Made by a program: the position numbers and the translations under genes. Below are positions 1-64,000 of a stretch of 64,000 nucleotides of DNA, one piece after another. Positions within the stretch are counted from its first letter, which is position 1, and every line of letters begins with the position of its first letter. The notes below the pieces were generated by a model. It was not told where the DNA came from, ran no database searches, and saw nothing but the letters and a program-made list of their open reading frames with translations. Source of the stretch: a virus (lineage: Duplodnaviria; Caudoviricetes); IMG/VR virus record IMGVR_UViG_3300037067_026718, positions 32,001 to 96,000 of that record, one strand, 5' to 3'.

Positions 1-2
1 TT

Positions 3-269
3 TCATATCCCCGTCACCTCCTCGGCCTCATCCAGTAGCGCCCTGGCGTCTTCGATGAGGTTTTTGGTGTGGAGATCGTCGTACTCCTCGGGAAGGGCTT
101 CGAGGAAACTTCGGAATCCCTCCTTCAGCTTCTTGAAGTAGGTGGAGTAGTGAATGGAAAGAATGGCGGCAAGGAAGGTTTTTCTGGCCTCCCTCTCTAC
201 TGATGGCCCCTCGAGGATCGAATCACGGTATAGGTTCGAGAATTCAGCCTTCACGTCTGCGAGCTTCAT
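3..269 (-). CDS. hypothetical phage protein
   Basis: 88-aa ORF, ATGA overlap with the upstream gene, GGAG RBS. Confidence 0.65.
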   Translation of the reverse strand: MKLADVKAEFSNLYRDSILEGPSVEREARKTFLAAILSIHYSTYFKKLKEGFRSFLEALPEEYDDLHTKNLIEDARALLDEAEEVTGI

Positions 270-592
270 GGCCGTTCTCCATCCATGATCTGCTTCAGGG
301 TGTACTCCCCGATCGGGAAGCTGCGATCTCTTTCGATTTTCAGCCCCATTGGGCCTTCGATGGACTGCAGCTCATCTATATTGAAGGGGCCTGCTTCATC
401 GTTGTTATCGCCGAATAGCGATACGAAGCCGTTGAAGTTTCCAGAAACAGGTGTGAACTCACATGCATACCAAGTGGCAGAGCCCCAGGGGCAGAAGAAC
501 TTGGCGATGACCTTTACGTCCTCGGGCTTCTTCTCGGATGTGTCACCTTGCTCAACGAAGGCGTCGAGGATCTCTTTCGTGAGTAGTTTCAT
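266..592 (-). CDS. DUF2958-family protein
   Basis: Motifs KFFCPWGSATWYACE, E.GPFNIDEL and GLKIERDRSF are typical of DUF2958. Confidence 0.75.
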   Translation of the reverse strand: MKLLTKEILDAFVEQGDTSEKKPEDVKVIAKFFCPWGSATWYACEFTPVSGNFNGFVSLFGDNNDEAGPFNIDELQSIEGPMGLKIERDRSFPIGEYTLKQIMDGERP

Positions 593-876
593 GCTTTCTC
601 CGCTTCTGCCATCTTATTGGCCGTTTCAAGAATGAATTCATGCCATGCTTTATCGTCCCAGATACCGTGTTGGTCAACACAAAAACTCTGGGGGCTTGCC
701 TTCCAGAACTCCTTCTTCATTTCCGACATCCAGAGAATGAACCCGGTCATGCATCCGCCTGGATAAGCTTCTGCGTCGTGCTTCATCATTTCTTCCGGCG
801 TTCTGCCGTGAGCTTTTGCGTACGCGACGTACTTGGGATTGAAACCGGGGTGTTCGTCGATGATGATTGCATCCAC
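589..876 (-). CDS. hypothetical phage protein
   Basis: 95-aa ORF, GTG start with RBS, ATGA overlap. Confidence 0.65.
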   Translation of the reverse strand: MDAIIIDEHPGFNPKYVAYAKAHGRTPEEMMKHDAEAYPGGCMTGFILWMSEMKKEFWKASPQSFCVDQHGIWDDKAWHEFILETANKMAEAEKA

Positions 877-901
877 CGCTTTTCTCCCTGTTTAATACGA
901 G

Positions 902-923
902 AAAGGGGCCTGGGTAGGCCCCC
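902..923 (-). terminator. intrinsic terminator-like hairpin
   Basis: GGGGCCT-ACCC-AGGCCCC followed by TTTC on the minus strand. Confidence 0.55.
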
Positions 924-939
924 TATCTCTGTGACAGAA

Positions 940-2130
940 CTACGGAAACACATCCACTCGAATAGGCATCACCAAGCATACTCGCTTGGGTACGCATACG
1001 ATATGCTGACGCAGATGCTCTTTGTTCGCCTGAAGAGTGATGACCGGTACCTCGAGATAATTGAACACTTTCTCGAGCAGTTTTGTTTCGAAGCCCACCT
1101 TGAAGGCTTGGTCCTTGGGGTAAGCAGCGGACAAAGTGACTGCAGTGATTGTTTTTTCTGCTTCAGGGAACTTGCTTTTATGGGTTATCATAGACAAAGT
1201 TCCGTCTGATGCTTCGATGGCTACTGACTTGGAAGTGCTGGAAAAGACGCTCACTACATCCTTTTTGAGAGAGATAGACGTCCCTTCATATTCATTGAAA
1301 AGCTGGTAGATAGAAGGGTATGGAGCATCGGTGATGAACGGAAGAGCTATTTTCCATGAGCCCGACTGGATCATCATGTACTGTGCGCTGATAGTGCCGT
1401 CCTCTGGGTTTCTGCAGAAAGCTTTGGAAACCAAAGCAAGCGGCCCTGAGTAACGCTTCAGAAACGACATCAGCTTCCACGGTGGGGAAGTGACAGTGAA
1501 GTCCTGCAGTGCTTCGTGATCGAAAAATCCGGCTATCTCCGGATAGTCTTCAAGAGCCAGGCAGTAACCGTCAGTTGCTACAGCTCTGATGCCTCCAAGG
1601 TTGGCAACAGGACTGATCTCTGCCGTCGATTTGTGGAAGTTGATGCCTCCAAGATTCGTTCTGTATGGATCTGTGGCCAGAAAGGGCTTCATCCTGTTGA
1701 AAAACCCAAGGATGCTTTCGGACGTCGTTGTGTACATGTCTTCAATGATGAGATCATGAATGTCAGGTTTGTCGCAGCATCTGATATGCTTGCTTGTCTG
1801 CGTCCTGACAGCGTTGATTAGGATCAACAAATAGGCATGCTTATCGTTGATTTTGTTGTATTCGATACTGACGTATGAATCGTTGCGAACAGTTGCCAAT
1901 GCAGTTTTCATGGCCCCTGCATCGACATACACTTCTTCGACTGGGGTGTCGTTTGGCAAAGGGCTTGGTGATACATTGAGCCACACCCTGGGATTCTGAA
2001 GCATGAACCCCTGTCTTGAGATACGCAAGGCATTCTTCCGCCCTGGATAGCTCGAGTATCTGTGAAGTCGCTCAGCCCCGATCCCGGCTACAGGGGCCAG
2101 TAGACCCTTCAAAATCGACGCCTGAAACAT
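940..2130 (-). CDS. DNA polymerase III beta (sliding clamp)-like protein, divergent
   Basis: YRTNLGGINF, IRAVATDGYCLA, PYPSI, VGFETKLL and C-terminal LVMPIRV match clamp motifs; start moved to ATG 2130 (GGAGG RBS). Confidence 0.7.
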   Translation of the reverse strand: MFQASILKGLLAPVAGIGAERLHRYSSYPGRKNALRISRQGFMLQNPRVWLNVSPSPLPNDTPVEEVYVDAGAMKTALATVRNDSYVSIEYNKINDKHAYLLILINAVRTQTSKHIRCCDKPDIHDLIIEDMYTTTSESILGFFNRMKPFLATDPYRTNLGGINFHKSTAEISPVANLGGIRAVATDGYCLALEDYPEIAGFFDHEALQDFTVTSPPWKLMSFLKRYSGPLALVSKAFCRNPEDGTISAQYMMIQSGSWKIALPFITDAPYPSIYQLFNEYEGTSISLKKDVVSVFSSTSKSVAIEASDGTLSMITHKSKFPEAEKTITAVTLSAAYPKDQAFKVGFETKLLEKVFNYLEVPVITLQANKEHLRQHIVCVPKRVCLVMPIRVDVFP

Positions 2131-2154
2131 TGTTCCTCCGTTGCAATGATATGA

Positions 2155-2175
2155 GAAAGGGGCCATACAGGCCCC
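2155..2175 (-). terminator. intrinsic terminator-like hairpin
   Basis: GGGGCC-TGTAT-GGCCCC followed by TTTCT. Confidence 0.5.
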
Positions 2176-2180
2176 GTTCT

Positions 2181-2447
2181 TCAGTTGGAATCTTCCAGCA
2201 GAGCCTGGGCCCTGGCCATCCTGGCGTTCACCCGCTCGATCTCCCTTTCGACCTGCTTTACTATGAACTGGGCAGCAGTCTTTTGATCGTCGCAGATAGC
2301 CTGGTTGTATTGGTAGCTACGTTTGGCCATCCTAAAGGGGTTCATATTCAATCTGAAGTTGACTACCCAAACGGACAGCTCGGTCTCCCTTACAACCTCG
2401 AGAGGGCGGATCTCGATCTTCTTGGCATCGGCAAGGTATTTTGTCAC
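2181..2447 (-). CDS. hypothetical phage protein
   Basis: 88-aa ORF, GTG start after GGAGG. Confidence 0.65.
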   Translation of the reverse strand: MTKYLADAKKIEIRPLEVVRETELSVWVVNFRLNMNPFRMAKRSYQYNQAICDDQKTAAQFIVKQVEREIERVNARMARAQALLEDSN

Positions 2448-2448
2448 G

Positions 2449-2925
2449 CTACACCTCCACTTCGCCGTCGAAGGGACTGCCGTAGACGTGCTTCAAGATT
2501 CGAAGCTTCTTCTCTGGCGACATGGCGCCGATGTCTCCGTGGCCCAGATCTTCATCGATGTTCTCGGCCATGTATTCAAAGGCTTTATCGAGAGCTTCTT
2601 CCCGTGTCTGGCCCAGGAACACCCGGTATCCGTCATCAGGACCGTTGCCTGCATCAGGATCGTCGATGACGATACAGTGCAGCTTGGCCTTGATGTCCGT
2701 GGGCCCGATGTCGTCCGAGTTGTCTTCTACTCCTGCCTCTTGACAGTTGTTGAAGTAGTAGCTAATGGCTAAGTCCGGATTCTCGGGAATGGGAACGCCT
2801 GGAAAAGCATCATCCCATTCTCTGACCACGTAATCGTAGATCTTGGCATTTACGCCTTGCTCTGTGGCTGATATGTAGGTATCCGTCCCATGCTTGTGGG
2901 ACACGGTGCCGGTGAAGATTTTCAT
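2449..2925 (-). CDS. hypothetical acidic phage protein
   Basis: 158-aa ORF, GAAAGGA RBS, tightly packed. Confidence 0.7.
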   Translation of the reverse strand: MKIFTGTVSHKHGTDTYISATEQGVNAKIYDYVVREWDDAFPGVPIPENPDLAISYYFNNCQEAGVEDNSDDIGPTDIKAKLHCIVIDDPDAGNGPDDGYRVFLGQTREEALDKAFEYMAENIDEDLGHGDIGAMSPEKKLRILKHVYGSPFDGEVEV

Positions 2926-2934
2926 ACGTTCCTT

Positions 2935-3282
2935 TCAGCTCTCGAGATCTATGTAAAGGCAGCAGCCCAGAGAGCGCACCTCCTCGATCCAGGCGTCAGC
3001 TTCCTCGGTCCATTGTTCTTCGTCACCGAGGCAGCGCTCGATTTCATCCGCCATCCTTTCGGCGGTGACCAGCGTTCTGCTGTTGTCGCCGAAAGAGAAT
3101 TTTATATCGCCGCCAAAAAAGTCTTCTGCCATCCCGGGCCAGAAAGATTCGGCTGTCTCAAAAAGGTCGTTGGCTCCGATGAAGAAAGCGTGGTTCATCG
3201 TCAAGTCGAGACCGATTTCCGCTGCATCTTTGACGATGTTGTTCCGGTCAATGCTCATCTGCAAGAAGTTGTGGTTTATCAT
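2935..3282 (-). CDS. hypothetical acidic phage protein
   Basis: 115-aa ORF, AAGGAG RBS. Confidence 0.7.
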   Translation of the reverse strand: MINHNFLQMSIDRNNIVKDAAEIGLDLTMNHAFFIGANDLFETAESFWPGMAEDFFGGDIKFSFGDNSRTLVTAERMADEIERCLGDEEQWTEEADAWIEEVRSLGCCLYIDLES

Positions 3283-3292
3283 TTCTTCTCCT

Positions 3293-3646
3293 TCATGACG
3301 TCACTGTGACGTCTGAGTTCCACTCCTCGACTGAAAGCTCAGTTTCCCCGGAAAGAAGACCTACGTCATAAAGATGCTCAGCGGCTGCAATAAGCAGGTC
3401 TTCAATCTTCTGTCGTGGATCCGGAAGGTCCTTGGCTTCGCTGACATCGTACTCCACCGTGATGGTGAGCACGGCTTTCATTGGATTCTTCCAGTCCGGG
3501 GAATTGCCGGAGGCTCCGCATTCTTCGCATTTGAAGCTGTCGTATGAGGTCACCATCTCCTTTTGCTGTGTAACCGGATCCCATACGGCAGTTGCATCAA
3601 AGAACAGCTTCGTAGAGCCGCAACCAGGGCATACTGGTGTTTTCAT
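3293..3646 (-). CDS. hypothetical zinc-ribbon protein
   Basis: CPGC...CEEC pairs; ATGA overlap. Confidence 0.7.
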   Translation of the reverse strand: MKTPVCPGCGSTKLFFDATAVWDPVTQQKEMVTSYDSFKCEECGASGNSPDWKNPMKAVLTITVEYDVSEAKDLPDPRQKIEDLLIAAAEHLYDVGLLSGETELSVEEWNSDVTVTS

Positions 3647-4092
3647 ATTTGGTCTCCAACCTGGTATTCGATACCGTCATGGGTCCGGAAGACAGGAGCA
3701 AAGGAGAAGTTGTTGCTGGTTTTGATGGAGTAGGTGTCGTTGAATCCTATCTTGTAGTAATGCTCGTTTACTCCTATCTGGTCGCCTATGCTCTGGCCGT
3801 AGCTTGTCTTCCTCTCGGTTACCACAACGATTAGTTTTACCTTTTCAATGAAAACTATCCACCGAGGGTTTATCTTCATCGTTGTGGACTTGGGCGGGGA
3901 GAGGGTAACCAAGTAGAACATGGGTTCATTGCCCCACGCCCTGCCATCCTTATGAATGCTCTTGGCGTAATACTCCCGGTAGGCACCCCCCATGCCTCCG
4001 CCATGCGTAACGGCGATCTTGTAGGCGGTCAACTCACGGCTACTCACCAGCTCCACTGGAGATGACTCGATCCCTATGACATGATGTTTCAT
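3643..4092 (-). CDS. hypothetical phage protein
   Basis: 149-aa ORF, ATGA overlaps at both ends. Confidence 0.7.
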   Translation of the reverse strand: MKHHVIGIESSPVELVSSRELTAYKIAVTHGGGMGGAYREYYAKSIHKDGRAWGNEPMFYLVTLSPPKSTTMKINPRWIVFIEKVKLIVVVTERKTSYGQSIGDQIGVNEHYYKIGFNDTYSIKTSNNFSFAPVFRTHDGIEYQVGDQI

Positions 4093-4436
4093 TGGTCTCC
4101 TTCAGAGTACCTTTGATGGATCTTCATGGCCACCGGACAGCTCTTACGGAGTTCGTTGGCGTGCTTGCCATCGTATGACTTCAGTATCGACTCAACGGCG
4201 TAGTAGACCTGCTTTGCTTCCCAAAGCTCAGGCCATGTTACCGTGGCGAAAGCCCAGTCACAGTCTTCTTCGAGCCAGCATGCCCCAGCGAATGGAGTGA
4301 ATGTTGGAAACCTGCGTTCGATCTCCAGCATCCGCTCCGCAGACAGCCGGTAACCGCCATGGCCGGCAGTGGAAACACTGATGATCCCAGGAGCCTTAGT
4401 CTCCTGCTGCTGCGATGGGCCCCACGGGGTGTGCAT
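4089..4436 (-). CDS. DUF7007-like protein
   Basis: TPWG...STAGHGG...WLEEDCDWA signature. Confidence 0.7.
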   Translation of the reverse strand: MHTPWGPSQQQETKAPGIISVSTAGHGGYRLSAERMLEIERRFPTFTPFAGACWLEEDCDWAFATVTWPELWEAKQVYYAVESILKSYDGKHANELRKSCPVAMKIHQRYSEGDQ

Positions 4437-4680
4437 GATCCTCCATTTCCTTGGCTTTGCTTTCGCAAGCTTTCAGTGCGTCGGGAAAATCGTTGAAGCT
4501 TCCATCAACACCACAGAGGAACGCCAACTGATAAACCATCAGCCGAATGGCCGGGTCCTGGCGCATTGCCGTCATACCGCCAGGCATCATATCGAGCAGG
4601 TGTTTGTGAATTACGTCGGCGACGGCTATGGGGTTGCATGCCCCTGCGGAGATGTCGATGGCGTCCTGGAAGCGGTTCAT
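4396..4680 (-). CDS. hypothetical phage protein
   Basis: 94-aa ORF, ATGA overlap with the upstream small ORF. Confidence 0.65.
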   Translation of the reverse strand: MNRFQDAIDISAGACNPIAVADVIHKHLLDMMPGGMTAMRQDPAIRLMVYQLAFLCGVDGSFNDFPDALKACESKAKEMEDHAHPVGPIAAAGD

Positions 4681-4847
4681 TTCCCCGCCACCGTCAGGAT
4701 AGCATCGACTATCACTTCCGCTTTTTCGCGTGTACGAGTACGCGCCACTTCCCGGGGCTCATGGAAATCGTCTCCTTCGATGCAGTCGCCATTTTTGTCT
4801 AGTCCTTCGATGTGCAACCACACCTTGTAGTGAGTGACTTTGCTCAT
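4677..4847 (-). CDS. small hypothetical protein (56 aa, not in the ORF track)
   Basis: MSKVTHYKVWLHIEG...VAGK; ATGA overlaps at both ends fill the gap exactly. Confidence 0.65.
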   Translation of the reverse strand: MSKVTHYKVWLHIEGLDKNGDCIEGDDFHEPREVARTRTREKAEVIVDAILTVAGK

Positions 4848-5152
4848 TTCGGTCCTTTCTCGATCGGAAGCCAGCCGCCCAGCTTTTCAGCTACGGCGTT
4901 AAGGATCTCGACCCACTGCTCCTCTGTTTTCATGGGATGAGCGACCAGTTCGTCAATCACCACTTCCCACTCAACGCCTTCTTCGCCGTAAACAGTGTTC
5001 TGCGCGAGGAAGCATGCCATCTGGTAACTTACGCACTGCAGCTTGTCCTCCCGGTCGATCTCTTCTGTTGACCAAGCCTGAGGATCGTCTATGTGCTCCT
5101 GGGCGTAGTTGCAGGCTTTAGCCATAAACAAGACAAGGTCTTCGGGCTTCAT
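4844..5152 (-). CDS. hypothetical phage protein
   Basis: 102-aa ORF, ATGA overlap. Confidence 0.7.
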   Translation of the reverse strand: MKPEDLVLFMAKACNYAQEHIDDPQAWSTEEIDREDKLQCVSYQMACFLAQNTVYGEEGVEWEVVIDELVAHPMKTEEQWVEILNAVAEKLGGWLPIEKGPK

Positions 5153-5361
5153 GAGTCACCCCCTTCGTCGTCTTCAGGTTTGTAGTCAGGATCTTTATTC
5201 TCCTCAATGAAGTCCCAGGCTCTGGTACGCATTACATCTTCGCAGTCCCCGGGATCTGCCCCCTCGAGTTCGTTGGAGAGAAAGACGGCAACGGCAGCTC
5301 CCTTGTTCCTGATGGAGTCAAGAGCTGCCCTTTCCTCTGGAGTGAAGAAGCTGTCAGGCAT
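5149..5361 (-). CDS. hypothetical protein, paralogue of 6700-6915
   Basis: Start moved to MPDSFF (GGAGG RBS); FFTPEERAALDSIRNKG is similar to FLSPEERSVLQAIRSRG. Confidence 0.65.
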   Translation of the reverse strand: MPDSFFTPEERAALDSIRNKGAAVAVFLSNELEGADPGDCEDVMRTRAWDFIEENKDPDYKPEDDEGGDS

Positions 5362-5638
5362 GGTCCCTCCTTGTGCATCGAGGAGAGAATCGCCTTTCGA
5401 GTTTGCCGGTACCGCGGTCGAGGCAGTTCCTGATGCCGTAGATGTCATGGGCGAAATCAAAAGACGGGAAGTTCTTCAGCCGCTCGAGATCCAAAGGAAC
5501 AGTTGCATGAACGGCTGACAGATCCATCTCGAGTTCGAGCGGATCAATATCACGTAGCTCAAGCCTTGCTCTTCTGATGATGGCGTCCATCCAGCCCCGC
5601 TCGGCCACTGTAAGGGTTGCGAATTCAACAGGCATCAT
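5354..5638 (-). CDS. DUF6874-like protein
   Basis: MDLSAVH...PLDLERL...FDFAHDIYGI...DRGTGKL...FSPR signature. Confidence 0.7.
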   Translation of the reverse strand: MMPVEFATLTVAERGWMDAIIRRARLELRDIDPLELEMDLSAVHATVPLDLERLKNFPSFDFAHDIYGIRNCLDRGTGKLERRFSPRCTRRDHA

Positions 5639-5970
5639 TCACCTTTTCCTGAGGCTTGGTCCTCTATTTGAGCTTTGACCCACTCGGCATAGCCGCGCTG
5701 AGTATTGCCAGCCGCGACTTCCTGCTGCCAATCCGAAGCAGGAAAGTCAGGATGATCCTGCCACGGCTCGAGGTCGAAGGTGACGTATTCTTGGATATCG
5801 GCGTCGGAGACTAGTTTCTCGAAACCGATCCACATGGGAAGAGTTACCTTTTCGTCTCCGGCCTTGATGTCGTCGATATCAACGAGCCTGAGGTCGACGT
5901 GGCTGGGCGAAAAAAGTTCGGCTACTCCGCCTTTTACTACTACCAACCCTATTGCTGGAATCTGGGGCAT
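5635..5970 (-). CDS. hypothetical phage protein
   Basis: Start moved to MPQIP (GAAAGGA RBS); VVVKGGVA and DWQQEVAAGNTQRGY phage-type motifs. Confidence 0.65.
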   Translation of the reverse strand: MPQIPAIGLVVVKGGVAELFSPSHVDLRLVDIDDIKAGDEKVTLPMWIGFEKLVSDADIQEYVTFDLEPWQDHPDFPASDWQQEVAAGNTQRGYAEWVKAQIEDQASGKGE

Positions 5971-6260
5971 TTGGGGCTTCCTTTCTGGTTGCAACCAAGG
6001 TCTGGTATCAGCATCAGAGTGTCGTTGGAAAACAAGTCGCACTCAAACCCTGGCAGGCCTTCATCATGTGTCCAAGTGTGCTCTTCTATGCCCGGGCGGT
6101 ATGCATTCCCGTGTACCTTGGCTCGCCCTTGGGATAGGCAGTTAAGGATGAGCTTCTGCGTTTCTTGCTCTGAAGGATCATTCCTCAACTGCTCTACTTC
6201 TTCGTCAGTGAGCGAAAGAGTCACCCCGAGGCGCATCCATAGCTCTTGGAGGCTCATCAT
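5949..6260 (-). CDS. hypothetical phage protein
   Basis: 103-aa ORF, ATGA overlap. Confidence 0.6.
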   Translation of the reverse strand: MMSLQELWMRLGVTLSLTDEEVEQLRNDPSEQETQKLILNCLSQGRAKVHGNAYRPGIEEHTWTHDEGLPGFECDLFSNDTLMLIPDLGCNQKGSPKCPRFQQ

Positions 6261-6700
6261 TCCACCTTCACTACTTGTTCTTTGCCCAGATGCCCCAGTA
6301 CGGCCTTCACGATATCAATTGTTCCGGAGTCTCCGGTCTGCTGTGTTATGAAGCGTACCTGGCTGCTGGAGCTGCTGTTGTTGACATTGGAAGCCATGTG
6401 GCTGGCAACGTCATGTACCGTGTCGTCGAGAAGGTCTGTGTTCATCACTCCAGCCTCATCCAAGAGAGACATGATGGATGCGTCCCTTTGTTCAGCCTGG
6501 AAATCCCTGACACAGTCGCAGGGATTGAGTGACACCGGGAAATGGCCTTCATTACGGATCTCTATTGTCAGGCCCTCGCTTACCCACTGGACAAGTTTGA
6601 CCCTCATGAAGTCGCATTCCAAGGCAGACCATAACATTAGCTTCGTAACGTCGACGACCCGACCGCACATGGGGCAGATAGCTATGATCCATCGGTTCAT
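6257..6700 (-). CDS. hypothetical phage protein
   Basis: 147-aa ORF, TAATG overlap. Confidence 0.65.
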   Translation of the reverse strand: MNRWIIAICPMCGRVVDVTKLMLWSALECDFMRVKLVQWVSEGLTIEIRNEGHFPVSLNPCDCVRDFQAEQRDASIMSLLDEAGVMNTDLLDDTVHDVASHMASNVNNSSSSSQVRFITQQTGDSGTIDIVKAVLGHLGKEQVVKVE

Positions 6701-6915
6701 TAAAGCCCTCCGTTGCTGTTTTCTATGCGCTGCATGGCTTCATGGACCATGGCTCTTTCAAGCGCTTTGGATGATTGACCCACGATTTCTTCAGGGCTCA
6801 GTACGACCACGCACCCGCCCCGGGAACGAATGGCCTGCAGAACACTCCGTTCTTCCGGACTCAGAAAGTGGCTGCCTACCTGAACCACCTTCTGCGTTTC
6901 TCTTTGAGCAGCCAT
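6700..6915 (-). CDS. hypothetical protein, paralogue of 5149-5361
   Basis: GGAGG RBS; similarity to 5149-5361. Confidence 0.65.
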   Translation of the reverse strand: MAAQRETQKVVQVGSHFLSPEERSVLQAIRSRGGCVVVLSPEEIVGQSSKALERAMVHEAMQRIENSNGGL

Positions 6916-7094
6916 GAGTCACCTCCCAAGAGGATTATGACACCCGCTATGGCAACCAAACCCGGATAGATCGGGATGCCAAGCGGGTTGATCTCAAAAC
7001 ACATCATCGCCGAATAGACAAGAGTGATGAGTCCGAAGGTCATGAGGAAGCAGGGCCCTACGAAGTTAGGTTCTTTCATGGGGGTTCTCTGCAT
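6876..7094 (-). CDS. small membrane protein (2 TM)
   Basis: Two hydrophobic segments and a basic tail. Confidence 0.6.
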   Translation of the reverse strand: MQRTPMKEPNFVGPCFLMTFGLITLVYSAMMCFEINPLGIPIYPGLVAIAGVIILLGGDSWLLKEKRRRWFR

Positions 7095-7521
7095 TTTCCT
7101 TGATATCCTGGGCTTGGGCTGCGATGTGGGACGGAGTGTCTTCGTCAGGCCCCATCTCGATCACTGCGTCAAGAAGAGCTTTCTCGATAAGCTTGAAGTT
7201 GGTATCTGCATACCGGTGCGGGATGGCGTTCAACCGCTGCAGTGCGTGGCCCAGCGCCTGGCACATTTGAACCATCAAAGGATTGGGGCCGATTACTTTG
7301 TGCATGGCCCGTATGACCTCGTCGGCGTCCCCCAGCGGGATGTCTATGGAGCAGTTGGCCCCGTTGCCCTTCGATGTCACCGGCTGAATGGTGATAGTTG
7401 CGGCATCGGGCTCCCGGTCAGTGTATTCATTGAGCCAAAGATTTACCCCTCTGCACTTTCCGGTTCCATTCCTGCCGTGAAATGTTACGTTGTCGTGGGC
7501 AGCCTTGAATTCTACGCGCAT
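7066..7521 (-). CDS. hypothetical phage protein
   Basis: Start moved to MRVEFK (AAGGAGG RBS). Confidence 0.65.
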   Translation of the reverse strand: MRVEFKAAHDNVTFHGRNGTGKCRGVNLWLNEYTDREPDAATITIQPVTSKGNGANCSIDIPLGDADEVIRAMHKVIGPNPLMVQMCQALGHALQRLNAIPHRYADTNFKLIEKALLDAVIEMGPDEDTPSHIAAQAQDIKENAENPHERT

Positions 7522-8183
7522 ACTTCCTCCTTGATTGAGAGTGTGTATTCTTCGTTGTCTTCGCAATGACAGCACTGCCCGAAGCACCATTCATCGGGTA
7601 TTCTCGGTTCGAACACAGTTCCGAAGGTAGGTGCGTCGTCGCAGCCACAGGCTTTGATGGTTCCGTCAGGCATGATGATCATGTCTTCACACACGCAGTC
7701 GATTACTCCCCAGTCGCACCGGCCAGCACACATCTCCCTGCCCTCAACGTTGCGTATCGCCCTTTGGTCATCTGCAGGAGTGGGTACGTAGAAAGTATCG
7801 ATGCCTGAAGACTTTGTTTCCCTTGTGAACGCTTTCAGCACTTTGGGGTCGATAGGGTCGTGGTAGCTGTCCTGGCTCAGATCACAGCCTATTACTCCTT
7901 TCTGGGCCATCTTTGCCAGCGCCAAAGCGGTGTTCGTTATGCTGCCATTGGTGGCCAGCCAGACGTAGTCTATGTTGGCAATCGATTCCCCAAGAATCTG
8001 CCAGAACAGCGGATGCAATGTAGGCTCTCCTCCGCCCAAGGAGATAGCCTCCCCGCCCCAATCGAGAACGAACGCCAAGGCCTTCACCCAGGTTTCGTAA
8101 GACATGTCCTGGCCTTCCGCGGTGCAATTGCTGCAGCAGTGCTCGCAGCTCATGTTGCAGCGCGAAGTGATCATTACGTACAT
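7512..8183 (-). CDS. radical SAM protein with a C-terminal SPASM/twitch-like Cys cluster
   Basis: CNMSCEHC (CxxxCxxC), GGGEPTLHP, ATNGS, IMPDGTIKAC. Confidence 0.9.
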   Translation of the reverse strand: MYVMITSRCNMSCEHCCSNCTAEGQDMSYETWVKALAFVLDWGGEAISLGGGEPTLHPLFWQILGESIANIDYVWLATNGSITNTALALAKMAQKGVIGCDLSQDSYHDPIDPKVLKAFTRETKSSGIDTFYVPTPADDQRAIRNVEGREMCAGRCDWGVIDCVCEDMIIMPDGTIKACGCDDAPTFGTVFEPRIPDEWCFGQCCHCEDNEEYTLSIKEEVCA

Positions 8184-8192
8184 AGGCCTCCT

Positions 8193-8223
8193 AAAGAAAA
8201 AGGCCCCGGGATTAACCGGGGCC
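8193..8223 (-). terminator. intrinsic terminator
   Basis: GGCCCCGG-loop-CCGGGGCC followed by TTTTTCTTT. Confidence 0.7.
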
Positions 8224-8239
8224 CATGCTTCAGCAGAAG

Positions 8240-8671
8240 TTACTTCTCTATGGGAGCAAGCCCCATTCTGTTCAGCCAGTCAGAGCAGAGGTCGACACAG
8301 TCTCCGGCATCGACGTCCTTGTCGGGATTGACTCGCCCCGGGTATGCCTCGTCATAGTAGAACATTTCCTGCAGCGTCTGGAGGAACTCTTCAACTATGG
8401 GACGATTGGGCATTGACGGAACAGGAGGAAGAACATAGAGAGGATCCGGAGCGGGTTCCTCGGGCTCCTCGAGACAGATCGGGTTTTCGAGGTGCGCTCT
8501 GTCAGTACCAACCACGACGGACAGCAAGTGACTTGAAAGATCGAGGTCAATGCTCGCAATGTGATCGTACAGCAGGTTGAAAGTGTCTACATCAACACCA
8601 AACGCATTGTTGAGCAAGCCGTTGATGAGATCAACAAGCTTTTCCCGTTCGGGAGTTCTTTCAAGATCCAC
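8240..8671 (-). CDS. hypothetical acidic phage protein
   Basis: 143-aa ORF, GTG start after GAGG. Confidence 0.65.
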   Translation of the reverse strand: MDLERTPEREKLVDLINGLLNNAFGVDVDTFNLLYDHIASIDLDLSSHLLSVVVGTDRAHLENPICLEEPEEPAPDPLYVLPPVPSMPNRPIVEEFLQTLQEMFYYDEAYPGRVNPDKDVDAGDCVDLCSDWLNRMGLAPIEK

Positions 8672-8837
8672 GGTTGACCTCAGCGATGGCTTTTGCTATG
8701 CCGGATTCCGTGGCATGGTCTTCAGGGATCCTTACGGATTCTCGGCGCTCCAGCTCGGCCAGCTTTTCTGCTTGAGTGAAGTCCGGGCTGGCGACAAGCT
8801 TCTTGAGCTTGAGTGATCCGATTTCAGGTTTCAACAT
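8661..8837 (-). CDS. small hypothetical protein (58 aa, not in the ORF track)
   Basis: MLKPEIGSLKL...NRGS; GAGG RBS; fills the gap. Confidence 0.6.
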   Translation of the reverse strand: MLKPEIGSLKLKKLVASPDFTQAEKLAELERRESVRIPEDHATESGIAKAIAEVNRGS

Positions 8838-8864
8838 AGCCTCTCTTTCTTTTCCTTCTTTGCG

Positions 8865-9374
8865 TTATTGCTGACTTTTAAGCCACTTTTTAAGGGCGCC
8901 GGTATCCATCAGGCATTTCTCTTGTCTCGCGTAACACAGGGTCCGGATGTCCATGTTGGCGTATCTGAGAAGAGATGAGATATCTACATCAGTGAGCCTG
9001 TAAGCTTCTTTAATGAACGATATTTCTATCTCTTGGCCTTTTTTGCTAGCTATATACTGCAGTATCGGTAGGAACTTCGATGTAGCTTTCTCGTCGTTCA
9101 CTACTTTTGCATTGGATACATCGACCCAAACCTTTAAGCCTTCCCAATCCTTGTCCAGGGATCGGCAGTAAAGAACAACTTCAAAACTGTCTTTGTTGGA
9201 CAATTTCTGCATTATCTTCGGCTTGGGTATCAAAGCTACGAATTGCAGCCTTTCTCCTGCCGGAACGTCCCTGGAGCCAGTCATGTCTTCCGGACATTCG
9301 CCTCCCGCAGGTACCTTGAGAATAGGAGTAACAACCGTTCCTGGCACAAGGTTTTGTGCTTCGTGCAGATTCAT
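8865..9374 (-). CDS. hypothetical phage protein
   Basis: Start moved to MNLHEAQ (GGAGG RBS). Confidence 0.65.
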   Translation of the reverse strand: MNLHEAQNLVPGTVVTPILKVPAGGECPEDMTGSRDVPAGERLQFVALIPKPKIMQKLSNKDSFEVVLYCRSLDKDWEGLKVWVDVSNAKVVNDEKATSKFLPILQYIASKKGQEIEISFIKEAYRLTDVDISSLLRYANMDIRTLCYARQEKCLMDTGALKKWLKSQQ

Positions 9375-9400
9375 AATAACCTCCATTTCATGGCTTTTAC

Positions 9401-9715
9401 CTAAAGATTCTTGATCCACACCACGCAGAAGGTGGTGTAGCTGGGTAATGAGGAGCGAACGGCGGCAGTTATCTCATTCCATATCTCTTCCGAGAGGAAG
9501 TCTTGTTCGCTGCCTTCTTCACCCTCCCAGGTCATGAAGACGTCGCTGTCTACATCCGTCGGAGTGCCGGCAACATGCCAAGTGGCCGCTCGGCGACTTC
9601 CGTGCTTATTGGGCTCTTCCCCGTTGTAGTTGAGCATTTTGAGGAACCCGGGATCCTTGAACCACTCGGGGGCGTGAATCACAACGCATGGGACTGGTTT
9701 TTGTACCTCAATCAT
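9401..9715 (-). CDS. hypothetical phage protein
   Basis: 104-aa ORF. Confidence 0.65.
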   Translation of the reverse strand: MIEVQKPVPCVVIHAPEWFKDPGFLKMLNYNGEEPNKHGSRRAATWHVAGTPTDVDSDVFMTWEGEEGSEQDFLSEEIWNEITAAVRSSLPSYTTFCVVWIKNL

Positions 9716-9965
9716 TGCCTTCCCCGTTCTTGATCCTGTTGATCCTCAGGGCGTAGGCTTCGGCATCCAGCCAAGCCTGAGTTTCCAGCAGCTCTGCAAT
9801 GTCGCACTGCCTGTTGATCTCATCAACCAAGGCCAACAGAATGCCGGCCACCTTGTCCCCGGAGTGCATTCCCCGCAGGATCGAAACCTTGGCGCTCTTC
9901 ACTGCTGCCAGGATGTCTTCGTTCGAAACAGGTTTTACCTCTACGGGTTCTTTCTTTCTGGGCAT
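9708..9965 (-). CDS. hypothetical phage protein
   Basis: 85-aa ORF, GAAAGGA RBS. Confidence 0.65.
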   Translation of the reverse strand: MPRKKEPVEVKPVSNEDILAAVKSAKVSILRGMHSGDKVAGILLALVDEINRQCDIAELLETQAWLDAEAYALRINRIKNGEGND

Positions 9966-9981
9966 GTCATTCCTTTCAGCG

Positions 9982-10011
9982 AAAAGAAAGGCCGGAGCAA
10001 AGGCCCCGGCC
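9982..10011 (-). terminator. intrinsic terminator
   Basis: GGCCGGGGC-CTTT-GCTCCGGCC followed by TTTCTTTT. Confidence 0.65.
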
Positions 10012-10031
10012 CTGCAGCCGCTTGCTTTCTA

Positions 10032-10220
10032 TCACTCGCTCTTAGAAAACGGAACAGTACACCAATCCGGTATCTCCGGATTCTTCTCCCGGCCTATGTC
10101 TCGGTTTTCTTTCAAGCATCTGGCCACACCTGGATGATGGGGACGACCCGGTATGTACTTATACAGCAGGCAGTCCCCACATCGCTCCAGGTAGATGACT
10201 TCGATCTCGTCACCCATCAT
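10032..10220 (-). CDS. small Cys-rich hypothetical protein
   Basis: CGDC...C...IPDWC motif; ATGA overlap with the ATPase stop. Confidence 0.55.
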   Translation of the reverse strand: MMGDEIEVIYLERCGDCLLYKYIPGRPHHPGVARCLKENRDIGREKNPEIPDWCTVPFSKSE

Positions 10221-11509
10221 TCGGAGGCTTCCTTTACTGCACCTTCCTCGATGATGATGCTGCACTCGTCTCCGGTACTTACCCGGGTGGCGATGATCTG
10301 CAGCTTCTGCTCTTCGGCCCAGGCTGCGAACTTGGCGAGCTCCTGCAGGTCGTAGCGCTCCAGCTCATCGAGCAGGATGAACCCGCACTCCGGCCGGAGT
10401 TCCTTCACGATGGCAGCGGCCGTGCTGATCTGCTCGACGCCACTCATGCAGTCCCAAGCTTTTCCGTTGTACAGCAGCTCGCCGTCAACGACCTTGAGCT
10501 CGGGAAGAGGCATGGCGGAAGACTCCAGCAGGGCGGTCTTCATGGTCCTGAGGTTCTCGATCTGCAGCTCCGCGGCCTGGCGCTCTCCCGTGGCCTCGGC
10601 ATGAAGGTCTACCAGCTCCTGATGCCTGACATTGGCCTCCACCATCTTGTTGGTCTCCTGGGCGGCATGTATCTCATTGTACAGGAGAGAGGTGTCGAAT
10701 TTCTGCTTGCCGGACAAGTCCTTGGCGAGGATGTTGATTTCATCGGACATGTCGTGCAAAGCGTCTTGCTTCTCGGAAATATCGGCCTCTATAGCGGCAA
10801 TATCGGCGTACAGCTTTTCGCGCTGCTCCTTGAGGTTGTCAATTCTGACGCTGAGAGAACGATGATCCTCCTCGACACGCTGCTTTGCGCGTTCCGACTC
10901 GGCTATTCTGGCGTTGTGTTTGTTGCCTTCCTCCATCTTGACAAGCAGATCACTGATGGATACCGGTTCACCGGGTGCATCGGGAAAGAACGGGGCTGCT
11001 TTGACCCTGGCGAGGACATCCTTTTCCCTGTTGGCGGCAGAGGCTCGCTCGGTCATGCGATATTTCTCCATGCCGTCGAGCTCGTCGATCCGGTCCTGAA
11101 CTCCGATGACCTTCAGCAACGTCCTGGCTTTGTCCGGGTTGTTCATCTGCATGAACTTCCTGGGGATCAATGCCAGCTCGTCGATGAAGGCACTCAGGAG
11201 CTCCTGGCCGGCCTTCATCCCTCTTGGGTCTCTTACTGTCAGGTCGGAGTTTTTGCCCTTCCTGATGACCTCCAGGTCATTGGAAAGTAGGATCCTGATG
11301 TAAGGGTCGGTTTCTGCTCCGTCTCGCTTGGGAGAGGATGGTTTCATGCGGTTGCTGCCAAGGGCGAAGCAGATAGCGTCCAGAATTGTAGTCTTGCCCT
11401 GCCGGTTGCCGCCTCCGATGATCGTAAGGCCGTTCTGGTTGATATCCATCTTCACCAAGGCGACCTTCTTGAAGTTTTCGATGTGGAGTTCAACTATCTT
11501 GACTGACAT
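10217..11509 (-). CDS. SbcC/RecF/SMC-like ATPase with a coiled coil
   Basis: IENFK, Walker A GGNRQGKTT, long coiled coil, signature MSGVEQ, Walker B FILLDE. Confidence 0.88.
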   Translation of the reverse strand: MSVKIVELHIENFKKVALVKMDINQNGLTIIGGGNRQGKTTILDAICFALGSNRMKPSSPKRDGAETDPYIRILLSNDLEVIRKGKNSDLTVRDPRGMKAGQELLSAFIDELALIPRKFMQMNNPDKARTLLKVIGVQDRIDELDGMEKYRMTERASAANREKDVLARVKAAPFFPDAPGEPVSISDLLVKMEEGNKHNARIAESERAKQRVEEDHRSLSVRIDNLKEQREKLYADIAAIEADISEKQDALHDMSDEINILAKDLSGKQKFDTSLLYNEIHAAQETNKMVEANVRHQELVDLHAEATGERQAAELQIENLRTMKTALLESSAMPLPELKVVDGELLYNGKAWDCMSGVEQISTAAAIVKELRPECGFILLDELERYDLQELAKFAAWAEEQKLQIIATRVSTGDECSIIIEEGAVKEASE

Positions 11510-11544
11510 TATTTCTCCAGTTCTCCTTTCGGGTTTGTTAAGGG

Positions 11545-11703
11545 TTACTCGTCTTCTTCTGCCAGGAACTCTTCGGCTTCGTCAGCGTTGGCTACGAGAT
11601 ACTTGAGGGCAAACAGAAGAATCTCATGGTCATCTTTGATGTGAAGCGATGGTATTTCCTCCCTGGCCTGCTCCACCAGCTCTTCAATTTCAGTCAACGT
11701 TTG
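11545..11703 (-). CDS. small acidic hypothetical protein
   Basis: Very acidic C-terminus; probable start near 11700 after GAAGGA, start position uncertain. Confidence 0.45.
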   Translation of the reverse strand, partial: QTLTEIEELVEQAREEIPSLHIKDDHEILLFALKYLVANADEAEEFLAEEDE

Positions 11704-11974
11704 TTCCTTCCTCTCCGTTAGAAGGTCGGCCAACCCTTCGCTTTACGATGCCAAGGTCTTCGTGTGTAAATTCGCCCAGCTCGATCTCGACTGGACCGTT
11801 CCCCACGGAGAAAGCTTTGATCCAGAAGACAGTTTCCCTCTGAGGGTCGATTTTACCGCTGCGGATAAGTGTCTTGGCTCTATCCAGGGCGCCCTCTTGT
11901 GTCCACATGGACTCCTGGCCCATCTCGAGATTTCTCCCTTTCCTTATTACGATCAATCGGTAGCCTGGCATCAC
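11690..11974 (-). CDS. hypothetical phage protein
   Basis: 94-aa ORF, GTGA overlap. Confidence 0.6.
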   Translation of the reverse strand: MMPGYRLIVIRKGRNLEMGQESMWTQEGALDRAKTLIRSGKIDPQRETVFWIKAFSVGNGPVEIELGEFTHEDLGIVKRRVGRPSNGEEGTNVD

Positions 11975-12714
11975 CTTGCTCCTGCAAGCGCAGCTTGCAT
12001 CACAACTGCCGGGTCTACTCCCTTACCAACGGGGTCCCGGAGCCATGAGTCATACTTGCTTTCATGGATGTACACACTGAAGTCCAAGTCAAATTGCCCT
12101 ACGCTGTCGATCTTGAACAGGATACGAGTTGCTCCCTTCTCTTTCAAGACCTTTGCGATGGCAGCGGGATCGTCATTCTGGCCACCATAAAGCCCGTGTT
12201 CATAGGCTTCGCTGTTGAGTTTGATGTATCCGTAATCCTCTGGGTTGATGTCAATGGTCATGGCTTGACGGACTTTGCCTTCAAAGCTCTCCAGGTATTC
12301 ACGGATAATGCTTTCATCGGATTTGACGCACTGATGACAAGTAAGGGATCCGTCCTGAATCCAGTAGGACCCAGTCCATCCATAGCTGTCTGGAGAAGTG
12401 CGAACAAGCTTGCCGCATTCATCGCATGCATACCACTCGTCACTCCATTCCAGGTTTACTCCGAAGCGGTATTCAAGCATTTTGCCCAAGTTGCACAGCG
12501 TATGGTCTTCCTTCTCAGGGCTGATGGTAATCGAGTTCCAGTCACCGGTGGCTATGATGCCTGATGCCGGGTCTTCGTACCCAGGCTCAGCGTATCCATC
12601 GTAGAAACTGATTTCATCAAGCCGGTTTTGTACTTCGCGTATTTTGGTTTTTTCCATCATACGTTCTATGAACTTGTGGAGCGTTCCGATGTCAGTTGGC
12701 TCGTGTTCTCTCAT
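11971..12714 (-). CDS. conserved hypothetical phage protein with a zinc finger
   Basis: GYAEPGY, EWSDEW.ACDEC, RTSPDSYGW, CHQC; start MREHEP has an ATGA overlap. Confidence 0.75.
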   Translation of the reverse strand: MREHEPTDIGTLHKFIERMMEKTKIREVQNRLDEISFYDGYAEPGYEDPASGIIATGDWNSITISPEKEDHTLCNLGKMLEYRFGVNLEWSDEWYACDECGKLVRTSPDSYGWTGSYWIQDGSLTCHQCVKSDESIIREYLESFEGKVRQAMTIDINPEDYGYIKLNSEAYEHGLYGGQNDDPAAIAKVLKEKGATRILFKIDSVGQFDLDFSVYIHESKYDSWLRDPVGKGVDPAVVMQAALAGAR

Positions 12715-13739
12715 GCCCAACCTTCCTGTTTGGCAAACCGATCGATCTCCGGCCAGTCTATGTGATGGCAACCTATGATCACGCCGTCAGAGTTGATCTC
12801 GTTGACCGAGTAGTGCCCGACTTTGATTTCGGGAGACCTGATCTTTTTTCGCCTGTCGATAGCCCTCAAGATACGCCAGGCTCTTCTGGCGTGGTCGTAT
12901 GGCACCGTGACTCCCCAGGAAGTCTGGACCAGCATATGGTCCTTGGGGTTGTCTGCGTCCGTCCGGTCTTCCAGCATCACCGGTCTCAGAAGGATCGGAC
13001 CCGCGACTCTGTCTATTCTCGGATCTCCCGATATGAATGCCTCCCGGTCGGCTTTGATGTCTTCCATGAGCTTGGCCTGCCGCTTGGCTTCTTCCTCGGC
13101 TCTTCTCTTGCTTTCAATCCTTGCCTTTTTCAAGCTTTCCCGGTCGATATCATTCACTTCCGGGATCAGGTTCTCGAGGATCGGGATGTCTTCCGTGGCA
13201 AGGGTGAGAGCCTTTATACGCTCTGCCTGGGCCAGTTTGTCGTTGGCGTTACGGATCCAGCTTTCCTTCGTCCAGTCACTCCTGGCCCGAAGGTGTTTAC
13301 TGGCGCAGTCCATCGCCCTGTTGATCAAGTGCCTGATGATGGCATTGCCGGCTATTACGGCATCCTCTCCTCGGACGGTTCTACTGGCTTGGGGGGAGGG
13401 ATCCCAATCTCGTCGCCGAGGCAGACCACGCGGCCTTCACTCCTCAAGACTCATCTTCTCCACAGGGAAGTAAACCTTCTCAGCCAGCAATGGCGTCGCA
13501 TGTAGTGCTATTCGAATGTGTGCTGAGGTAATGGGGGAGTGCGTTCCCGCATTGATCAAGTAGATCGGCGTGTCGTCGATGTAGACGATGTCAGCAATGA
13601 GCATGTCGTATGAATACAGTTCCGTTCCCTCGAACCGTAGTCTGGACGCCTTCGCTTTTTCCTTGATCTGATGTGCCCAGTCATGGACCAAAGCTTCCTG
13701 GAGACGACCGGGGGTGCCTCCCCATGCATTGTAGCTCAC
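12711..13739 (-). pseudogene. hypothetical phage protein interrupted by one in-frame TGA (13437-13439), or a readthrough gene
   Basis: ORFs 13437-13739 and 12711-13328 share a frame with only one TGA between them; N-terminal HDWAHQ/LYSY and C-terminal QTSWG.TVP/GCHHI motifs are recalled as one protein family. Confidence 0.6.
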
Positions 13740-13788
13740 TTCTGCCTTCCTCCATTTTCATTGCGACTACGATCTGATTCGTGTCGTC

Positions 13789-14037
13789 TTACCAAAGTTC
13801 CTCTGAGAGCAGTGTCCTCTGACTCTCGAAGTAAGCCTTACTTATTTGCCCACACCTGAAGGCCTCTATTTTGGCTTGCTTTCGATTGTAGTACCTGCCG
13901 GTGTCATCTACGAAGCCTTGTTCCTTCTGAGTCACTGGAGGCTTCCATCCTTGGGCCATAGCTGCCTTGATGCAATCACAGTGGCGGCGCCCGGTGATGA
14001 CCTCGTCTCCTCTTCTGATTGCTGCCTTGGTGATCAT
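13789..14037 (-). CDS. hypothetical phage protein
   Basis: GRRHCDCI, QGFVDDTGRYYNRKQA and LLSEELW phage-family motifs. Confidence 0.75.
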   Translation of the reverse strand: MITKAAIRRGDEVITGRRHCDCIKAAMAQGWKPPVTQKEQGFVDDTGRYYNRKQAKIEAFRCGQISKAYFESQRTLLSEELW

Positions 14038-14063
14038 TCGTTGTGCCTACCCCTTTCAGACAG

Positions 14064-15431
14064 TCAGGCCCGATGCTTTTCAAGGATCTCATCAAAGGTC
14101 ATGCCTCTGACTACTTCTTCCTGGACCTTGGCCGGCATCAGATTCGCTTCGACATGGTAGTCATCGGAAGGAAAGGCTTTACCGGGGAAGAACCTGTGCA
14201 GCATGCCGCGGAAGCATTCGTCATCAAGGTTGCCTATCTCGAGGCAGAGGTCAATGCGGCCTGGCCGCATAAGAGCGGGGTCGATGCTGTCGATGGAGTT
14301 TGCTGTCATGATGATCACTCTGCCATGAGTGGCTTCCAGACCATCGAGGACATTGAGGACAACCGAGAGTCCGGATGACGACTGCAGGTCTTCGATTAAG
14401 TCAGATGACCGGTCGACATAGTTAAACCCACCGGGCATCAGTACCTTGCCGGGGCTATCCGAAGCGCCTGCTGGACCTACTGTGTTTGGAGCGCCTTCTT
14501 TGCTGTGAGCTGCTTTGTCGGCTTCCCTCAACTGCTTCAGCAGTTCTTCCCGGGCCTGCACAGTCCAGGAAGTGTCGATGTCTTCAATGGCAACTATGCA
14601 CTTGGCTTCGGCTGTAGCCAAAGCTGTATCGACCCAGTACAACCGATGTGCAGGAAGGATATTGATGTTGCGACCGAGATAGTCGGCAATGGCCCTGACA
14701 AGAGAGGATTTTCCGGTCCCCGGAGGGCCGTACAGCATAATGCCGAGGTGCCAGGGGATACCGTGTTGTATGCACCACTGCTCAGACGACAGAAACTTGT
14801 TGATGCGGTCGAGCAGCAACTGCTTCTTGGACTCCGGCAGCACTATCGAGTCCATCGACCTGTTGGGAACATTGCCGAGATCCATCCAGTATTCGCCGTA
14901 CTTCCTTATGCACGTTCCTTCATAGGTGATGGCCGCTTTTTTACAGTCTTCGAGAAGATTGTCGAGAGGGGCATGGGAGCGGCCCAGGACACGGATGGTG
15001 AGGCGTTCCTTCTCTACATCGGTAAACGACTGGTCGATCTTCTCGAGATTGAGAACAAACGGCCTTCTTTTGAAGATGCTGCCTCTCAACGGATGCCAGA
15101 TGACATGTTGGCCGTTGCCGACTCCCTTGGTTGCTTTGTCGTCATGGCCCCAGCGTCCGTTGCGGATCTGGATGCGCCTGATCTTGGTTGAATGCCCATT
15201 TTTATCAAGCCATTTCATGAAGTCATGAAAGCTGATCTGGGCTGATGTCAGCATCATTTCAGTGGAGAAGTACCGGATGATCAGTGCGCCGATCTTTCTC
15301 GGAATGCTTCTCAGCATCAACGTGAGGATGCTCAGCAACCCGGTGATCAGCATGCCGTCGAGAAACTGATTGCCGGTGTTGGGTATGATGCCGTTGAAAG
15401 CTCTTCCTATTGAGCTCAGTATGTCGCTCAT
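14064..15431 (-). CDS. BCS1-like AAA+ ATPase with an N-terminal membrane anchor
   Basis: RSMDSIVL, GIPWHLGIMLYGPPGTGKSS, IEDID, LNVLDGL, DPALMRPGRID; N-terminal TM segment. Confidence 0.85.
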   Translation of the reverse strand: MSDILSSIGRAFNGIIPNTGNQFLDGMLITGLLSILTLMLRSIPRKIGALIIRYFSTEMMLTSAQISFHDFMKWLDKNGHSTKIRRIQIRNGRWGHDDKATKGVGNGQHVIWHPLRGSIFKRRPFVLNLEKIDQSFTDVEKERLTIRVLGRSHAPLDNLLEDCKKAAITYEGTCIRKYGEYWMDLGNVPNRSMDSIVLPESKKQLLLDRINKFLSSEQWCIQHGIPWHLGIMLYGPPGTGKSSLVRAIADYLGRNINILPAHRLYWVDTALATAEAKCIVAIEDIDTSWTVQAREELLKQLREADKAAHSKEGAPNTVGPAGASDSPGKVLMPGGFNYVDRSSDLIEDLQSSSGLSVVLNVLDGLEATHGRVIIMTANSIDSIDPALMRPGRIDLCLEIGNLDDECFRGMLHRFFPGKAFPSDDYHVEANLMPAKVQEEVVRGMTFDEILEKHRA

Positions 15432-15454
15432 GTGTTGTCACTTCCTTTGATGAA

Positions 15455-15694
15455 TCAGTCTTCTTTCCAGTTGCTGACCCATACCCGTTCGCCTCCGGGA
15501 ATCTCGACCAGCAAGTCCTCTCTTTGTTCGTTATTGAACAGACTGCCGACCATTTCGCTGGCGATCACTTTTGCGCGTGTCCAGACTTCTAAAGGGCCGT
15601 AGCCCAGATCCACGGACACATATCGCACTGGTGCTTTCATTTTTACCTTTCTGGGGTTATGGATAAACCCCTTCATTCTCGATGGAAAGCTCAA
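15455..15694 (-). CDS. hypothetical phage protein
   Basis: 79-aa ORF; start uncertain. Confidence 0.55.
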   Translation of the reverse strand: MSFPSRMKGFIHNPRKVKMKAPVRYVSVDLGYGPLEVWTRAKVIASEMVGSLFNNEQREDLLVEIPGGERVWVSNWKED

Positions 15695-16337
15695 GACGCC
15701 TCTCCATTTCTTCCTCTATGGCTTGCCTGTTGCTGGTCATGTAGTGGATGGCAAAGGACAGGATGTCTTCATCGCTCCAGTCTGCAGGGATGTTGAGTAT
15801 CGTTTGCCTGACTCCCTCCACCAGGCCAGCGATTCTTTCTCGGGGCGGTGTAGTGCTGCTTTCCTGGGGCTGCACTTTGTCGGGCATGAAGATTGCCCAT
15901 CCATCGTTGGGCGACTGGCAAACCGTGAAGGCGTCGAACCGAAGCCAGCCTCTGAGCATGATGTCGGTCATACTGGCAACGTAAGCTGCGACTTCACATG
16001 GGACGCCGGCCTGCAGCTTGTCGCGCAACTCGCCTCGAGTCTTGGGGCGATAGATGCTGCTGATATTGTTTTCTTCTATCTGCTGGGATGCGATTGTAGC
16101 CATCACATTCATCAGCTCAGATCTCCGGAACCGTTCTTCGTCACAGAGCAGGTTGTGGTCCATTGAATAGAGGATGCACTGGTGGAGAAGATCAATGCGC
16201 TTTCTGATGGTATCCTGCAACTGTTTGATGTCGAAGGGTGCAATCAGTTGCTCGGTGTCATCATTCGGAACTGGCATGCCATATCCTTTCCTTTGGTATT
16301 TTTGCGATTGCTTCCTCAAACCGGAACAGCCTTTCAT
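15657..16337 (-). CDS. hypothetical phage protein
   Basis: 226-aa ORF; alternative start at 16277. Confidence 0.65.
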   Translation of the reverse strand: MKGCSGLRKQSQKYQRKGYGMPVPNDDTEQLIAPFDIKQLQDTIRKRIDLLHQCILYSMDHNLLCDEERFRRSELMNVMATIASQQIEENNISSIYRPKTRGELRDKLQAGVPCEVAAYVASMTDIMLRGWLRFDAFTVCQSPNDGWAIFMPDKVQPQESSTTPPRERIAGLVEGVRQTILNIPADWSDEDILSFAIHYMTSNRQAIEEEMERRLELSIENEGVYP

Positions 16338-16747
16338 TCATCCACCGGGCATCGGACCGGTTCTTCGCAGTTGTCGGGGTCTGTAATGCCGATTTCACAG
16401 CAGGAGTCCTGGCAGTGGTTTTCTCCGTGGCGCCAGTAGGAATGGCTGCAACCAACGCAGTTCTGGTTCTGCGGCCAGACAAAGGATGTAAAGCCGGCGA
16501 AGGCTTCCGCGTTCTCGGCGGCGAGCTCGGCATCAAGCAGTTTCATGCGCTGAACCGCGATGTCATTGAATATCATCTGGTTGAACTCATCCCGCTGATT
16601 CCCCACGAACACAGCCAGGACGTCAACCGAATGGTGATAGATTTTCTCTGTCAAGTAAGCGGCATGCGCGGGTGTCATGGCCCTGATGTGGTCAACATAG
16701 GATTTTCTATCCACGCCTATGCTGACGACGGTGTAGGTCTTGCTCAT
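16334..16747 (-). CDS. hypothetical Cys-rich phage protein
   Basis: Start moved to MSKTYT (GGAGG RBS); C-terminal Cys cluster. Confidence 0.65.
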   Translation of the reverse strand: MSKTYTVVSIGVDRKSYVDHIRAMTPAHAAYLTEKIYHHSVDVLAVFVGNQRDEFNQMIFNDIAVQRMKLLDAELAAENAEAFAGFTSFVWPQNQNCVGCSHSYWRHGENHCQDSCCEIGITDPDNCEEPVRCPVDE

Positions 16748-16755
16748 TCTATTTC

Positions 16756-17022
16756 TCAACCTCCATGTTCTTTTGTCTGGTTCACTACTTCCCATTTCCC
16801 GTTCTGAAACCGGTGAAGAACGTTTCCGGGGAAGGTGACGCTATCAAGGCTGAAGCCTTCGATGAGGTTGCAGTGCTTCATTGAATTCAGAGCGTCATAA
16901 TAGGCTTGTCGGGCTTCCCGGTGCTTCCACGGATCTCCGCAGGCCATTTTCTCCTGCTCATTCCAGAGCTGAACAAGATCTCTGGCATGGTGAACAATTC
17001 GACTTCTGTCGAGAGAGTTCAT
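16756..17022 (-). CDS. hypothetical phage protein
   Basis: 88-aa ORF, ATGA overlap. Confidence 0.65.
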   Translation of the reverse strand: MNSLDRSRIVHHARDLVQLWNEQEKMACGDPWKHREARQAYYDALNSMKHCNLIEGFSLDSVTFPGNVLHRFQNGKWEVVNQTKEHGG

Positions 17023-17366
17023 ACCGCTGAAACCTCATCAGCAATGGTTGAGAGGGTCTCCGTATCGACGCATCTCGTAACAAGACGTGTGTCTTCGGAG
17101 TGCTTGACGTAAGCCGTCCAGAAGACTGAGGTGCTGTCTATGTGCAGCATGCCGCCTTCCGTACGAACCAACTCCTGGCATTCTTCGTCTTCGTAGAAAT
17201 CCGGACTGCTTTCATACCAGCTCATCTTCGATGGAGGGCCGAGCGGGGTTATCATCTCGGGGAACATTGCGATTGCCGTCAGCAACTGCCTGGCTCGAGC
17301 AGGGCTGATATCGACTCGAGCGAAAAGAGACTGATCGTTTCCCGATGCTTCGATGATTATCGACAT
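17019..17366 (-). CDS. hypothetical phage protein
   Basis: 115-aa ORF. Confidence 0.65.
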   Translation of the reverse strand: MSIIIEASGNDQSLFARVDISPARARQLLTAIAMFPEMITPLGPPSKMSWYESSPDFYEDEECQELVRTEGGMLHIDSTSVFWTAYVKHSEDTRLVTRCVDTETLSTIADEVSAV

Positions 17367-17644
17367 GTTTCTATTCCGTCCTTCCAGGTGACGTCGGTAT
17401 CGTAGTCTTTGAAGACGCCTCCATCAAAGGGAACGCATTCATTGACAAGAAAGCTAATGATAAACCGGTCACTTTTTATCTCGACCCCTATGCCTTCTCG
17501 TCTTCCTCCAAAGTGAGTGCAGATCAGGTCCCCCAGGTCTTCAAGGAAATGGATATAGGAGTCTTGGCATTGAATCAGTTCCGGATCATGAGTGGCTTTC
17601 CAGATTATATCACCCAACTCTTTGTCAGTCAGTATTTTGGGCAT
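17357..17644 (-). CDS. hypothetical phage protein
   Basis: 95-aa ORF, GGAGG RBS. Confidence 0.7.
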   Translation of the reverse strand: MPKILTDKELGDIIWKATHDPELIQCQDSYIHFLEDLGDLICTHFGGRREGIGVEIKSDRFIISFLVNECVPFDGGVFKDYDTDVTWKDGIETCR

Positions 17645-17984
17645 CGCACTCCCTCCTCCAGAAAGAACGGATGATCCCTACAGGGACTCTGGCGATGGAA
17701 TCGTTGTAGACGATCTTGTCTTCAGGGTACATGGCGTTCCATATGTCGGCCAGTTGTTCGCCGCTTTTCCCTCGCAGGCCGTTGTTAATGCCTGTCACGA
17801 CATCAGTAAGCGTCAAAACCTCTTCCTCGAACTCTGGGATACCCGCCCACTGAGCAAGCTCGACGTCATCCGGGTCGATATGTTCTGCCAGTGACTGCAG
17901 CTCGGAGATCTCTTCGTAACTGATGCACTCGGCCCTGATCTGGCTGCGCAGATACTCAAGGCGGCCTTTGATGTCTTCCGGCAT
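17625..17984 (-). CDS. hypothetical acidic phage protein
   Basis: RLEYLRSQIRAECISYEEISELQSL...WAGIPE motif; GGAGG RBS. Confidence 0.7.
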   Translation of the reverse strand: MPEDIKGRLEYLRSQIRAECISYEEISELQSLAEHIDPDDVELAQWAGIPEFEEEVLTLTDVVTGINNGLRGKSGEQLADIWNAMYPEDKIVYNDSIARVPVGIIRSFWRRECDAQNTD

Positions 17985-17993
17985 TGTTCCTCC

Positions 17994-18024
17994 AAAAGAA
18001 ACGGCGCCGACCGAAGCCGGCGCC
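17994..18024 (-). terminator. intrinsic terminator
   Basis: GGCGCCGGC-TTCG-GTCGGCGCC followed by GTTTCTTTT. Confidence 0.7.
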
Positions 18025-18040
18025 TGTCCATTGAATAGGG

Positions 18041-18169
18041 TTATTGATCCGGCTGTGTTGAAGAGGACACACCGGCCTTCTTGCCGATGAAGAAAGAAAC
18101 GAAGCAGAGAGCCACCACGACTGCACCGACCACCAGCCCCCCGACTAGGGCTCCATCTTCCTCCCTCAC
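18041..18169 (-). CDS. small single-pass membrane protein (42 aa, not in the ORF track)
   Basis: GTG start; LVGGLVVGAVVVALCFVSFFIGKK; fills the gap. Confidence 0.45.
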   Translation of the reverse strand: MREEDGALVGGLVVGAVVVALCFVSFFIGKKAGVSSSTQPDQ

Positions 18170-18173
18170 GATT

Positions 18174-19019
18174 CTAACCACAGCACAACGCTCCTTCCAT
18201 GATGTCGGCATAGGCTTCAGCTTCTGCCGTCACAACTTTGTTCTTGTATTCCGGGCTCTCCAGGTACTTGATGTTGGCATCGACTTCCAGTTTGGCTGAC
18301 TCGATGCAGTCGTCCATGCCGAAGAAGCCCCAGCAAGAATTGCCTTCTTCGTCATCCAAGCCCTCTATGACGAAGCCGTAGACGTCGCCAGTGAGGTACT
18401 GATCGTATGTCTTTACTTCTCTTCGAAGGTACTCCTCGGCATGAGCAAGGTCTTTCTTGGTGACGTTCTTGATGGGCTTATAGTCCTGTCGTTCCTGTCC
18501 CTTTTTAAGCGGTTGCGGACGGCTCAATTCCTTGCGGATGGTTTCCTTGGTGCAGTAGATGAACCCCACCTGTCCGCTATCCCATGGACACGAGAAACGA
18601 CCGGTGCTCATGGTGATGCCGCTGTGGTCGTAGAGGTAGAGCGGCAGTATGACGATGTGCTTGTCGAGTACGCTTTCTATCATGGAGTCGCACTTGCTCT
18701 CTGCCTCTGCCCTGGCTTCCTTGACCATCCGGCTGCCGCTGTCATAGCCCTGGCTTATGAGCTGTTCCCTACGATCCCATGCTTTGTCTGACATCCGCTC
18801 TATTCGAGCAGTGATCCCGGGATCGAACTCAGCGGCCAACGCAGCCTTCCATTCCGTAGGACTGCATTTAGGCTGCTCATCACCGAGCTTGTAATTTCGA
18901 TGCCAGCAGACCATGGTCCCTACGTTGTCCCAGTCTCTCGGAGACTCCGGAGATTCATCCTGAAATACCTTGATGCGGTGACCGCGGTAGGTTTCCTCGT
19001 GGGCGGGATGGTCCATCAC
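18174..19019 (-). CDS. conserved hypothetical phage protein
   Basis: SPRDWDN.G, LPLYLYDHSG, CPWDSGQVG, YLTGDVYG and SCWGFFG motifs of a widespread phage/MGE family. Confidence 0.8.
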   Translation of the reverse strand: MMDHPAHEETYRGHRIKVFQDESPESPRDWDNVGTMVCWHRNYKLGDEQPKCSPTEWKAALAAEFDPGITARIERMSDKAWDRREQLISQGYDSGSRMVKEARAEAESKCDSMIESVLDKHIVILPLYLYDHSGITMSTGRFSCPWDSGQVGFIYCTKETIRKELSRPQPLKKGQERQDYKPIKNVTKKDLAHAEEYLRREVKTYDQYLTGDVYGFVIEGLDDEEGNSCWGFFGMDDCIESAKLEVDANIKYLESPEYKNKVVTAEAEAYADIMEGALCCG

Positions 19020-19504
19020 TTCACCTCCTTATAGGTGTTGTAGTGCCGGATGTCAAAGATGGTCTTGATACAACATCCGTGCTCCCTGGCCAGTCTTCGG
19101 GTGCTGGTCTGGCAGGTCCTGATATGGATGATCTGCTCGTTTGTGAATACTCTCTTCTGTGGCGAGGGGAAGTACCCGCTAAGGTCTGTTGGCACTGGAC
19201 AAGGAATAGGTGGATACCTGTTTTCCATAGAATACTGCTTTGCCCAGTACCCTCTTGGCGGCTTGTCGATACCGTAGGTCTTACACCATTTGCCTACAGC
19301 CACATCAGACACGCCCAGCTTTTGAGCGATCTCAGTGACAGGATAAGACCATACCATGCGATGGAGTTCTTCTCGAGAAGGCCTTTCGGCTCTACGATCG
19401 TGAATCCCTCTGCAGTCTTTACTGCAGAACCTGCTGGTAGATTTGTGGGGATTGAATTCACCCCCGCAGATTTCGCATTTAGCTACTGGACTGGCAGCGT
19501 TCAT
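19016..19504 (-). CDS. zinc-finger plus helix-turn-helix DNA-binding protein
   Basis: CEIC...FCSKDC; EIAQKLGVSDVAVGKWC...PPRGYWAK; second HTH at the C-terminus. Confidence 0.7.
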   Translation of the reverse strand: MNAASPVAKCEICGGEFNPHKSTSRFCSKDCRGIHDRRAERPSREELHRMVWSYPVTEIAQKLGVSDVAVGKWCKTYGIDKPPRGYWAKQYSMENRYPPIPCPVPTDLSGYFPSPQKRVFTNEQIIHIRTCQTSTRRLAREHGCCIKTIFDIRHYNTYKEVK

Positions 19505-19558
19505 TATTGCTTTCCTTCTATTCCATCATAGATGTTGAGTGCTTCAGCGCTGGCATTG

Positions 19559-19966
19559 TTATAGTGACTGCGCTCCACTCAGCTTCGGGTTTCTTTCTAC
19601 CAGGTCTCCCCATGAACAGACCCTTACAGTCTTATTTTTCAGATCATGGATGACAGTCGGTGCATAGGAATCTCCGGCGTTTAGATACTCATAAGACGGC
19701 CATACCGTGTCGTTGGGGCCCCAAAGAGCTTCCACTCCACAGGTCTCGGCCACTACGTTGAGGGCCTCCATTATGATCTCGCGTCTTCGTGGTTTGTGGT
19801 AGCAGGATTCCACCCATTTCCTTACCGATTCATAGTTCATTGGATCTCGGCTGCCCTGCAGTATCTCCCGGGCTTCCTGCGACCGCTCCTTGAACACGGG
19901 CTCAAGGGTCTTTACCGATGGCACCCTCCGGAACGGTGCATTATCCAGCTTTAGCCTTGTCATCAA
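19559..19966 (-). CDS. conserved hypothetical phage protein
   Basis: CGVEAL...YLNAGDSYAPT...SWGDLVE motif. Confidence 0.7.
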   Translation of the reverse strand: MMTRLKLDNAPFRRVPSVKTLEPVFKERSQEAREILQGSRDPMNYESVRKWVESCYHKPRRREIIMEALNVVAETCGVEALWGPNDTVWPSYEYLNAGDSYAPTVIHDLKNKTVRVCSWGDLVERNPKLSGAQSL

Positions 19967-20189
19967 TATCTTCCTCCACTAAAGAGAAAACCATTGCTTT
20001 CTCATGGTTGTTGAGATATTCAATGCAGAAGATATCCTTTTCTCCATTGTTGTAAGTATCACACCATCCGCTGTTTCCGCTATTACAGGCGCATGATGTA
20101 TAGTCGTGACGGCAAGACCAGTTCTTACCTACATCGTGTTTTTTTATAAGCTGTTCTGCTGTTTTCTTTGAAGTTATTCGTTTGCGCAT
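19941..20189 (-). CDS. hypothetical phage protein
   Basis: 82-aa ORF, GAAGGA RBS, AT-richer than neighbours. Confidence 0.55.
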   Translation of the reverse strand: MRKRITSKKTAEQLIKKHDVGKNWSCRHDYTSCACNSGNSGWCDTYNNGEKDIFCIEYLNNHEKAMVFSLVEEDIDDKAKAG

Positions 20190-20210
20190 AGTCTTCCTTC
20201 CAGATGGTGG

Positions 20211-20269
20211 GCCCCCGGCGCCGGCCTGCGGTAATCGCCAACGTTTTAACGATTTCCGACGCCGGGGGC
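20211..20269 (-). other. long intergenic RNA stem-loop
   Basis: 14-bp outer stem plus 9-bp inner stem; the mismatches become G-U pairs only on the minus (sense) strand. Confidence 0.55.
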
Positions 20270-20276
20270 TTTTCGG

Positions 20277-20531
20277 TTATTTCTGAAGCAGCCGGTCAAG
20301 CTTGTCGTTGATGCAGAACAGCACCAGGACAAACTCGAAGTAGATCCGGAGCAGGAGGGGAGCGACGGCGCCATAGGCGACCAGAAGCAGCAGAGCAAGA
20401 CCGGCCTGGTCGTTGACCAAGCCAGCGATGAAGCCGATCAGCGCTGCCAGGAGACACAGAACGACCAGCACTCCGAAGATGGCCTTGATGATCGACGGTG
20501 CGATCATCTTCTCGAAGCTGAAGAAATTCAT
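20277..20531 (-). CDS. DUF4282-family membrane protein
   Basis: FFSFEKMIAPSIIK...LLRIYFEF...F.I signature, 2 TM. Confidence 0.75.
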   Translation of the reverse strand: MNFFSFEKMIAPSIIKAIFGVLVVLCLLAALIGFIAGLVNDQAGLALLLLVAYGAVAPLLLRIYFEFVLVLFCINDKLDRLLQK

Positions 20532-20557
20532 GGAAAATTCCCCTTTCTATTGGGGGG

Positions 20558-20749
20558 TTATGCTCTGTTCTCGCAGAGCTTGAAAAAAGGGTCTTCTTGT
20601 TTGCGTCGAGGTGGTCTATTAGAAAACAGCAGCACTATGACGCCTGCCGTGGACTTTCCGAGGATCCACCACATGCTGGTGCCAAGGTCGAAGATGAAGC
20701 TGGCGGCCAACGCCGCCAGGATCAAGACTCCGATCAACACTCTCTTCAT
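20558..20749 (-). CDS. small membrane protein
   Basis: Start MKRVLIG with an ATGA overlap; 2 TM. Confidence 0.55.
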   Translation of the reverse strand: MKRVLIGVLILAALAASFIFDLGTSMWWILGKSTAGVIVLLFSNRPPRRKQEDPFFKLCENRA

Positions 20750-21048
20750 TGCATCCTCGCTTCCTTGGCAGCCGTGCGAGCTTTCTCTCTGTTGATGGAG
20801 TCGACCCTTCCCATGATCAGGAAAAGGTCTATCAGCCACCAGACGCCGAGACCGCCAAGAGTGAGCAGCTTACCGAATCCTAGGCCGATATCACCGACGT
20901 AGAACCGGTCAATGCCGAGCTCACCCAGAAAGATGCTGAGAATGAGAGCCAGAGTTCGGTCTTTTTTCTCTCCGTTGTAGGTCGAAAGAAAGACCATTTT
21001 CTGGGCATCGGTCATCCCAGCCTGGAGGCCGCTGAGGTTGTCACTCAT
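20746..21048 (-). CDS. TM2-domain membrane protein
   Basis: KDRTLALILSIFLGELGIDRFYVG...TLGGLGVWWLIDLFLI. Confidence 0.88.
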   Translation of the reverse strand: MSDNLSGLQAGMTDAQKMVFLSTYNGEKKDRTLALILSIFLGELGIDRFYVGDIGLGFGKLLTLGGLGVWWLIDLFLIMGRVDSINREKARTAAKEARMQ

Positions 21049-21379
21049 CGACGTTTATCCAGGAGGTTATACCGTTGGCAATGGAACCGTGGTCGCCGGG
21101 GCAGGCAACAGTGAAAAAAGTCGAATTGTTCTCCACTGTTATGACATATGATCCATGGGCAGGACATTTCATGTCAGCCAATCCCAGGTCTGCCATACTT
21201 TCGGCGTATCTACGTCCATGCTGGGCAAAATAGATCAATTCCTCGCTGGCGATGGTTCGCATGTTGGCTCTGCATATGAGCTTCTGGTTGAGAGCCGTCT
21301 CTCCCCAGTTCGGTCTTTCGATGTCGCATGCGGCAGACATAACCAGCATGCACACCACGATCATCACGATTGTCTTCAT
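21041..21379 (-). CDS. lipoprotein with a type IV pilin/pseudopilin-like globular domain
   Basis: Lipobox-like MSAAC; CRANMRTIASEELIYFAQHG.Y helix and CP..GSY...FTVACP..HG resemble pilin head domains. Confidence 0.55.
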   Translation of the reverse strand: MKTIVMIVVCMLVMSAACDIERPNWGETALNQKLICRANMRTIASEELIYFAQHGRRYAESMADLGLADMKCPAHGSYVITVENNSTFFTVACPGDHGSIANGITSWINVDE

Positions 21380-21678
21380 TTCTTCCTTCCTGGTTTACCA
21401 TGCGCTCGAGACCGTCTCGGCACACTCATCCGTTTTTCTTGCTTTTGCAACTTCGCTTTCTGGAGTATGGTATTGGCATCACCACCCTTTCTGCATGCCA
21501 ACTCTTCCTCGGAAGTTCGGCATCTCCACCACCAGTACACAAAGGCTATGGCTTCAGCAAACGTCAGTATCAGGAAAATGATCACGACCGGCCAGAGGTC
21601 GTTGACCAAAGTCCTGTATGCATCCGCTGTCTTCACCAGCGCTGCGTACTCCACGGTGGGGATCGTTACCGAACTCAT
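21376..21678 (-). CDS. membrane protein
   Basis: One TM and a basic C-terminus; ATGA overlaps. Confidence 0.6.
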   Translation of the reverse strand: MSSVTIPTVEYAALVKTADAYRTLVNDLWPVVIIFLILTFAEAIAFVYWWWRCRTSEEELACRKGGDANTILQKAKLQKQEKRMSVPRRSRAHGKPGRKK

Positions 21679-21977
21679 TCGCCCTGGGATTCTCTGATGT
21701 CGCGCAGCATCTCTTTGACCTCTTCTTCAGTGGCCCGTCCTACGATCTTGTTGTGGATGGCCAATAGAGCATCTTTCGCGTCCTTGAGCAAACTTGAGTC
21801 CCAGAGGCGGCAGAATCTGCAGTGCATGTCTTGCCCGGGCTTCTTAATGCCTTCGTACTTCTTTTGGCACCAAGGACATTGCTCGGGAGGCATGTCAGTA
21901 CATTTTCCGCACATGTCCATTCCTACACACAGCTTTGACCGGTCTATGCTACAGCTTCCGTAGTCGTGGCCTGGCAT
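21675..21977 (-). CDS. Cys-rich hypothetical protein
   Basis: Multiple CxxC pairs; AAGGAGG RBS. Confidence 0.65.
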   Translation of the reverse strand: MPGHDYGSCSIDRSKLCVGMDMCGKCTDMPPEQCPWCQKKYEGIKKPGQDMHCRFCRLWDSSLLKDAKDALLAIHNKIVGRATEEEVKEMLRDIRESQGE

Positions 21978-22333
21978 GTATCCTCCTTCAGATTCCAGAT
22001 TTCCTTGTAGTCTGCTATCACCACTTCCTGGCAGTCCGGAGGAAGATCATGGAAAGCGATTCGAACGCCAAGATGGTTCTTCCTTCCAATGGCAGGGGCC
22101 CATCCGTCTGCATTGACATCGATAGGCCTGTCGGAATCCCCATGCTGCCCAAAGCCCTGAGGATGGTACGGATGCTTGGACATGCCGATGTAGAAGAAGA
22201 ACCTCCGGCCTCTGCAAGGCCATCGTCCACAGTACACCACGGTATACCGGTCGAACAGTTCTTCCCCGCCGTCGTAACACCGGACATAGCGGGGGACGCC
22301 GTCAGGCATCAGACGTTGTTCTCGGCTGCTCAT
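21944..22333 (-). CDS. conserved hypothetical phage protein
   Basis: CYDGG...DRYTVV...GMS.HP.HPQGFGQHG...HLG.RI.F.DLP motif; start MSSREQ has an ATGA overlap. Confidence 0.75.
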   Translation of the reverse strand: MSSREQRLMPDGVPRYVRCYDGGEELFDRYTVVYCGRWPCRGRRFFFYIGMSKHPYHPQGFGQHGDSDRPIDVNADGWAPAIGRKNHLGVRIAFHDLPPDCQEVVIADYKEIWNLKEDTCQATTTEAVA

Positions 22334-22875
22334 CTCTTTGCTGCCCTTGCCTGGATCTTGGCGAGGATGTCCTTGCCAATGCCCACCATGCACTCCTGGG
22401 GGATCAACGCTCCCGGATTGTCTTCCGGGGGCTGCTTCGCCCAGTGCTGGGCATAGCTTTCAATGGCTGACATGATGAAGCCCTGACAAAGAGCTCCATA
22501 GGGTGAAAACTCCATGAGCTCGGTGACGAACTCGGTGTTGGTCAGACGATGGGGATCTTCCTTGTGTCCGAACATCATCTCCGGGCTCCAGAGAAGGGCC
22601 CTGGTGTCGGAGTAGTAAACGCCCCACCCATGGGCTACGAGGTCCTCGAGGAAACGAATGAACTCGCATTCTACATAGCCGCCATTCTCTCCGTAGGTGG
22701 CGCTTACTTCATCTATGAACCTGTCGATATCAGGATGGAACCCCCTGTCTGGAAGACGATCGAAGAGGTCCTTCCATCTCAGTATGGTCGGCTCATCCTC
22801 AAACCAGAGAGCTATGCTGACGTTGTCAGTCATGGTCTCGGGTTCAATATCGTACATCACTCCTCGCATCGACAT
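22330..22875 (-). CDS. hypothetical phage protein (first gene of the early-type block)
   Basis: 181-aa ORF, AAAGGAG RBS. Confidence 0.75.
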   Translation of the reverse strand: MSMRGVMYDIEPETMTDNVSIALWFEDEPTILRWKDLFDRLPDRGFHPDIDRFIDEVSATYGENGGYVECEFIRFLEDLVAHGWGVYYSDTRALLWSPEMMFGHKEDPHRLTNTEFVTELMEFSPYGALCQGFIMSAIESYAQHWAKQPPEDNPGALIPQECMVGIGKDILAKIQARAAKR

Positions 22876-23440
22876 CTCCTTTCGCTTTCCCTCAAGATTG
22901 ATTCAGCTACATTCTGCACCATAGCATCCTTTCTGATTATAGGCTGTTTCATATGGTAATACCATATTTTATTGTTTCGGAATGTTTCGCTATACAACAC
23001 TTTATACAAAGCTAATGTATCTATATACACCATGTAGGCACTTTTTGACTGCTGGAATAATGAGGATGGGCCTGTTTTCAACTCGTTGTCATAGTTGATC
23101 TTGCATAGCAATGTTCGATAATGACATGTGCTTTACGTACATTGAATGTACGTACTGTGCATGGCTTGATCTCACATATACGATGTATTCTTTACTATGC
23201 ATTAAGAATCATAGAACAGACAGCTCTCGGCTCCATGTAACGCCAATGTACTGTTTATTCATAAATGAACGCAGACACCCCCGGCAGCCAAAAACAGGGG
23301 GTCCCCTGCTGTGCAGTAAGACTTTATCGTCTTCGACAACAGGCTTTTCGGACCCCCCATTTATGACTTACTAACAGATTGATACGATCGTTAGACCGTA
23401 TATGTTGAGACCATAGAGTACAATTTTCAACGTGCGATGC
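22876..23440. promoter_or_regulatory. AT-rich non-coding control region with perfect palindromes
   Basis: Low GC; ATATGGTA-A-TACCATAT (22951-22967), TACGTACATT-G-AATGTACGTA (23134-23154), CAGGGG-GT-CCCCTG (23295-23308); minus-strand TATAAT at 22936-22941. Confidence 0.6.
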
Positions 23441-23842
23441 TCAGATATCGGCGATCACCGGTTTCATCACAGACGGAACTTTTGTTCTCTGTACCATGAA
23501 CCCGTTTATCTCGCAGAATATCATGATATCAAACGTCTCCTTTTTGATCCGATGGCCTCTGATCTTCTCCATCGTACACAATCTTGGATTGGTAAGCTCC
23601 AAGCCGTGCCGTCCACGCCTCAATACTATGTATCTCGGCCTGGTGTTCGGGCCCTTCGCTTTGCCTGCAGGGAAAGTTGCTCCGTAGAACTCCTTGAGCA
23701 TCGTGATACGGTGAGCGGGAACAACAGATGCCGGGATGATGTAAACCACCACCCCTTCATACGACTTGCCAGAGGCTGCTACTTTCACCAGTTGTCCGAC
23801 CGATATTTCACTCCCCCTGTCTGGCTGTGTACTTGTCTTCAT
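23441..23842 (-). CDS. hypothetical phage protein
   Basis: 133-aa basic ORF. Confidence 0.6.
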   Translation of the reverse strand: MKTSTQPDRGSEISVGQLVKVAASGKSYEGVVVYIIPASVVPAHRITMLKEFYGATFPAGKAKGPNTRPRYIVLRRGRHGLELTNPRLCTMEKIRGHRIKKETFDIMIFCEINGFMVQRTKVPSVMKPVIADI

Positions 23843-23848
23843 GGAAGA

Positions 23849-24103
23849 CTACCTGGGGTCCTTCCCGACGAGAACGACGGATCCCGGACTGTAGAAGTAC
23901 TTCTTGTTGCGCTCGCACCTCACCAATATGGATTCCGGCGCCTCGACTGCGTTTTGCTCTACGGAGCAGACAGCAAGGCCTGATGCGCAGCCGGTCATCA
24001 TATTGGAAACCACGATCATCTCGCCCGGGACTATGTCTTCCACTTTTTTCAGGTACACGGCTTGTTCTCCTTTGTTCATGGCATGTGAATCAATAGCCGG
24101 CAT
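23849..24103 (-). CDS. hypothetical phage protein
   Basis: 84-aa ORF, packed between neighbours. Confidence 0.55.
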   Translation of the reverse strand: MPAIDSHAMNKGEQAVYLKKVEDIVPGEMIVVSNMMTGCASGLAVCSVEQNAVEAPESILVRCERNKKYFYSPGSVVLVGKDPR

Positions 24104-24109
24104 ATCCGA

Positions 24110-24547
24110 CTATTTTCCTTTGTGCTTTAAGGCCGAGATGAGAATGGCTTCCTTGCCTTGCATGCTCGGCACTGTTTCGTAAATGCTTAGGATGGCATTG
24201 ATGAGTTGTTTTCTTGTGAGTTTCGCCGGCGTTGATGGGATGAAACCCCTTATTACCTCCACGCCTCCAAAAAGACTCACAATACTCTCGGTACTGGCTT
24301 TTTGTAAAGCCTGTTTCAGGGGAGATAAAGGCTCCTGCTTCCCAACAACAGCAACCTTTCTGACCTTTTCCTTCTTGGCTTCTGCCGGTGAGTCGTCAAT
24401 GTCGATGCTTACTGACCTGACGTTCACCACCTGGATGGCCTTCATGTCATCGGGGAAGAAAATAGTTCCTGGCCCCGTTATGATGCATGGACGCCACTCC
24501 CTAAGCGTCCGGTGAAGGTGCTCCATGAAGCCATCATTGTGATTCAT
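24110..24547 (-). CDS. hypothetical phage protein
   Basis: Start moved to MNHNDG (GGGGGA RBS). Confidence 0.6.
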   Translation of the reverse strand: MNHNDGFMEHLHRTLREWRPCIITGPGTIFFPDDMKAIQVVNVRSVSIDIDDSPAEAKKEKVRKVAVVGKQEPLSPLKQALQKASTESIVSLFGGVEVIRGFIPSTPAKLTRKQLINAILSIYETVPSMQGKEAILISALKHKGK

Positions 24548-25193
24548 ACTTCCCCCCAAGCGGAAGTTGCTGTGTATGGTCGGCTTTCTCGACCATGACC
24601 GGGGTGATACCCCTCTTGCGCAGACTTTCGATCTCATCGTCAGTCTCTTCGCCACTGCAGACATATTCGATGGCTCTTGGTCTGAACAGAGAGAAAGCCC
24701 CGGGTTTTGGAGCTTCTGGGTCATCGGTGGGAATGGCGTTCTGATGTGCGAGAAGGATGAAATGCTTTCCTACTTCGAATCCTCGAGGCAGAGCTTTCAT
24801 TCTCCTGGATATGCCCATATCCCTGGCTTCGGTCAAGAATGCATCGGGGCTGGCATAGAACTTCTTGCCGACCCAGATCATGAGCACCTTTCCGATCTCT
24901 CCGATGACGTCATCGCTCAACGGGCACAGCGCACACTGCCTCAAGCTGTAGTCACACTTGATGCCTTGCGTCAGCTTGACCGGGTCAACCCATTTCGGAG
25001 CCATCGAAAAAGGAATGCCTTCTCCGCAGGTAGGGCATATCCCCAACTCGAACGGCAGTTTGCCGCAGGTGGCATTGGGGGGATCCCCGCGGAAGTACAG
25101 ACCGCCTTCCTTCCGGTAGCCACAACCCCTGGCCTTTTCGACGAACACAGGAACATTGTTTGCCAAAAGCCTTCTCTTCGATTCGCTGTTCAC
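24534..25193 (-). CDS. conserved hypothetical Cys-rich protein
   Basis: EKARGCGYRK.GGLY, CPTCG and WVG.KFY...EA..MGISRR motifs. Confidence 0.75.
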   Translation of the reverse strand: MNSESKRRLLANNVPVFVEKARGCGYRKEGGLYFRGDPPNATCGKLPFELGICPTCGEGIPFSMAPKWVDPVKLTQGIKCDYSLRQCALCPLSDDVIGEIGKVLMIWVGKKFYASPDAFLTEARDMGISRRMKALPRGFEVGKHFILLAHQNAIPTDDPEAPKPGAFSLFRPRAIEYVCSGEETDDEIESLRKRGITPVMVEKADHTQQLPLGGKYESQ

Positions 25194-25232
25194 ATTTTCT
25201 TTCCTTTCTTATATAAGTGCATATAAAACATT

Positions 25233-25267
25233 AAAAGACAAAGCCCTTCGTGGAAAAACAAAGGGCT
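25233..25267 (-). terminator. intrinsic terminator of the RNAP operon
   Basis: AGCCCTTTG-loop-CGAAGGGCT followed by TTGTCTTTT. Confidence 0.55.
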
Positions 25268-25315
25268 CAGTCTCGACGCAAGAAGTTTATAACTTATTTT
25301 GCTGATATTTTCTAT

Positions 25316-26044
25316 CTAAACCCGGGGGATCCTTCGTAGATAGTTCATCGTATTTTTGCGCAGCAATGCCGAGGCCAGGGCTCCTGCTGCGGCACCAATG
25401 AGAGTAGTCCTTGCGGATAGCAAATAGTTTCTGTAAGTGGCCAATGCGGACATGCGGACTGGGCTGTTCTCGGGGACCCCGGCCCTGTTCCAGGCTTCTA
25501 CTTCCTGCCTGTACAAAGGAGTGTTTTCTGGATCCGAGAACATGGAAGATATCATCGACCGGTACTGGCCTCGTCTTTTCGTAAGAGATCCCGATTCCTT
25601 CCAGTCGCTGTAATGCCCCAGTTCATGGCGCATGACTTCATCAACCACTGGAGGCTTCACGGATATGGCTGGCTTGCCTCCCTTGACAGGAGGTTCAACA
25701 AAGAAACCGTGCCCTGGTCTTGTGGAGTTCAAAGCTTTGCGGTAGAGCATCCGCTTCAGAACATTCACGCCTGGCTGCTTGAGCCATTTGTTTATCTCTT
25801 CTTTGTTGGAAAGTACGCTGATATCTTCCGGGAATGATGTAACATCGAATTTCTTCGCTTTTCCAAATTCTCGTTCCACTTTCGACAACGCTACCAATGA
25901 GATAATCGTGTTGGCGAGCATTCCAGCCATGGATCCAGCTACTGCTCCTCCGAATATTTCCCTGCCTGGAACAGGGCCACTCGACCATCCCGCACGCTTC
26001 TCGAGCTCTATCCTGGCTGCAAGCTTGATGATGTGGTGGTTCAT
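25316..26044 (-). CDS. HEXXH zincin-like metalloprotease with a KxA leader and 2 hydrophobic helices
   Basis: MRHELGH plus downstream E (QEVEAW); leader IKLAA..EKRAG; TGATG coupling to the RNAP stop. Confidence 0.7.
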   Translation of the reverse strand: MNHHIIKLAARIELEKRAGWSSGPVPGREIFGGAVAGSMAGMLANTIISLVALSKVEREFGKAKKFDVTSFPEDISVLSNKEEINKWLKQPGVNVLKRMLYRKALNSTRPGHGFFVEPPVKGGKPAISVKPPVVDEVMRHELGHYSDWKESGSLTKRRGQYRSMISSMFSDPENTPLYRQEVEAWNRAGVPENSPVRMSALATYRNYLLSARTTLIGAAAGALASALLRKNTMNYLRRIPRV

Positions 26045-29000
26045 CAGTACTCCCCTGTTCTCCAGAGATCTCTTCCGAAGTCGATGCCTTGCAGGAACGG
26101 AGTAACTGGCTTTACTCCTTTTGAAGGACTCATGGCGCCCATGGCTGCGCTTTCCTGAAGCTGTCGAACCATGTCTCTACCCAGCATCTTGAGTGCCCAG
26201 TCAGGTTCGTTTTTTGCCAGATCGTAATCCATGCCGTCAAAGACCGGTTCGTACTTGATCAGCGCATCGCTGTCGCCTATATCCGCATTGATCGCCTGCA
26301 GCTCTTTGATGTCCTTGATGTCACCTGTCATCATGTCCTGGCTGCTGCCGGGATCCAAAACCTTGCCGTATCTCGTAAGGGCCGCCACTACTGTCTCTAT
26401 GTACCGGCGGTCTGGAGCCTTGCCGCCGTAGTTCCTTTCGATTTCGTCAACAAGGTAGTTCTGCATGGCCCTAAGGCCGTTGTATTTCATGACATCGTTG
26501 GGATCCGGAAGACCTTCATTGATCTGAAATCCGGCCTTCAGGCGATCGCCTACGGCAACCTTGAGCGGAGCATTGGTAGACGTGGTGAAAGACGTTCCGT
26601 CCTGCATGATGATTTCGTAGCCGCCGCCTCGCATCTTATTGATCTTGCCCACCACGCCGGCCTCAGGAGCAAGAGTGGCCTTCGCTCCGGCAGGGGCTCT
26701 TCCATTCAAGAGAGGCCAGATGGCATACAAGCCTTCTATTTTGTTGCTGGAAAGAGCGGAGCCTCCACCATGGAAAGCCTTCAACGTGAGCTGAACAGCC
26801 GGCTCGGTAAGGGTGTGGGCCGATATGACTCCTATGTCGGCGCCGACCTTCGGCTTCTCTCCATCCGGGAGTCTACCGAAATCCTTGGCGTAGAACCCGG
26901 TTTTTGCCACTGACGTCAAGGGAGATCTTACCATCACCGTCTTGATCTTGTTCGAACGGGCTGATGCTATCAGCTCTTCTGTTATGGGATCCCCGGCCAC
27001 GGCCAATGTTTTCCCCGCCGGGGTTACCAGGTCGAAAGCCAGGTATCTCTGAAGCACGGTGGGATGGTCAATGGGATACTCGATACCATCGGTAGGGTTT
27101 GCATCTCCGGGTGCCACTACGCTGCCCAGGGTAGACCTCAGAAGCTGCTTGCTGAAATAGCCGGGCTCCCTGACTTCAATGCTCTTCGAATGCAGAGCAG
27201 GCCGGTTGCCTTTCGATGCCACCCAGTAGTCCATGAAATCGAGTCCTTCTCCGTATCCGGTGCGGATCAGATGAGGGATAGGGCCGTCGAATCCGTTCAC
27301 CGTCATGGGAGAAAACTTGATCTGCATGACATTGGACCAATTCCCCTTGGCTCCGGAATCAGCAAGGACGGCAACTGCCGACCGAGGGTCTATTGAAGAC
27401 CTGAGCCTGGAGTAGACAGAGTCGGTTTCCTTCTGAGCCAAGAAGCCGCCAACGGACTTGGACATCTCTTCCTTGCTTATCGGCATGAAGTCCTTCAGGC
27501 TGAATGACAACCCAACCCTGGTGTTGAAGGCATTGCCCAGATCGGTGAGTTTCATCAAAGTGTTGACGTAATCCCCGGGAGCATGCTTACCCACAGCGTT
27601 GAGTATCTCGCCTATCTTCTTGTCGTTGTAGACTACATTGTAACCCTGTCTGAACTGCTCAGGAATGGCTTTGTTCACCAAAATACGACCGGCAGTGACA
27701 ACGACATTGCCTTTGTCTGTTTTGAGGGTTACTCCGTCATTGAGGGCTATTTCATTGGCTTCGTAAGCCTCTATGACTTCCCTCTCGGTGGTGTACTTCT
27801 TGTCGGGCCTCGGGTCTACGAAGTGAGTACCGTAATAGAGGCCGGCAATGGTGTCTTCCTCGGGACGCATGATCGTCTGGTCCAGCCCGGGCTTGAACAG
27901 GTTCTTGGATGGCAGCAGCTTTTCTCTGGCTTCCCTCACCGCTTCGTCGGAAACCGGGACGGAATAGCCCATTGCATCGCCATCGAAGTCGGCATTGAAG
28001 CCACGGGCTATCAAAGGACTGATCTCCATGGACTTGCCCGGTATCATCTTGGCCCAGAAAGCCATGACGTTGAACTTGTGGAGCTTGGGGTCCCTGGTGA
28101 TCATGACCGGACGATGTTTCATCTCGGCCTGCAGAGTTGCTTCAGCCAAAGCTTCCCTGTCTTCTATCATCCGCCTGGCTTCCAGAGGGGGGATGCCTTC
28201 CTTGGTCAGCCTGCGCATTACGAAAGAATGGAAGAGCGGCCATGCTGATTCTTCGGGAAGTCCGATCTCGTCTACGGACAAACCGGGATTGGGCCTGATG
28301 ACTGCACGGCCGCCAACCGACTGACGTTTGTCGAATATCTTATCCTGGAAATGCCCCCAGGAGGAAGACTCCCCCTTGAGATATTCGAGGATCCCGGTCC
28401 TCGGCTTGGCTCCGTACCCTATGCCCGTGGCCCCTATCTGGATCGCCTTTACGGCATCGTAGAGGTTCGTCCTCACTTCATCCAGTACGGAGGCCGGCAT
28501 GCTGCCCTGGCCGTCCTTGAGCGTCATGGCAAGCGTTCCTATGTCCTGGTACAGAGCTGTGAAATCACTGACCCTTATCCCGTTGTCTTTCGTGAGGTAC
28601 ACCGGTCTGAACTGCGGAGGAAGAACCGGAACCTTGGATATGACGTAAGCGTTCTCCGGTTTGATGCCGATGCGCTGCAGAGCGTTCAGGTACCGCAATT
28701 TCTTGACCATGGCATCCTTGGCAGTACCGGTGTGATTGGGGATCATCTCCTTCAAAGACTTGATGGAAGACTCTACGTCAATGGACGAAAGCATGGCTTT
28801 GAAAGCATGGCCACCGGTGATGGACTTGTCCCCCTTTACCCGGGGAGCCAGTACTCCGTCTTTGTACCCTACCCTGCCGGCGATGATGTCATCATAGGCG
28901 CCCTGCGTCAGGCCCAGGATGGCTCTGATAGCCTTTTCGTAAACCGGGTTGGGAAGAGGCTCCGCCAGGGAGATATGCCCCCATTTGTCTCCCTGCATGC

Positions 29001-32000
29001 CTCCAAGAAGCTTTTCATCGTAGAGGCCGCCTTCGTATGACTGCAACATCTCGTATTTACCGGGACGCCCGATCCGGGTGGCCATCGCTGGATTGGGTAT
29101 TTCGCCCGAACTCATCCTGTCGACTTCTCTGTCGGTGAGAGGCAAAAGCTGGTAATTGTCGCCTTGCTTGCGGACATCAATGCCGGCGCCTTTGAGTAGT
29201 GCCTGCAACTTTTTGAACGCAAAGGTCATCTGGGGCGATGGAATGTTGCTGCCTTCCTCAACGGCCCTCCAGAAATCATCGTTCTTCTCGCTCTTGGTGG
29301 TCGCTATCTCCCGCAGGTTGCTCGTGGCTCCATGGGCCAACAGAGCGTAGAATCCCAGGCCTCCCATCTTGGGTCCCTTAATGGGGCGCTGGCTGACTAT
29401 GTCGTAAGGATCGCTTCTGTTGCGAACATTGAAGTACGGCTCGGCCTCCTGCTTCTGCCGGGTAAAGTACTGATACCCGGTCATTACCTTGATGGGCCTG
29501 TCACCATCCTTGATGGGATTGCCGTCCTTGTCGTAGATCTCTTCCTGGTCTTCAAGACCGTATTCCTTCATTTTCTTGTATACGGCCTCCGGAGAGCTCC
29601 CCTTCAGGTTGAAAAGCTCCACAATGAAAGGTATACCGGTGTGGGCGGCTATCTTCGAAGCTGCGGCCTCGATTACCTGGCCGGTGTTGTTCCTTGAGGT
29701 GACGGCGGCCGGGTTCTGAAGAATGTCGAACGGCTGACCACTTTTGTCATGAGGCATTTCATCGTCGGGAAGGATCGCAGATACGACGCCCTTCGCCTGA
29801 TGACGATTGGAATTGCCAGTCCAGCATGCCTTCCCGTTGCGACGGACATACATCACATGGTTGGGAACAGTGCAGCAATACACCAGGCCGTCGTAATCAA
29901 CCAGTTTTTCCTCCTGGATGTGCTGTGACTTTGTATGGCCATGGTTGACCATGGGCTCAGTTTTCTTCCTGATAACAGAAACCCTGTATCGATCGGCATG
30001 GGCTTCATTGTCATCCCTAAGGCACGGAGTTACATTGGCAGCCATCCCGGCTTTCAATGCTATTTCCTGAACGTCATCAGCCAAGCGCTTACTCGTAGTG
30101 GAGTAACTCACACATGAAAAACTGGAGCCGTCGCAAGAAAGCAGTGCATCCAAAAGAATATTCATCTGCCTCTGCGACAACTCCATGAACTCCCTGGGGA
30201 CATACTTGTCGTTGGCGTGTCCGAGTACCGATAGATACTCATTGAGCTGCCTTGAGGATATGATGATTTTGCCTTCCCTGGGATTGTACGGCCACTTCAT
30301 TCTATCAAGGCATGCTGTGATTCTGTGGTAGACGTAACCACCATACGAATTCTTTGTTGTTTTATTCTTATTGATAGTTACGTAATATCCATCTTTCGAG
30401 AAATGGCCATCAGCTATGTAATACCCCAGGAATTCCAGCCAGTCATCCATGGCTACTTCAGGAAGCCCATGGGGGCTGAAGCCATGATGACGGCCATCCA
30501 CAGTCAGCAGGCAAAACTCTGATGCTTCCTTACCTATCCAAGTTCCATTCTTCTTGTACTGGACTCGTCGGCCCATAATATCCTGAGCCTGATGCAAGGC
30601 GAATGATTGAGCTCTCCGCGTTTTGACCAGCATGTTGTGATTGAGAGTCGTCAGCAAGTCGATCTGCTGAGACCGGATGCCATACATTTTTCCGGTGTGC
30701 CAATAGGAGAACACAGCCTCTGGATGCTGGTATTCCACAATTCCGGTATCCTGGTTGAGCGTGCATACCTGCTCATTAACGGTGAGATCAGAAACCGGGA
30801 TCCAACCCCTCTGGGTAAGGTATTCGTGGTCATCTGAAAGACACAGCTTATCCCCTGTCTTTACCGACCGCTCCGACCGCACGAAAATCTTGATCCCGGT
30901 GGGAGTACGGACTATTCTTTCGACGACGCCCGGGTCGCTGGCTTCCCAGACCTTGTCATCCCTGATCAGTTGCTGCTTCATTACCTGGCTCACATTGCCT
31001 GCCAGGATATCCTCCTGGGTCAAGCTTTTGGGGGTGAGCTTGAGGATGATAGGGTCACCGGTGTTCAACACGGTGCCTTCTTTGACAACTCCGTCATCAT
31101 CTATGTTGTCGAGCTGCATGGCCCGGTACTCTTTGGGATAGAGGGCCTTGAACCTGTTCTTATTGAAAACGTCATGCTTCCTGGAGCTGGCTTCCACCTG
31201 GTCTACGTGGATGGCTTTCATCTTCTCGGCAGCGCTCTCGGATATCAGCAGGCCGTCCATGAAGTTCCAGCCCTTGTATGGAAGAAAGGCCACTCTGAGA
31301 TTGCGCCCCATAGCCAGCATGCCGTTCCTGATGAAACTGTTGGTGGCGACTGCCTGCCCCTTCTTTACTATTTCACCCGCCTTTACAACGGGTATTTCAT
31401 GGATGACATTGCCTCCGTTGAGAGGGTAGTTTGTGTAAAGCTCTATGTCTTCGGTATCGCCGGTCTTGATGTCGCGCAGGGTGATGGAGTCCTTCTTCAC
31501 CTTCACGACTTCGCAATCGCCCATGTAAGAAGGAACGCGCCGAGAGAATCGGTTGCCGAACTCTTGTTCCGCGGTGAAGACGGATCCATCCGCGTTTTTG
31601 TGAACCCCGGCCAATACCAAGGGGTTTTCCGGCTCTGCAAGCATGAGAGCATGTGTGCTTTGCTTGACGGACATAGTGCTTCTTGTAGGAATGTTGTTGG
31701 GAAGGAATGGGATCAAAAGGCTTGCCCAGTCAAAAGCATGGTGGGGGGAGGCTATGACGTAATCGATCTTCGAGTATGGAACCTCAACTATCTCGCCGTG
31801 ATGCAATGCCTTTACCTTGGCCTTGTTGGGAAGGTACACCCCGGTTTCGCGCATGCTGTACTCACCAGGAATGGCGGTGTACTTGTCGTATATCTCCCGG
31901 GGGGTAACCGCCTTTGTTCCGGATTGCTTGCCCGTGGTGAAATCGAGAACGGAAGCCTTGAGCTCCCTCCCCACCTTCCGGGCGCCGGACGACAGATGCA

Positions 32001-33222
32001 TGTTGACACCAACTCGGTCAGTGGTCGGCGTGAAGATGGGATCGATGAACCCCATGGAGCTGTCATTCAGCTCTCTCATGCCTTCCGTGATGGCATAGGA
32101 GGAGCCCACACCGCCTTCGCCCATCTGAGTGACCTCAGTGGCATCAGAGAGGATCCCTATTGGATTTATCTGTTCGGGGTTGTAGACGACATCAGCCTGA
32201 ACGAACTTGCTGCTCATCAGCTTCCGGATCTCAGAAAGTGGCCTGGCCAGAATGTCTTTCTCGTCATACTGGTTGCTGTCCACCCTGTAGGCCAGCTTGT
32301 TCTTTATCTTGTTTGCCTGGTTCTCGATGCCGTAAAGGATGAGATCGTTGTATCCATAGATGTCCTGGAAATGCAGATCATCCCTGTTGTCAGGCTTCAC
32401 TGTGCCGGCGCTGACGTCCAGCATCTTTCGGGTGGCATCCATCAAAGCATGGCGGTCTGCAGCCTTGTATTCCTTGCCCAGAGTTACTTTGGACACCCAT
32501 GGGTCAAGAACGGTGGTTTCAAAAGCAGCCTTGAGCTGATCGGCCTTCTCGTTCGAATTTCTTGCTGTTCCTGTGTAGCTGAGCATCGTGCTGTACAAAC
32601 GCTCAAGCACGGAGCTATGGGTAGAAGGAGAGCGGAAGTTGGCCCTGTAGATCTGCTCACCCCATTGTTTCTGTATCTGCTCATCGGGAACGCCCAGTAT
32701 CCTCAGTACGGAATAAGCCGGAAAAGCCTTTCCTCCTACATCAAACCTGATTCTCATGGTCTCGGGATCGTAGTTGATCTTGATGTTCTGCCGTGTCTTG
32801 GTATTGATGAAAGCCTGCACGCCATCAGCCTGTTTGGTAACGTATATCCCCGGGGAAAGCCGCAACTGCTTCTTGACAGATACTTCGGACCCTTCCACAA
32901 CGAAAGTCCCCCTGGCTGTCGGGAAAGGCAGTCTGAACAGGATTTTGCCGGCGCTTCTCTTCTTCTCATTACCGCGCTCGTCGGTCATGACAATGTCGGC
33001 CCTTATCGGTATGGAATAGCTTGAGTCTCTTTCTCGGGCCGCTCTCTCGAGCGCAGGGTTGACCAGTTTGTCGGGAAGGTCGAACTTGATGTTCTCAATT
33101 CGTATTCCCCGCAACTTTCCCTGGTAAGAAAGGATCTGGGGCAGTCTTTCCCGGAGGCTCGAAAGCAGAGTGACGTAGTCTCGGTAGACATCTATTCGAT
33201 GCAGATTTTCATCAATACGCAT
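26044..33222 (-). CDS. rpoBC: single-chain fused DNA-directed RNA polymerase beta-beta' (intein-containing)
   Basis: Beta motifs GTFVVEG..QLRLSPG, EQINP..GEGG, LIPFL, MGRNLRVAF, GDKL/SNRHQAKG, NP..TSR.N.GQ; beta' motifs GHISL, VPVLPPQFRP, RDPKLH, NADFDGD (27976-27996), SGAKG, bridge helix and trigger loop QLTLKAFHGGG. Confidence 0.96.
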   Translation of the reverse strand: MRIDENLHRIDVYRDYVTLLSSLRERLPQILSYQGKLRGIRIENIKFDLPDKLVNPALERAARERDSSYSIPIRADIVMTDERGNEKKRSAGKILFRLPFPTARGTFVVEGSEVSVKKQLRLSPGIYVTKQADGVQAFINTKTRQNIKINYDPETMRIRFDVGGKAFPAYSVLRILGVPDEQIQKQWGEQIYRANFRSPSTHSSVLERLYSTMLSYTGTARNSNEKADQLKAAFETTVLDPWVSKVTLGKEYKAADRHALMDATRKMLDVSAGTVKPDNRDDLHFQDIYGYNDLILYGIENQANKIKNKLAYRVDSNQYDEKDILARPLSEIRKLMSSKFVQADVVYNPEQINPIGILSDATEVTQMGEGGVGSSYAITEGMRELNDSSMGFIDPIFTPTTDRVGVNMHLSSGARKVGRELKASVLDFTTGKQSGTKAVTPREIYDKYTAIPGEYSMRETGVYLPNKAKVKALHHGEIVEVPYSKIDYVIASPHHAFDWASLLIPFLPNNIPTRSTMSVKQSTHALMLAEPENPLVLAGVHKNADGSVFTAEQEFGNRFSRRVPSYMGDCEVVKVKKDSITLRDIKTGDTEDIELYTNYPLNGGNVIHEIPVVKAGEIVKKGQAVATNSFIRNGMLAMGRNLRVAFLPYKGWNFMDGLLISESAAEKMKAIHVDQVEASSRKHDVFNKNRFKALYPKEYRAMQLDNIDDDGVVKEGTVLNTGDPIILKLTPKSLTQEDILAGNVSQVMKQQLIRDDKVWEASDPGVVERIVRTPTGIKIFVRSERSVKTGDKLCLSDDHEYLTQRGWIPVSDLTVNEQVCTLNQDTGIVEYQHPEAVFSYWHTGKMYGIRSQQIDLLTTLNHNMLVKTRRAQSFALHQAQDIMGRRVQYKKNGTWIGKEASEFCLLTVDGRHHGFSPHGLPEVAMDDWLEFLGYYIADGHFSKDGYYVTINKNKTTKNSYGGYVYHRITACLDRMKWPYNPREGKIIISSRQLNEYLSVLGHANDKYVPREFMELSQRQMNILLDALLSCDGSSFSCVSYSTTSKRLADDVQEIALKAGMAANVTPCLRDDNEAHADRYRVSVIRKKTEPMVNHGHTKSQHIQEEKLVDYDGLVYCCTVPNHVMYVRRNGKACWTGNSNRHQAKGVVSAILPDDEMPHDKSGQPFDILQNPAAVTSRNNTGQVIEAAASKIAAHTGIPFIVELFNLKGSSPEAVYKKMKEYGLEDQEEIYDKDGNPIKDGDRPIKVMTGYQYFTRQKQEAEPYFNVRNRSDPYDIVSQRPIKGPKMGGLGFYALLAHGATSNLREIATTKSEKNDDFWRAVEEGSNIPSPQMTFAFKKLQALLKGAGIDVRKQGDNYQLLPLTDREVDRMSSGEIPNPAMATRIGRPGKYEMLQSYEGGLYDEKLLGGMQGDKWGHISLAEPLPNPVYEKAIRAILGLTQGAYDDIIAGRVGYKDGVLAPRVKGDKSITGGHAFKAMLSSIDVESSIKSLKEMIPNHTGTAKDAMVKKLRYLNALQRIGIKPENAYVISKVPVLPPQFRPVYLTKDNGIRVSDFTALYQDIGTLAMTLKDGQGSMPASVLDEVRTNLYDAVKAIQIGATGIGYGAKPRTGILEYLKGESSSWGHFQDKIFDKRQSVGGRAVIRPNPGLSVDEIGLPEESAWPLFHSFVMRRLTKEGIPPLEARRMIEDREALAEATLQAEMKHRPVMITRDPKLHKFNVMAFWAKMIPGKSMEISPLIARGFNADFDGDAMGYSVPVSDEAVREAREKLLPSKNLFKPGLDQTIMRPEEDTIAGLYYGTHFVDPRPDKKYTTEREVIEAYEANEIALNDGVTLKTDKGNVVVTAGRILVNKAIPEQFRQGYNVVYNDKKIGEILNAVGKHAPGDYVNTLMKLTDLGNAFNTRVGLSFSLKDFMPISKEEMSKSVGGFLAQKETDSVYSRLRSSIDPRSAVAVLADSGAKGNWSNVMQIKFSPMTVNGFDGPIPHLIRTGYGEGLDFMDYWVASKGNRPALHSKSIEVREPGYFSKQLLRSTLGSVVAPGDANPTDGIEYPIDHPTVLQRYLAFDLVTPAGKTLAVAGDPITEELIASARSNKIKTVMVRSPLTSVAKTGFYAKDFGRLPDGEKPKVGADIGVISAHTLTEPAVQLTLKAFHGGGSALSSNKIEGLYAIWPLLNGRAPAGAKATLAPEAGVVGKINKMRGGGYEIIMQDGTSFTTSTNAPLKVAVGDRLKAGFQINEGLPDPNDVMKYNGLRAMQNYLVDEIERNYGGKAPDRRYIETVVAALTRYGKVLDPGSSQDMMTGDIKDIKELQAINADIGDSDALIKYEPVFDGMDYDLAKNEPDWALKMLGRDMVRQLQESAAMGAMSPSKGVKPVTPFLQGIDFGRDLWRTGEY
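29812..30843 (-). mobile_element. intein with LAGLIDADG homing endonuclease (344 aa) in the RNAP beta moiety
   Basis: C1 CLSDDHEYLT, block B TTLNH, LEFLGYYIADG and LLDALLSCDG, block F VYCCTVPNH, C-terminal WTGN/S; removal restores GDKL-SNRHQAKG. Confidence 0.93.
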
Positions 33223-33236
33223 TGGTGGCCTTTTCC

Positions 33237-33875
33237 TTAATGAGCTTTCCTGCGAGGCAGCTCGGGGGACATAAGCTCTGCTGATGTTCTCGTGGCCTGA
33301 CTTGGTTTATTGATGCATTCGTAAATATCAGGAAGGTTGGCCCAGATGCATGGCGGAGTCTTTTCAAACGGAATGATCTCGGAAGAGACGGCATTGATGG
33401 CAGCATCCAGAGGGCCATCGGCTGCTTCTACGGCTGCACGCGCTCCCGTAGAGCATACGTAGTGATTCCTGCCAAACCCGAAAATCCTGGTGCCTAAGTC
33501 CATGTCTACAAGCTCGCCAAGATCATAAAGCATGCCTGAGTGTTTGAGGCAGAAAGCATAGAGAGGCTCGGGGTTCAGTGGTCCTTTCTTCTTGCGATAG
33601 ACCAGGGCATAGCTGGGATCCACAAGGTCATCGGTGATCTCGCATGGAGTGGAGCATGGATCGGTCCAATGGAATCCTGTGACTATCCCATGGATCTTGT
33701 CTTCTATGACTCGGTTGTGTGTGGCATGGGGGAATACGCAATTTTCGCCCAGCACTCTCTGGCTGTATTTTCTGACTCTCCAGTTGAAAAACTTCTTGAC
33801 GAAATTCCACCATTCAGGCTTTTTGTAGCTGACGATGATATCGCCTGGCCTTAGATCTGAAACAGTGAAAGGCAT
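33237..33875 (-). CDS. permuted papain-like amidase/peptidase (YaeF/YiiX, NlpC/P60 superfamily)
   Basis: LRPGDIIV, ATH, GMLYD and YVCST (His before Cys, the permuted order). Confidence 0.72.
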   Translation of the reverse strand: MPFTVSDLRPGDIIVSYKKPEWWNFVKKFFNWRVRKYSQRVLGENCVFPHATHNRVIEDKIHGIVTGFHWTDPCSTPCEITDDLVDPSYALVYRKKKGPLNPEPLYAFCLKHSGMLYDLGELVDMDLGTRIFGFGRNHYVCSTGARAAVEAADGPLDAAINAVSSEIIPFEKTPPCIWANLPDIYECINKPSQATRTSAELMSPELPRRKAH

Positions 33876-33903
33876 AACGAAGCTCCTCTCTGTTGCTAAG
33901 ATG

Positions 33904-33931
33904 ATTATACCCGAATACGGGTTCCACGCAA
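33904..33931 (-). promoter_or_regulatory. sigma-70-type promoter, 16-bp spacer
   Basis: TTGCGT-N16-TATAAT upstream of the papain-like/RNAP operon. Confidence 0.7.
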
Positions 33932-33932
33932 G

Positions 33933-33959
33933 AGAAAGGCCCCGCTCGTGCGGGGCCTT
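33933..33959 (-). terminator. intrinsic terminator
   Basis: AAGGCCCCGC-ACGA-GCGGGGCCTT followed by TCTCTT. Confidence 0.65.
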
Positions 33960-33982
33960 GCCTCACCATCGGCGTATATGCG

Positions 33983-36487
33983 TTACTGGCCCAGGTTGGC
34001 CCAGAAGGACGCTACCTTCTCGACGTCGCCACCTGTGGCTGCCATGAGCTTGTTGTTGACCCTCTCGGCCACCTTCTCGAAGAACAGGGCTTCCTTGGCG
34101 GCAGCGATCTTCTCGAGCATGGGGTTGTGGTCCTGGGCTTCCAGAAGGGCTGCGAGCTTCTGAAGGGAAGCTTCCCTCTGGGAGAGGGCTCCACCGGCGA
34201 AACCGGCGCCACCGATTCCGAGGGCCGCGAGGAGGGCCGGAACCTTGAGGTTGCGTTTGCCACCGATGCCAGCGATACCCTTGCTGCCACCGATGCGGGA
34301 CATCAGCTCAGCGAGGGCCGGCTTCTGCTTGCCCTTCAGAAGGGGAAGAAGGGCGGCGAGGGGACTGGCCTTTGCCCAACCGGGCATGGCTCCATAGCCC
34401 TTGGCTGCCGCGGAACCGAGGCCCTTGGCTGCCGAACCGATGCCCTTGGCGGCTGTACCGAGAGCCTTCTTGTCGGTGTTGTAGATCCACTTGGCTGCAC
34501 CGGTGTTGGCGCCCATGATGGCCTTGAGGGCCTTCATGAGGCCGTTGTCGCTCTTGCCGCGACCAAGCAGGCTGGCGAGGTTGGGGGCTGCGCTTTTTTC
34601 CATCATCTCACTGATCTGAATGATGGCTGCGATCTTCTCGGACTTCGTCATTTCTGTTCCTTCCATCAGTGCTGCAATTTTCTGCAGGCTTGCCGTTCTG
34701 TCTCTGTTCAAGTAAGCCGCGGTACCCAAGCCACCCAGACCAAGGGCGGCTATGCCCGATTCTACTGGACGGTTACGCATGTAACCAAGGACGCTTTCTC
34801 CTCCTCTTCCGATTCCCCTCATGGCCTTCCCGGGGATTCCAGCGAGGTCTCCCAGAAGTTCACGGATAACCTCTCTGTTCTTTTTCCTTCTGGCTTCTTT
34901 CGCCAAGTCCACCTTGGAAAAAAGGCCTCCAAGCAATGTCTTGGGGAAAATCTTACGGTTGAGCCTGTAGTTACTCCTGAGAAAAGCGGCCTTGTTCATC
35001 GTATCATCCCTTTCCAACGAAGAGTTTTTCTTGATGGCGCTTCCTATGCCATACCCTGTTCCAACCAACCCTATGCCAGCAAGAGCCGCCGGCAGTCTGA
35101 GATCTCTCTGTGCGCCTACTCCCAGCAGCCCTCTGCGGCCCTTGAGCGACCGAAGTACTCCTTCGATACCGGCAGGCTGCAACTTCATCGCCAAGCTGCC
35201 AAGGCCTTGGTTGAAGCGCCTCCAAGGCATCAGGCGACCGAACATGATGGCCTGGGCGATGGCGTCGTGGTTGGTTGTTTTGGCCTTGATGGCACCGATG
35301 GCCTGACGAGTATTTTCTCCACCCTTACCAAGCCCCATATTGCCACCGAAGCTCTTCAAGGCGTTGATGAAATCTTTCCCTGAAGTAAGCGTGTCTGCAA
35401 AACCCTTGGGAAGAAGCCGCTGCACGAGTCTAGTATTCAGAAGTCTCATCCCAATATTCGATGCAAAACCGGCCTCTTTCAACATCGAGGCGGTCCTTTC
35501 GGGAAAGACATACGCTGGCCGTCTCTCGCGCCGGCGTGTATTGGCAAGTCCAAAGGCCAGTCCGCCAACTCCCAGACCTGCTGCGGCCAATGCAGCCGGA
35601 GTCATGAGATTCCTTCTGGCGCCGTAGCCCATGATGCCTTCGCTGCCTCCGAGCCTGTGAGCAATGCCGGTCAAGCCTCTGGGATTTGCAAAGGCGCCGA
35701 TGCCGAGGTTCTTCATGAGGTTGATGAACTTCAGGGGATTGATGCCCTTGGTTACCCCCATGTACGTGTTGATTGTCTTGAACAACTTGTAGAACTGTTC
35801 TGCAGTCATGCCGGACTGGGCTGCTGGAGCACTGGCAGCCGCCGGGGCAGCCGCCGCTACTGTTGCTCCTTTTCCACCAAAAAAGCGTTTGATCGCCGGC
35901 CAGACGGCATCCATCCGCCCAGCCTCTTTGATCAAGGCATGTCTGAGCGATGCCTTCTTGAACCTGCTGGGGGCCCAGGCGGCTGCCAGCGCAGCAGTCA
36001 AGTCTGGCGGTTTTTGGTGAAGCCTCTTTATAATATCATCCGAATTTGTAAGATCAAGACGAGGTGAATTTCTTCGACTTTTAATGGAATCGTAAGCTCG
36101 CTGAATCAAAGCTTCTCTATCAGCAGTTGCTGCTTTTCCACGCCAGCCACCAAAAAAGCGATTTAAGGCATCCATCCATCCGGCCTCTTTGACCAAAGCA
36201 AGTCTGAGCGATGCCGGCTTGAACTTGGGATCATCATTTACGGCAACCTGACTGACGGGCGGCGTGACAGGGGTATTGAGCGCAGCCATGAAAGAAGAAG
36301 CCGGTCCTCCCTTTCCGCCAGTGACGGAATTGGCAGCCTGTCTCCCTGCGGTCTGAAAGGTATTCAACGGAAACTTGTACTTGGGACCTGGGACACTTGA
36401 TATGGCATCAAGAGTCGGCTGAGCTGCCGAGCTCATTTTGGCCAGTTCCACCAACGCTGCCAATTTTCTGCGCTTCATACTGGTCAT
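33983..36487 (-). CDS. Gly/Ala/Lys-rich modular polyprotein with many KxA motifs (putative internal virion protein)
   Basis: 834 aa; repeated KEAG/KIAA/KLAA/KVAS motifs separating cationic amphipathic modules that end in Gly-rich hydrophobic helices. Confidence 0.75.
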   Translation of the reverse strand: MTSMKRRKLAALVELAKMSSAAQPTLDAISSVPGPKYKFPLNTFQTAGRQAANSVTGGKGGPASSFMAALNTPVTPPVSQVAVNDDPKFKPASLRLALVKEAGWMDALNRFFGGWRGKAATADREALIQRAYDSIKSRRNSPRLDLTNSDDIIKRLHQKPPDLTAALAAAWAPSRFKKASLRHALIKEAGRMDAVWPAIKRFFGGKGATVAAAAPAAASAPAAQSGMTAEQFYKLFKTINTYMGVTKGINPLKFINLMKNLGIGAFANPRGLTGIAHRLGGSEGIMGYGARRNLMTPAALAAAGLGVGGLAFGLANTRRRERRPAYVFPERTASMLKEAGFASNIGMRLLNTRLVQRLLPKGFADTLTSGKDFINALKSFGGNMGLGKGGENTRQAIGAIKAKTTNHDAIAQAIMFGRLMPWRRFNQGLGSLAMKLQPAGIEGVLRSLKGRRGLLGVGAQRDLRLPAALAGIGLVGTGYGIGSAIKKNSSLERDDTMNKAAFLRSNYRLNRKIFPKTLLGGLFSKVDLAKEARRKKNREVIRELLGDLAGIPGKAMRGIGRGGESVLGYMRNRPVESGIAALGLGGLGTAAYLNRDRTASLQKIAALMEGTEMTKSEKIAAIIQISEMMEKSAAPNLASLLGRGKSDNGLMKALKAIMGANTGAAKWIYNTDKKALGTAAKGIGSAAKGLGSAAAKGYGAMPGWAKASPLAALLPLLKGKQKPALAELMSRIGGSKGIAGIGGKRNLKVPALLAALGIGGAGFAGGALSQREASLQKLAALLEAQDHNPMLEKIAAAKEALFFEKVAERVNNKLMAATGGDVEKVASFWANLGQ
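35874..36224. repeat. intragenic direct repeat (two copies, period 261 nt)
   Basis: ggcatccatcc..cc.gcctctttga.caa.gca.gtctgagcgatgcc..cttgaac at about 35874-35963 and 36147-36224. Confidence 0.75.
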
Positions 36488-36525
36488 ATGAAAGATTCCT
36501 TTCGGATGATTACTCTCTATCCACT

Positions 36526-36553
36526 ATTGTACCGCAAAACGCGAAGAACGCAA
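36526..36553 (-). promoter_or_regulatory. sigma-70-type promoter, 16-bp spacer
   Basis: TTGCGT-N16-TACAAT upstream of the polyprotein. Confidence 0.7.
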
Positions 36554-36602
36554 GTGTCAATTACAGTGGTGATGAAAGTATAAAAAAATAATAGGCTGCC
36601 GG

Positions 36603-36633
36603 AAAAAAATAAAAAGGGGCGATGCCGCCCCTT
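36603..36633 (-). terminator. intrinsic terminator
   Basis: AAGGGGCG-GCAT-CGCCCCTT followed by TTTATTTTTTT. Confidence 0.8.
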
Positions 36634-36761
36634 CGTTTTTTACCACTTCAAGTATTTTCCAGTGGCTTTGCAGAAAGGCTGAAGGTGTCCCATCCCGCCT
36701 GCCTTCATTCCTTTCCCCGCCACGAGCAAGAAGATTATCTTGAAGACACGAAAAACTACCT

Positions 36762-37199
36762 TCACTCCTGGCCTCCCTTCAGTTCGGAGAGTTCCTTTAC
36801 CGTTGCTTCTACCGACAGTCTGGCCGTCGACATCAACGAGTAGTGAGGCTGGTCTTCGACAAGACCTACATGGCCCAATGGTCCGCACAGAATGGCCGAC
36901 CAGAGCCAAACCGGGACGGTTACCGTTGCAGCCCTGGAACACGACCAGATAAATCTGGCTTTGGCCATAAGCGCATACCACGGGGATCCCGGCACTACTC
37001 CTATGTCTCGAGCTACATGGTTCACGATCTTCCCGAAGAACGACCGATCGATGGCAATCGTGGCATTGCCATACCTGCTTTTATTGATGTTGATTACGAT
37101 GCGGAGCGCCTTTGTCAGAGCCTCCTGAAGGCTTCCTATCCCAAAGTGTGCATTGACTACTTCGACTAAAGCCTTCTCCACCGGGCTTTCATGTTTCAT
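36762..37199 (-). CDS. hypothetical phage protein
   Basis: 145-aa ORF, GGAG RBS. Confidence 0.65.
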   Translation of the reverse strand: MKHESPVEKALVEVVNAHFGIGSLQEALTKALRIVININKSRYGNATIAIDRSFFGKIVNHVARDIGVVPGSPWYALMAKARFIWSCSRAATVTVPVWLWSAILCGPLGHVGLVEDQPHYSLMSTARLSVEATVKELSELKGGQE

Positions 37200-37548
37200 G
37201 CCCCGCTCCGCGCATCTGTTTTGTCACACCCTTGAAGATGCCTTTCATCTGTTCCAGCCATGCATCAAAGCATTTCTCTACAGACTCAGGGTCTTCGGTA
37301 TGATAGGTTGCGGCAGAAGCAAGGGCGGTTTGAAAAGAACTGAGGTCTATCGTCCCATGCGACTTGAGCATCCCGGCCACCAACAACAGGTCCCCCGGAA
37401 GCCCGTCATTCTCCGTATGCACAAGATTGTCTACGATAGCCTTATGGTTTGCTTCAATCATACCGGCACATATGCTGATGGCTACAAGGCCACCGATATG
37501 TGTCGATAACGACTGCTGAAGTGCTTCGATGCTCTCGGTGCTCATCAT
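37189..37548 (-). CDS. hypothetical phage protein
   Basis: 119-aa ORF, ATGA overlap. Confidence 0.65.
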   Translation of the reverse strand: MMSTESIEALQQSLSTHIGGLVAISICAGMIEANHKAIVDNLVHTENDGLPGDLLLVAGMLKSHGTIDLSSFQTALASAATYHTEDPESVEKCFDAWLEQMKGIFKGVTKQMRGAGHET

Positions 37549-38363
37549 GCTCCCATCGAAAGCCAGTACTTGGCTGTGTGTACTACATCGGGGTCGTCAA
37601 AGTTTTTTGCCAACCACTTGAGGTATCCCGGGTCGATGTAGCGAAAAACCTGCTGATAGGTTTTGCCTTCATGCTTCCCAAAGGTGAGTCTCTTGAGTAG
37701 GATGGGGCGGTGTGAAAGGGCGGCCAGACGATGTATTGCTTCATCGATGTCGTTTTCGCCCCTGGATATCCAGCAGTCTGCATCTTGGAGTGACTTCATT
37801 ACGAAGTAATGGAACAAGGAAGTATCGACCAAGGAGTCGTAGAGTGCTGAATGTGCTCCCGTGGTGTCCATCAGTGGGATTACATTCTTCTTTACCGATC
37901 CCCAAAGACCCAAACGATACTTGAGGGCCTGGAGGGAATGGCTCGTGATTTCCTGCTCCGGGTCGAAATGTTTGGATAGCCTGAGTGTGCATATGATGGA
38001 TCCCGAAGACGCACGGTATGATTCGAATATTCCAGGAAACTCTCTGCTTACGATCGGAATGTCGTACGGAGCGTTGTGACAGACGACGACCTCAACGCCA
38101 TTCATGAAATCTCCCACAAATGGCTGTATCTCAGAACAGGTAGGGCAATCAGCCACGTCCTCGTTGGTGATGTCGTGAACGGCCATGGCGTCGAAAGGAA
38201 TCAGAACTGGAGGCTTGACTCTCTTATTGAAAGTCTCGATTATGGAATCTTCCAGGTTGCCGTTCAAAAGACCGGTATCGATCTTGACCATACCGACCTC
38301 TACGATATGCGCCTCTTCTGATTTGGAACTTGTTGTTTCGGTATCAAGCATGACGACGTGCAT
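37545..38363 (-). CDS. DEDDh 3'-5' exonuclease (ExoX/DnaQ-like) with a C-terminal FGKH domain
   Basis: LDTETT, VHDIT, HNAPYD, AHSALYD, LTFGKHEGK...DPGYLKWL. Confidence 0.9.
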   Translation of the reverse strand: MHVVMLDTETTSSKSEEAHIVEVGMVKIDTGLLNGNLEDSIIETFNKRVKPPVLIPFDAMAVHDITNEDVADCPTCSEIQPFVGDFMNGVEVVVCHNAPYDIPIVSREFPGIFESYRASSGSIICTLRLSKHFDPEQEITSHSLQALKYRLGLWGSVKKNVIPLMDTTGAHSALYDSLVDTSLFHYFVMKSLQDADCWISRGENDIDEAIHRLAALSHRPILLKRLTFGKHEGKTYQQVFRYIDPGYLKWLAKNFDDPDVVHTAKYWLSMGA

Positions 38364-38397
38364 ATTGCCCCCTCTTTTGTTTTTTCATTTATTGCTG

Positions 38398-38766
38398 TTA
38401 TCTGACTGTCTCCATTAAAATTTCTGCAGCCTCCGGACATATGGCTGAAGCCTTCTCTATGAGCTGGACTGTAAGGGCGCTCCATGATATCCGTACGCCA
38501 TCTTTCTCGCCGTGATCAAAGGCTTCTTTTACCTCTTGCCATGAATCCGCTATAAAGGCCCAGGTGCGGTCGATGGATCTTCCTTTTTTCAGAACAACGA
38601 TCACGATGGATTTGCCTGCCGTCAGATAGACTTCGAACTCGGTCCATCCCCGGCCTTCCTCTGCCCTGTTCGCATGGTCGGGTTTGGTATGGGCGAGCCT
38701 TTCACCCCTGAATTTCAACGAAGGACCGTTGACTCTTCTGATGAGGATGACGTTAGACTCGCCCAT
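38398..38766 (-). CDS. hypothetical phage protein
   Basis: 122-aa ORF, AGGGAG RBS. Confidence 0.7.
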   Translation of the reverse strand: MGESNVILIRRVNGPSLKFRGERLAHTKPDHANRAEEGRGWTEFEVYLTAGKSIVIVVLKKGRSIDRTWAFIADSWQEVKEAFDHGEKDGVRISWSALTVQLIEKASAICPEAAEILMETVR

Positions 38767-38777
38767 GTTGTTCTCCC

Positions 38778-39176
38778 TTATTCCGTTATGTTCTTGAGGG
38801 TAAGCCTGAAACCGGCTTTGTACTCGTCTATGATCTCCCCGGGCAGCGCCGTGTTGATTGTCTGGCGAGGACCGAAGAAGTTCTTGTTAAGGCCATCTGA
38901 TGTTTTGCCATCGACATCAGGAAGATAAGACATCGTCCACTGCCCCAGCTTGGGGTTCCATTGGACTATGCCTTTCTGGCCTACGGGGACTACGGGAGGA
39001 ACTATCGACTTGATGTTGGGCATTACGACTATGGAGTCGCCATCGCAGATAGGCGCTCCGTCGGCATCGTAAAAGCCTGTGAACTCGGGGGCATTCTTCG
39101 CTTCCTGCGGAAGAAAGGGCCTGACATCAATGAGTGCGCTTCCGACGCTCCCGACTCGATACATGGTTGTTTTCAT
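38778..39176 (-). CDS. YopX-like protein
   Basis: EFTGFYDADGAPICDGDSIV resembles the YopX motif QYTGLKDKNGKEIYEGDIV; start MKTTMY. Confidence 0.6.
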   Translation of the reverse strand: MKTTMYRVGSVGSALIDVRPFLPQEAKNAPEFTGFYDADGAPICDGDSIVVMPNIKSIVPPVVPVGQKGIVQWNPKLGQWTMSYLPDVDGKTSDGLNKNFFGPRQTINTALPGEIIDEYKAGFRLTLKNITE

Positions 39177-39339
39177 TTTCGTCCTTTCGTTTTTCTTCTT
39201 CTCTGATAAGGCGCAGAAAAGACTCACCTATCCTGTCAAGCAATGCGAATGCATCGCCCTTGAGGACCCCTTGGCATGGTCCGTCATCCCTGCGCCTGGG
39301 CCAAATGCAACTGACCTCTGCATGATTCGTTCGAGGCAT
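39127..39339 (-). CDS. hypothetical protein
   Basis: 70-aa ORF with a strong AAGGAGG RBS. Confidence 0.45.
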   Translation of the reverse strand: MPRTNHAEVSCIWPRRRDDGPCQGVLKGDAFALLDRIGESFLRLIREEEKRKDENENNHVSSRERRKRTH

Positions 39340-39718
39340 GAGCCCCCTCCTTCCTCGATCGTTTCTTGATGCAGTGGTATTCCAGGGTTCTATCGAACAT
39401 CCAGGTAGATATATTCAAGATGCGGCAGAAATCTTCCCTGGTCTTGTTACTGTAGAATTCCACCAAAGAGCTTCGGTTCATGTTCCGGACATGGGCTGGC
39501 AAGTTTTTGGCAGCCTTCTGTTTCAATTCGAACCATCCGCTGTATTGGGGAAACCCGGAAAGGTGGACCGGTATTGACACTCCCCAGGACGACAGATTGC
39601 GAGAAATGGTGGTTCTGTCAACGCCATACCTATCCGCCATGTCATTGATGGACACGCCTTCGTAGACTACGCCACGAATGATATCCCTACGAGATGATTC
39701 CAGCCCTTTTCGCCTCAT
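39284..39718 (-). CDS. helix-turn-helix DNA-binding protein
   Basis: SINDMADRYGVDRTTISRNL and a second HTH-like segment. Confidence 0.65.
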   Translation of the reverse strand: MRRKGLESSRRDIIRGVVYEGVSINDMADRYGVDRTTISRNLSSWGVSIPVHLSGFPQYSGWFELKQKAAKNLPAHVRNMNRSSLVEFYSNKTREDFCRILNISTWMFDRTLEYHCIKKRSRKEGAHASNESCRGQLHLAQAQG

Positions 39719-39908
39719 GAACCTGAATGGCCCCGCATCGACGCGCTCTCAAGATCGAAGCCGTCTTGGCAGGGTCTTCTCCTTTCATTTTTTGGAAGAT
39801 GCCCATAATATAGGGCCAGTCTTCGGAGTGGCCGGCTTTCTGAGCCTGCTCTTTGGCTGCAGCCCACAGCGCTTCGTCTTTTGGTGTTTTAACGACATTG
39901 ACAGGCAT
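39687..39908 (-). CDS. small conserved phage protein with a KTAS motif
   Basis: MPVNVVKTPKDEALW..AK...DWPYIMGIFQKM; TAATAATG coupling. Confidence 0.7.
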   Translation of the reverse strand: MPVNVVKTPKDEALWAAAKEQAQKAGHSEDWPYIMGIFQKMKGEDPAKTASILRARRCGAIQVHEAKRAGIIS

Positions 39909-39910
39909 TA

Positions 39911-40378
39911 TTACTTGGCCGCCTTGATCATGGTAAGAACTTCATCCCGTGTAGGGAAGCCGGCTATGTCGGAATGCTTGAGATATTCAGAAGGTCTTGT
40001 TTGCTGCCATGGGCAGCTTCTGAGAAGTTCTTTGAGTTCGGCTATGCCTTCGTTGGCAGACTTCAGCTCCAGGTGGAAATTGGCTTCCCTGATCGGTTTG
40101 AGATCGCTGGCAAGGGACATTATGGTTCCTTCCAAGCGGCCCATCTGCTCTCGAGTTCTCGACTCGCTTTCACTTACCCTCTGATTGAGGCGTACTTCTA
40201 AACTAACTAAACTTTGGTCTACTGTTTTCTTCTGGTCATTCACTAGCTTTTTAGTTTCAGCTATTTCCTTGCAATTGTTTTCCGTTTGATATTTCATGCG
40301 ATAAAACATGCCGGCAAAGCCAAGCAACATGAATAGGAACTGAGCTATCGCAATCCAGTCTCTCAACTGTAATCCCAC
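39911..40378 (-). CDS. membrane-anchored coiled-coil protein (holin-like)
   Basis: N-terminal TM and coiled coil; GGAGG RBS. Confidence 0.65.
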   Translation of the reverse strand: MGLQLRDWIAIAQFLFMLLGFAGMFYRMKYQTENNCKEIAETKKLVNDQKKTVDQSLVSLEVRLNQRVSESESRTREQMGRLEGTIMSLASDLKPIREANFHLELKSANEGIAELKELLRSCPWQQTRPSEYLKHSDIAGFPTRDEVLTMIKAAK

Positions 40379-40425
40379 GATCTTTGCCTCCGAGTTTGTG
40401 CTGAACTCACTTGGTTTCTGTCTTC

Positions 40426-40453
40426 ATTATATCCGAGTCCAGTTAAAAATCAA
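40426..40453 (-). promoter_or_regulatory. sigma-70-type promoter, 16-bp spacer
   Basis: TTGATT-N16-TATAAT. Confidence 0.65.
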
Positions 40454-40773
40454 GAGGCAAGAGGCGATGGGATGACATTCAGAGTATAGATGTACTCGTA
40501 GACATTACTGTCCGTGTCGCTGAATATCACAGATACAGAGTAGTCGGGAGGAGATGCTTCCCCACCTTTGATGGTAAAACGAATGGTTCTGTAGTTGGCG
40601 CCGATGACCGATGCTTCTTCAAGCATGGCTTCAGTGACGTCTTCACCCTCGGAATTGATGATGGTGACCTCGAGGGAAGCCAGGACTATAGACGAGTTCT
40701 TCAGCCTTATCTCTGGGTCTACAAGCAGGAACGGCCGGCTTTCATTGCTTGTCTTCTGAATGTACATGTCCAT
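40450..40773 (-). CDS. putative virion structural (tail adaptor-like) protein
   Basis: Acidic and beta-rich; QKTSNE...TIKGGE...YSVSV pattern; GAGGAG RBS. Confidence 0.6.
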   Translation of the reverse strand: MDMYIQKTSNESRPFLLVDPEIRLKNSSIVLASLEVTIINSEGEDVTEAMLEEASVIGANYRTIRFTIKGGEASPPDYSVSVIFSDTDSNVYEYIYTLNVIPSPLAS

Positions 40774-40802
40774 GAAAACTCCTCTCTGATCGTTCTCTCT
40801 CT

Positions 40803-40830
40803 ATTATATCCCTCGAGGGCTCGGTGTCAC
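40803..40830 (-). promoter_or_regulatory. sigma-70-type promoter, 16-bp spacer
   Basis: GTGACA-N16-TATAAT. Confidence 0.65.
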
Positions 40831-41240
40831 TAATGACGGGTTGGGAATCCGCATTCAGTCAATACGGTTCTCAGGTTGATCACGCTTTCACGAACAAGGA
40901 AAAAAAGAAAGCCGCGCTCCAATGCCTTGTCTCTGAATTGGACCTGCTCGTCCGAAAGCCGCCCTGTCTTGGTCTTCAGCTCGATGAACACGCCTTTCTT
41001 GTCCGGGAAGTTCGGGGGGGTGTCCATGATGAAGATATCCGGTACGCCTGGCTTCACTCCTCTTCTCTTGGCTTCTGCCCCGAATCGGCGACAGTACTCT
41101 TCGGGAGCTTTCATGGCCAAAGCAGCTCGATACGAGTTCGGGCTGGGATGGTACCAGAAAAGATCTGTCCGGTGATCTAGAAAAAAAGCACACTGTTCCT
41201 GGAGTATGTCCTCGATGTTACGATTCCGCCTAGCTGCCAT
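40830..41240 (-). CDS. VRR-NUC domain nuclease (PD-(D/E)XK)
   Basis: EDILQ, GVKPGVPDIF, FIELKTKTGRLSDEQ; start MAARR (GGAGG RBS). Confidence 0.88.
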   Translation of the reverse strand: MAARRNRNIEDILQEQCAFFLDHRTDLFWYHPSPNSYRAALAMKAPEEYCRRFGAEAKRRGVKPGVPDIFIMDTPPNFPDKKGVFIELKTKTGRLSDEQVQFRDKALERGFLFFLVRESVINLRTVLTECGFPTRH

Positions 41241-41356
41241 TTCAAACCTCCAAGTAAAAGAGAGACATGATTGTCTCTCTTGATGATGAAGGGGGACACA
41301 AGGAAGAAGAGAATGCCCACCAGGATCATCAGAAACATTCTGAACATACCGAACAT
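41177..41356 (-). CDS. small membrane protein (59 aa, not in the ORF track)
   Basis: AAGGAG RBS; MFGMFRMFLMILVGILFFLVSPFIIKR. Confidence 0.45.
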   Translation of the reverse strand: MFGMFRMFLMILVGILFFLVSPFIIKRDNHVSLLLGGLKWQLGGIVTSRTYSRNSVLFF

Positions 41357-41415
41357 AATGCTCCTTGGTAAGGGGCCCAGCGACCTGGACCCCCAACCGG
41401 TTGAGGACTCGAAGA

Positions 41416-41622
41416 CTAGGCGGCCTTGCCCTTGGCAGGAGCCTGGGTGACCTCGGCGACGGTTTCGGTCTTGTCGGTCTTGGCTATGACGCCTCTGACC
41501 TTCGAGACGAAGCGCGGAAGGACGAACACGGAAAGGATTGCCAGGGAGATCATGATGAAGACGGTGGTGCGAACGGCCTTGGACACGAGGCTACGGACGT
41601 GGTTCTTGGTGGTGATGAGCAT
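41416..41622 (-). CDS. small membrane protein
   Basis: One TM; GAGGAGG RBS. Confidence 0.65.
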   Translation of the reverse strand: MLITTKNHVRSLVSKAVRTTVFIMISLAILSVFVLPRFVSKVRGVIAKTDKTETVAEVTQAPAKGKAA

Positions 41623-41772
41623 AAGAATTCCTCCTCAAAGGATCGCCTATTGGTTTTTCGCGCTGGGGAGGAAGGCGTTCACCTCTCCCAGCATTATATT
41701 TATATCTTTTTATATGCGTTTTTTCCATGTTTTTAAGGGCTTTTGTAAGGCTTGAAAATAGGGCATAAAAAC

Positions 41773-41800
41773 AAAAAAGAGCCGCGGTTAAGCGGCCCTT
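41773..41800 (-). terminator. intrinsic terminator
   Basis: GGGCCGC-TTAACC-GCGGCTC followed by TTTTTT. Confidence 0.7.
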
Positions 41801-41817
41801 CTTTGCAACGCGAACAA

Positions 41818-42024
41818 TCAGTTTTCCTGGCTGAACTCTCCGCAAGCCTCCTGGCTTTTCTTGACCGGTGGGATATGCGTGTAGACTTCAGGCACTGGAT
41901 TCCCTCCTGCTACCTTCGGAGGTTTGATCGCGATGAGATCAGCCTTGGGAGGATATCTTTTGCAGTACCCCTGTTCGGGGTCTATCCCGGGCTTGAAATG
42001 ACGGCACTCTCCGCAAGTACGCAT
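41818..42024 (-). CDS. small Cys-rich phage protein
   Basis: CGECRHF...GYCKRYPP...PPV...ACGEF. Confidence 0.7.
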   Translation of the reverse strand: MRTCGECRHFKPGIDPEQGYCKRYPPKADLIAIKPPKVAGGNPVPEVYTHIPPVKKSQEACGEFSQEN

Positions 42025-42042
42025 TGATGGTTCCTTTCTAGT

Positions 42043-42465
42043 TTATTCGCTGATAGCGAAGATCAGCTCGATGACAGGGGCTTCTTCTTCCCCTACGTAT
42101 ACATACACTATAGGATTCCCGTCACTATCAACAAGGACGGGGAAAAGGAAGTTGAAGCCGAGGAGGCCAGGAGCCAGTTGTGTCAGGTTTATGGCTGCAT
42201 CGACAGCAACAGGGGAAACGATGGCTTCCGTGTCGTCGTTCACCGACCAAAGGATAGAATTGCTGCGGGTCGGAGCAGTGTTGTAGGCCATGCCTACAGC
42301 ATCTTCGACATCACTGGGATAAAAAACCGAAACACGAGTGGCCGTGCTCATGGGGATGGCATCTACCAACCCATTCTTCCCGAAACGATCTCCTCCCAAA
42401 ACAGGCACAATGTACTGAGCTCCTGCCTCATCGAAGGTAATGTTGAGCTTGACGATCGTGATCAT
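42043..42465 (-). CDS. putative virion structural protein
   Basis: Acidic beta-rich 140-aa ORF, ATGA overlap. Confidence 0.6.
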   Translation of the reverse strand: MITIVKLNITFDEAGAQYIVPVLGGDRFGKNGLVDAIPMSTATRVSVFYPSDVEDAVGMAYNTAPTRSNSILWSVNDDTEAIVSPVAVDAAINLTQLAPGLLGFNFLFPVLVDSDGNPIVYVYVGEEEAPVIELIFAISE

Positions 42466-42767
42466 TTGATAACTCCTCGCTTGAAGGCGTCTATGCCCCA
42501 GTTCCTGGGCTTGTTACTCTTGAACGGGTTGGTAGAAGACATCGGGAGCTTTTTGCTTGTAGGAAGCCTGTAGGAGCCCGGGAGCTTGCTGCTGAACGAC
42601 TGCTTGAAGGCAGTGTCCGCGGCTTGAGAAACATTCAGCTTGGGTGGCTTTATTTTAACTCCAGATATCGATGCCTTCTGTATCTTTGGGATCTGAGGTA
42701 TCTTTGCCTTTATGGCCTGGGCTCGTTTGACCATGGCATGAAATACTCTCCCTGCCTGAGAAGTCAT
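42462..42767 (-). CDS. basic low-complexity protein with a KxA leader
   Basis: FHAMVKRAQ leader; Lys/Pro/Ser-rich. Confidence 0.6.
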   Translation of the reverse strand: MTSQAGRVFHAMVKRAQAIKAKIPQIPKIQKASISGVKIKPPKLNVSQAADTAFKQSFSSKLPGSYRLPTSKKLPMSSTNPFKSNKPRNWGIDAFKRGVIK

Positions 42768-42771
42768 CAGA

Positions 42772-43086
42772 TCATCCCCTGCCGCCCAACATTATCATGT
42801 CGGGATCTTGTTCACCGGTTGGAGAGCCAGTAGCCTTTTCTGCTCCATGCACGATAACTCGAGGGATGAAGGTTTTGTTGCCGTTCACAAGGACAGGAGT
42901 CCACCCCGGTCTCGACCTGCCAGGTAGTACTTTGAAGGATGTACCGCGTTCAACATTCGAAACGACCGGGGATGAGTACGATGGCCGCAGATGGGCAACT
43001 CCGCTGATAACGGCTGTAACGGTGTCTGACTTGGATCTGGTCTTGATCTTGGAAGCTCTCTTGACCATTACACCGAATATGTTCAT
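42772..43086 (-). CDS. SH3b (bacterial SH3) domain protein with a KxA leader
   Basis: AHLRPSYSSPVV..V.RGT.FKVL...GWTPVLVNG.KTFIP; leader FGVMVKRAS. Confidence 0.65.
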   Translation of the reverse strand: MNIFGVMVKRASKIKTRSKSDTVTAVISGVAHLRPSYSSPVVSNVERGTSFKVLPGRSRPGWTPVLVNGNKTFIPRVIVHGAEKATGSPTGEQDPDMIMLGGRG

Positions 43087-43104
43087 TGCCTACCTCCACC
43101 CTTC

Positions 43105-43133
43105 ATCATACTCCGTTACGGTATTCAGGGCAA
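43105..43133 (-). promoter_or_regulatory. sigma-70-type promoter (17-bp spacer variant)
   Basis: TTGCCC-N17-TATGAT upstream of the SH3b gene. Confidence 0.5.
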
Positions 43134-43604
43134 GAGGCCGATCTCCTGCATCGATACCGATCTGTCCCCGGCGAATAGAAGGTGGTCGATCAGTTTGATG
43201 TCTACAGCCTTCTCGAGCATGTCCTTCATGTCTGCGGTCAGTTGACGGTCCTGTCTGGAAAATTCGAGATTCCCTCCTGGATGTTGATGACAGACTATGG
43301 TGGCTACTGCGTTCATGTCCAACAAGAACTTAATCACTTTTCTCAGTGATACAGATGCCTGATCAACCGTCCCATTGGACACCTTGTAGATGCCAAGAAT
43401 CGCATGTGCGCTGTTGAGGGCTATGCTCCAAAACTCTTCGTATGGGGCATCTTTGAACATTGGGGCCATGAGTGTCTTAACCAACTCCTTGGCCTGTTCG
43501 GGTGATTTGATCGCTTCCTCTGGAACAGGCCCAGGGTAACGATGCCTTCGGGTGGTCTTGAAGCCGACGACCTTCTCCGCGATGTAGTAGGTTGTTTCTT
43601 TCAT
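43125..43604 (-). CDS. RadC-like JAB domain protein
   Basis: IKSPE, EEF..IALN, GTVDQASV, HQHPGG..S.QD, LIDHL. Confidence 0.88.
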   Translation of the reverse strand: MKETTYYIAEKVVGFKTTRRHRYPGPVPEEAIKSPEQAKELVKTLMAPMFKDAPYEEFWSIALNSAHAILGIYKVSNGTVDQASVSLRKVIKFLLDMNAVATIVCHQHPGGNLEFSRQDRQLTADMKDMLEKAVDIKLIDHLLFAGDRSVSMQEIGLLP

Positions 43605-43605
43605 G

Positions 43606-43896
43606 TCAGTCCACCATCCCTATCTCCCGCAGGAACTCCATGGTGATTCCTTCCGGGAGAAAAGCTTCGGAGCACGTTGGCTCTCCGCTTTCACATGCCA
43701 GCATTGCAATACCCTGCATCCTCTGGCCTGTTTTGTCTCTTGAAACACCGACGCCCCTGATGCGGCAGTACTCACCGGGCTTCAGGATCAAGTCAATGGT
43801 GACATCTTCCTTCTTGACTGTAGCGTTATTCCTGCTGGTGAAGATCGAAGGATGGCGCCGGATACTGTATCGGTCGCCGTCGATTTCAACGATCAT
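43606..43896 (-). CDS. hypothetical phage protein
   Basis: 96-aa ORF, GAAAGGA RBS. Confidence 0.65.
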   Translation of the reverse strand: MIVEIDGDRYSIRRHPSIFTSRNNATVKKEDVTIDLILKPGEYCRIRGVGVSRDKTGQRMQGIAMLACESGEPTCSEAFLPEGITMEFLREIGMVD

Positions 43897-43929
43897 ACGT
43901 TCCTTTCAGAAGAGGAAGTTGAACAAACA

Positions 43930-44151
43930 TCAGATGACCCCCATAAGCCGCAATCCGCTCATGACGGACTGGGTGTGGCAGACTTCACAGTAGCCTTTGT
44001 CCTGATCGGGTTCATAGGAAGCCACGTAATCGCAGCCGGGGTTCATGCAGATCCCCGGGACTACGTCTTCCATGGCAAATTCCTCGAGGAACTCTTCCGT
44101 GCTGCTCATGCCCTCGCTGTCCAGCAATGCCTGCATTTTGTCCATGTCCAT
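43930..44151 (-). CDS. small zinc-finger protein
   Basis: PGICMNPGCDY...EPDQ.KGYCEVC. Confidence 0.75.
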   Translation of the reverse strand: MDMDKMQALLDSEGMSSTEEFLEEFAMEDVVPGICMNPGCDYVASYEPDQDKGYCEVCHTQSVMSGLRLMGVI

Positions 44152-44612
44152 TACTGCCTTTCTTCCTGTTTCTTGAGTATGTCGCTCACGACTGCATGGC
44201 TGTGAGTGACTGCTTCCGGGAAGACAACCTCTTCCCGGCGGTCATTTGCGCTGAGATTGTCGGGATGAATGGCAAGCACGATTTCTCGATCGAAGGCCGG
44301 ATTGATCTGGTGCTCTTCCATCCACGTTCTGATCTTAGATGTATCGCCTACGAAGTTCAGGCATGCATTGCCCGTGAAGGTATGAACTCCGTTTCTCCGC
44401 ATACTCGGGTCGCTGTCCAGGCAGAACGGAAGGTCCCACCCCTTGAATACTGCGCAGCGTTTATCAGTGTTCAGGTAGTACTGTTTGCGCTTGCCTCTCT
44501 GCTTGAAGACAGGACCCTTGGGAGAGATCTGTGTGATGGTGATCTCGCTCTTGCCTCCAAAACACATGCTGTTTATAGCATATATTGTGTACTTCCCATT
44601 AGCCTCGAACAT
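44151..44612 (-). CDS. hypothetical phage protein
   Basis: 153-aa ORF, TAATG coupling. Confidence 0.7.
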   Translation of the reverse strand: MFEANGKYTIYAINSMCFGGKSEITITQISPKGPVFKQRGKRKQYYLNTDKRCAVFKGWDLPFCLDSDPSMRRNGVHTFTGNACLNFVGDTSKIRTWMEEHQINPAFDREIVLAIHPDNLSANDRREEVVFPEAVTHSHAVVSDILKKQEERQ

Positions 44613-44625
44613 TGCTTCCCCTCTT

Positions 44626-44653
44626 AAAGAAAAGGCCCCGGTTGCCCGGGGCC
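44626..44653 (-). terminator. intrinsic terminator
   Basis: GGCCCCGG-GCAA-CCGGGGCC followed by TTTTCTTT. Confidence 0.75.
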
Positions 44654-44661
44654 GTGTCCTG

Positions 44662-45735
44662 TCATGCTCGTTTTTTGAGATCCCATCGAGCCTGGCTTGT
44701 CTTCGTTACCTTCGAAGTAAACGTACGTCTGGGAAAGAACTTGGTGTGAGCCTTGACCAATTCTGCTATCTTGGGGTTATCGGCCAGGAACTCCTCCCTG
44801 TAGAACCTCGACCCCAATGCCTTTTCCCATTCTATCTCGTACTCGCGGCAGTAGAACTTCTCCATTCCTTCGCCATGTTTTTCGACTATCAGCGCCGTTA
44901 TCTGATCCTCGATATCCTTTTTCTTTTTCTTGGCATCCTTTTCCTGGGCATCGAGTTCTTTGAGGGCGACGATGAGCTTGTATATAGCATCCTCGTTCGA
45001 AAGGTCAGCCATGCTTTTCTCGTGGATCATGAAGAACTCACGGCCAAGGCATGTCTCACCGAATGGGCATCCGCTGCATCGCTGCTCGGTTATCGGGGGT
45101 CGGTCTGGAATAGCTTTTGCAGCGACTACGCTCGACATAAACCAACTGCCGGCGTCGACCATGAGCTTCAGGGTCTCAACATCCCTTGGCACTACTTCGA
45201 TCTGAAAGTCGATCCCATCCGGCCACATCACAGCTACGTTGCAGAGGTCAAGTCCGGATATACCGAGGTAGTGTTGAGGCTGCAGTTTATACCCGACTGA
45301 GAGACCGTTTTCGATGAAGTCGTACCAGACATTCTGGTTCATGGTTTTGATTTCCAGGACTTCGAGCCGCCAGTCGGGTGGCATGGCAGGAACTCTATCC
45401 ATATTCCCGATCATCCAAGAAGGAACTTTTTGACCAGGCCACAGTTCTTTGGCCTTGGGACGCTTGTGTGAGAAACGACATCCGGTTGATGCCTTGAAAA
45501 GCTCAGCAACCACAGGCTCCAGGATATTGCCTCTCATGGCAGCCCTGGACGTTTCTTCCGGGAAGTTGGGTTTGGCGCCTATCTTGGTGTAAAAGAGTCT
45601 GCGCATGCAGGACCACTTGTAGTCATCCGGATGCATGCTGGAAAGGATGGGGGCCCAGTCGGACCCCCCGATGCCTTCCCTTCGCTTCGCATGCCAGAGC
45701 GGGGATTTCTGGATCCGTTGCAACATCGGTATCAC
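44662..45735 (-). CDS. YqaJ-like viral recombinase / lambda-exonuclease family
   Basis: WHAKRREGIGGSD, RGNILEP, GNMDR, LEIKT, QPQHYL. Confidence 0.9.
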   Translation of the reverse strand: MIPMLQRIQKSPLWHAKRREGIGGSDWAPILSSMHPDDYKWSCMRRLFYTKIGAKPNFPEETSRAAMRGNILEPVVAELFKASTGCRFSHKRPKAKELWPGQKVPSWMIGNMDRVPAMPPDWRLEVLEIKTMNQNVWYDFIENGLSVGYKLQPQHYLGISGLDLCNVAVMWPDGIDFQIEVVPRDVETLKLMVDAGSWFMSSVVAAKAIPDRPPITEQRCSGCPFGETCLGREFFMIHEKSMADLSNEDAIYKLIVALKELDAQEKDAKKKKKDIEDQITALIVEKHGEGMEKFYCREYEIEWEKALGSRFYREEFLADNPKIAELVKAHTKFFPRRTFTSKVTKTSQARWDLKKRA

Positions 45736-45748
45736 ATAGCCTCCTTAT

Positions 45749-45776
45749 GAAAGAGGCCGACCCCCATGGGCCGGCC
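45749..45776 (-). terminator. intrinsic terminator-like hairpin
   Basis: GGCCGGCCC-ATGG-GGGTCGGCC followed by TCTTTC. Confidence 0.55.
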
Positions 45777-45789
45777 CCATCCCCAACTC

Positions 45790-46629
45790 TTATTCAGGAT
45801 CATTTGCCTTATTGCCCAGCACATCGTTCAGATGCGCTTTGGCTTTGTCAGGATTCATGAGGTCCATGGATATCAGGACTGCCTGCATGAGCTCCTCAGG
45901 ATTCATGTCATCCGGATTCAAGGTCGTGAACTGTACTCCTCTTCTTTTTACCTCGGCTCCAAACTTGGCCTGGGTAACCTTCCTGACGGCAGAGACCGCC
46001 TTGATTCGAAGTGAGTTCGTGAGATCTTCCATGCCGGCGTTCTTGGCAATACTCATAGGAGAGTAAGCGTCTCTGAGCATTTCTTCTTCTTCTGCAGAGA
46101 GCTCTTTGGAATGCACAAGGAACACCTCAGCAAGGAAGTCTCTTTCTCCGTATGCCAGCGCTATGGTCGCGTTCTTGGAGTCTATACCTGAAACGTCGGA
46201 GGGCACACTCTGGGAATACCAGTCGCCTGTATCCACGTCTACCAGGTGAAAGACGATCCAAAAACGTTCTTTGGTCTCTGTGTACTCCTCGCGTGGAGTT
46301 CCACGATAAGTCGTTTTTGTACCAAGGATCTCGATCCTGTCAATCCCGCCATAGATGCAGGCGAGTCCGTGCTTGGCCATCAATGGCTTCACAACATCGA
46401 CGATCTGATGCTTGGTAATGTACCGTACAGTCCTGGTGGCGCTTACTTTCATCTCTCCCATGGGAGTGATCGCTTCGAGCTCACCTTGGACCTTGACGAT
46501 TTTGGCTGCCACCGTTTTAGGCGGAATACCAATCATTCGGGCACAAAAAAAGCCCCCCGGGTTGCAGGGGACTGTATCCTGACCTTCGCGTTCAACGCTT
46601 GCTGAACCAGTGCTTTCTTCTCCCGCCAT
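45790..46629 (-). CDS. ERF-family ssDNA-annealing protein
   Basis: KIVKVQGEL...Y....IVDVVKPLMAKHGL...SGIDSK.A..ALAYGER.FL..VF; adjacent to YqaJ; start is 46629 or 46536. Confidence 0.75.
   Translation of the reverse strand: MAGEESTGSASVEREGQDTVPCNPGGFFCARMIGIPPKTVAAKIVKVQGELEAITPMGEMKVSATRTVRYITKHQIVDVVKPLMAKHGLACIYGGIDRIEILGTKTTYRGTPREEYTETKERFWIVFHLVDVDTGDWYSQSVPSDVSGIDSKNATIALAYGERDFLAEVFLVHSKELSAEEEEMLRDAYSPMSIAKNAGMEDLTNSLRIKAVSAVRKVTQAKFGAEVKRRGVQFTTLNPDDMNPEELMQAVLISMDLMNPDKAKAHLNDVLGNKANDPE
46545..46572 (-). terminator. intrinsic terminator-like hairpin
   Basis: GTCCCCTG-CAACC-CGGGGGGC followed by TTTTTTT. Confidence 0.6.
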
Positions 46630-46996
46630 CGGATGTTCTCCATTTCTCGTACTTGGTCATGTCTTTCGCGCAATACTTCACGCCCATGGCAATGACCGCC
46701 AAGTCATCCAGGAAGCCCACTATGGGCAGAAAGTCAGGTACGGCGTCCAAGACCCATACCAGATATATGATTGCAGCACTGGCCGCCACAATGGTTTCGG
46801 TGGAAACGCTGAATTTCCCTACGAACGTGTCTTTTAGCATGTCGAGCATGGTCTTCAAGTTGTCCGCCTGCTCCTGCAGATCCGGACTGTCAGAAAGGGA
46901 TTCAGCCTTTCGCATATCTGATCCAGGAATGTGTGTAGCGTTCTTGGCCCTTATGGCTTCGAACTTATCCTTTGCATCTTGGATTTTGTCCCCCAT
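46592..46996 (-). CDS. DUF1232 (YkvA) family membrane protein
   Basis: AAIIYLVWVLDAVPDFLPIVGFLDDLAV. Confidence 0.88.
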   Translation of the reverse strand: MGDKIQDAKDKFEAIRAKNATHIPGSDMRKAESLSDSPDLQEQADNLKTMLDMLKDTFVGKFSVSTETIVAASAAIIYLVWVLDAVPDFLPIVGFLDDLAVIAMGVKYCAKDMTKYEKWRTSDGGRRKHWFSKR

Positions 46997-47382
46997 TGCG
47001 GTCTCCTCGAGGGTAGAATGTAAGGCCGTCCTATTCGGCCTACCACTTTGTACCTCACTTGTATCAGTCCGACCCTTGCTCCCCTCAACTGCTTGAAAGC
47101 AGCCAATGACAGATCAATAGATCGTCCATCTACAAATGGTCCTCTATCGTTGACAACTACCGCTACACACCCCCCTTCTGTAATCTCCTCCACAAGAAGG
47201 ACTGTACCGAATGGGTACGACCTGTGGGCTGCTGTGAAGGCCATCATGTCGTAGACCTCTCCACTCGCGGTGATTCTACCGTGGAAAGGCTTTCCGTACC
47301 ATGAGCACCATACTGTTGTGTCTTCGTAGGGTTTCAGGAAAAAGGAAAAAGCAATGATGGCGGCCTCAATGTAAGGGCTCAT
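46951..47382 (-). CDS. rlpA: RlpA-like double-psi beta-barrel lytic transglycosylase
   Basis: SWYGKPFHGRITASGE.YDM.A.TAAHRSYPFGT...VNDRGPF..GR.IDLS.AAF. Confidence 0.92.
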   Translation of the reverse strand: MSPYIEAAIIAFSFFLKPYEDTTVWCSWYGKPFHGRITASGEVYDMMAFTAAHRSYPFGTVLLVEEITEGGCVAVVVNDRGPFVDGRSIDLSLAAFKQLRGARVGLIQVRYKVVGRIGRPYILPSRRPQWGTKSKMQRISSKP

Positions 47383-48161
47383 CTTATGCTCCTGGGGATC
47401 ATGGGGCAGACAGGAGCCCCGTTGAATATTGAATATGAACCTGGTTTGTTCAGGTCCAGTGCTCCGATGCCTTCTATACCTTTGACCTCCCTTCTTTTTA
47501 CGTTACCGCTTGGGGAACAAGCATATGATGGGACGAAAAGAAAAAAACCCACTTGATGCGATACTTTTATACCGTGTTTTTCGATTATTTTCCGTTGGAG
47601 CTCTTCCCGGCCTTGAAGAGCTGGTAGCGTTTTCCGACTGTAGAGCAAAGTCATAAGCTTTCTTTTGCTGGCCGCTCTCCTTGGCCTGATGTCGTCTACC
47701 ACCTTCTCTACATAACGACTGAGCCTTTCGGCATTCCATGCTTTGAACTGGGATCTCTTGCCTTCCCGGGCGGCTTCCCTTTTCATCCTGGTCATCAGGT
47801 AATGGGCTTTTATAGCCTCCGGAGCTTCGGTGGAAAGATCGGCATACCACAGCCTGCGTGATTGTATCAGCAACCCATGGTCGTATCCCCGCAGAAAACT
47901 GGGAGGAATATCCAATACCTCGGGGAGCATGCGGCGATCGATGAACTCAAAGCTTTCTCTGACTGCTGCGATCTTGGCTGTTGAATCTATGCATTCACCC
48001 CAGTCGATAATAAACTTGGGGCTGTATACTGCGGAAGAACGACTGCAGAGCTTATGAACGGTTTCAGGTGGCTGAGTCACCAATCCTGTTCCGTAATCCA
48101 CCCCATCGAATTGCAGGACACCTATTTCATTGATCGATAGATAGATGGAATAAGATTTCAT
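47379..48161 (-). CDS. hypothetical protein, possibly a degenerate family-B DNA polymerase palm
   Basis: YADLSTEAPEAI, KRKLMTLLYS, QGREEL...EKHGIKVSHQVGFFLFV and VKGIE follow the order of PolB motifs, but DTD is lost. Confidence 0.55.
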   Translation of the reverse strand: MKSYSIYLSINEIGVLQFDGVDYGTGLVTQPPETVHKLCSRSSAVYSPKFIIDWGECIDSTAKIAAVRESFEFIDRRMLPEVLDIPPSFLRGYDHGLLIQSRRLWYADLSTEAPEAIKAHYLMTRMKREAAREGKRSQFKAWNAERLSRYVEKVVDDIRPRRAASKRKLMTLLYSRKTLPALQGREELQRKIIEKHGIKVSHQVGFFLFVPSYACSPSGNVKRREVKGIEGIGALDLNKPGSYSIFNGAPVCPMIPRSIR

Positions 48162-48178
48162 TTTTTGTTCCTGTTCTT

Positions 48179-48202
48179 AAAGAAAAGGGCGCCTAAGCGC
48201 CC
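48179..48202 (-). terminator. intrinsic terminator
   Basis: GGGCGC-TTAG-GCGCCC followed by TTTTCTTT. Confidence 0.7.
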
Positions 48203-48222
48203 CATTCTTTGAAAGCATGGCC

Positions 48223-48684
48223 TCAGGACTGAGCGTCGATCGGGGGGAAGTCCTCTTCGCCCATGCCAGTGAGGGCGCCGGAACCAGCCAGTGTGGCGGC
48301 GATGTTCTCAGCCGCGAGATCCGGTTCGCTGCCAATGGTGGCATGCATGTCAGTCAAAGCCTTGACCGACTCGGAGAGGGATGTAATCGCCTCCGCCTGG
48401 CCGGCGATGATCTCTTCCTTCTGGTCTACTTCGCCTCCGCCCATGCCGATTCCCATAAGCTCGGGGGGAAGCCCCGGCATCATAGGATTCTGCATCCCGG
48501 CCATGGGGTCCTGTCCGGCCATAGCCGCAGCTTCTTCCGGAGTGGGTGGGGGAGGGGGTGGAGCAGCCGGCATTCCCATGTTGGGGTCCATGGGCATACC
48601 CATTCCACCGTCTCCAGCGCCAGCCATCATGGGATCGACCATCCCCTGGGCGACTTTCGTCAATATGGTATCGAACCTGTTCAT
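48223..48684 (-). CDS. Pro/Met/Gly-rich acidic low-complexity protein with a KxA leader (scaffold-like)
   Basis: Leader FDTILTKVAQ; poly-Pro, MDP repeats and a short coiled coil. Confidence 0.7.
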   Translation of the reverse strand: MNRFDTILTKVAQGMVDPMMAGAGDGGMGMPMDPNMGMPAAPPPPPPTPEEAAAMAGQDPMAGMQNPMMPGLPPELMGIGMGGGEVDQKEEIIAGQAEAITSLSESVKALTDMHATIGSEPDLAAENIAATLAGSGALTGMGEEDFPPIDAQS

Positions 48685-48687
48685 CGC

Positions 48688-49314
48688 TTACCTTCCTATC
48701 ATCCGCATATTGGGACTGCTTAAACTTCCCTGAGGGGCCATCATGCCCTGCATAAGGCTCATGTATCTCTGGTTGGCCAAGGCGTTGGCCGCCATCTCCG
48801 TTTGCCTCAACCCGCGGTTGTGAGAAGAGATCCCGAGAGGTACTCCGATAGCAGAGGCGCCCAGGAGCAATTTCCCACCACGGCCCATGAACTTGTTCTG
48901 GCCATGCTTCATGTATTTCAGATATCTGGGGTCAGTGAAGACATCGGGGTACTTCTTGAAATATCCCTGCCTGCTGCGCAAAAACGACTGTATCTGACCT
49001 GGCTTCATTCCCATGATACGAGCTCTGTTAAGAGCTGCATCAAGAGGCGCTGTGCCCTGCCTGAACTGACGCTGGTAAGCGGAAGGAGCTATTCCGGCAA
49101 GCAATTCCCTCACGTTCTTGAGCAGTCTCCATCCTTCATGCATCGCCTGGCCGCCACCGCCTTCTCCACGTATGACCTTGGATGCGTTTTGCAAGAAGTT
49201 GGAGATCTGAGCCCAGTTCGGCCCGGCAGCGGTTTTGATGACTACATCTGCTTCGGCATGGGCCATCTTAACGAAAGCCCTTACTGCATCTCTCCGTATC
49301 TCCTGATAGCTCAT
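48688..49314 (-). CDS. basic KxA-motif protein (putative internal virion protein)
   Basis: AFVKMAH..VIKTAAG leader, C-terminal Gly-rich hydrophobic helix; ATGA overlap at the start. Confidence 0.65.
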   Translation of the reverse strand: MSYQEIRRDAVRAFVKMAHAEADVVIKTAAGPNWAQISNFLQNASKVIRGEGGGGQAMHEGWRLLKNVRELLAGIAPSAYQRQFRQGTAPLDAALNRARIMGMKPGQIQSFLRSRQGYFKKYPDVFTDPRYLKYMKHGQNKFMGRGGKLLLGASAIGVPLGISSHNRGLRQTEMAANALANQRYMSLMQGMMAPQGSLSSPNMRMIGR

Positions 49315-49622
49315 GCCTGGCCTCTGTTCGAGAATTGTTTGATCCCCCACCGATAGATAAAAGAAGAGGACGCCCCCCAGGCTACAACCAGAAGAGAAGC
49401 CTGACTCCATATGATTACGCCTTCATTGAAGTACATGCTCCATGCGCAGAACACAGGAACTGCAACGAAGAATGGTATGAATGCCAGAAAGATCTCCCTG
49501 ATCTTCCTGCCGCTGATCTTGAAGAAAGTGCTTTTGATCCCTTCGACCACGGCGCCTACAATGAAGGCACCGAAAATCATGAAAGCCTGATTACCCAGAG
49601 TGAAGAACTCGCTTATGTTCAT
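49311..49622 (-). CDS. holin-like membrane protein (3 TM)
   Basis: Three hydrophobic helices, 103 aa, near the endolysin; GGAGGAGG RBS. Confidence 0.65.
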   Translation of the reverse strand: MNISEFFTLGNQAFMIFGAFIVGAVVEGIKSTFFKISGRKIREIFLAFIPFFVAVPVFCAWSMYFNEGVIIWSQASLLVVAWGASSSFIYRWGIKQFSNRGQA

Positions 49623-49639
49623 TTGGTACCTCCTCCCTT

Positions 49640-49667
49640 ATTTTACTCGAAACCGTCATAAGCGCAA
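49640..49667 (-). promoter_or_regulatory. sigma-70-type promoter, 16-bp spacer
   Basis: TTGCGC-N16-TAAAAT, directly after a G/C hairpin (about 49670-49688). Confidence 0.65.
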
Positions 49668-49693
49668 GAGGGGGGATCGCTCCCCCCCACCTG

Positions 49694-50092
49694 CTATTCC
49701 TCTTCGCCGCCGGAAAGCAGCATTGCCAACAGAGCTGGATTCTTCATGAAAGCCAACATTGCTGTTTCCTGAAGGTCACGCTGTGGATCGTCCAGTGGTC
49801 TGGCTTGCGGCTCAAGAGCATGGACCCGCGAAGGAACGCCTGGCATGAATCCTTGCATGATGACTTTCAGGATTTGAGGCAAAAACGACACCATAGCCGC
49901 ATCGCTGTTGGTCTCGCTTTTCTCCGGTTTCATGGCAGCTATGTCCACTGCTAAAGCCTCGATGTCATTATAACAGGCACTGCAGCCAGAATCCACCTTA
50001 CCGATTCGAACGGAGTTCGAGTAAGAAAGGACCAAAGCCAGGGCCCCGAGGACGAAACCGAGAGCTCCCAATACCAATGCCAGTGTTAGCAT
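49694..50092 (-). CDS. membrane-anchored hypothetical protein
   Basis: N-terminal TM; AAGGAG RBS. Confidence 0.65.
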   Translation of the reverse strand: MLTLALVLGALGFVLGALALVLSYSNSVRIGKVDSGCSACYNDIEALAVDIAAMKPEKSETNSDAAMVSFLPQILKVIMQGFMPGVPSRVHALEPQARPLDDPQRDLQETAMLAFMKNPALLAMLLSGGEEE

Positions 50093-50122
50093 TATTGTCT
50101 CCTTTTCTTGCTTATTGCGCTG

Positions 50123-50563
50123 CTACCAGCGTCTGTTGGGGGGAGTATCACAGATGTCGACGTGAACAAATGTGGGGTAAGTCTTCGTGCCTCCGCTGTA
50201 CTTTCGTATCACCCGGTCTACGATTTGACCGAGTTTTTCGTTTGTCATGAACTTCTTGTCAACCTGGATGTCGGCAGCCTTGCCCAGAACATGCTGGCTC
50301 TGAGTTGCTCCGTTCTTGGCGTTGTGGATCCTGCAGCGGTATCCGCTGTTGATCCTTATGGGTACATCGACCTTGGCTTCCTTGCAGACTTCTGCACGGA
50401 TCTCTTCCAAAACCTCGATGAGCTTGGGCTCAACGAAGGCTTTGTTGCCGCAGCAGTCGCGGCCTTTGCACTTGAACTCGGTGGAACGGAAATGTGGGCT
50501 GTACCTGCGTACAATGGTCGAGCTCATCCTGGCAGCTCTGTCGGCGTCTTCATTCCAACCCAT
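50123..50563 (-). CDS. peptidase M15A (D-Ala-D-Ala carboxypeptidase-like) endolysin
   Basis: HF..TEFKC, INSGYRC..HN, SQHVLGKAADI, FVHVD; start MGWNE with a GGGAG RBS. Confidence 0.92.
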   Translation of the reverse strand: MGWNEDADRAARMSSTIVRRYSPHFRSTEFKCKGRDCCGNKAFVEPKLIEVLEEIRAEVCKEAKVDVPIRINSGYRCRIHNAKNGATQSQHVLGKAADIQVDKKFMTNEKLGQIVDRVIRKYSGGTKTYPTFVHVDICDTPPNRRW

Positions 50564-50942
50564 GGGTGGAACTCCCTTCTTCATCCGTTTTCATGCGTTC
50601 TACAGTACCGGGGGCAGTTGATGCTTTCCTTGCTTTGTTTTTTGCTTCTGCTATTTCGATAGCCCTGTCCCTCAGGGGAATATGGTGGTTCTTGTTTGCA
50701 GGATCAAAGGCTAATTTCTGCTTGAAGGGTCGTAATTCTGTCAAGGCTTTGGTCATGGTTCTCATGTTTCTGGATTCATGTGCGGCTGTGATCCTGGCCA
50801 TCATCCTGTCGAGAGTACGATCGTCGGGGAAGTGGTACTTGGCCCCAAGATAAGAAATGGTTTTCAGCTTCTTGACCATGCGGGGTGATGCCGTAACAGT
50901 CAAGTAAGCTTCGTCCTGGCTAACAAGGGATCTTTTGGACAT
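50550..50942 (-). CDS. hypothetical basic protein
   Basis: 130-aa ORF, AAAGGA RBS. Confidence 0.6.
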   Translation of the reverse strand: MSKRSLVSQDEAYLTVTASPRMVKKLKTISYLGAKYHFPDDRTLDRMMARITAAHESRNMRTMTKALTELRPFKQKLAFDPANKNHHIPLRDRAIEIAEAKNKARKASTAPGTVERMKTDEEGSSTHGLE

Positions 50943-51924
50943 CTTCGTTCCTTTCTTTTATTTCTTCTTTTATCGGGTATAAATATAATGGACCAAGAAT
51001 CACCTTGGGCCTCATACAGAAGGAGAACATCATGATGGATCCTAGCCTGGAAGACACCGACTTCGGTTTTGATACCGAAGAAATAGAGGACTTCTGGGAC
51101 TCAGAAAGCTCAGAATCCCAGTAAGCGCCGCGTCTTTTGGGGGGGTCTTGTGCCGCAAGGCCCTCCCTCACCCTCGATTCGGCCTTGCCCAGGATCTGTC
51201 TGATTCTTTCTCTGGACAGATTGAGAACATGGCCTATCTCTCGTAAAGTGTGCCTGTGGCACTGCAGACCATGGCGCCGACAAAACACATCTTTTTCCCT
51301 GGCCGGAAGACCAGATACGATCGCCATGATTTTGTCCATCATGATCCCATCGGCTATCTCGTCTTCTCCGGACTGACATGAAACCACTTCATCGTTGTAT
51401 TCCTCGTACTGCAGACAGCTCACCGCGCTGTTGATCCTATTCATGTCGAGATTGAGGTCCGCTGCCAAGCCAAGGTAGTCTACATCCTCCATGGTTCTCT
51501 GCATGAGTTCAGCACTGAGCTGCCTGACAAAATCGATCTGGTAGAGAGTCCCGGGAGGAACATAAGCACAGGTGCTGGTAGTCCTGATGTACTTGTTGAT
51601 CCTCTGCTTTGCCCATTTTTTGGCGTACGTAGCAAACTTCGTGCCTCTGTCCGGGTCGAAACGGGACGCTGCTTCATAGTACCCGTCGATACCGCAGGAT
51701 ATGATGTCTTCAAAACAAATCGGAGGCTTGATGTAGTACTCCTGAGCGCAGGCGATGAAAAGGTATCTGAGATTGGCCATGACCAGTTTATTTTTAGCTT
51801 CAGCCACATCGTTGGGATTGTCTGAGGACTGAATGATGACTCCCAGCCGATGTTCTTCTTCCCTCGTTATGGGAACGGCTTCCGCAAGCATTCCTCTGTA
51901 ACTGTCAGGGATGAATGGCTTCAT
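50920..51924 (-). CDS. RNA polymerase sigma-70 family factor (RpoD/RpoS-like regions 1.2-4)
   Basis: ITREEE, KLVMANLR, RFDPDRGTKFATYA..W, LPAREK...TLREIG..LNLSRERIRQI. Confidence 0.93.
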   Translation of the reverse strand: MKPFIPDSYRGMLAEAVPITREEEHRLGVIIQSSDNPNDVAEAKNKLVMANLRYLFIACAQEYYIKPPICFEDIISCGIDGYYEAASRFDPDRGTKFATYAKKWAKQRINKYIRTTSTCAYVPPGTLYQIDFVRQLSAELMQRTMEDVDYLGLAADLNLDMNRINSAVSCLQYEEYNDEVVSCQSGEDEIADGIMMDKIMAIVSGLPAREKDVFCRRHGLQCHRHTLREIGHVLNLSRERIRQILGKAESRVREGLAAQDPPKRRGAYWDSELSESQKSSISSVSKPKSVSSRLGSIMMFSFCMRPKVILGPLYLYPIKEEIKERNEDVQKIPC

Positions 51925-52346
51925 ACACTACCCGGCCTGGCCAAGTCGTCAGGGTCATACTCGCCATCAAATTCACTGGCGACATCATTGTCGATGGCTG
52001 TTTGCAAATGGCTTTTGGATTGTGCAATTATTTCCTGCTTCATCTTTTCACTGGCTGCCTGTACGTCAGTATCAGTTTCAGCTTCTTCTTTGTCGTCTTC
52101 TACCCATTCCCATTTATAGTAGAAAACTATGATGTTGCAGGTAAGCTGGTTCTGGTTGGACTGCCATTTGTTTTCAATGTTCTCAATGCCTATTAAGCCT
52201 TGTTCGCTTTCATTCATTAACTCCGCATATCGCATTCTGTCAGCAAGCTCCTGCATATCTAAGAATGCAGGGGGCTGATGGACCTTGACCCTTTTCATCT
52301 TGGCCAAGGTGTTGACTGATTTTCTTAGTTCTTGGCTGGTTTTCAT
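51921..52346 (-). CDS. hypothetical acidic protein
   Basis: 141-aa ORF between the portal and sigma genes, ATGA overlap. Confidence 0.65.
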   Translation of the reverse strand: MKTSQELRKSVNTLAKMKRVKVHQPPAFLDMQELADRMRYAELMNESEQGLIGIENIENKWQSNQNQLTCNIIVFYYKWEWVEDDKEEAETDTDVQAASEKMKQEIIAQSKSHLQTAIDNDVASEFDGEYDPDDLARPGSV

Positions 52347-52349
52347 TGT

Positions 52350-54452
52350 TTATCCCATTCCTTCTCTACGTGGAGGGAGGACATCCGGCATAGGCTGAGT
52401 GCCATCATTATTCGCTTGCTGCGGACTGTTCTGGGCTCCTTCACCAGGGTTGATACCGACCCCCTGGGCTCGAAGGGCGCTGACAATTGCGTTGTATGTT
52501 TCTTGGTCATACTGATGAACGTGGTTGAGGAATGCTGTTCTTTCCTGATCTTCCATGCTTGAGAGCAAGCCGGTAATGAAGCTGATTCTGTCCTCCCCCT
52601 GAAGGGATGGCTGCCCAACCCCTCCGGCTTCCATCGAAGAGAACAGGAACCGGTCTTTCTGACCTCTGTTCAAGGATGTCTGAGCATTGGCCTGTTCCCT
52701 CATGAGGAAGGTATCGGTAGCCCTCTGGGACTTCGCAATGGCCGCCTGCCTGGCCATGAACTGGTTGACAGCGATGTTGTGCTGGAGGATGATGCTTGCA
52801 GCAATTTCAGGGGGGATCCCTTTTTGCGTATACGACTCAAACAGAGAAAGAGTCTTGTCTTTGCTGACGCGAAGCATGTCATCGGCATCTGAAGCTGCGC
52901 TGCTGGACATCATGCCTTGTATCTTGATATTGGCATCAGCCTGTGACTTGGCTGCTATGTCCTGAACGGCGGCCGATACCTGGGCTTGCCATATCTGGTA
53001 TTCCTTCATGCCAGCGCGTTCTTTGACGGGATCCAGGCCCAACGTCTTGCAGTAGGTGTCATGGCAAAAGGCTCCGTTTCGGAATCCTTCCGAGACCTGA
53101 TTTTTGTACATGACATCGTCTACACGCCTGAATTCCTTGAACGCCAGGGTATGCTTGGGGATGGCAGTTCCCATGTATTCCTGCAGCAGGCTGGAGAAAA
53201 ACTTGCAGGCCTGATTGTATCCGTTATAGGTTTCGATCCATGAGTTTTCAACAATGCGCATAGCCGCGGTGCTGCCGGCATAGTGCGCAGAGCCGTTGAA
53301 GAGCCCTCGAGGAGATCCCATGGCCAACATGGCTTCTTCGGTGTTGTACTGTATCTGAGCCGTCGGGAAAAGCATGTTGCCACGGCCCAAAGCCTGTTCA
53401 ACTCCGATGGGTATGTTCGAAATGACGAAGTGTGATGGATTCTTGACCCATTTTTTTAGCTCGCCAAACAATTCGTCGCGGAACTTGTTCAGCAAGATGG
53501 ACCCCTTGCTTAGATTTTCGTCACCTGCAAGCCTGGGGAAAAACATCGGTAGAGGAACGGTATGCTGTATCGCTATGGCTTCGGTTGCTTTCTCCAGCAG
53601 CAAATTGTTGTAGAGCTGGTTGAAAGGCTTGAGACCGCCCGGCTCGGGCCAAGGCATATCGACCTGGGTCGGATCCTCTATTCTGATGATGAACAGGTTG
53701 TCATTGTCCAGCAGCAAGGAGTTGCCGGTCATGGCCGCCTTGAGGTAATCCAAGGAGCTTCTCTTGATGTACCATTTGTCACCGCGCTTTATGCGTCTGG
53801 TAGCCTTTTCCGAAGGAGTATACCAACATACGTAATCGCCGGTGATCTCATGGGTCTTCATATCGACCCTGGTAGGATCGAAGTGAGATATCCGAACATT
53901 TTTGAAAGTAGCCGATACTTCTTCCGATGCGCTGAACGATACCTTCTTCTCTTTGCATTTCGGACAGGTACCGGTAAAGATGAGTTCCTTTTTCTTGCAC
54001 TCCATCTTCCAACTGTCGTCATCCATCGACTCGAGTGCGCTGGTTTCTCCGCACTTGCTACATTTAAGGCTAATGGCAGGGCATATCCAGAGGTATGCAA
54101 ATGCGATATTGAAAAGATGGAGGTCTATGCCTATCCTTTTGATGGACGGTATCAGCTTCAGCGCTTCGTAGTCTTTCTTCAGCTTGTCGATTTTCTGAGA
54201 TCTGGCCTCCGGAGCAAGCTTGGCATCTTCTTCAGCAAGTTCGATCTCTATCTCCGTAAGAGGATATGTAGCTTTCTGTTGTATGATATAACGGAGTGTA
54301 CCGTTCCGCTTGTAAAGCCATCGAGCAACAAGTTGCTTTTCCTTCCTTGAAACCGGTCTCTCCATTTCGGACCGGAGTCCGACAAAGGGAGAAGGCGCCG
54401 GCACACTGGCATAGTTAGAGACGGGACTACCGGAATAGATGGGATCACTCAT
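52350..54452 (-). CDS. putative portal protein with a zinc-ribbon insertion
   Basis: 700 aa; portal-like order (GIDLHLFNIAF, IAIQHTVP, MLAMGSP..LF, L.FKEF); CSKC...CPKC insert; disordered tail; head-module context. Confidence 0.65.
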   Translation of the reverse strand: MSDPIYSGSPVSNYASVPAPSPFVGLRSEMERPVSRKEKQLVARWLYKRNGTLRYIIQQKATYPLTEIEIELAEEDAKLAPEARSQKIDKLKKDYEALKLIPSIKRIGIDLHLFNIAFAYLWICPAISLKCSKCGETSALESMDDDSWKMECKKKELIFTGTCPKCKEKKVSFSASEEVSATFKNVRISHFDPTRVDMKTHEITGDYVCWYTPSEKATRRIKRGDKWYIKRSSLDYLKAAMTGNSLLLDNDNLFIIRIEDPTQVDMPWPEPGGLKPFNQLYNNLLLEKATEAIAIQHTVPLPMFFPRLAGDENLSKGSILLNKFRDELFGELKKWVKNPSHFVISNIPIGVEQALGRGNMLFPTAQIQYNTEEAMLAMGSPRGLFNGSAHYAGSTAAMRIVENSWIETYNGYNQACKFFSSLLQEYMGTAIPKHTLAFKEFRRVDDVMYKNQVSEGFRNGAFCHDTYCKTLGLDPVKERAGMKEYQIWQAQVSAAVQDIAAKSQADANIKIQGMMSSSAASDADDMLRVSKDKTLSLFESYTQKGIPPEIAASIILQHNIAVNQFMARQAAIAKSQRATDTFLMREQANAQTSLNRGQKDRFLFSSMEAGGVGQPSLQGEDRISFITGLLSSMEDQERTAFLNHVHQYDQETYNAIVSALRAQGVGINPGEGAQNSPQQANNDGTQPMPDVLPPRREGMG

Positions 54453-55038
54453 GGCTTCGCCTTTCCACGTACTCCTCTATCATAAGAAGACGCTCAGTAT
54501 GCTGGTATTCTTCGGTTTCCAGATCTCCAGACCGGTAACTGTCGTATGAAAGTTTCAAGGCTTCCTGGATCACAGATGCTTCAGGACCCTGCCGGCTGTA
54601 GAGTATCTTCGAAAGGTATGGCTCGGCTATGTCACGCAGCTTGCCTTCGGGCAGCCAGTAGATGCCATGCTTGAAAAAGACCGCGGCGACCATGGCCTTC
54701 ACGCTGCCGGAAAACTCCTGCTCCCCGGCTATCTCTTCCATGACATGGACTCCCCAGGCTATCTGCATGGGGGTACAGTAATTGGGGTTTTCCGTTGTGA
54801 TGTCGGAACCATTGAGGGCCTTTACCGTTGCCAGGAAAACATTCCAGTCCTGCCATGCTGTATCAGCCTTGAGAGCCGACCTGACAGCCATGATGCAATC
54901 CCTCTCGGATTGCGATAAGGAAGAGTTCGTATCGGTTTCTATGGCTTCCCAGAGAACGACAGGGTCCCATATCAACCAGTCGGGGCCGTATCTGTCATTG
55001 AGCTCGGAAGCCATGGAAACCGGAGTTGATGGCATCAA
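54445..55038 (-). CDS. conserved head-module hypothetical protein
   Basis: YGPDWLIWDP..LW, WQDWNVF...ALNG; overlaps both neighbours. Confidence 0.7.
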   Translation of the reverse strand: MMPSTPVSMASELNDRYGPDWLIWDPVVLWEAIETDTNSSLSQSERDCIMAVRSALKADTAWQDWNVFLATVKALNGSDITTENPNYCTPMQIAWGVHVMEEIAGEQEFSGSVKAMVAAVFFKHGIYWLPEGKLRDIAEPYLSKILYSRQGPEASVIQEALKLSYDSYRSGDLETEEYQHTERLLMIEEYVERRSHE

Positions 55039-56144
55039 ACATCACCCTTCATCAACGCCAGGACGAGCTGCTTGTGCGCAGCGGGGAGTTCATCGAAACC
55101 GGCCTTGGGATCCTGTTCAAGCCTCGCAACGTTGCTGTCACCAATGTACTTGCGTATTACGTCGCTCTTGCTGTTCACAGTGGAACGAACGGTATCGACG
55201 GGATAGTCTATGCCCCCCATGGCCACAACCTCTTCGGCTTTCTTGCGCATGGGCTCAGTTACATGGCTGATGACGGCATCCAGAGGAGGAAGAAGCTCTT
55301 TGCTCCATCTGAAATCGAGGCGGCTGAGTCGGTCCAGCTTGTCTACTGCGGTGGCAACGGCCCGGGGATCTGATGCCGATGCAGTTTTGACGAGCTCATG
55401 ATATGCGTTTTTGAACCGGTCGCTTCCGGCCATGGCAGCCCTTTTGGCCATCTGAGATTCGAAGACTTCACTGAACTCTGTGCCGAGGATCCTCCGCGAC
55501 ACATGGTCGTCGGGGATTTCTACTCCGACATCGGACGCTCTTTTGATGATGTTGCCGGCCATCTGGACCGCATATCCAAACGCCATGATGGAAGCTTCCT
55601 TTTCGAGCTTGCGCATGGCTTCCCTGAGCTCACGCTCGGTGTCGATCGGAACGGAAAGAAATGGGGCTCCGGTAAGATCTTCGTTGATGGCGTAGCATTT
55701 GTGCGAAGCCACCTTTTCCATAGAAAGATAATGGCTTCTTTCGTCTTCCCTGGTGATGGTGTAGTAGGGGCTTCTGTAGTCAGGGCACTCGGAGGCCAGC
55801 TTGGAGATTTCATCAGGAACGACTACTGCATACCTCTGGCATGCCTTGGCGATCCCTGCCGCTGCGTGTCGCTGCATGGCGATGGGCAGCTTATCATGGT
55901 TCTCAAGAAAAGCCATCTTCGCCATCTGAGTGTTGGATAATGAATTGAGAAAGAACTTCCTGACGAGGCTGCCGGTCTTGCTCAACACGACAATAGCGAA
56001 GTCGGTATCCTTGCCTCTTCGCATGTCTTCATCGGAGTAGAATGAATCGTGGTAATGAGCCGCTACCTTCTCCATTTCGCCTTTGGGCGTAACTCCTGCA
56101 TCAACCATGTCGTACTGGTCGAGCACCAATGTCTTGATATTCAT
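55035..56144 (-). CDS. KxA-motif-rich head-module protein
   Basis: MEKVAA, ISKLAS, MEKVAS, EKEAS, IIKRAS, MAKRAA, LVKTAS. Confidence 0.75.
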   Translation of the reverse strand: MNIKTLVLDQYDMVDAGVTPKGEMEKVAAHYHDSFYSDEDMRRGKDTDFAIVVLSKTGSLVRKFFLNSLSNTQMAKMAFLENHDKLPIAMQRHAAAGIAKACQRYAVVVPDEISKLASECPDYRSPYYTITREDERSHYLSMEKVASHKCYAINEDLTGAPFLSVPIDTERELREAMRKLEKEASIMAFGYAVQMAGNIIKRASDVGVEIPDDHVSRRILGTEFSEVFESQMAKRAAMAGSDRFKNAYHELVKTASASDPRAVATAVDKLDRLSRLDFRWSKELLPPLDAVISHVTEPMRKKAEEVVAMGGIDYPVDTVRSTVNSKSDVIRKYIGDSNVARLEQDPKAGFDELPAAHKQLVLALMKGDV

Positions 56145-56152
56145 ACTACTCC

Positions 56153-56701
56153 CTAGCTTCTTACGATCAAATGATCAGACCTGCTGTTTTCAGTTAGAAC
56201 GTCTGCTCCTATTGGTTGATTTATAATAGCCCTAAGGGTGTAGAGACCGAGGGGCCATGCATCTGTTTCAAGTACAGGAGTGGTGAAATGTCCTCTTTCG
56301 GCATCAACCGAAGTCAGGTCTTCGTCGATCACCATCTCCTGTGCAGTATCGCTGAAACCCAGGAGGGTTACATCGCTCTGAGCTGTCGTCTGAGCATCGG
56401 GAGTATAGGAGGCCCCGGAATCCATGCCTAAAAGTTCTTCTCCTACTTCCGATTCACCGCTGATGTCAATCAGATAGATGTCACTATCTGCTCCGGCTTC
56501 TACGAAGTACCCGTAGTAATCTGTTTCGGCCTGGTACACTCTTTCGCCGGGAATGAATGTTCCGACAACAACGCCTCCTGTGTAATGTCTGATTACATTA
56601 CTCAGATCCAAAGGCGCCCCATCCTGGTCTTTGACGTACACTGATATTTTAATTTTGTCACCCAGTGTTATGACGGGTTTGTCAGTAGCTATTGAAATCA
56701 A
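56153..56701 (-). CDS. putative virion structural protein (Ig-like, beta-rich)
   Basis: TTG start after GAGGAGG; GDKIKISVYVKDQDGAPLDLS; acidic. Confidence 0.65.
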   Translation of the reverse strand: MISIATDKPVITLGDKIKISVYVKDQDGAPLDLSNVIRHYTGGVVVGTFIPGERVYQAETDYYGYFVEAGADSDIYLIDISGESEVGEELLGMDSGASYTPDAQTTAQSDVTLLGFSDTAQEMVIDEDLTSVDAERGHFTTPVLETDAWPLGLYTLRAIINQPIGADVLTENSRSDHLIVRS

Positions 56702-56711
56702 CTCAGCCTCC

Positions 56712-57383
56712 TCAGTCGAAGGAGAATATCTCACTTGTTAAGAGAGCAAACAAGCCGTGGTCACCCTTGAAATCGGTGCCGTAATGAATACCCAATCTCA
56801 AGTTGGTATGCTCCGGGAAAAGGTCGAAATTCAACCCTACTCCAGCGGTCACTTCACTGAATGGATCTTCGTAAGGAGTCATGGCAGAAGCTGCGATATG
56901 AGGATTGAACCCTCTGATCCCAAACAGATCGTTGAAGTAAACAAACTCGAGCGTCCCGGCATATCCCCCAGTGGAAGCCCCCAGTGTTCCGTTGAACTCC
57001 CAACCGGTCCAGCGCTTCATCATGATAAACTGGCCTTGTCCGTCTGGCTTGAGATACCATGGACCGTGATAGGGCAGATCATAAGAAAAGTAGGAAAGCT
57101 GGTTGGTGCTGGGCTCGTAGTAACTTATCACCATCGTATCGTCCGATACCTGCGCTCCGGCAGTAATGATCGTGCCTACCTCTACATCCTCAGGCTTGTC
57201 AATCGTGCCGAGAGGCTTTGGCTTGACCTCTGTAAGCCAGAAACCGGAAGGGATGGTCGGAACGCTGCTGCCTGGAATAGCGAGGTTGATGATGGAATCT
57301 GCCGCACAGGACGCACGAAGGACAACGACCACGACCAATGCAGCCAGAATGATCCCACAGATGCCGGCGATCTTGTTTGCCAT
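56712..57383 (-). CDS. membrane-anchored protein with beta-strand-rich C-terminus
   Basis: N-terminal TM/signal; alternating hydrophobic beta strands; TAATG coupling. Confidence 0.65.
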   Translation of the reverse strand: MANKIAGICGIILAALVVVVVLRASCAADSIINLAIPGSSVPTIPSGFWLTEVKPKPLGTIDKPEDVEVGTIITAGAQVSDDTMVISYYEPSTNQLSYFSYDLPYHGPWYLKPDGQGQFIMMKRWTGWEFNGTLGASTGGYAGTLEFVYFNDLFGIRGFNPHIAASAMTPYEDPFSEVTAGVGLNFDLFPEHTNLRLGIHYGTDFKGDHGLFALLTSEIFSFD

Positions 57384-59032
57384 TACTCTTCCCTCGCAAT
57401 CATCAACTGGATTGTTCCAAAGAAGTCGCAGTGTTTGTTCAAAGCGAATAAAGCGCGGAAAACTACAGTGGAGCCGTTAGGCACTTCGATGTACTCACTG
57501 ACGTCGCCCGGGATCCATGAACTTTCGTAAGGAGAGGGTGGAGCTGCAGGGCAGTCTACATCCAGCACAATTCCGACAGGAGAGACGGAGACTACCTGGC
57601 CGCTATTGCTGAATCCGGCATCAGCAGCGTAGTTTGTCAGCAAAGCCCTGACGATATGCTCGGTCTTTCCGGATACATTCTTGTACTTGAACAGCGTTGC
57701 TTGAGTGCCGGCATTGTTGCAGAACCGGCAGGTCAAGTTGTCCGCTGAGAAGGCATCTCTCCCGAATGTCATTGTGAAGGTGTGGTTGCCCATGGACACC
57801 GCTGAAGGAGGAGTCAACGTCACGAGCTTAGTTTTTCTCTTCAATACGTTGTTCTGGGCATCAACCAGCCTGGCCGTAATGTGGATTTCCTCGGCTCCCA
57901 CCGGGGTAGGAATCAACTGTCTGATGGGGACGGACACAGTGCTGCTGGGATAGGACCTCATCGGTATTTCGTAATGAGGCTCACCGGCGGGATAGTCTTC
58001 GTCAGTAGATGCCCACAACTGAACGAACACGCCTCCCATATCGGCGGAGTAGTCAAAGTAAGGCCTCACCCAGATTGCATCCATGTCTTCGAATATCCCG
58101 CTGGCCAGATTTAGAGAAGGGGTGCCAGAGGCCGGAAAGCCTCCCACCACTTCTTCAGGCTCAGACCATGTTCCAAGGGTGCCTCGATAAAGGTCGACGT
58201 TTCTGGTGGTGACCGAATAAGCAATGCCCGGGAACATTCGAATGCTGTCATGGTGGTAGTCGCCTATTTCGCGCATAGGAAGCATCTGGGAAAGGCTGTG
58301 TGCTTGGCCGTTATTCATTCCGGCTTTGATGATCTTGAATGCCCTGAAGGGAGGAGTCGGCATCTGCATTACCGAAAGAGCCTGCAGGAACATAGGAGAC
58401 TTGGGTATGAACAGAAGTGTGTCATGAGAGCTTTTGCGCAGCATATCATGGAGAAGCTGGACTACCTCTATCTCCGGCTTGTTGGCCGGCATGGCTTCGG
58501 CAATGGACCATGCGTTGCTGTAACGCGGTCTGTTCATCTCGATCTGAGGCTCGCTCATCACCGCGGTATAGAGGAACCTCGCCAGAATCATTTCGGAGCC
58601 GTCCACCGCAAGGATGGCTTTGTTCCGGATGAACAGGGAAACGTAGTCGTCGACGAACAAGTACTCGTTGTCAGCCTTAAAGCGCTCGCTGAACTTCCCC
58701 TTGGTCTGCCTCATGGCTCGATATTTGAGGACCAAATAACGGTATCCAGGAGCTTGCTCGATTGGGATGCTGACTTCGTAGGGGCTGGCAATGAAAACCT
58801 CACTGTTGGGAAAAAATGCGTCTCCACACGTCACTACGAGATGCTGCTGAACGGTGCCCCCAGGACTCCTGACTTTCTCTGTCTCGACGACAAAGGATTC
58901 TTCCTTGACTCCGGGCCGCTCCGTAAGAAGCCTGCCGATGGATTTGGCAGTATTGCCCTGGGCGTGGTTCATCAACGCAAACGAGTCCTGCATGGAGATC
59001 TCTAGGCCGCTGTTGTGAAGGTACTTGTTCAC
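57383..59032 (-). CDS. tail/baseplate-like structural protein (paralogue C)
   Basis: GTG start with GAGG RBS and GTGA overlap; N-terminus similar to 59029-60750 and 60747-62537. Confidence 0.7.
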   Translation of the reverse strand: MNKYLHNSGLEISMQDSFALMNHAQGNTAKSIGRLLTERPGVKEESFVVETEKVRSPGGTVQQHLVVTCGDAFFPNSEVFIASPYEVSIPIEQAPGYRYLVLKYRAMRQTKGKFSERFKADNEYLFVDDYVSLFIRNKAILAVDGSEMILARFLYTAVMSEPQIEMNRPRYSNAWSIAEAMPANKPEIEVVQLLHDMLRKSSHDTLLFIPKSPMFLQALSVMQMPTPPFRAFKIIKAGMNNGQAHSLSQMLPMREIGDYHHDSIRMFPGIAYSVTTRNVDLYRGTLGTWSEPEEVVGGFPASGTPSLNLASGIFEDMDAIWVRPYFDYSADMGGVFVQLWASTDEDYPAGEPHYEIPMRSYPSSTVSVPIRQLIPTPVGAEEIHITARLVDAQNNVLKRKTKLVTLTPPSAVSMGNHTFTMTFGRDAFSADNLTCRFCNNAGTQATLFKYKNVSGKTEHIVRALLTNYAADAGFSNSGQVVSVSPVGIVLDVDCPAAPPSPYESSWIPGDVSEYIEVPNGSTVVFRALFALNKHCDFFGTIQLMIAREE

Positions 59033-60750
59033 GATATCAACCTCTTTGCATAGATGAAGACAAGCAACCCATAAGGATGGATTCCCGTTGCCGGAACAGC
59101 TTCTTGAATGTTGACGCCAATTTTGGTGCCTGCGTCTATCTGAGGAGCAGTGGCTTCTACTACATCTATCTGCACCTCTCCGTAATCCTTTGCGAGAAGG
59201 TCTATGGGGCCGTAGCCCAAGTCGACAGAAGCGTAATCGCAAAGCGTAAGTACGGCGTCATTGGCTATCCCATTATATACCGCAGCACCGCCGGCGCTGA
59301 TGTCTCCGACGTAAGGATTGACCACCAGCATCTTCGATATGATCATGTCCCATGGAGCAGTGATGTATCCAAACTCTATTTCATCAGTTGTGTCGACTCC
59401 CATCACGTCTTCCTCAATGGGAACCTTGAGAACAAGCATTTCTTCGACAGCCCCTATGGATGGGTTAGTGTGACCTTGAGGATATTCTTTATTTTCTGTA
59501 TTTAATGGAGATACTATTCCAGTATCGCTTAGAGATCTTGCGAAGAATGTTACGTTTTCCTTGTCTCCACCCGGTCTGTAGTAGATGCCTTTTGGCGGTC
59601 CGTCGTAATAAAGCCTGGCCATGGATTCCATGTCTCCCGTAACGGGGGATCCGTCATGCTCAGCCACGAAGATCTGCACTCGTCTCATCGGAATCGTCGA
59701 GTACGGCCTGATGTAGAAGTAGTTGTGATGCCAGTCCTCGGGATTCCCAGGGGCAAATACTTCGAGAGACAGTGGTCCCGATGCCGGAGCCACTGACTCT
59801 CCGGCGAACACGTACTTCGGAGTACCGGGCTCTGATATCAGCATATTGGTCGGACTTGCCGACTGGAACACTTCGGCCTTGTAATAGACTCCCGGGCAGC
59901 ACGGAATCGAAACCGAGAGGTACTGGCCTTCGTCTTCTTTGTCATACGGCACGCATGCCTCGAGTGAGGCTTCCGGATGCTCTTCTTCACCATCGGAGAC
60001 AGGAGTCAGCCTGGCTTTGTAGTAGAGCGGTCCTCTGACTTCCCAAAGACCGATGTTGGTGGGTTTTCTCCACTTGACTGTGATGACAGCCTGCTGCTGG
60101 GCAAAGGATTCCCGGGGAACACTCGTCGGATTGGCTCCATTGGTTACCATGAAAGTAGTAACCGACTGAACATCAATGGGCGCCAAGGAAGAAAGGCCCC
60201 AGCTCGAGTAGTAGGAAAGAATGCTGATGCAGCTTTCGCTCTGTCTGCTGTTGATCATCACTCCGCCCATGCTGTACGTCAGCGTGGACAGCAAGATCTG
60301 TGTTTCGGGATCCTCCACGGTACCATTGATGATCTTGATGACAACGCCAGTTCTCCGAAGGGTCGGAGCCGAAAGCGATGATATCACCTCTTCATCAGGT
60401 AACGGACGAATGCTGCGGTCATGGGTTTCTTCATCTACCTGCTCGAGGATGACGCTGTAGGGTTCTGTCTGCAGTGATGGCCCTTCCAGAGTGGGAAGAA
60501 CGATGCTGACGGTAGTATTGGGGGGAGCCACGAAGACTTCATAGTTGCCGAACACACATGCCCCGAGATGGACGGCAATGCTACCCTGGCTGGCCGTTAC
60601 CAGCCATGCATCGCCTTCCAGGCGCAGGCCGGTCTTGAGTACGAATGATCTCAGGTATTCTTTGGCATTGGCAATGTTGGCATCCTGGATGGCATCATAG
60701 AGCCCAGTGAGGCTTTTTATCTCATGGCTCTTGCAGAGAATCCTTTTCAT
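59029..60750 (-). CDS. tail/baseplate-like structural protein (paralogue B)
   Basis: 573 aa, beta-rich, FN3-like segments (TVKWRKP, YYKAEV); ATGA overlap. Confidence 0.72.
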   Translation of the reverse strand: MKRILCKSHEIKSLTGLYDAIQDANIANAKEYLRSFVLKTGLRLEGDAWLVTASQGSIAVHLGACVFGNYEVFVAPPNTTVSIVLPTLEGPSLQTEPYSVILEQVDEETHDRSIRPLPDEEVISSLSAPTLRRTGVVIKIINGTVEDPETQILLSTLTYSMGGVMINSRQSESCISILSYYSSWGLSSLAPIDVQSVTTFMVTNGANPTSVPRESFAQQQAVITVKWRKPTNIGLWEVRGPLYYKARLTPVSDGEEEHPEASLEACVPYDKEDEGQYLSVSIPCCPGVYYKAEVFQSASPTNMLISEPGTPKYVFAGESVAPASGPLSLEVFAPGNPEDWHHNYFYIRPYSTIPMRRVQIFVAEHDGSPVTGDMESMARLYYDGPPKGIYYRPGGDKENVTFFARSLSDTGIVSPLNTENKEYPQGHTNPSIGAVEEMLVLKVPIEEDVMGVDTTDEIEFGYITAPWDMIISKMLVVNPYVGDISAGGAAVYNGIANDAVLTLCDYASVDLGYGPIDLLAKDYGEVQIDVVEATAPQIDAGTKIGVNIQEAVPATGIHPYGLLVFIYAKRLIS

Positions 60751-62537
60751 TCGATACCGCCTACACCAGGAAGACTGGCTTGCATTTCAAGCATGAGTAT
60801 ACCACACAGTAGATGTCCGCTGGAACCATACGAATCATCGGATTCAAAAGAAATGTATATCTCTACTGTTTCTCCGGGAGTAACAATGACTTCCAAACCA
60901 GTTTTCTCAAATGAGGCGGTGTAGGCAGGATTTGTTGGTGACGTGCTGAATGTTGGCATGTCAAAAACATCACCACCATGATCGTCCTTATCCCATTGCA
61001 TAAGACTGGTTACGACACCGCTTTGGTTCATCATCAGCTCCATTGACAATGGGCAAGGCGTTTGAGAAACACCGACGTTTCCCAGCCCCAGCATATGTAT
61101 CCTGGCTTCCGTAATCTTTCCAACCAGGCTGCCTGATGGGCTGTTCTTCGGGATCTTGATCGTGCCTATCTTTGCAATTGTAGGCTCGCCTTGGTCTAAA
61201 TGCATTGATTCCGTCATCAACGCATCGACAGGGATAACCAATGTCAGATGCTGAGAAGAAGAACTGCCTTCAACTCCGCCATCCGTACCCAAGACACTGA
61301 CGCCGTCCGACCACGGTGATAACGTATTGTTTTTGTACTTGTACTTGATGTAAAATACACTTGGATCCAATGGAGCGGCTTCCAGCACTACCGAACGGTA
61401 TCCGCCTTCGTAGACAATTTCTTCGTTGTTGCGCCACACCCTTTTGAAGCAGACGCTCTCCAGGCCGGCAGGCTCGTCGCCTATGGGCGTCCAGAGATAA
61501 GTACGGGGATTGATGCCGTAAACAGTCAGTACCGGTGTCGGAGGCTTGGGCAACACAGGAGATACATCGACGTATATGCCGCCAATGGTTTCCTTCCAAG
61601 GCCCGATGACCCTTGCCAGAGAAGAACTGAGGGCTCTTATGGCAACGTTGTACTTGGTCCCTCGGATAATGGGATGCTGGTAGGAAGCATAGTACTGCCC
61701 TGGCTGTCCCAGTACCATTGTATGAAAAGCCTTGTTGACATCGAGAGTCGCACCGGCATATGGCGTTATCTTGACATGATAGGCCCACACGACCATGTCT
61801 CTTTCGACCGTAGGCCAGATGATGTCGAGGAAGGAAGCGTTTCTCAATGGGTTTCTGGGATGGGACTCAAGGTTGAATGAACTCAGCAGGACTCCGCCGC
61901 CTTCTGCTTCAGGCTGCAGTGCGACCTGCAGATCGGACAAGTCTTGAACTGATACCGACACCGATTCTATGGTCATGTCGCTTTCGGTCAACGAAATGTC
62001 GCTGTTCAAGATCAGGCAGACATCGGTCCGATAGTCTTCTTCGATGGTGAATGCAGTCCCGTCAAATGAAACGCAGTACACCGGGATGGCATCGGGTCCC
62101 CGCTCGTATTTCTGGGCTACATCAACCCGAACCGACACTTCTTGCTCAGTGTATGAGTCGCTTTCGTCGGGATAGCCTGGCATGAAAGTGCCGGCCACGG
62201 AGTCAGTGACCACTTTTCTGATGATGACGTAGTGCAGACCTTGAGGAGGTACTGTGATGAGGTGGCTCAACGTTACAAGGGTTTCAGGGCACCAGAAATC
62301 GTAATCATCGAACACCACGACTCCCACGTCCGAGAGATCGAATTTCCATATACCGGCTCCAGGAACCTTGTTGATAATGGAGAGATCCAGCTTGGCCTCG
62401 GGATCGTAACGAGGGCCTGGGCGGGAGCACAGCATACGCATTCTGCGCTTGAGATTGGTCTCAAACGCTGCGCCTGCTCCTTCGAAGTCATCCTTGAGGC
62501 TGCCGACAAGCCCTGTCCGAACGATCCGTTTCTTCAT
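60747..62537 (-). CDS. tail/baseplate-like structural protein (paralogue A)
   Basis: Start MKKRIV two bases after the upstream stop; FN3-like GTKYNVAIRA...GPW and SPWS. Confidence 0.72.
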   Translation of the reverse strand: MKKRIVRTGLVGSLKDDFEGAGAAFETNLKRRMRMLCSRPGPRYDPEAKLDLSIINKVPGAGIWKFDLSDVGVVVFDDYDFWCPETLVTLSHLITVPPQGLHYVIIRKVVTDSVAGTFMPGYPDESDSYTEQEVSVRVDVAQKYERGPDAIPVYCVSFDGTAFTIEEDYRTDVCLILNSDISLTESDMTIESVSVSVQDLSDLQVALQPEAEGGGVLLSSFNLESHPRNPLRNASFLDIIWPTVERDMVVWAYHVKITPYAGATLDVNKAFHTMVLGQPGQYYASYQHPIIRGTKYNVAIRALSSSLARVIGPWKETIGGIYVDVSPVLPKPPTPVLTVYGINPRTYLWTPIGDEPAGLESVCFKRVWRNNEEIVYEGGYRSVVLEAAPLDPSVFYIKYKYKNNTLSPWSDGVSVLGTDGGVEGSSSSQHLTLVIPVDALMTESMHLDQGEPTIAKIGTIKIPKNSPSGSLVGKITEARIHMLGLGNVGVSQTPCPLSMELMMNQSGVVTSLMQWDKDDHGGDVFDMPTFSTSPTNPAYTASFEKTGLEVIVTPGETVEIYISFESDDSYGSSGHLLCGILMLEMQASLPGVGGIE

Positions 62538-62539
62538 CG

Positions 62540-63787
62540 TCAGTCCCTGTACATCCTGTTGGTGATCTGCTCGCTGAACGGAGAAGTGGCGCCGTAGGAG
62601 TTCTTGAAGCAGCAGCGATACAAGGTATCTTCGATCGGTGTTGAATTGACCCACACCGGATGCACGACGTCGGCATGGTCGACAGGATACTCGCCGTCAT
62701 CAACAGCGGTTGTGATGATCTCGACAGAGAGCTGGTTGAGTAAAATGTCCCCGGGAGTTACATCGCTGGCTTCAACGATCTTGATCCACCGACCAAGAGT
62801 AGGAATGGGGATGGTTTCGTCAAACAAGCCGGCGACATCCAGCTTAATGTAGCCGATGTTCTCCCAGTCTGCTCCCACCCCGGGCAGAGTTACAGAGTCC
62901 TCTCGGCTGACCAGGACTGCCAGAATGCCATCGGCATCGATCATCTCGCCGGTTACGTGAATGCTCCTGATCGCTCTGACGCCAGTGCTGGAATAGTCAG
63001 GGAAGTCGTCTTCTTCTCCTTCTATTGCTCCCGGTACCTGGCCGTTGGCCAAGTCGACCGCCACGTAGCTGCCGTTCCCCGCGGAAAGGACTACCGGTCC
63101 ATCGGTCTCGATGTTGGTGAGATCGCCGGCGAGGAATGTGAAATCGCCTTCCTCAGTGCCGAACCAGTCTTCCGTGGGCTCGGCAATGGCGCCGCCTTTC
63201 AAATCTATCTGCCAGGCTGCAGGCTGACCCCATGCTTCGAAGGAAACCGAGACTTCATGAGCGGTAGCCGGAGTGATGGGGCCCAGAACGATGAACGAGT
63301 CTCCGTTCTCGACCCAGCCTTTCTGCTCGCCTGAATCGGCACTACAGGCAATGGGTACTCCGGGATCCGGGCTGTAGAACGACAGGTAGTACCTGGTCTG
63401 GAGAGCTCCGGGGAAAGCGATCGAAGTCTCGAGCTCTACGGTGTAGAAGGTGTCGGAAACCCAGCCCACTCCGTCGTGAGGAGCAGCAAGCGTGCGCTCA
63501 GCGAAATAAACGATATCGTCTCCAGTCGTTACCTGGGAGAAAAAACCGACCTTTATGCTGGCCGCAGCGTCGGTTACCGTTCCCGTCCTGAATCTGACGT
63601 GACTGATGCGACCGCCGGATGAGCTGATGGGATAGGCCGTCATGAAGTAGGTTTTGTCCAGGTCTGTTTCTTCATCCCGCTCCCGGGCTCCGCAGCCGCA
63701 GAAACTGGCCGACCCTTTATTCCTGTAGACGTTGATCCTGTTGTAAGGTTCTGTGAGATCTCTGGTGACTTGAATGACTTCACCCAT
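62540..63787 (-). CDS. putative tail-associated structural protein
   Basis: 415 aa, acidic and beta-rich; C-terminal YRCCFKN...SPFS. Confidence 0.7.
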   Translation of the reverse strand: MGEVIQVTRDLTEPYNRINVYRNKGSASFCGCGARERDEETDLDKTYFMTAYPISSSGGRISHVRFRTGTVTDAAASIKVGFFSQVTTGDDIVYFAERTLAAPHDGVGWVSDTFYTVELETSIAFPGALQTRYYLSFYSPDPGVPIACSADSGEQKGWVENGDSFIVLGPITPATAHEVSVSFEAWGQPAAWQIDLKGGAIAEPTEDWFGTEEGDFTFLAGDLTNIETDGPVVLSAGNGSYVAVDLANGQVPGAIEGEEDDFPDYSSTGVRAIRSIHVTGEMIDADGILAVLVSREDSVTLPGVGADWENIGYIKLDVAGLFDETIPIPTLGRWIKIVEASDVTPGDILLNQLSVEIITTAVDDGEYPVDHADVVHPVWVNSTPIEDTLYRCCFKNSYGATSPFSEQITNRMYRD

Positions 63788-63798
63788 GGCTGGGCCCC

Positions 63799-63999
63799 CT
63801 ATTCATGAGATGTCTCTATTCTCAAGGCTGCAGGCGCCATGGGCGCCCGGTAAAAACTGGTTTGGATCCTCGTGCTCGGAATGATCGTCGGGACTCTGCT
63901 GAAGATTGTGGCAATTCGGGCTGCAGGCATCGGAGGGAACACAGACAGCCATGTCTCCAGGCTTATCTCGCCCATCGATGGCATTCTACCGTTGGAAGA
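63799..63999 (-). CDS. 3' end of a gene running off the window
   Basis: The frame stays open to the window edge. Confidence 0.5.
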   Translation of the reverse strand, partial: SSNGRMPSMGEISLETWLSVFPPMPAARIATIFSRVPTIIPSTRIQTSFYRAPMAPAALRIETSHE

Positions 64000-64000
64000 T

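Follow-up and report, generated by a model that had tools for sequence, protein, structure and literature searches.

In an uncultured tailed phage, a single gene specifies one polypeptide that unites beta and beta', and with them the whole catalytic core of a multisubunit RNA polymerase (RNAP) of bacterial type. The gene resides on a 157-kb contig, the phage genome being about 150 kb in size, and the window (the whole stretch of DNA analysed, 64,000 nucleotides) contains it at full length. Its parts are the following:

26044..33222, minus strand: whole RNAP ORF, 2392 aa; beta, intein and beta' in a single, stop-free frame
30844..33222, minus strand: N-extein of beta (aa 1-793), which ends with GDKL, the first active-site lysine
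29812..30843, minus strand: intein (aa 794-1137, 344 aa), inside the GDK/RH motif of beta
29158..29811, minus strand: C-extein of beta (aa 1138-1355), from SNRHQAKG through the C-terminal clamp piece ...GIDVRKQGD
29137..29196, minus strand: beta/beta' junction (aa 1343-1364), LKGAGIDVRKQGD followed directly by NYQLLPLTD
26047..29157, minus strand: beta' part (aa 1356-2392)
28465..28584, minus strand: lid and clamp-helix region of beta' (aa 1547-1586)
27976..27996, minus strand: NADFDGD, the Mg-binding catalytic motif of beta' (aa 1743-1749)
26761..26793, minus strand: trigger-loop motif QLTLKAFHGGG (aa 2144-2154)

The gene has an RBS, AAGGA, upstream of its ATG, and its TGA stop overlaps the next ATG (TGATG). 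The N-extein contains the fork/Rif-pocket region and the flap. The active-site lysines of beta are encoded as GDKL, intein and SNRHQAKG and become contiguous once the protein is spliced. Pfam recognises Rpb2_3, Rpb2_6 and Rpb1_1/2/3/5 in the order known from bacteria, plus LAGLIDADG_3. In the PDB the sequence matches bacterial beta' with E 4e-88 and bacterial beta with E 2e-40, compared to E 1e-6 for the only match of the phiKZ/AR9 type, and most core regions of the chain can be aligned with bacterial beta and beta', the conserved regions of E. coli all finding a counterpart. The preliminary description of this DNA had proposed a phage-encoded, single-chain RNAP of bacterial type with directly joined subunits, and the ORF, the Pfam domains and the phage genes on the contig support it. 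The same lengths were obtained (2392 aa, and 2048 aa without the intein), NADFDGD, the GDK..RH..KG lysines and the trigger loop are all present, and the profile search it had suggested returned Rpb2 and Rpb1 domains in bacterial order.

The two subunits are joined without a linker: the last residues of beta run into beta' at the equivalent of approximately residue 18 of the E. coli protein. In an AlphaFold model of aa 1200-2392 (pLDDT 88.9, pTM 0.88) a confident beta-hairpin spans the junction, the blocks of which reach a pLDDT of 93-97. Structure prediction, also among the proposed checks, recovered the bacterial beta' fold, with TM scores of 0.77-0.79 against bacterial beta' chains. An independent Logan assembly contains the same 2392-aa ORF with 26 substitutions, and the junction is in frame even in divergent relatives of 44-74% identity.

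The phage enzyme is smaller than its bacterial counterparts, but the streamlining emphasised in the preliminary description has two components. Much of it is the mere absence of SI1, SI2 and SI3, which are inserts specific to the E. coli lineage. True losses do exist: beta' lacks its zinc ribbon and second zinc site and is cut back at the C-terminus, beta lacks parts of 1111-1240, and the rim helices and the jaw are affected, too. In the alignment with E. coli the N-terminal zinc ribbon of beta' is deleted, and at the second site (Cys814/888/895/898) four of four cysteines are replaced. The spliced protein has one cysteine and zero zinc sites. The clamp helices and the flap tip are kept; the rifampicin pocket carries substitutions.

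Contrary to what had been supposed, the RNAP is not a lineage of its own: it belongs to a very large phage family, in which Salmonella phage Arash and Vibrio phage D69 are cultured relatives. Relatives are found on at least 473 IMG/VR contigs, the best 150 cluster representatives at 50% identity are relatives as well, and most are fused. A length of at least 1900 aa is reached by 111 of the 120 top word-index matches and by 125 of the 150 top representatives in an exhaustive search of 50%-identity clusters; within the 80 best IMG/VR loci, the fusion is clear in 57. A beta' tree (quick search, LG+G4) included 26 bacteria, among them a cellular rpoBC fusion. The fused proteins, Arash and Vibrio D69 form one clade of 51 rows apart from these bacteria (SH-aLRT 100), and the studied RNAP belongs to a subclade of 12 rows, all fused, again with a support of 100. 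The phylogeny that the preliminary description had asked for therefore rejects a placement inside cellular RpoC or an rpoBC fusion (support 100). The cellular fusion, which stems from a Paceibacterota MAG, groups with the bacteria and keeps most of the zinc ribbon. YerA41, Carin-5, RHph_Y65 and Va2, cultured phages whose subunits are separate, stand outside the fused clade. Zinc-ribbon loss and the direct transition from beta to beta' are common to all aligned family members; in the subclade of the studied RNAP both zinc sites of beta' are gone and one cysteine remains. Judged by this tree and these alignments, fusion is the rule in the large monophyletic phage family to which the protein belongs. 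Its members abound both in IMG/VR and in metagenomes. Among the matches listed in a scan of named-genome contigs there were only cellular rpoC genes, at 25-29% identity, which were of use as an outgroup, and no fused relatives.

The preliminary description had overlooked two genes for sigma-70-family factors:

50920..51924, minus strand: sigma-70-family factor, 334 aa, with Sigma70_r2 and r4; PHROG 351
contig C3:102343-103077 (L012:6343-7077:-), outside the window, minus strand: second sigma, 244 aa, a homologue of Arash gp10

The latter is 27% identical to Arash gp10 (E 6e-11), and its Sigma70_r3 scores above the cut-off. Sigma70_r2 is seen at E ≤ 0.01 in 9 of 17 related genomes. With two such factors of its own, the phage probably has an enzyme that depends on sigma and is not self-sufficient. 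When the 244-aa sigma was modelled in complex with the N-terminal part of beta', the score was 0.71, against 0.00 for the best of three controls; the main predicted interface is built from the beta' lid/clamp helices and sigma region 2. At least 55% of the contacts agree between runs, and the partner pLDDT is at least 73. The model thereby passed a mark that 58 of 80 solved complexes and 2 of 110 mismatched pairs reach, counts that are only roughly valid here, since the model was made with an alignment of our own. Moreover, the interface is the textbook contact of sigma region 2 with the clamp helices, so that the pass may stem from a memory of solved holoenzymes. In 73-82 intergenic regions, 6-8-mer enrichment and 14-mer clustering (up to 2 mismatches) disclosed no phage-specific promoter; the search returned only terminator-like GC-stem/T-run and RBS motifs. 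GCAA-N19-ATAAGA has zero copies on the contig. GTCATAA is not enriched either (13 copies versus 14.6 expected); six of the copies are intergenic and have no extended motif in common, and one lies at a tmRNA-like ARAGORN call.

In the prevailing view, cellular RNAPs are assembled on the alpha dimer as a platform, rely on omega as a chaperone and require zinc to fold beta'. The phage enzyme might manage differently. The intein would splice out to leave a chain of 2048 aa, in which the covalent join and the zinc-free, nearly cysteine-free structure would take over what the alpha dimer and omega do in assembly. Promoter recognition would be supplied by the phage sigma-70-family factors, docking on the beta' clamp helices and the beta flap tip, both of which are retained. 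Polymerase and gp10-type sigma would be packed into the virion, as in Arash and YerA41, and enter the cell with the DNA, which is proposed to allow transcription of early phage genes independently of the host polymerase; the other sigma may be used for later gene classes. With its substituted rifampicin pocket, the enzyme is predicted to be insensitive to rifampicin. Taken together, we consider this the probable account of the system, although by no means a certain one. Against it count the missing promoter motif, the Sigma70_r2 matches in no more than 9 of the 17 related genomes, the Gly near the end of the intein and the position of the RNAP gene in this phage.

The surroundings of the gene differ from those in most relatives. 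Two features are of relevance:

52350..54452, minus strand: portal protein, homologue of Arash gp204 and Vibrio D69 0259
25316..26044, minus strand: 242-aa ORF without a family match, its start overlapping the RNAP stop

In relatives the RNAP gene lies within the head/packaging module, in most of them with the portal gene directly upstream. A portal homologue is found within 10 kb of the RNAP in 44 of 81 loci, upstream in the inspected loci, Arash and D69; a TerL homologue is equally close in 35 of 81 and downstream in the inspected loci. In the studied contig the portal gene is 19 kb away. A conserved accessory subunit encoded beside the RNAP was considered and dropped: the flanking ORFs of 212, 834 and 242 aa have zero Pfam or PHROG matches, and their homologues accompany the RNAP in 0 of 81 related loci.

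Virion packaging has precedents. The Arash virion proteome comprises RNAP gp206, RNAP gp216 and sigma gp10, as detected by mass spectrometry, with gp206 having the highest and gp216 the fifth highest spectrum count (PMC10585845). YerA41 particles contain RNAP subunits together with a sigma factor (PMC7354516). By analogy, the RNAP of the studied phage is probably packaged, too. As regards kinship, Arash is a half-split relative, while YerA41 has separate subunits and stands outside the clade.

Alternatively, the polymerase could be made after infection from early genes transcribed by the host, serve middle or late transcription and stay unpackaged, thus resembling T7 RNAP or the non-virion RNAP of phiKZ. 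The position of the gene, away from portal and terminase genes, would fit such a role, as would the early expression of the RNAP genes of YerA41 (PMC7354516), and the authors of the Arash study state that enzymes in purified particles could partly reflect abundance or carry-over (PMC10585845). On the other side, the RNAP tops the spectrum counts of the Arash virion and is accompanied by its sigma (PMC10585845). The proximity to portal and TerL genes in 44 and 35 of 81 related loci also argues against a purely intracellular enzyme, as does the fact that the contig holds one RNAP gene set only. We regard this alternative as unlikely, yet as one to be taken seriously.

The preliminary description had seen no alpha or omega gene in the window. 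For alpha, this absence extends to the whole 157-kb contig: PF01000 and PF01193 have zero matches there. None was found above the cut-off in 17 related near-complete phage genomes, which makes 0 of 18 for the family. Omega (PF01192) also gave nothing above the cut-off on the contig, but this search says little, because even bacterial contigs yielded no match. In view of these sequences, we infer that the enzyme is independent of host alpha. It could, of course, be a hybrid, in which the phage chain replaces the large subunits of the host and assembles on the host alpha dimer, perhaps with host omega or sigma. Engineered beta-beta' fusions of E. coli still use alpha, which counts for such a hybrid; so do the ready alignment of most core regions with bacterial beta and beta' and the lack of a phage protein recognised as a substitute platform. 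Beta 1111-1240 and the beta' C-terminus, which contribute to the contacts with alpha and omega in E. coli, are shortened in the phage enzyme, however, and a packaged polymerase would need to function on arrival. Alpha genes are missing throughout the family genomes, and RNAPs of the phiKZ/AR9 type do function without alpha (PMC7598289, PMC13282480). A hybrid enzyme thus appears rather improbable.

A functional enzyme further presupposes that the intein is spliced. The element has Cys1, the block B motif TLNH (TxxH), two LAGLIDADG blocks, a terminal Asn and a +1 Ser, and thus all features of a class 1 intein with a LAGLIDADG homing endonuclease, save the penultimate residue, which is Gly in place of the usual His. 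Close relatives lack an intein at precisely the same point. A large insert at this site is seen in 85 of 238 sampled family proteins, and it is the commonest insertion site of the family. The intein is 95% identical to the P0003 intein, with exteins of about 70% identity; in a second comparison 78% stand against 45-61% for the exteins. An intein better conserved than its exteins fits a recently mobile, working element. From motifs and distribution, it is a mobile LAGLIDADG element placed between the two active-site lysines of beta. That splicing has been lost or the polymerase is decaying, so that active enzyme is not made, could be suspected from the penultimate Gly and from an Intein_splicing score beneath the Pfam cut-off, yet the other splicing residues are present, the 7.2-kb frame is uninterrupted, the catalytic motifs are all conserved, and the identities and the frequent inserts at this site speak the same language; an inactivated gene is very improbable. 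The family is an intein hot spot and lends itself to the study of how inteins home into essential phage genes.

The contig had been binned with a bacterium (295 contigs, 6% estimated contamination). Other contigs of the bin supply separate rpoB, rpoC and rpoA genes, and no short exact matches link the phage contig to the rest of the bin; an assignment of the bacterium as host is therefore unsupported. This binning, and the existence of cellular rpoBC fusions such as the one in the Paceibacterota MAG, might suggest a bacterial fusion gene on a mis-binned contig or a false fusion due to an assembly or frameshift error, but the phage hallmark genes on the contig (TerL of PF05876, baseplate J and portal), the separate genes in the bin, the branch with support 100 that parts bacteria and cellular fusion from the phage protein, and the in-frame junction in an independent assembly and in relatives leave this reading a negligible probability and refute it as far as sequence evidence allows.

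It is tempting to go one step further: the 2048-aa chain and one small sigma may already make up a complete two-protein machine, delivered by the capsid, insensitive to rifampicin, free of alpha, omega and zinc and nearly free of cysteine. We put this forward tentatively and with more reserve than conviction. If true, it would be a natural minimal version of the cellular RNAP, used by hundreds of uncultured phage lineages. A one-chain enzyme that aligns with bacterial RNAP at the level of single residues, yet does without alpha, omega and zinc, would allow assembly, sigma recognition and the minimal core to be studied in a compact model; it would also be a candidate for an orthogonal transcription module. 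A full-text search of papers outside the subscription journals turned up none that describes a bacterial-type phage RNAP with complete fusion. The 2020 survey of phage multisubunit RNAPs (Weinheimer & Aylward, PMC7481178) lists split forms only in the entries consulted, and a major phage transcription strategy may therefore be unrecorded.

How does the enzyme compare with known systems? From the bacterial alpha2-beta-beta'-omega core it differs by the lack of an alpha gene in the phage and by the loss of both beta' zinc sites. Cellular rpoBC fusions, known from Helicobacter and Wolbachia, have beta and beta' head to tail in one ORF, as here; the one of Paceibacterota, however, mostly keeps its zinc ribbon and groups with bacteria, and cellular genomes also encode alpha. 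The RNAPs of crAss-like phages, YonO and the P23-45 gp96 type likewise carry both double-psi barrels on one polypeptide, and some are virion proteins. They are barely alignable to cellular RNAP, whereas the studied enzyme matches Pfam Rpb1 and Rpb2, as well as bacterial beta' at the E-value given above. Those of the phiKZ/AR9 type are of the multisubunit type, work without alpha and omega, and have one set packaged in the virion (PMC7598289, PMC13282480), but each is divided into 4-5 polypeptides, sigma-70-family factors are not used, and the sequences are very distant. The beta and beta' of mReC, the multisubunit-RNAP-encoding Caudovirales, align with bacterial RNAP and branch outside the cellular clades (PMC7481178), likewise here. 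In the entries consulted in Supplementary Data 2 of that survey they are separate ORFs, in contrast to the single ORF here, and the mReC TerL is of family PF03237, not PF05876; fusion is mentioned there for crAss-like phages only (PMC7481178).

The closest system is that of Arash (OQ632216; PMC10585845) and Vibrio D69/D181/D148. Identity to the Arash and D69 proteins amounts to only 27-33%, and their beta' is split again, into a 1525-aa protein with beta and the N-terminal half of beta' and a C-terminal half of about 606 aa, whereas the studied enzyme is one chain. Unlike theirs, its gene contains an intein, has lost the second zinc site and, at 19 kb, does not adjoin the portal gene. Nevertheless, they share the beta' clade, the junction and the zinc-ribbon loss. 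Arash is also the best cultured-phage relative of the TerL by E-value, and its portal, TerL, several virion structural proteins and gp10-type sigma are homologous to those of the studied phage.

The RNA polymerase gene of this phage and the intein within it lie as follows:

window 26044..33222, minus strand: RNA polymerase ORF, a single uninterrupted frame of 2392 codons
nt 29812..30843, minus strand: intein of 344 aa (aa 794-1137), delimited by alignment with intein-free relatives

The Pfam domains of the ORF, Rpb2 3 and 6 followed by Rpb1 1, 2, 3 and 5, stand in the bacterial order; a LAGLIDADG_3 match and a weak intein-splicing match sit between the two halves of Rpb2_6. Among PDB sequences, residues 1-793 match bacterial beta (E 2e-40) and the beta' half matches bacterial beta' (E 4e-88); the sole match of the jumbo-phage type has an E of 1e-6. 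The ATG is preceded by a ribosome-binding site, AAGGA. At the other end, the stop codon TGA shares bases with the start codon of the following ORF (TGATG, window 26042-26046, minus strand), which encodes 242 aa of unknown family. The overlap suggests translational coupling of the two genes; the 242-aa ORF is not conserved beside the polymerase gene in relatives.

The two subunits are directly fused. The last residues of beta, ...LKGAGIDVRKQGD (aa 1343-1355), pass directly into beta' at NYQLLPLTD and, since beta' starts here at about residue 18 of its E. coli counterpart, the join contains no linker. An AlphaFold model of aa 1200-2392 (mean pLDDT 88.9, pTM 0.88) has a confident beta-hairpin across the junction and matches bacterial beta' chains with a TM of 0.77-0.79. 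All conserved regions of E. coli K-12 beta and beta' can be aligned to the phage enzyme. It keeps NADFDGD and the motif of the trigger loop, the pattern of the bridge helix, the clamp helices and the flap tip; the residues of the rifampicin pocket are mostly substituted. Absent or shortened relative to E. coli are SI1 and SI2 of beta, about 57 residues of beta 1111-1240, SI3 of beta', the rim helices, the jaw and the beta' C-terminus.

Both zinc sites of beta' are affected as well: the zinc ribbon is deleted, and in the second site all four cysteines are replaced. The 2048-residue spliced protein contains a single cysteine, at residue 570. The ribbon is missing across the whole fused family; the second site is retained in most of it and lost in the subclade of the window enzyme, where each sampled member contains no cysteine or one. 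Among seven family members checked that are further away, two have none and five have 4-5 cysteines, a number that fits a second zinc site being kept.

The intein separates the two active-site lysines of beta, falling between GDKL and SNRHQAKG. Cys1 and a TLNH block B are present, as are two LAGLIDADG blocks that contain acidic residues; the last intein residue is Asn, preceded by Gly and followed by Ser at +1. The preliminary description had counted 2048 aa after intein removal, and the borders drawn from intein-free relatives bear this out. Two relatives, P0003 and P0004, carry a similar intein. With P0003 the intein shares 95% identity and the exteins about 70%, with P0004 78% and 45-61%, respectively. 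An intein far more conserved than its host gene is a signature of recent horizontal spread, which suggests that it homed recently between diverged phage polymerase genes. A large insert at this site is found in 85 of 238 family proteins (sampled proteins of at least 1700 aa), and the family has further recurrent insert sites near residues 434, 1492 and 1970 of the spliced protein. A second LAGLIDADG intein occurs elsewhere on C3, the phage contig that holds the window (C3:124148-126832, or positions 8148-10832 of its stretch L013, minus strand); its host is an 894-aa protein homologous to structural protein gp222 of Salmonella phage Arash.

Fused enzymes of this type are abundant; the window polymerase itself has few near relatives: identities are 74%, 53%, then 44-51% and then about 35%. 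A word-indexed search gave 955 matches; among the best 120, 111 were at least 1900 aa long, and their contigs reached 210 kb. An exhaustive HMMER search of 1.84 billion representatives with the beta' half alone found proteins of at least 1900 aa in 125 of the best 150, and in most of those the beta' match starts no earlier than about residue 1000. In IMG/VR, a relative occurs on 473 contigs or more; among the best 80 loci there, 57 are plainly fused and four have a separate beta'. Cultured phages showed three layouts. Arash and Vibrio phage D69 combine beta with the N-half of beta' (about 1525 aa) and encode the C-half separately (about 606 aa). YerA41 and Cobetia phage Carin-5 have separate subunits in the order beta', beta, and Rhizobium phages and Vibrio phage Va2 show a lone beta' gene within the stretch inspected.

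Cellular rpoB-rpoC fusions exist as well: a contig of a Candidatus Paceibacterota MAG (L101, DATJQA010000074.1) has GDK..RH..KG of beta and NADFDGD of beta' in one frame, and it keeps most of the zinc ribbon, one of the four ribbon cysteines being replaced. A tree of beta' (81 rows, 1053 columns, IQ-TREE quick search, LG+G4) places this cellular fusion with the bacteria and the window enzyme apart from them; close branching of the window enzyme within a cellular fusion clade, which would have spoken against the viral lineage proposed in the preliminary description, is not seen. A branch with support 100 sets all 26 bacteria, from seven phyla, apart. Every fused metagenomic protein, together with Arash and D69, forms a clade, again with support 100; the window enzyme sits on a long stem inside an all-fused subclade of 12 members, and the phages with separate subunits branch outside the fused clade. 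The nesting of Arash and D69 among fused members means that their split is probably secondary. Short metagenomic proteins adjoin near-identical fused ones and thus appear to be fragments. Deeper claims should wait, the tree being a quick search built from sequences other than those of archaea and Helicobacter.

C3 measures 157,672 bp and was assigned to a bin of 295 contigs and 4.85 Mb, the separate rpoB, rpoC and rpoA genes of which are on other contigs; nothing was found that links C3 to those contigs. C3 is a tailed phage, as shown by its genes for a large terminase of the gpA type, a portal protein, baseplate protein J and the intein-bearing homologue of an Arash structural protein, next to genes of replication and recombination. 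Its distant Arash homologues comprise portal, TerL, several virion proteins and a sigma factor. Bases 1-3647 recur exactly at 149068-152714, outside the window (stretches L010 and L014), and some 5 kb of unrelated sequence follows, possibly a mis-joined tail behind a terminal repeat. ARAGORN calls a putative tmRNA (L010:7394-7718, minus strand; tag peptide GTRELRVA*), tRNA-Leu(CAA) (L010:6859-6944, minus strand) and tRNA-Lys(UUU) (L010:14177-14252, minus strand). Terminator-like GC-rich stems with T-runs, e.g., GGGGCC and then a T-run, recur in several of the gaps between genes of the minus-strand array, among them those on either side of an 834-aa ORF upstream of the polymerase gene (window 33876-33982 and 36488-36761). 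In the bin as a whole (G000), which is 95% complete as a bacterium, the omega profile PF01192 has no match above cut-off; it matches in 14/14 control genomes. A further rpoB-like fragment on a 2.9-kb contig (G000:C262:1821-2837, plus strand), which is 26-30% identical to the beta part of the phage enzyme, probably stems from another organism in the bin.

What are the partners of this polymerase? The alpha profiles PF01000 and PF01193 match only bacterial rpoA and nothing on C3, and in 17 near-complete genomes of related phages no match exceeds the cut-off. Two sigma factors are encoded, and Arash has both types, too:

window 50920..51924, minus strand: sigma factor of 334 aa, Sigma70 regions 2 and 4
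outside the window: sigma factor of 244 aa, region 3 above cut-off, regions 2 and 4 weak, homologue of Arash gp10

A complex model of the 244-aa sigma factor with the N-terminal 445 residues of beta' scored 0.71, the best of three controls 0.00. The mark is reached in 58 of 80 solved complexes and two of 110 mismatched pairs, counts that are only a rough calibration here because a custom alignment was supplied. Contact agreement between runs was at least 55% and partner pLDDT at least 73. In the predicted interface, residues 30-70 of the sigma factor meet beta' at its lid and clamp-helix region. This is the textbook interface; the pass therefore means resemblance to solved holoenzymes, not binding of this particular pair.

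Beyond the identity of the genes, we infer how the enzyme might work, and we favour a polymerase that would be packaged in the virion, injected and sigma-dependent, with no need for alpha. Packaging and injection are suggested by the virion content of Arash and YerA41, by gene placement in relatives and by the zinc-free, one-cysteine protein. Mass spectrometry of Arash virions gave the highest spectrum count for the polymerase protein gp206 and also detected gp216 and the sigma factor gp10 (PMC10585845); in YerA41, too, a sigma factor and RNA polymerase subunits are components of the particle (PMC7354516). Of 81 related loci, 44 have a portal homologue (upstream in those inspected) and 35 a TerL homologue (downstream in those inspected) at most 10 kb from the polymerase gene, which makes the gene part of a head and packaging module in most of the family. 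In the window phage the portal gene is not adjacent. In our opinion, a protein with one cysteine and no zinc site would be suited to passage through the tail and refolding. A promoter motif was sought on C3 and none was found.

The enzyme type is absent from reviews of jumbo-phage polymerases, and a search of openly accessible full texts returned no description of a fully fused bacterial-type phage polymerase. Bacterial-like beta and beta' genes of phages have been published as mReC; that paper mentions fusion for crAss-like phages only (PMC7481178). In the Arash paper, gp206 is annotated merely as a beta subunit (PMC10585845). The window polymerase adds three things of its own: its fusion is complete, an intein sits in the active site, and neither zinc site is left. 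The mReC entries inspected have separate beta and beta' ORFs, whereas the window has a single fused one. In Arash and D69 beta' is split again into halves; the window enzyme, in contrast, is one chain.

Follow-up and report, generated by a model that had tools for sequence, protein, structure and literature searches.

The RNA polymerase (RNAP) gene in the locus described here raises the question of whether a tailed phage carries the enzyme in its virion and delivers it together with the products of the neighbouring genes. A sequence-only reading of the window (the whole stretch of DNA that was analysed, 64,000 nt) had proposed that the RNAP is synthesized late, enters the virion and is ejected along with membrane-active peptides, that two flanking proteases process or activate it, and that it transcribes a promoter-poor block downstream. 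The source is an uncultured groundwater phage of ~149 kb, belonging to a lineage of tailed phages with a multisubunit RNAP of bacterial type. All of the sequence features on which that proposal was built are present, and the genes are genuine and were read correctly. For the most part, they amount to a sound annotation of a lineage already described in 2020, and not to a new system. The reading favoured here, to which we give slightly better than an even chance, is that the RNAP operon and the virion genes are turned on at the same time, that the enzyme is sigma-dependent and intein-spliced, and that an 834-aa protein and a HELGH protein are trimmed prohead cargo.

Two late-type transcription units were found in the stretch. 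The first consists of the gene for the 834-aa protein alone, and the second of the genes for a 212-aa amidase, the RNAP and the HELGH protein. These features, together with others to which the text refers, are as follows.

52350..54452, minus strand: portal protein gene (E 5e-35 to the portal of Salmonella phage Arash), 19 kb upstream of the RNAP gene
50920..51924, minus strand: gene for an RpoD/RpoS-like phage sigma factor (regions 2 and 4 present) that is likely to partner the RNAP
36613..36634, minus strand: terminator-like hairpin with a long U tract, ending the upstream unit and lying upstream of the promoter of the 834-aa gene (–16 kcal/mol, z –3.2)
36526..36553, minus strand: promoter-like sequence CTTGCGT-N16-TACAAT, 39 nt before the 834-aa gene
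33983..36487, minus strand: gene for P0003, a basic protein of 834 aa containing four Gly-zipper modules in tandem (i-E 1e-26 to 1e-29) and at least six leader-like motifs
33938..33957, minus strand: 8-bp GC hairpin that follows the 834-aa gene and directly adjoins the promoter of the next unit (–26 kcal/mol, z –4.5)
33904..33931, minus strand: promoter-like sequence CTTGCGT-N16-TATAAT of the three-gene operon
33237..33875, minus strand: gene for a YiiX/C92-type permuted papain-fold protein of 212 aa (P0002), assigned from an AF2 model, Foldseek and invariant His53 and Cys141
26044..33222, minus strand: gene for a single-chain β-β′ multisubunit RNAP of 2392 aa (P0004), assigned from domain matches and NADFDGD
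29812..30843, minus strand: LAGLIDADG intein of 344 aa, located after GDKL of the β subunit (RNAP residues 794-1137)
25316..26044, minus strand: gene for the HELGH protein of 242 aa (P0001), with a 16-residue leader, a hydrophobic helix, HELGH and a C-terminal Gly-zipper; the start codon overlaps with the stop codon of the RNAP gene
25241..25268, minus strand: terminator-like hairpin at the operon end (–23 kcal/mol, z –6.2)

In the second unit, the RNAP stop codon and the ATG of the HELGH-protein gene overlap as TGATG, with a GGGGAG Shine–Dalgarno-like sequence upstream, and the 212-aa gene is separated from the RNAP gene by only 14 nt. The amidase–RNAP–HELGH unit reads as one message, tightly coupled in translation. 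Earlier claims of a promoter at 33904-33931, a tightly packed three-gene unit with a stable terminating hairpin, and coupling of the HEXXH protein to the RNAP through TGATG were all borne out by the sites and the gene order.

Neither of the CTTGCGT sites was listed in a stricter sigma-70 scan, because the –35 element matches at only 3/6 positions. The pattern TTGNNN-N16-TANAAT was found 11 times on the coding strand and not at all on the other strand, as compared with 1.3 ± 1.0 occurrences in shuffles. All 11 sites are situated between 33904 and about 109578 (window numbering), and they precede the RNAP operon, the 834-aa gene, the gene for an 1180-aa structural protein and leader-tagged genes. 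The promoter class of the operon is restricted to that part of the genome which holds the virion, cargo and replication genes, and co-expression of the RNAP operon with the virion genes is therefore likely. No site of this class was detected across the ~57 kb downstream of the operon, in agreement with the earlier description of an early block without good promoters, and a k-mer search of that block for a phage-specific promoter returned only the ribosome-binding site.

The enzyme itself had been compared with the RNAPs of N4 and crAss-like phages, a comparison that does not hold, in that its sequence is that of a fused β-β′ multisubunit, sigma-type RNAP. The β domains (Rpb2_3, Rpb2_6, Rpb2_7) are followed by those of β′ (Rpb1_1 to Rpb1_5), with Pfam matches to Rpb2_6 (2.9e-41), Rpb1_2 (5.5e-19) and Rpb1_5 (5e-11) and NCBIfam matches to rpoC (1.6e-117) and rpoB (2e-70). 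The catalytic motif NADFDGD lies in β′, and GDKL and NRHQAKG are rejoined in β when the intein is removed. This is the sole RNAP of the phage, and two sigma factors are encoded in the same genome. A search for homologues yielded 955, and the 120 listed are mostly fused chains of 1769-3966 aa on contigs of up to about 210 kb; a scan of IMG/VR with the RNAP alone gave no matches. Both the fused chain and the intein had been missed in the sequence-only reading.

The intein begins with Cys794 and ends with Asn1137, with Ser at +1, so that the boundary residues are as required. It is present as an exact 344-aa insertion in 3 of 10 aligned RNAPs, the closest three, and absent from the other seven. 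The Pfam match to LAGLIDADG_3 (2.1e-5) is above the cut-off and that to Intein_splicing (3.4e-4) is below it. The penultimate His before the terminal Asn is not present, the intein ending in Gly-Asn; some active inteins lack this residue. In the mechanism proposed, the intein would have to splice out before the RNAP becomes active, and the mature enzyme, with the phage's own sigma factors, would act on the TTGnnn-N16-TAnAAT promoters.

As had been stated, the 834-aa protein is cationic (pI 10.7; 125 K+R versus 54 D+E) and has a promoter nearly identical to that of the operon. Like a few head-module proteins, P0003 is enriched in the K-x-A signature (20 of 68 lysines, p 0.004); the RNAP shows no such enrichment (11 of 170 lysines, p 0.73), and the amidase has no K-x-A (0 of 13). 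A shared leader was observed seven times, versus 0.8 times in shuffles, on otherwise unrelated proteins near the head genes, including P0001 and, in variant form, P0003. P0001 and a 131-aa protein have 13 of 17 leader residues in common, eight of them encoded by different codons. The motif also occurs internally in proteins, at module borders, and on an InPase-domain protein, of a kind found in injected polyvalent proteins. In a sister phage, P0003 lacks about 86 aa, corresponding to one module, between two copies of the leader-like motif. An HMM built from a P0003 module had no matches beyond P0003 itself, and ESM Atlas provided nothing usable for this protein (model pLDDT 0.40).

The link of the HELGH and 834-aa proteins to the head module thus stands, through the shared leader or the K-x-A signature, and P0003 is probably cut by a protease and serves as capsid cargo or in ejection. 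P0003 and the HELGH protein would be loaded into the prohead and trimmed by the head protease, and the resulting pieces, which would be basic, membrane-inserting and of Gly-zipper type, would be released on infection. No head protease was identified in the phage; an intein-bearing 894-aa protein matches intein entries only. The leader is absent from both the RNAP and the amidase, and if it is a loading signal, the RNAP does not make use of it.

P0001 had been described as an HEXXH protease with two hydrophobic helices and the leader of the head-module proteins. The last of these points is correct, the 16-residue leader being found on small proteins adjacent to the terminase. HELGH is present at residues 140-144, but no peptidase or zincin family was matched in Pfam, PHROGs or NCBIfam, and the ESM Atlas model gave TM values of only 0.28-0.34 against SprT, M78 and M48 clusters. 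One hydrophobic helix is clear (residues 30-56); the second (212-229) is only a weaker Gly-zipper stretch. The homologue search found none, and the protein is an orphan.

The permuted papain-like fold of the 212-aa protein, on the other hand, was confirmed. Its AF2 model (pLDDT 87.4) has 3kw0 and 2if6 as best Foldseek matches, at a probability of 1.00 and TM of 0.51-0.56, and matched C92 amidases in a viral structure library. All 51 sequences of the family that were compared have His53 and Cys141, the catalytic His preceding the Cys, and two further cysteines are also invariant. P0002 itself has no match to Pfam PF05708, which matches 4 of the 51 family members that were aligned and scanned (best 2.4e-4), all below the curated cut-off. 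Searches with the amidase alignments gave no matches in IMG/VR, metagenome and genome collections. The C92 amidase would be an untagged accessory enzyme. As to the proposal that the flanking proteases process or activate the RNAP, nothing was found that ties either one to RNAP processing.

The neighbourhood of the RNAP gene was compared with that of its relatives. In 80 loci of RNAP relatives, the three neighbours (the amidase, HELGH and 834-aa proteins) had no homologues, so that the neighbours are largely not conserved beside RNAP, which is the outcome that the sequence-only reading had itself named as speaking against its proposal; nor did any of the three match a protein of deposited phages. 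Among 96 immediate RNAP neighbours, one matched C92 and none a zincin family, and Gp5-type spike domains were present. A portal homologue lies upstream of RNAP in 37 of 53 loci, at 33 to 8516 bp in the relatives. In the lineage G001:C14, a homologue of the amidase is located about 24 kb from RNAP. The RNAPs of relatives have no propeptide-like extension at the N-terminus.

Closer to the phage, the picture is one of partial retention. The sister phage keeps the entire locus at about 96% identity, and the four-gene cluster is probably also kept in a 16-kb contig (16,104 bp) among the closest homologues. Leader-tagged Gly-zipper genes adjoin RNAP in the four closest lineages (L012/L013, L016 and G001:C14). 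An analogous order, with a C92-like protein, RNAP and a protein having HExGH and a Gly-zipper, was observed in L016/L017, whose RNAP is 44% identical, and this is the only lineage with such a trio; only short motifs align between P0001 and the L016 protein, and between the amidase profile and the L016 C92 protein. A crude screen of uncurated ORFs gave 64 Gly-zipper-like ORFs of 735 near RNAP homologues, versus 5 of 152 in the phage proteome. We infer that the four genes represent a lineage-specific neighbourhood rather than a conserved machine.

Packaging of the RNAP is plausible by analogy, in that RNAP and sigma were detected by proteomics in particles of the phages Arash and YerA41 (PMC10585845, PMC7354516). 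If the RNAP operon is on together with the virion genes, the RNAP may therefore also end up in particles, which it might reach by a route independent of the leader.

A possible, though rather doubtful, alternative is that the RNAP has no place in the virion. Host RNAP would read the sigma-70-like promoters, the phage RNAP and its sigmas would then take over, including in the promoter-less block, and the adjacency to cargo genes would reflect a mosaic order without functional meaning. Because the promoters are sigma-70-like, with a perfect or near-perfect –10 and a TTG –35, the host enzyme could indeed read the operon early, and this counts against the favoured reading. The RNAP also lacks the leader and the K-x-A signature, its neighbours are poorly conserved, and the RNAP genes of YerA41 were classed as early (PMC7354516). 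In addition, the Arash virion proteome comprises 116 proteins, ribonucleotide reductase included, and its authors raise the carry-over of abundant proteins (PMC10585845). Nevertheless, promoters of this class also precede genes that plainly encode structural and cargo proteins and would hardly be expressed early, the RNAP gene of most relatives lies just downstream of the portal gene and beside spike or cargo genes, and a spacer of constant length (16 nt) points to a dedicated sigma factor.

The full proposal outlined at the outset, with late synthesis, packaging, ejection and processing by both proteases, is considered improbable. It is consistent with the promoter class common to the RNAP operon and virion genes and absent from the ~57 kb downstream, with the presence of a single RNAP in the phage and of RNAP and sigma in the Arash and YerA41 particle lists, with translational coupling of the RNAP to a leader-tagged protein, and with the L016/L017 gene order. 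Against it are the untagged state of the RNAP and amidase, the 80 RNAP loci devoid of neighbour homologues, the scarcity of C92 (1/96) and zincin (0/96) proteins among immediate neighbours, the distant amidase homologue in G001:C14, the failure of the HELGH protein to match a peptidase family, and the lack of a propeptide-like extension in relatives. Similarly unlikely is a version in which a packaged, sigma-dependent single-chain RNAP is delivered through or with basic Gly-zipper peptides that the head protease cuts from the 834-aa precursor, with the tagged membrane metallopeptidase and the C92 amidase as accessories, and the ~57-kb block, devoid of sigma-70-like promoters, is transcribed immediate-early and independently of the host. 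The least probable view, that the 834-aa and HELGH proteins act in the membrane of the infected cell (in lysis, superinfection exclusion or as an envelope anchor) and that the motif serves as an amphipathic helix for targeting and has nothing to do with the capsid, would suit the Gly-zipper hydrophobic segments, the high pI, the weak Gly-zipper_YMGG match and the indirect nature of the evidence for cargo cleavage, but it is at odds with a motif common to small terminase-adjacent proteins and the InPase-domain protein and recurring at internal module borders, and with a K-x-A enrichment in the 834-aa protein like that of a few head-module proteins.

The locus offers a compact experimental system: a single-chain bacterial-type RNAP of ~2,050 aa that would depend on intein splicing, candidate cognate sigma factors, and promoters of a defined class in which the spacer is always 16 nt long. 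For the idea of modular capsid cargo delimited by leaders, the 834-aa protein is a natural test case. Were the RNAP packaged, this would be a third independent way of transcribing early genes without the host, alongside those of the N4 and crAss/phiKZ types, and it would involve an almost cellular β-β′ enzyme with sigma, in a lineage abundant across groundwater, landfill and sludge metagenomes.

The closest known systems are the multisubunit-RNAP-encoding Caudovirales (mReC; Weinheimer and Aylward 2020, PMC7481178), which include Salmonella phage Arash, Yersinia phage YerA41 and Vibrio phage D69. They resemble the present phage in having a bacterial-type β/β′ RNAP and phage sigma factors in a tailed phage of 140-190 kb. 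Their RNAP gene is situated among structural genes, just after the portal gene, whereas a gap of 19 kb separates the two here, and particle proteomes are reported to contain their RNAP and sigma. The RNAP described here is only 25-30% identical to those of Arash, YerA41 and D69, and is one intein-bearing chain, in contrast to the Arash and D69 enzyme, which is split into proteins of 1525 aa and about 606 aa.

The same concept, of an RNAP made late, packaged and injected for the early genes, applies to N4 gp50, gp66 of the crAss-like phage phi14:2 and the phiKZ vRNAP, and crAss RNAP polyproteins, too, carry peptidase-like domains (see also PMC7824862 and PMC7598289). N4 gp50, however, is a T7-like single-subunit enzyme and not a conventional β-β′ chain; crAss gp66, a two-barrel enzyme, is highly divergent and forms part of a giant multidomain protein, where the present phage has separate neighbouring genes; and the phiKZ vRNAP has four or five chains, no sigma and a second, non-virion RNAP beside it, as compared with one chain and two sigmas here. 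The fused rpoBC proteins of Helicobacter and Wolbachia (NF007172, NF011417) have β and then β′ in one chain, the same order as in the phage RNAP. They are cellular and of about 2,840-2,890 aa, whereas the phage chain would have about 2,048 aa after splicing and falls far below the equivalog cut-off (388 versus 5372 bits).

The YiiX/YaeF amidases (PF05708, Peptidase_C92; 2if6, 3kw0; poxvirus G6R/OPG091), which are common in phages and giant viruses, have the same fold as P0002, with the permuted His-then-Cys order and an invariant His and Cys-Ser. P0002 differs in the lack of a Pfam match and in its two extra invariant cysteines. Finally, in phage T4, a capsid-targeting sequence is present on the internal proteins IPI-III and Alt and is removed by the prohead protease gp21. 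The leader described here is similar in being short, N-terminal and shared by unrelated, often basic, proteins encoded adjacent to head genes, and in having at its end a motif found again at the presumed sites of cleavage. It differs in that it has another sequence, ends in K-x-A-G and is also found as an internal module border in the 834-aa protein.

The anatomy proposed for the RNA polymerase (RNAP) locus in the sequence-only reading was confirmed and refined. Four genes lie on the minus strand; the first stands alone, and the other three form a tight operon with a terminator at its end:

33983-36487, minus strand, gene of the 834-aa protein
33237-33875, minus strand, gene of the 212-aa C92-type protein (amidase)
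26044-33222, minus strand, gene of the 2392-aa RNAP
25316-26044, minus strand, gene of the 242-aa HELGH protein

A gap of 14 bases separates the 212-aa and RNAP genes, and the RNAP stop overlaps the start of the HELGH gene in TGATG, preceded by GGGGAG. Both units are bracketed by stable hairpins. The near-identical promoter postulated for the 834-aa gene was also found, the two promoter-like sites consisting of CTTGCGT, a 16-base spacer and TATAAT or TACAAT.

The coding strand contains 11 sites of the form TTGNNN-N16-TANAAT and the other strand none; shuffled sequences gave 1.3 ± 1.0. All 11 are situated between window position 33904 and approximately 109578 (window numbering continued past its end), i.e. 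in the right two thirds of the genome, where they precede the RNAP operon, the 834-aa gene, a 1180-aa structural gene and small genes carrying the leader motif described below, among others. Not one was found in the approximately 57 kb downstream of the operon terminator (record positions 1-57300), and a standard sigma-70 scan of that block gave seven sites, fewer than the 12.4 ± 3.7 expected. The block is therefore promoter-poor, as had been claimed for sigma-70 promoters. A search for another shared motif in it found none. Its genes encode a C5 methylase, a Thg1-like enzyme, an S1-domain protein, DUF5131 and AAA/SMC-like ATPases. The best-supported reading is that the virion genes and the RNAP operon form part of one regulon.

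Judged by its genes, the 157,672-bp contig, of which the window forms bases 32001-96000, is that of a tailed phage: genes were found for a large terminase, a baseplate wedge protein, two sigma factors and a portal with homology to the one of Salmonella phage Arash, and nearly all genes are on the minus strand. It was binned in a 4.85-Mb assembly, and public runs containing the stretch come from metagenomes of groundwater, which is the probable source, landfill and drinking water, none of them registered as RNA. The first 4.7 kb recur at 149,068, which gives a unit length of approximately 149 kb. The two copies (1-4696 and 149068-153766) are 98.4% identical, not 100%, and diverge beyond, with patchy blocks of 90-95%; the pattern suggests a join of two strain variants across a circular or terminally redundant genome rather than a clean terminal repeat. 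ARAGORN placed an 89-nt tRNA-Ile (GAU) at window 10311-10399, minus strand, inside the 3′ part of a 430-aa SMC/AAA_23-like ORF (10217-11509); either one of the two calls is wrong or they overlap.

The leader motif, I/V-I-K-L-A-A-x-I-x-L-E-K-R/E-A-G, is N-terminal on the HELGH protein and on two small terminase-side proteins, and internal in two further proteins. As had been noticed earlier, the HELGH protein thus shares its leader with head-module proteins: residues 5-20 carry it, and 13 of 17 residues are identical to those of a 131-aa protein. Eight of these 13 use different codons, which indicates that the leader is conserved as a peptide. A weaker version is found on an InPase-domain protein (PF18823, E value 1e-58; record positions 129195-129875, or L004:17195-17875 in a later piece of the record), a stand-alone protein encoded among the leader-tagged genes on the terminase side. 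Elsewhere the InPase domain has been described in injected polyvalent proteins.

The 834-aa protein has a pI of 10.7, is rich in Gly and Ala and is predicted to be disordered. A Gly-zipper hydrophobic stretch recurs in each of its four tandem modules, and at least six leader-like motifs are present. The lysine motif K-x-A accounts for 20 of its 68 lysines (p 0.004), an enrichment matched only in a few head-module proteins. Neither the leader nor K-x-A enrichment was found in the RNAP (11/170 lysines), the amidase (0/13) or the two sigma factors. A sister phage from a drinking-water metagenome (contig of 157,477 bp) keeps the entire locus at approximately 96% identity, with 304 nt replaced by 46 nt at window 35963-36268. 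Its 834-aa homologue has thereby lost one module, approximately 86 residues, exactly the stretch separating two leader-like motif copies. These sequence features fit a protein built modularly from motif-delimited units. Another small replacement affects the 3′ end of the HELGH gene, at 25315-25334. That two genes of capsid-cargo type flank the RNAP operon is the best-supported reading.

The 212-aa protein matched no Pfam, PHROG or NCBIfam model; an exhaustive search recovered 56 relatives, and an alignment of 51 sequences shows no variation at His53, Tyr117, Cys141 and Pro175. The AF2 model built on that alignment (pLDDT 87.4) resembles most closely, among solved structures, 3kw0 and Escherichia coli YiiX (2if6), followed by LRAT-type enzymes, and, among viral structures, annotated C92 permuted papain-like amidases, including poxvirus OPG091. 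Because of these matches, the label of permuted papain-like enzyme is correct for the modelled protein at the level of fold only. Behind its leader, the HELGH protein has a hydrophobic helix at residues 30-56, then a soluble part that contains HELGH (140-144), a weak Gly-zipper and a basic tail. Of the two hydrophobic helices attributed to it, the first stands and the second is this weak C-terminal Gly-zipper. No homologues were detected beyond its own 90% cluster. Its designation as a HEXXH protease holds for the motif; the likeness of its ESM Atlas model to SprT, M78 and M48 clusters is weak (TM 0.28-0.34), and assignment to the zincins is a motif-level guess.

Conservation of the neighbourhood was assessed in 80 metagenomic loci with RNAP relatives 29-47% identical, using 10-kb flanks. 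Sequence homologues of the three RNAP neighbours were found in none of them. Among 96 non-redundant immediate neighbours there was one Peptidase_C92 match and no zincin-family match; Gp5-type spike domains, helicases and transposases were commoner. An analogous trio was seen only in L016/L017 (RNAP 44% identical), where the genes encode, in order, a Gly-zipper protein whose start is leader-like, a C92-like protein (Pfam E value 1.7e-5), the RNAP, and a protein combining HExGH with a Gly-zipper. Relatives of both amidase and RNAP share a contig in three cases (157,477, 16,104 and 55,012 bp, contigs being equated on identical bp), lying approximately 24 kb apart on the last. By these comparisons the four-gene neighbourhood is lineage-specific, and the proposed processing of the RNAP by the amidase and the HELGH protein has no support.

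Two other arrangements are conserved. One is a portal homologue upstream of the RNAP and on its strand, seen in 37 of the 53 loci with enough sequence and frequently less than 300 bp away; the RNAP genes of Arash likewise lie within the structural module. The other, in the closest lineages (L012/L013, L016 and G001:C14), consists of small leader-tagged Gly-zipper genes directly beside the RNAP. The leader in G001:C14 (L107; RNAP 44% identical) is different, and likewise K-x-A-terminated: at 19100-24600, just downstream of the RNAP, at least five small genes open with M-K/N-T-P-L-L-D-G-I-x-K-x-A, one encoding a 71-aa Gly-zipper peptide. Locus L013 carries IS605 OrfB/TnpB-type genes (1074-2333 and 14190-15533) up to approximately 6 kb upstream and approximately 500 bp downstream of the RNAP; the downstream one interrupts the gene after the RNAP, and L012 is otherwise identical.

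The RNAP, the only one on the contig, contains a LAGLIDADG intein at residues 794-1137, after GDKL of a conserved beta-subunit motif; it starts with Cys and ends with Asn, Ser following, and the spliced chain would be approximately 2,048 aa. The three closest homologues have an intein at the identical site, and seven others compared have none. A second LAGLIDADG intein occurs beyond the window in an 894-aa structural-module protein (record positions 124148-126832; L004:12148-14832), a homologue of Arash gp222 that is enriched in K-x-A (11/58 lysines).

In the proteome of Arash particles, RNAP subunit gp206 ranks first by number of spectra, and sigma was found too; the proteome comprises 116 proteins, including metabolic enzymes, and its authors raise carry-over (PMC10585845). 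By analogy, these published data are suggestive only, and the RNAP itself may be packaged, the chances being close to evenly balanced. The analogy with the N4 and crAss-like polymerases drawn earlier does not hold. From its domain order, Rpb2 then Rpb1, with an NADFDGD catalytic loop, the enzyme is instead a fused beta-beta′ chain of cellular type. It belongs to a large family: a search with it gave 955 matches, and of the 120 listed, the majority consist of one chain of 1,769-3,966 aa, in many cases interrupted by inteins, and come from contigs of up to approximately 210 kb. Deposited relatives (25-30% identity) include those of Vibrio phage D69, Arash and Yersinia phage YerA41, and the lineage that unites them is the one described by Weinheimer and Aylward in 2020 (PMC7481178).

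Follow-up and report, generated by a model that had tools for sequence, protein, structure and literature searches.

The two zinc-binding sites of the beta' subunit are regarded as near-universal in cellular-type RNA polymerases, and the N-terminal one, the zinc ribbon, has been termed a feature common to all multisubunit RNA polymerases (PMC7618050). The locus described here raises the question whether such an enzyme can exist without either of them. The window analysed, 64,000 nt of a tailed phage (IMG/VR record IMGVR_UViG_3300037067_026718, positions 32,001 to 96,000), carries a polymerase gene for which the original prediction, made from the sequence, was that both sites have been eliminated. 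The encoded enzyme has a predicted fold that matches bacterial beta' with a TM of 0.85, has neither site and nearly no Cys. Very likely it is an intact, probably active single-chain phage RNA polymerase which folds and works without structural zinc and whose zinc sites were lost in two steps. The gene and its main elements are located as follows.

26044..33222, minus strand: fused beta-beta' RNA polymerase gene (ORF list, translation, Pfam, phmmer, AF2)
29812..30843, minus strand: LAGLIDADG intein, residues 794-1137 of the beta part (Pfam LAGLIDADG_3, Intein_splicing)
27976..27996, minus strand: intact catalytic NADFDGD motif, residues 1743-1749 (translation and alignment)

The unbroken 7.2-kb frame, in a phage of roughly 149 kb, encodes a single chain of 2392 aa with beta at residues ~1-1350, the intein inside it, and beta' at ~1360-2392. 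The Pfam domains Rpb2_6, Rpb2_3 and Rpb1_1/2/3/5 were all matched; the hits to Rpb2_6 (E=2.9e-41), Rpb2_3 (E=3.6e-6) and, weakly, Rpb2_7 place the beta domains upstream in the same chain, and RNA_pol_Rpb1_2 was matched in the beta' part with E=5.5e-19. Phmmer against solved bacterial beta' chains gave E=3e-89 at only ~25% identity. The sequence FNADFDGD at residues 1742-1749 falls into nearly invariant alignment columns (N384-D390, alignment A1). A second copy of the polymerase, 99% identical, is found on another 157-kb contig, and further relatives are 42-70% identical. Judged by these features, the sole multisubunit polymerase encoded by the phage is an intact and probably active single-chain enzyme belonging to the bacterial beta-beta' type. 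The intein comprises 344 aa, leaving a spliced polymerase of 2048 aa; any activity would require prior splicing.

For the first zinc site, the polymerase was compared in a MAFFT alignment with RpoC from E. coli and from the host itself, as well as in a separate profile alignment.

28984..29016, minus strand: 11-residue linker E1403-K1413 (EKLLGGMQGDK) replacing the zinc-ribbon segment (MAFFT and profile alignments)

The region reads GGLYDEKLLGGMQGDKWGHISL (residues 1398-1419, window 28966-29031). Between GLF(C/D) and (M/W)GHI, six out of six bacterial beta' sequences have 43 residues with four Cys (CxC...CxxC); here 11 residues remain, with neither Cys nor His, and none of the E. coli ligands C70, C72, C85 and C88 is present. 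Alignment against RpoC, the check proposed along with the prediction, hence finds the ribbon wholly deleted, as claimed, and the Cys ligands missing at both sites. The polymerase fits a working family of single chains of ~2000-2150 aa (longer with inteins) which show GGL(F/Y)D, 9-18 residues and W(G/S)HI, and have very few Cys. In ~250 sampled members the linker has 9-18 aa, with a mode of 11, and the ribbon is deleted in all of them; the deletion is seen too in the cultured Vibrio phage D181. Since it is common to all ~250 relatives sampled, the deletion appears to be ancestral to the fused phage polymerase family. The ribbon is located at the RNA exit channel, where the HK022 put antiterminator RNA docks (PMC9378689), and the second site is structural (PMC7824862), so the background given with the prediction was correct. 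Because the exit-channel domain used by bacterial regulators and antiterminator RNAs is absent, the enzyme should pause, terminate and contact the spacer differently from the host polymerase.

In the C-terminal module of beta', into which a further domain is inserted, the second site forms a Zn cluster with a structural function (PMC7824862). Its positions were placed by phmmer alignments to solved beta' chains together with MAFFT/HMM alignments.

27100..27102, minus strand: A2041, opposite E. coli beta' C814, the first ligand of the second Zn site; varies within the clade (alignments)
26881..26913, minus strand: S2104, Y2111 and D2114, opposite E. coli C888, C895 and C898 (alignments)

The first position lies in PGDANPT (residues 2038-2044, 27091-27111) and the other three in RSPLTSVAKTGFYAKDFG (residues 2099-2116, 26875-26928), and the predicted replacement of all four Cys was recovered by both sets of alignments. 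S2104, Y2111 and D2114 belong to a motif invariant in the clade, VRSPLT(S/T)..A..G.YA(K/R)DFGR; Ser/Thr, Tyr and Asp are kept in 22 out of 22 clade members despite an overall identity of 42-70%, and the first ligand position is unconstrained. A motif S..A..G.YA(K/R)D(F/Y)G is also present in two unrelated clades (P0136 and P0201), and further replacement patterns include ASSA, DAPS, NDSA, IVPS and more. As to whether homologues share both losses, this holds for the ribbon, absent from all ~250, but not for the second site, which is CCCC in 201 of 244 sequences (six bacterial ones among them) and non-CCCC in 43. On a FastTree topology, rooted with the outgroup and calculated with the trait columns removed, the 22 members form one clade (support 100) inside a 28-member clade without any Cys4 (support 96), and well-supported branches force at least seven changes of state at the second site. 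This site therefore seems to have been lost several times, in certain clades only, and these independent losses could reduce to fewer events or to segment exchange. The two losses, which had been treated as a single event in this protein, have to be separated: that of the ribbon is family-wide and ancestral, that of the second site clade-limited and recurrent.

The beta' part (residues 1360-2392) contains no Cys at all, which rules out that the zinc ligands were relocated elsewhere within it. The precursor has 11 Cys, of which ten are in the intein, so that the spliced 2048-aa polymerase is left with one, C570 in beta; at the phage's own Cys frequency the probability of one or none in 2048 aa is ~3e-14. 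The phage proteome overall, with 1.7% Cys, is not Cys-poor, and E. coli beta and beta' together have 22. Intein-free relatives with the Cys4 site hold exactly four Cys in ~2050 aa in 65 out of 100 cases; those lacking the second site hold none (13/22) or one (9/22). His, Asp or Glu substitute ligands aligning to either site were not found in the alignments. A metal site made from such non-Cys residues in the polymerase seems, judging by sequence, improbable.

The AF2 model of the beta' part has a pLDDT of 86 and a pTM of 0.82. In a Foldseek search it matched Clostridium thermocellum beta' (8i23_D) with TM 0.85/0.76, and the best 50 matches were all bacterial beta'; model and search agree on the overall beta' fold with clamp, bridge helix/trigger-loop module and C-terminal module. 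The pLDDT exceeds ~90 at both sites save for the residues just before the linker (ribbon region 79-93, second site 93-95), where the confidence at the second site may be partly inherited because Zn-bearing relatives were included in the input alignment.

In the scenario we favour, a deletion of ~32 residues would have removed the N-terminal ribbon before the fused family diversified, so that 11 residues now link GGL(F/Y)D to W(G/S)HI. The C-terminal cluster would have had its four Cys substituted much later, on the branch leading to this phage, with three positions fixed as Ser/Thr, Tyr and Asp and the fourth released to vary; these three side chains may pack and hydrogen-bond where the metal sat. 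Both steps would be part of a family-wide Cys purge, in which relatives kept hardly any Cys besides the four Zn ligands, and members of this clade 0-1. What the analysis shows are the sequence states, their spread on the tree, their conservation and the confident fold prediction; from them we infer that the real protein is free of zinc and active. Its folding would then be zinc-independent and the enzyme free of oxidisable thiols, and a bacterial-type RNA polymerase could indeed be built without structural zinc. The ~250 ribbon-less relatives and the dozens without the second site, with their recurrent Ser/Thr-Tyr-Asp, offer natural comparison sets, which could reveal the roles of the zinc sites in assembly, exit-channel regulation and spacer contacts, and how side-chain packing replaces a metal cluster. 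A thiol-free, metal-free single-chain polymerase could also appeal for in vitro use.

The genomic surroundings bear on the reason for these losses. The following elements were considered.

50920..51924, minus strand: sigma-70-family factor, 334 aa, 10 Cys (phrog_351 E=8e-31; Pfam Sigma70_r2, Sigma70_r4)
33983..36487, minus strand: upstream neighbour, 834 aa, Cys-free, with recurring ..KEAG motifs and hydrophobic stretches of glycine-zipper type (sequence)
33904..33931, minus strand: promoter-like TTGCGT-N16-TATAAT, preceding by 29 nt the 212-aa gene at the head of the polymerase operon (sequence)
33237..33875, minus strand: first gene of the operon, 212 aa, 7 scattered Cys (translation)
25316..26044, minus strand: downstream neighbour, 242 aa, Cys-free, HELGH motif; overlaps the stop codon of the polymerase (sequence)
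25241..25268, minus strand: intrinsic-terminator-like hairpin, 11-bp stem and T tract, ending the polymerase operon (sequence)

The sigma-70-family factor is the probable partner of the polymerase. The element TTGCGY-N16-TAnAAT occurs only three times in the 157-kb contig, always intergenic and on the coding strand; a near-identical copy at 36526-36553 gives the 834-aa gene the same promoter type as the polymerase operon. PHROG, Pfam and phage tblastn searches gave no match for the 834-aa protein, nor did the PHROG/Pfam family search for the 242-aa one. The 212-aa protein was considered as a stand-alone ribbon substitute and rejected, because its Cys are scattered and a CxxC ribbon is absent. 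The polymerase gene adjoins DNA polymerase/recombination genes and is ~35 kb away from the baseplate and terminase genes. Cys-free ORFs of at least 200 aa account for 7 of 23 in the morphogenesis region versus 0 of 47 elsewhere (Fisher p=2e-4), the 834-aa and 242-aa neighbours of the polymerase being additional.

The original prediction supposed that a zinc-free enzyme would be easier to unfold and to eject through a tail, which presumes that it is packaged in the virion. Loss of zinc and thiols would then be an adaptation to extracellular storage and to unfolding and refolding on passage through the tail, a reading we hold to be rather doubtful. One parallel is N4, whose gp50 is likewise a giant single-chain polymerase without Cys (0 in 3500 aa), as are its fellow ejection proteins gp51 and gp52, compared with 12 Cys in the N4 DNA polymerase and 8 in the primase; unfolding of this polymerase for ejection is assumed (PMC13434306). 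However, gp50 has an unrelated, T7-like single-subunit fold, and for N4 experiments have established both packaging and ejection, which for our enzyme are hypothetical. In the virion polymerase of phiKZ (gp180/gp80/gp178/gp149), low in Cys as well (16 in 2614 aa), the ribbon of the beta'N protein gp180 is replaced by 11 residues that join IFG to FGYIHL, while the non-virion gp55 retains it, with C58/C60/C73/C76 (PMC7618050). This enzyme differs in consisting of four proteins, in being known to be packaged and in having no sigma-70-type factor; moreover its gp80, though ejected, retains four Cys at second-site spacing (C327/C380/C398/C401). The ribbon is missing from the non-virion polymerase of AR9, too, like ours a phage multisubunit enzyme, reported to be without the N-terminal beta' zinc-binding domain (PMC7618050), but very divergent, made of several polypeptides and using gp226 instead of a sigma-70-family factor, with uracil-containing template-strand promoters. 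The concentration of Cys-free ORFs in the morphogenesis region and beside the polymerase speaks for ejection, as does the promoter type, present in three copies in the genome, common to the operon and the 834-aa gene. Against it stand, besides phiKZ gp80 and the ribbon-less non-virion enzyme of AR9, the position next to replication/recombination genes, outside the structural module, the Cys in the sigma factor (10) and in the 212-aa protein (7), the retention of the second site in 201 of the 244 tallied sequences (six bacterial), and the need for a sole multisubunit polymerase to handle later transcription as well. In its widest and equally doubtful form, the whole ribbon-less, nearly Cys-free single-chain family would be virion cargo, packaged with Cys-free membrane-active neighbours (the 834-aa and 242-aa HELGH proteins), threaded unfolded through the tail, refolding zinc-free and initiating transcription of the phage genes, perhaps using the host sigma to begin with and the phage sigma later. 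If so, no earlier case of an ejected single-chain multisubunit polymerase of bacterial type would precede it, and depletion of Cys/Zn would be a sequence signature by which ejected phage proteins could be predicted. The Cys-free ejected proteins of N4, the ribbon loss in phiKZ and the clustering of Cys-free ORFs here suggest Cys depletion as a predictor of virion proteins.

The selective reason could also lie within the infected cell, where folding of a bulk enzyme would be freed from the zinc supply or redox state of the host; this we consider possible, though still on the doubtful side. Bacterial ribosomal proteins have zinc-free 'C-minus' paralogues, which provide an analogue. The purge extends to all Cys, as seen in the 65 of 100 Cys4 relatives without an extra one and in the 0 or 1 of those lacking the second site, and separate clades lost this site repeatedly, with differing replacement residues. 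A general intracellular pressure is, however, not evident, because the sigma factor, the replication proteins and the remaining phage proteome are not Cys-poor. Relaxed constraint is unlikely: in a fused beta-beta' chain with a sigma factor of its own, neither the second cluster for assembly nor the ribbon for regulation would have been needed any longer, and both would have decayed neutrally. Many independent losses with varied replacements (ASSA, DAPS, NDSA, IVPS and others) and the unconstrained first position agree with this. But Cys4 persists in the majority of fused relatives, and fusion by itself is therefore not enough to render it dispensable; the triad, invariant in the clade and recurrent in P0136 and P0201, argues for a selected solution instead of drift, and neutral decay leaves the removal of all remaining Cys unexplained. 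That the gene is a decaying, non-functional remnant, or that an alignment artefact hides ligands shifted nearby, might be suspected from the ~25% identity to bacterial beta'. It is extremely improbable and contradicted by the unbroken 7.2-kb frame with its conserved catalytic and structural motifs, by the 99%-identical copy on another 157-kb contig and the relatives at 42-70%, by the confident AF2 model superposing on bacterial beta', and by a beta' entirely without Cys.

Phages with polymerases of this kind have been described before. The mReC phages (Weinheimer & Aylward 2020, PMC7481178) are tailed, have genomes of ~150-190 kb and encode bacterial-like beta and beta', easily aligned with the cellular enzymes; relatives of our polymerase are on contigs of up to 195 kb. 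Their defining markers are a capsid protein of T4 type (PF07068) and a terminase of the PF03237 type (PMC7481178), whereas the large terminase of this phage matches PF05876 GpA_ATPase/phrog_675, which places it outside the group as defined, and neither PF07068 nor any other capsid protein was found among the candidate structural proteins scanned, a subset of the ORFs. In the query clade the second Zn site is lost in addition. The main text of that paper does not mention zinc, cysteine or subunit fusion (PMC7481178). New here are the family-wide loss of the ribbon, the recurrent loss of the second site, the Ser/Thr-Tyr-Asp triad, the Cys counts and the confident AF2 model at both sites. Among cultured phages with a bacterial-type beta', Rhizobium phage RHph_Y65 keeps both zinc sites, and Vibrio phage Va2 keeps the ribbon and lacks the second site. 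Vibrio phage D181 belongs to the ribbon-less family, and the Cys of its beta'C piece are the four Zn ligands only; unlike our polymerase it keeps the second site and is split. Both losses together occur in none of these three. The sequences of Va2 and D181 indicate that phage polymerases other than ours can lose either zinc site independently of the other.

The polymerase gene and the intein that it carries are located as follows.

26044–33222, minus strand: fused beta-beta' RNA polymerase gene, the largest gene, with a 2392-aa product
29812–30843, minus strand: LAGLIDADG intein of 344 aa (residues 794–1137), between GDKL and SNRHQAKG in the beta part

In the product, Rpb2 domains 3 and 6 are followed by the intein and then by Rpb1 domains 1, 2, 3 and 5 (Pfam); the protein consists of both subunits, beta and beta', joined in a single chain. 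Judged by its sequence, it is an intact, conserved enzyme in which all catalytic motifs are present. No second polymerase of the beta-beta' type was found on the phage contig, and on contig C2 the host has a separate rpoC gene. The closest cultured relatives of the polymerase are only ~25% identical, and a megablast search of the gene against phage records gave no match.

According to the original prediction, both beta' zinc-binding sites have been eliminated from this protein. Alignments of the beta' part with E. coli RpoC (from NC_000913), the host RpoC and solved beta' chains bear this out, and the positions at which the two sites had been placed are correct against the translation. At the first site, the N-terminal zinc ribbon, bacterial beta' has GLFC, 43 residues with CxC...CxxC, and MGHIEL. 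The query has GGLYD, a linker of 11 residues (EKLLGGMQGDK) and WGHISL; thus, ~32 residues are gone, all four ligands among them. At the second site, the C-terminal zinc cluster, A2041, S2104, Y2111 and D2114 stand opposite E. coli C814, C888, C895 and C898. A relocation of the ligands to other parts of the chain, looked for as a refutation, is excluded because there is no Cys at all in residues 1360–2392, that is, the beta' part, and only one, C570 in beta, in the spliced 2048-aa protein, the remaining ten being located in the intein. The query is without possible Cys ligands for zinc. At the overall Cys content of the contig, 1.7%, such a depletion has a probability of ~3e-14. The observation of the double loss is genuine and precise and, statistically, lies far outside chance. 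That the 212-aa protein encoded upstream provides the ribbon in trans was considered as well and is ruled out, as the 7 Cys of that protein are scattered and form no CxxC pairs.

The beta' part was modelled with AlphaFold2 on a 46-sequence alignment, with a mean pLDDT of 86 and a pTM of 0.82. The three 10-residue blocks (model residues 31–60) which hold the ribbon-less segment (39–60) have pLDDT values of 79, 91 and 93, and values of 92–95 were obtained around A2041 and around residues 2099–2116. In Foldseek, the model matched bacterial beta' chains at TM scores of up to 0.85, and the best 50 matches listed were all bacterial beta'. Therefore, the fold is predicted to persist in the absence of both metals, in a model whose alignment also held zinc-bearing relatives. 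The Zn-cluster module is known to have another domain inserted into it (PMC7824862). In the query, a Ser/Thr-Tyr-Asp triad may join the two ends of this module, its packing and hydrogen bonds taking over the job of the bacterial metal. The HK022 put antiterminator RNA docks on the ribbon, and mutations that block put activity are found only in the ribbon (PMC9378689). The ribbon is normally also a part of the RNA exit channel. A ribbon-less enzyme should be indifferent to ribbon-using regulators and may respond differently to hairpins.

Relatives were gathered by a word-indexed search and an exhaustive HMMER search. The family members listed are mostly single chains of ~2000–2150 aa, longer where inteins are present, on contigs of up to ~195 kb. 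When 261 proteins were aligned by profile, the ribbon segment measured 43 residues in the six bacterial beta' among them versus 9–18 (mode 11) in the ~250 phage-family members, none of which has three or more Cys in this segment. The same deletion is found in the cultured Vibrio phage D181, the enzyme of which is split in pieces. The presence of the deletion in ~250 phage-family members indicates that it is ancestral to the family and no peculiarity of the query phage. The possibility that homologues share both losses thus holds for the ribbon, in all ~250 phage members sampled, but not for the second site: all four Cys are kept in 201 of 244 sequences, six of the 244 being bacterial, and not in the other 43.

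A tree was built on 1023 columns, from which the columns of the trait itself were left out. The query belongs to a clade of 22 members (support 100) which lies inside a group of 28 (support 96) that contains no member with all four second-site Cys. In the family as a whole, the second site must have changed its state at least seven times, given the well-supported branches. In the query clade, x, S/T, Y and D stand at the four positions: the one matching C814 is freely variable, and the replacement residues are fixed at the other three. The surrounding motif VRSPLT(S/T)..A..G.YA(K/R)DFGR is near-invariant at 42–70% overall identity, whereas the replacements in other lineages vary (ASSA, DAPS, NDSA, IVPS and others). 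Both the age and the spread of the losses exceed what could be recognized from the single sequence. Two relatives from clades otherwise with four Cys, P0136 and P0201, carry nearly the motif of the query clade, S..A..G.YA(K/R)D(F/Y)G.LPG. From the sequences, this may be either convergence on one solution or the exchange of a gene segment.

Cys counts were taken on intein-free family members, and those for the E. coli subunits are given alongside.

Second site kept (100 proteins, ~2050 aa): 65 with exactly 4 Cys, 18 with 5
Second site lost (22 proteins): 13 with 0 Cys, 9 with 1
E. coli beta plus beta': 22 Cys

Since the members with an intact second site mostly hold just 4 Cys and those lacking it 0 or 1, the loss in the query clade completes a purge that earlier took every non-ligand thiol. 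Avoidance of Cys throughout the phage proteome is ruled out, its overall content of 1.7% being equal to that of the host contig. On the contig of a relative with a 46% identical polymerase (P0010; L016:7732-25153), the polymerase lies in a run of 13 genes, 12 of which are without Cys; an M23 peptidase and a 1006-aa protein are among them. Cys is also scarce in the few further genes read there. Almost no similarity was detectable between the neighbours of the polymerase there and on the phage contig.

Bacterial-like beta/beta' genes of phages have been described from metagenomes as 'mReC' (PMC7481178), in a paper the main text of which mentions neither zinc nor cysteine nor fusion; the terminase type of the query phage differs from the type used to define mReC. 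For a ribbon-less phage polymerase there is one published precedent, the non-virion enzyme of AR9 (PMC7618050), and the main text of the AR9 structure paper does not mention zinc. Among cultured phages, the separate beta' of Vibrio phage Va2 (L018:3500-7078) has kept the ribbon (C59, C61, C74, C77) and has a second site without Cys, by its sequence a case in which another lineage has independently lost one site only. D181 shows the reverse, with the second site kept and the ribbon lost, and RHph_Y65 has kept both. To judge from the open-access literature that we searched, no bacterial-type beta-beta' enzyme devoid of both sites and of essentially all cysteine has been described. The finding falls within the field of phage multisubunit RNA polymerases and matters to transcription and phage specialists, more so if packaging into the virion is true.

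The source contig C3 has 157,672 bp, of which the window is 32001–96000, and was binned with a 4.85-Mb bacterial genome. Its two ends (1–5721 versus 149067–157672, outside the window) have ~4.7 kb in common (98.4% identity, 3 gaps) and, beyond that, patches of 90–95%, which rules out an exact 8.6-kb terminal repeat. C3 therefore represents a complete phage unit of ~149 kb; it looks as if it either wraps round this unit, via a strain variant, or has an imperfect long terminal repeat. The following features on C3 and in the window bear on the context of the polymerase (positions are those of the window).

Contig C3: large terminase (phrog_675/PF05876)
Contig C3: baseplate wedge protein (phrog_6)
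Contig C3: DNA polymerase exonuclease subunit (PHROG/Pfam scans)
Contig C3: RecE-like and Erf-like recombination proteins (PHROG/Pfam scans)
50920–51924: sigma-70-family factor, regions 2 and 4 (PHROG/Pfam scans)
36613–36634 and 25241–25268: canonical hairpin-plus-T-tract terminators, bounding the polymerase operon and the gene upstream
33904–33931, minus strand: TTGCGY-N16-TAnAAT before the polymerase operon
36526–36553, minus strand: TTGCGY-N16-TAnAAT before the 834-aa gene
49640–49667, minus strand: TTGCGY-N16-TAnAAT before a 240-aa gene
33983–36487, minus strand: Cys-free 834-aa protein with four hydrophobic glycine-zipper segments and repeats of the motif ..L(V/I)KEAG..

A pattern search of the 157-kb contig gave exactly three TTGCGY-N16-TAnAAT sites, all of which are intergenic and on the coding strand. 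A consensus sigma-70 scan missed the TTGCGT-N16-TATAAT sites because the first hexamer fits at only 3 of 6 positions; they were confirmed by eye and by the pattern search. The polymerase is flanked by the 834-aa protein and a Cys-free 242-aa protein with an HELGH motif. No homologue of the former was found in PHROGs, Pfam or phage records (tblastn), and PHROG and Pfam scans of the 242-aa and 212-aa proteins and of most large ORFs of the structural region gave nothing.

As a reason for the loss, the original prediction proposed that a polymerase free of zinc would be easier to unfold and to eject through a tail, which presumes an enzyme packaged in the virion. Judged by comparison with known phage cases, this reading is plausible but unproven, and we consider it rather unlikely. 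In N4, the ejected proteins gp50 (3500 aa), gp51 (644 aa) and gp52 (150 aa; all three at L011:14524-27524, minus strand) have 0 Cys, versus 12 in the DNA polymerase and 8 in the primase. The virion beta'N of phiKZ, gp180 (L014:17786-19258, minus strand), has likewise an 11-residue linker for the ribbon (DGLFSVSIFG + 11 + FGYIHL), whereas the non-virion gp55 (L012:7923-9185) has the ribbon Cys C58/C60/C73/C76 as CxC...CxxC, in agreement with its structure paper (PMC7618050). On the phage contig, the morphogenesis region (C3 98934–139770, window 66934 onward and mostly outside the window) has 23 ORFs of at least 200 aa, 7 of which are Cys-free, the baseplate wedge protein and a 1180-aa protein among them, versus none of the 47 ORFs of this size elsewhere (p=2e-4). 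Two more Cys-free ORFs of this size flank the polymerase, and of the three TTGCGY-N16-TAnAAT sites, two lie ahead of the 834-aa gene and of the polymerase operon. However, the phiKZ virion protein gp80 has kept four Cys spaced like the second site, the AR9 enzyme lacks the ribbon although it is non-virion (PMC7618050), and most family members keep the second site. Furthermore, 10 Cys are present in the phage sigma factor and 7 in the product of the operon's first gene, and the polymerase gene adjoins replication and recombination genes. The Cys-poor locus on the contig of P0010 does not discriminate here, and nothing relevant on the virion proteome or on the biochemistry of the polymerase was found in the literature for cultured relatives (Carin-5, GN1, Va2, RHph phages). 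Two further reasons, which do not exclude each other, are possible: an independence from zinc supply and redox state, and a relaxed constraint after the fusion.

In the papers searched, the contrast between the virion and non-virion ribbons of phiKZ is noted for non-virion enzymes only. Many relatives of the query carry inteins or homing endonucleases at various positions of the gene, with lengths of up to 3966 aa. A subset of the relatives, P0098–P0121 (~1450–1480 aa), ends ~46% into the beta' part of the query, so that beta is fused only to the N-terminal half of beta', a split point unlike that in bacteria and unlike that in phiKZ.
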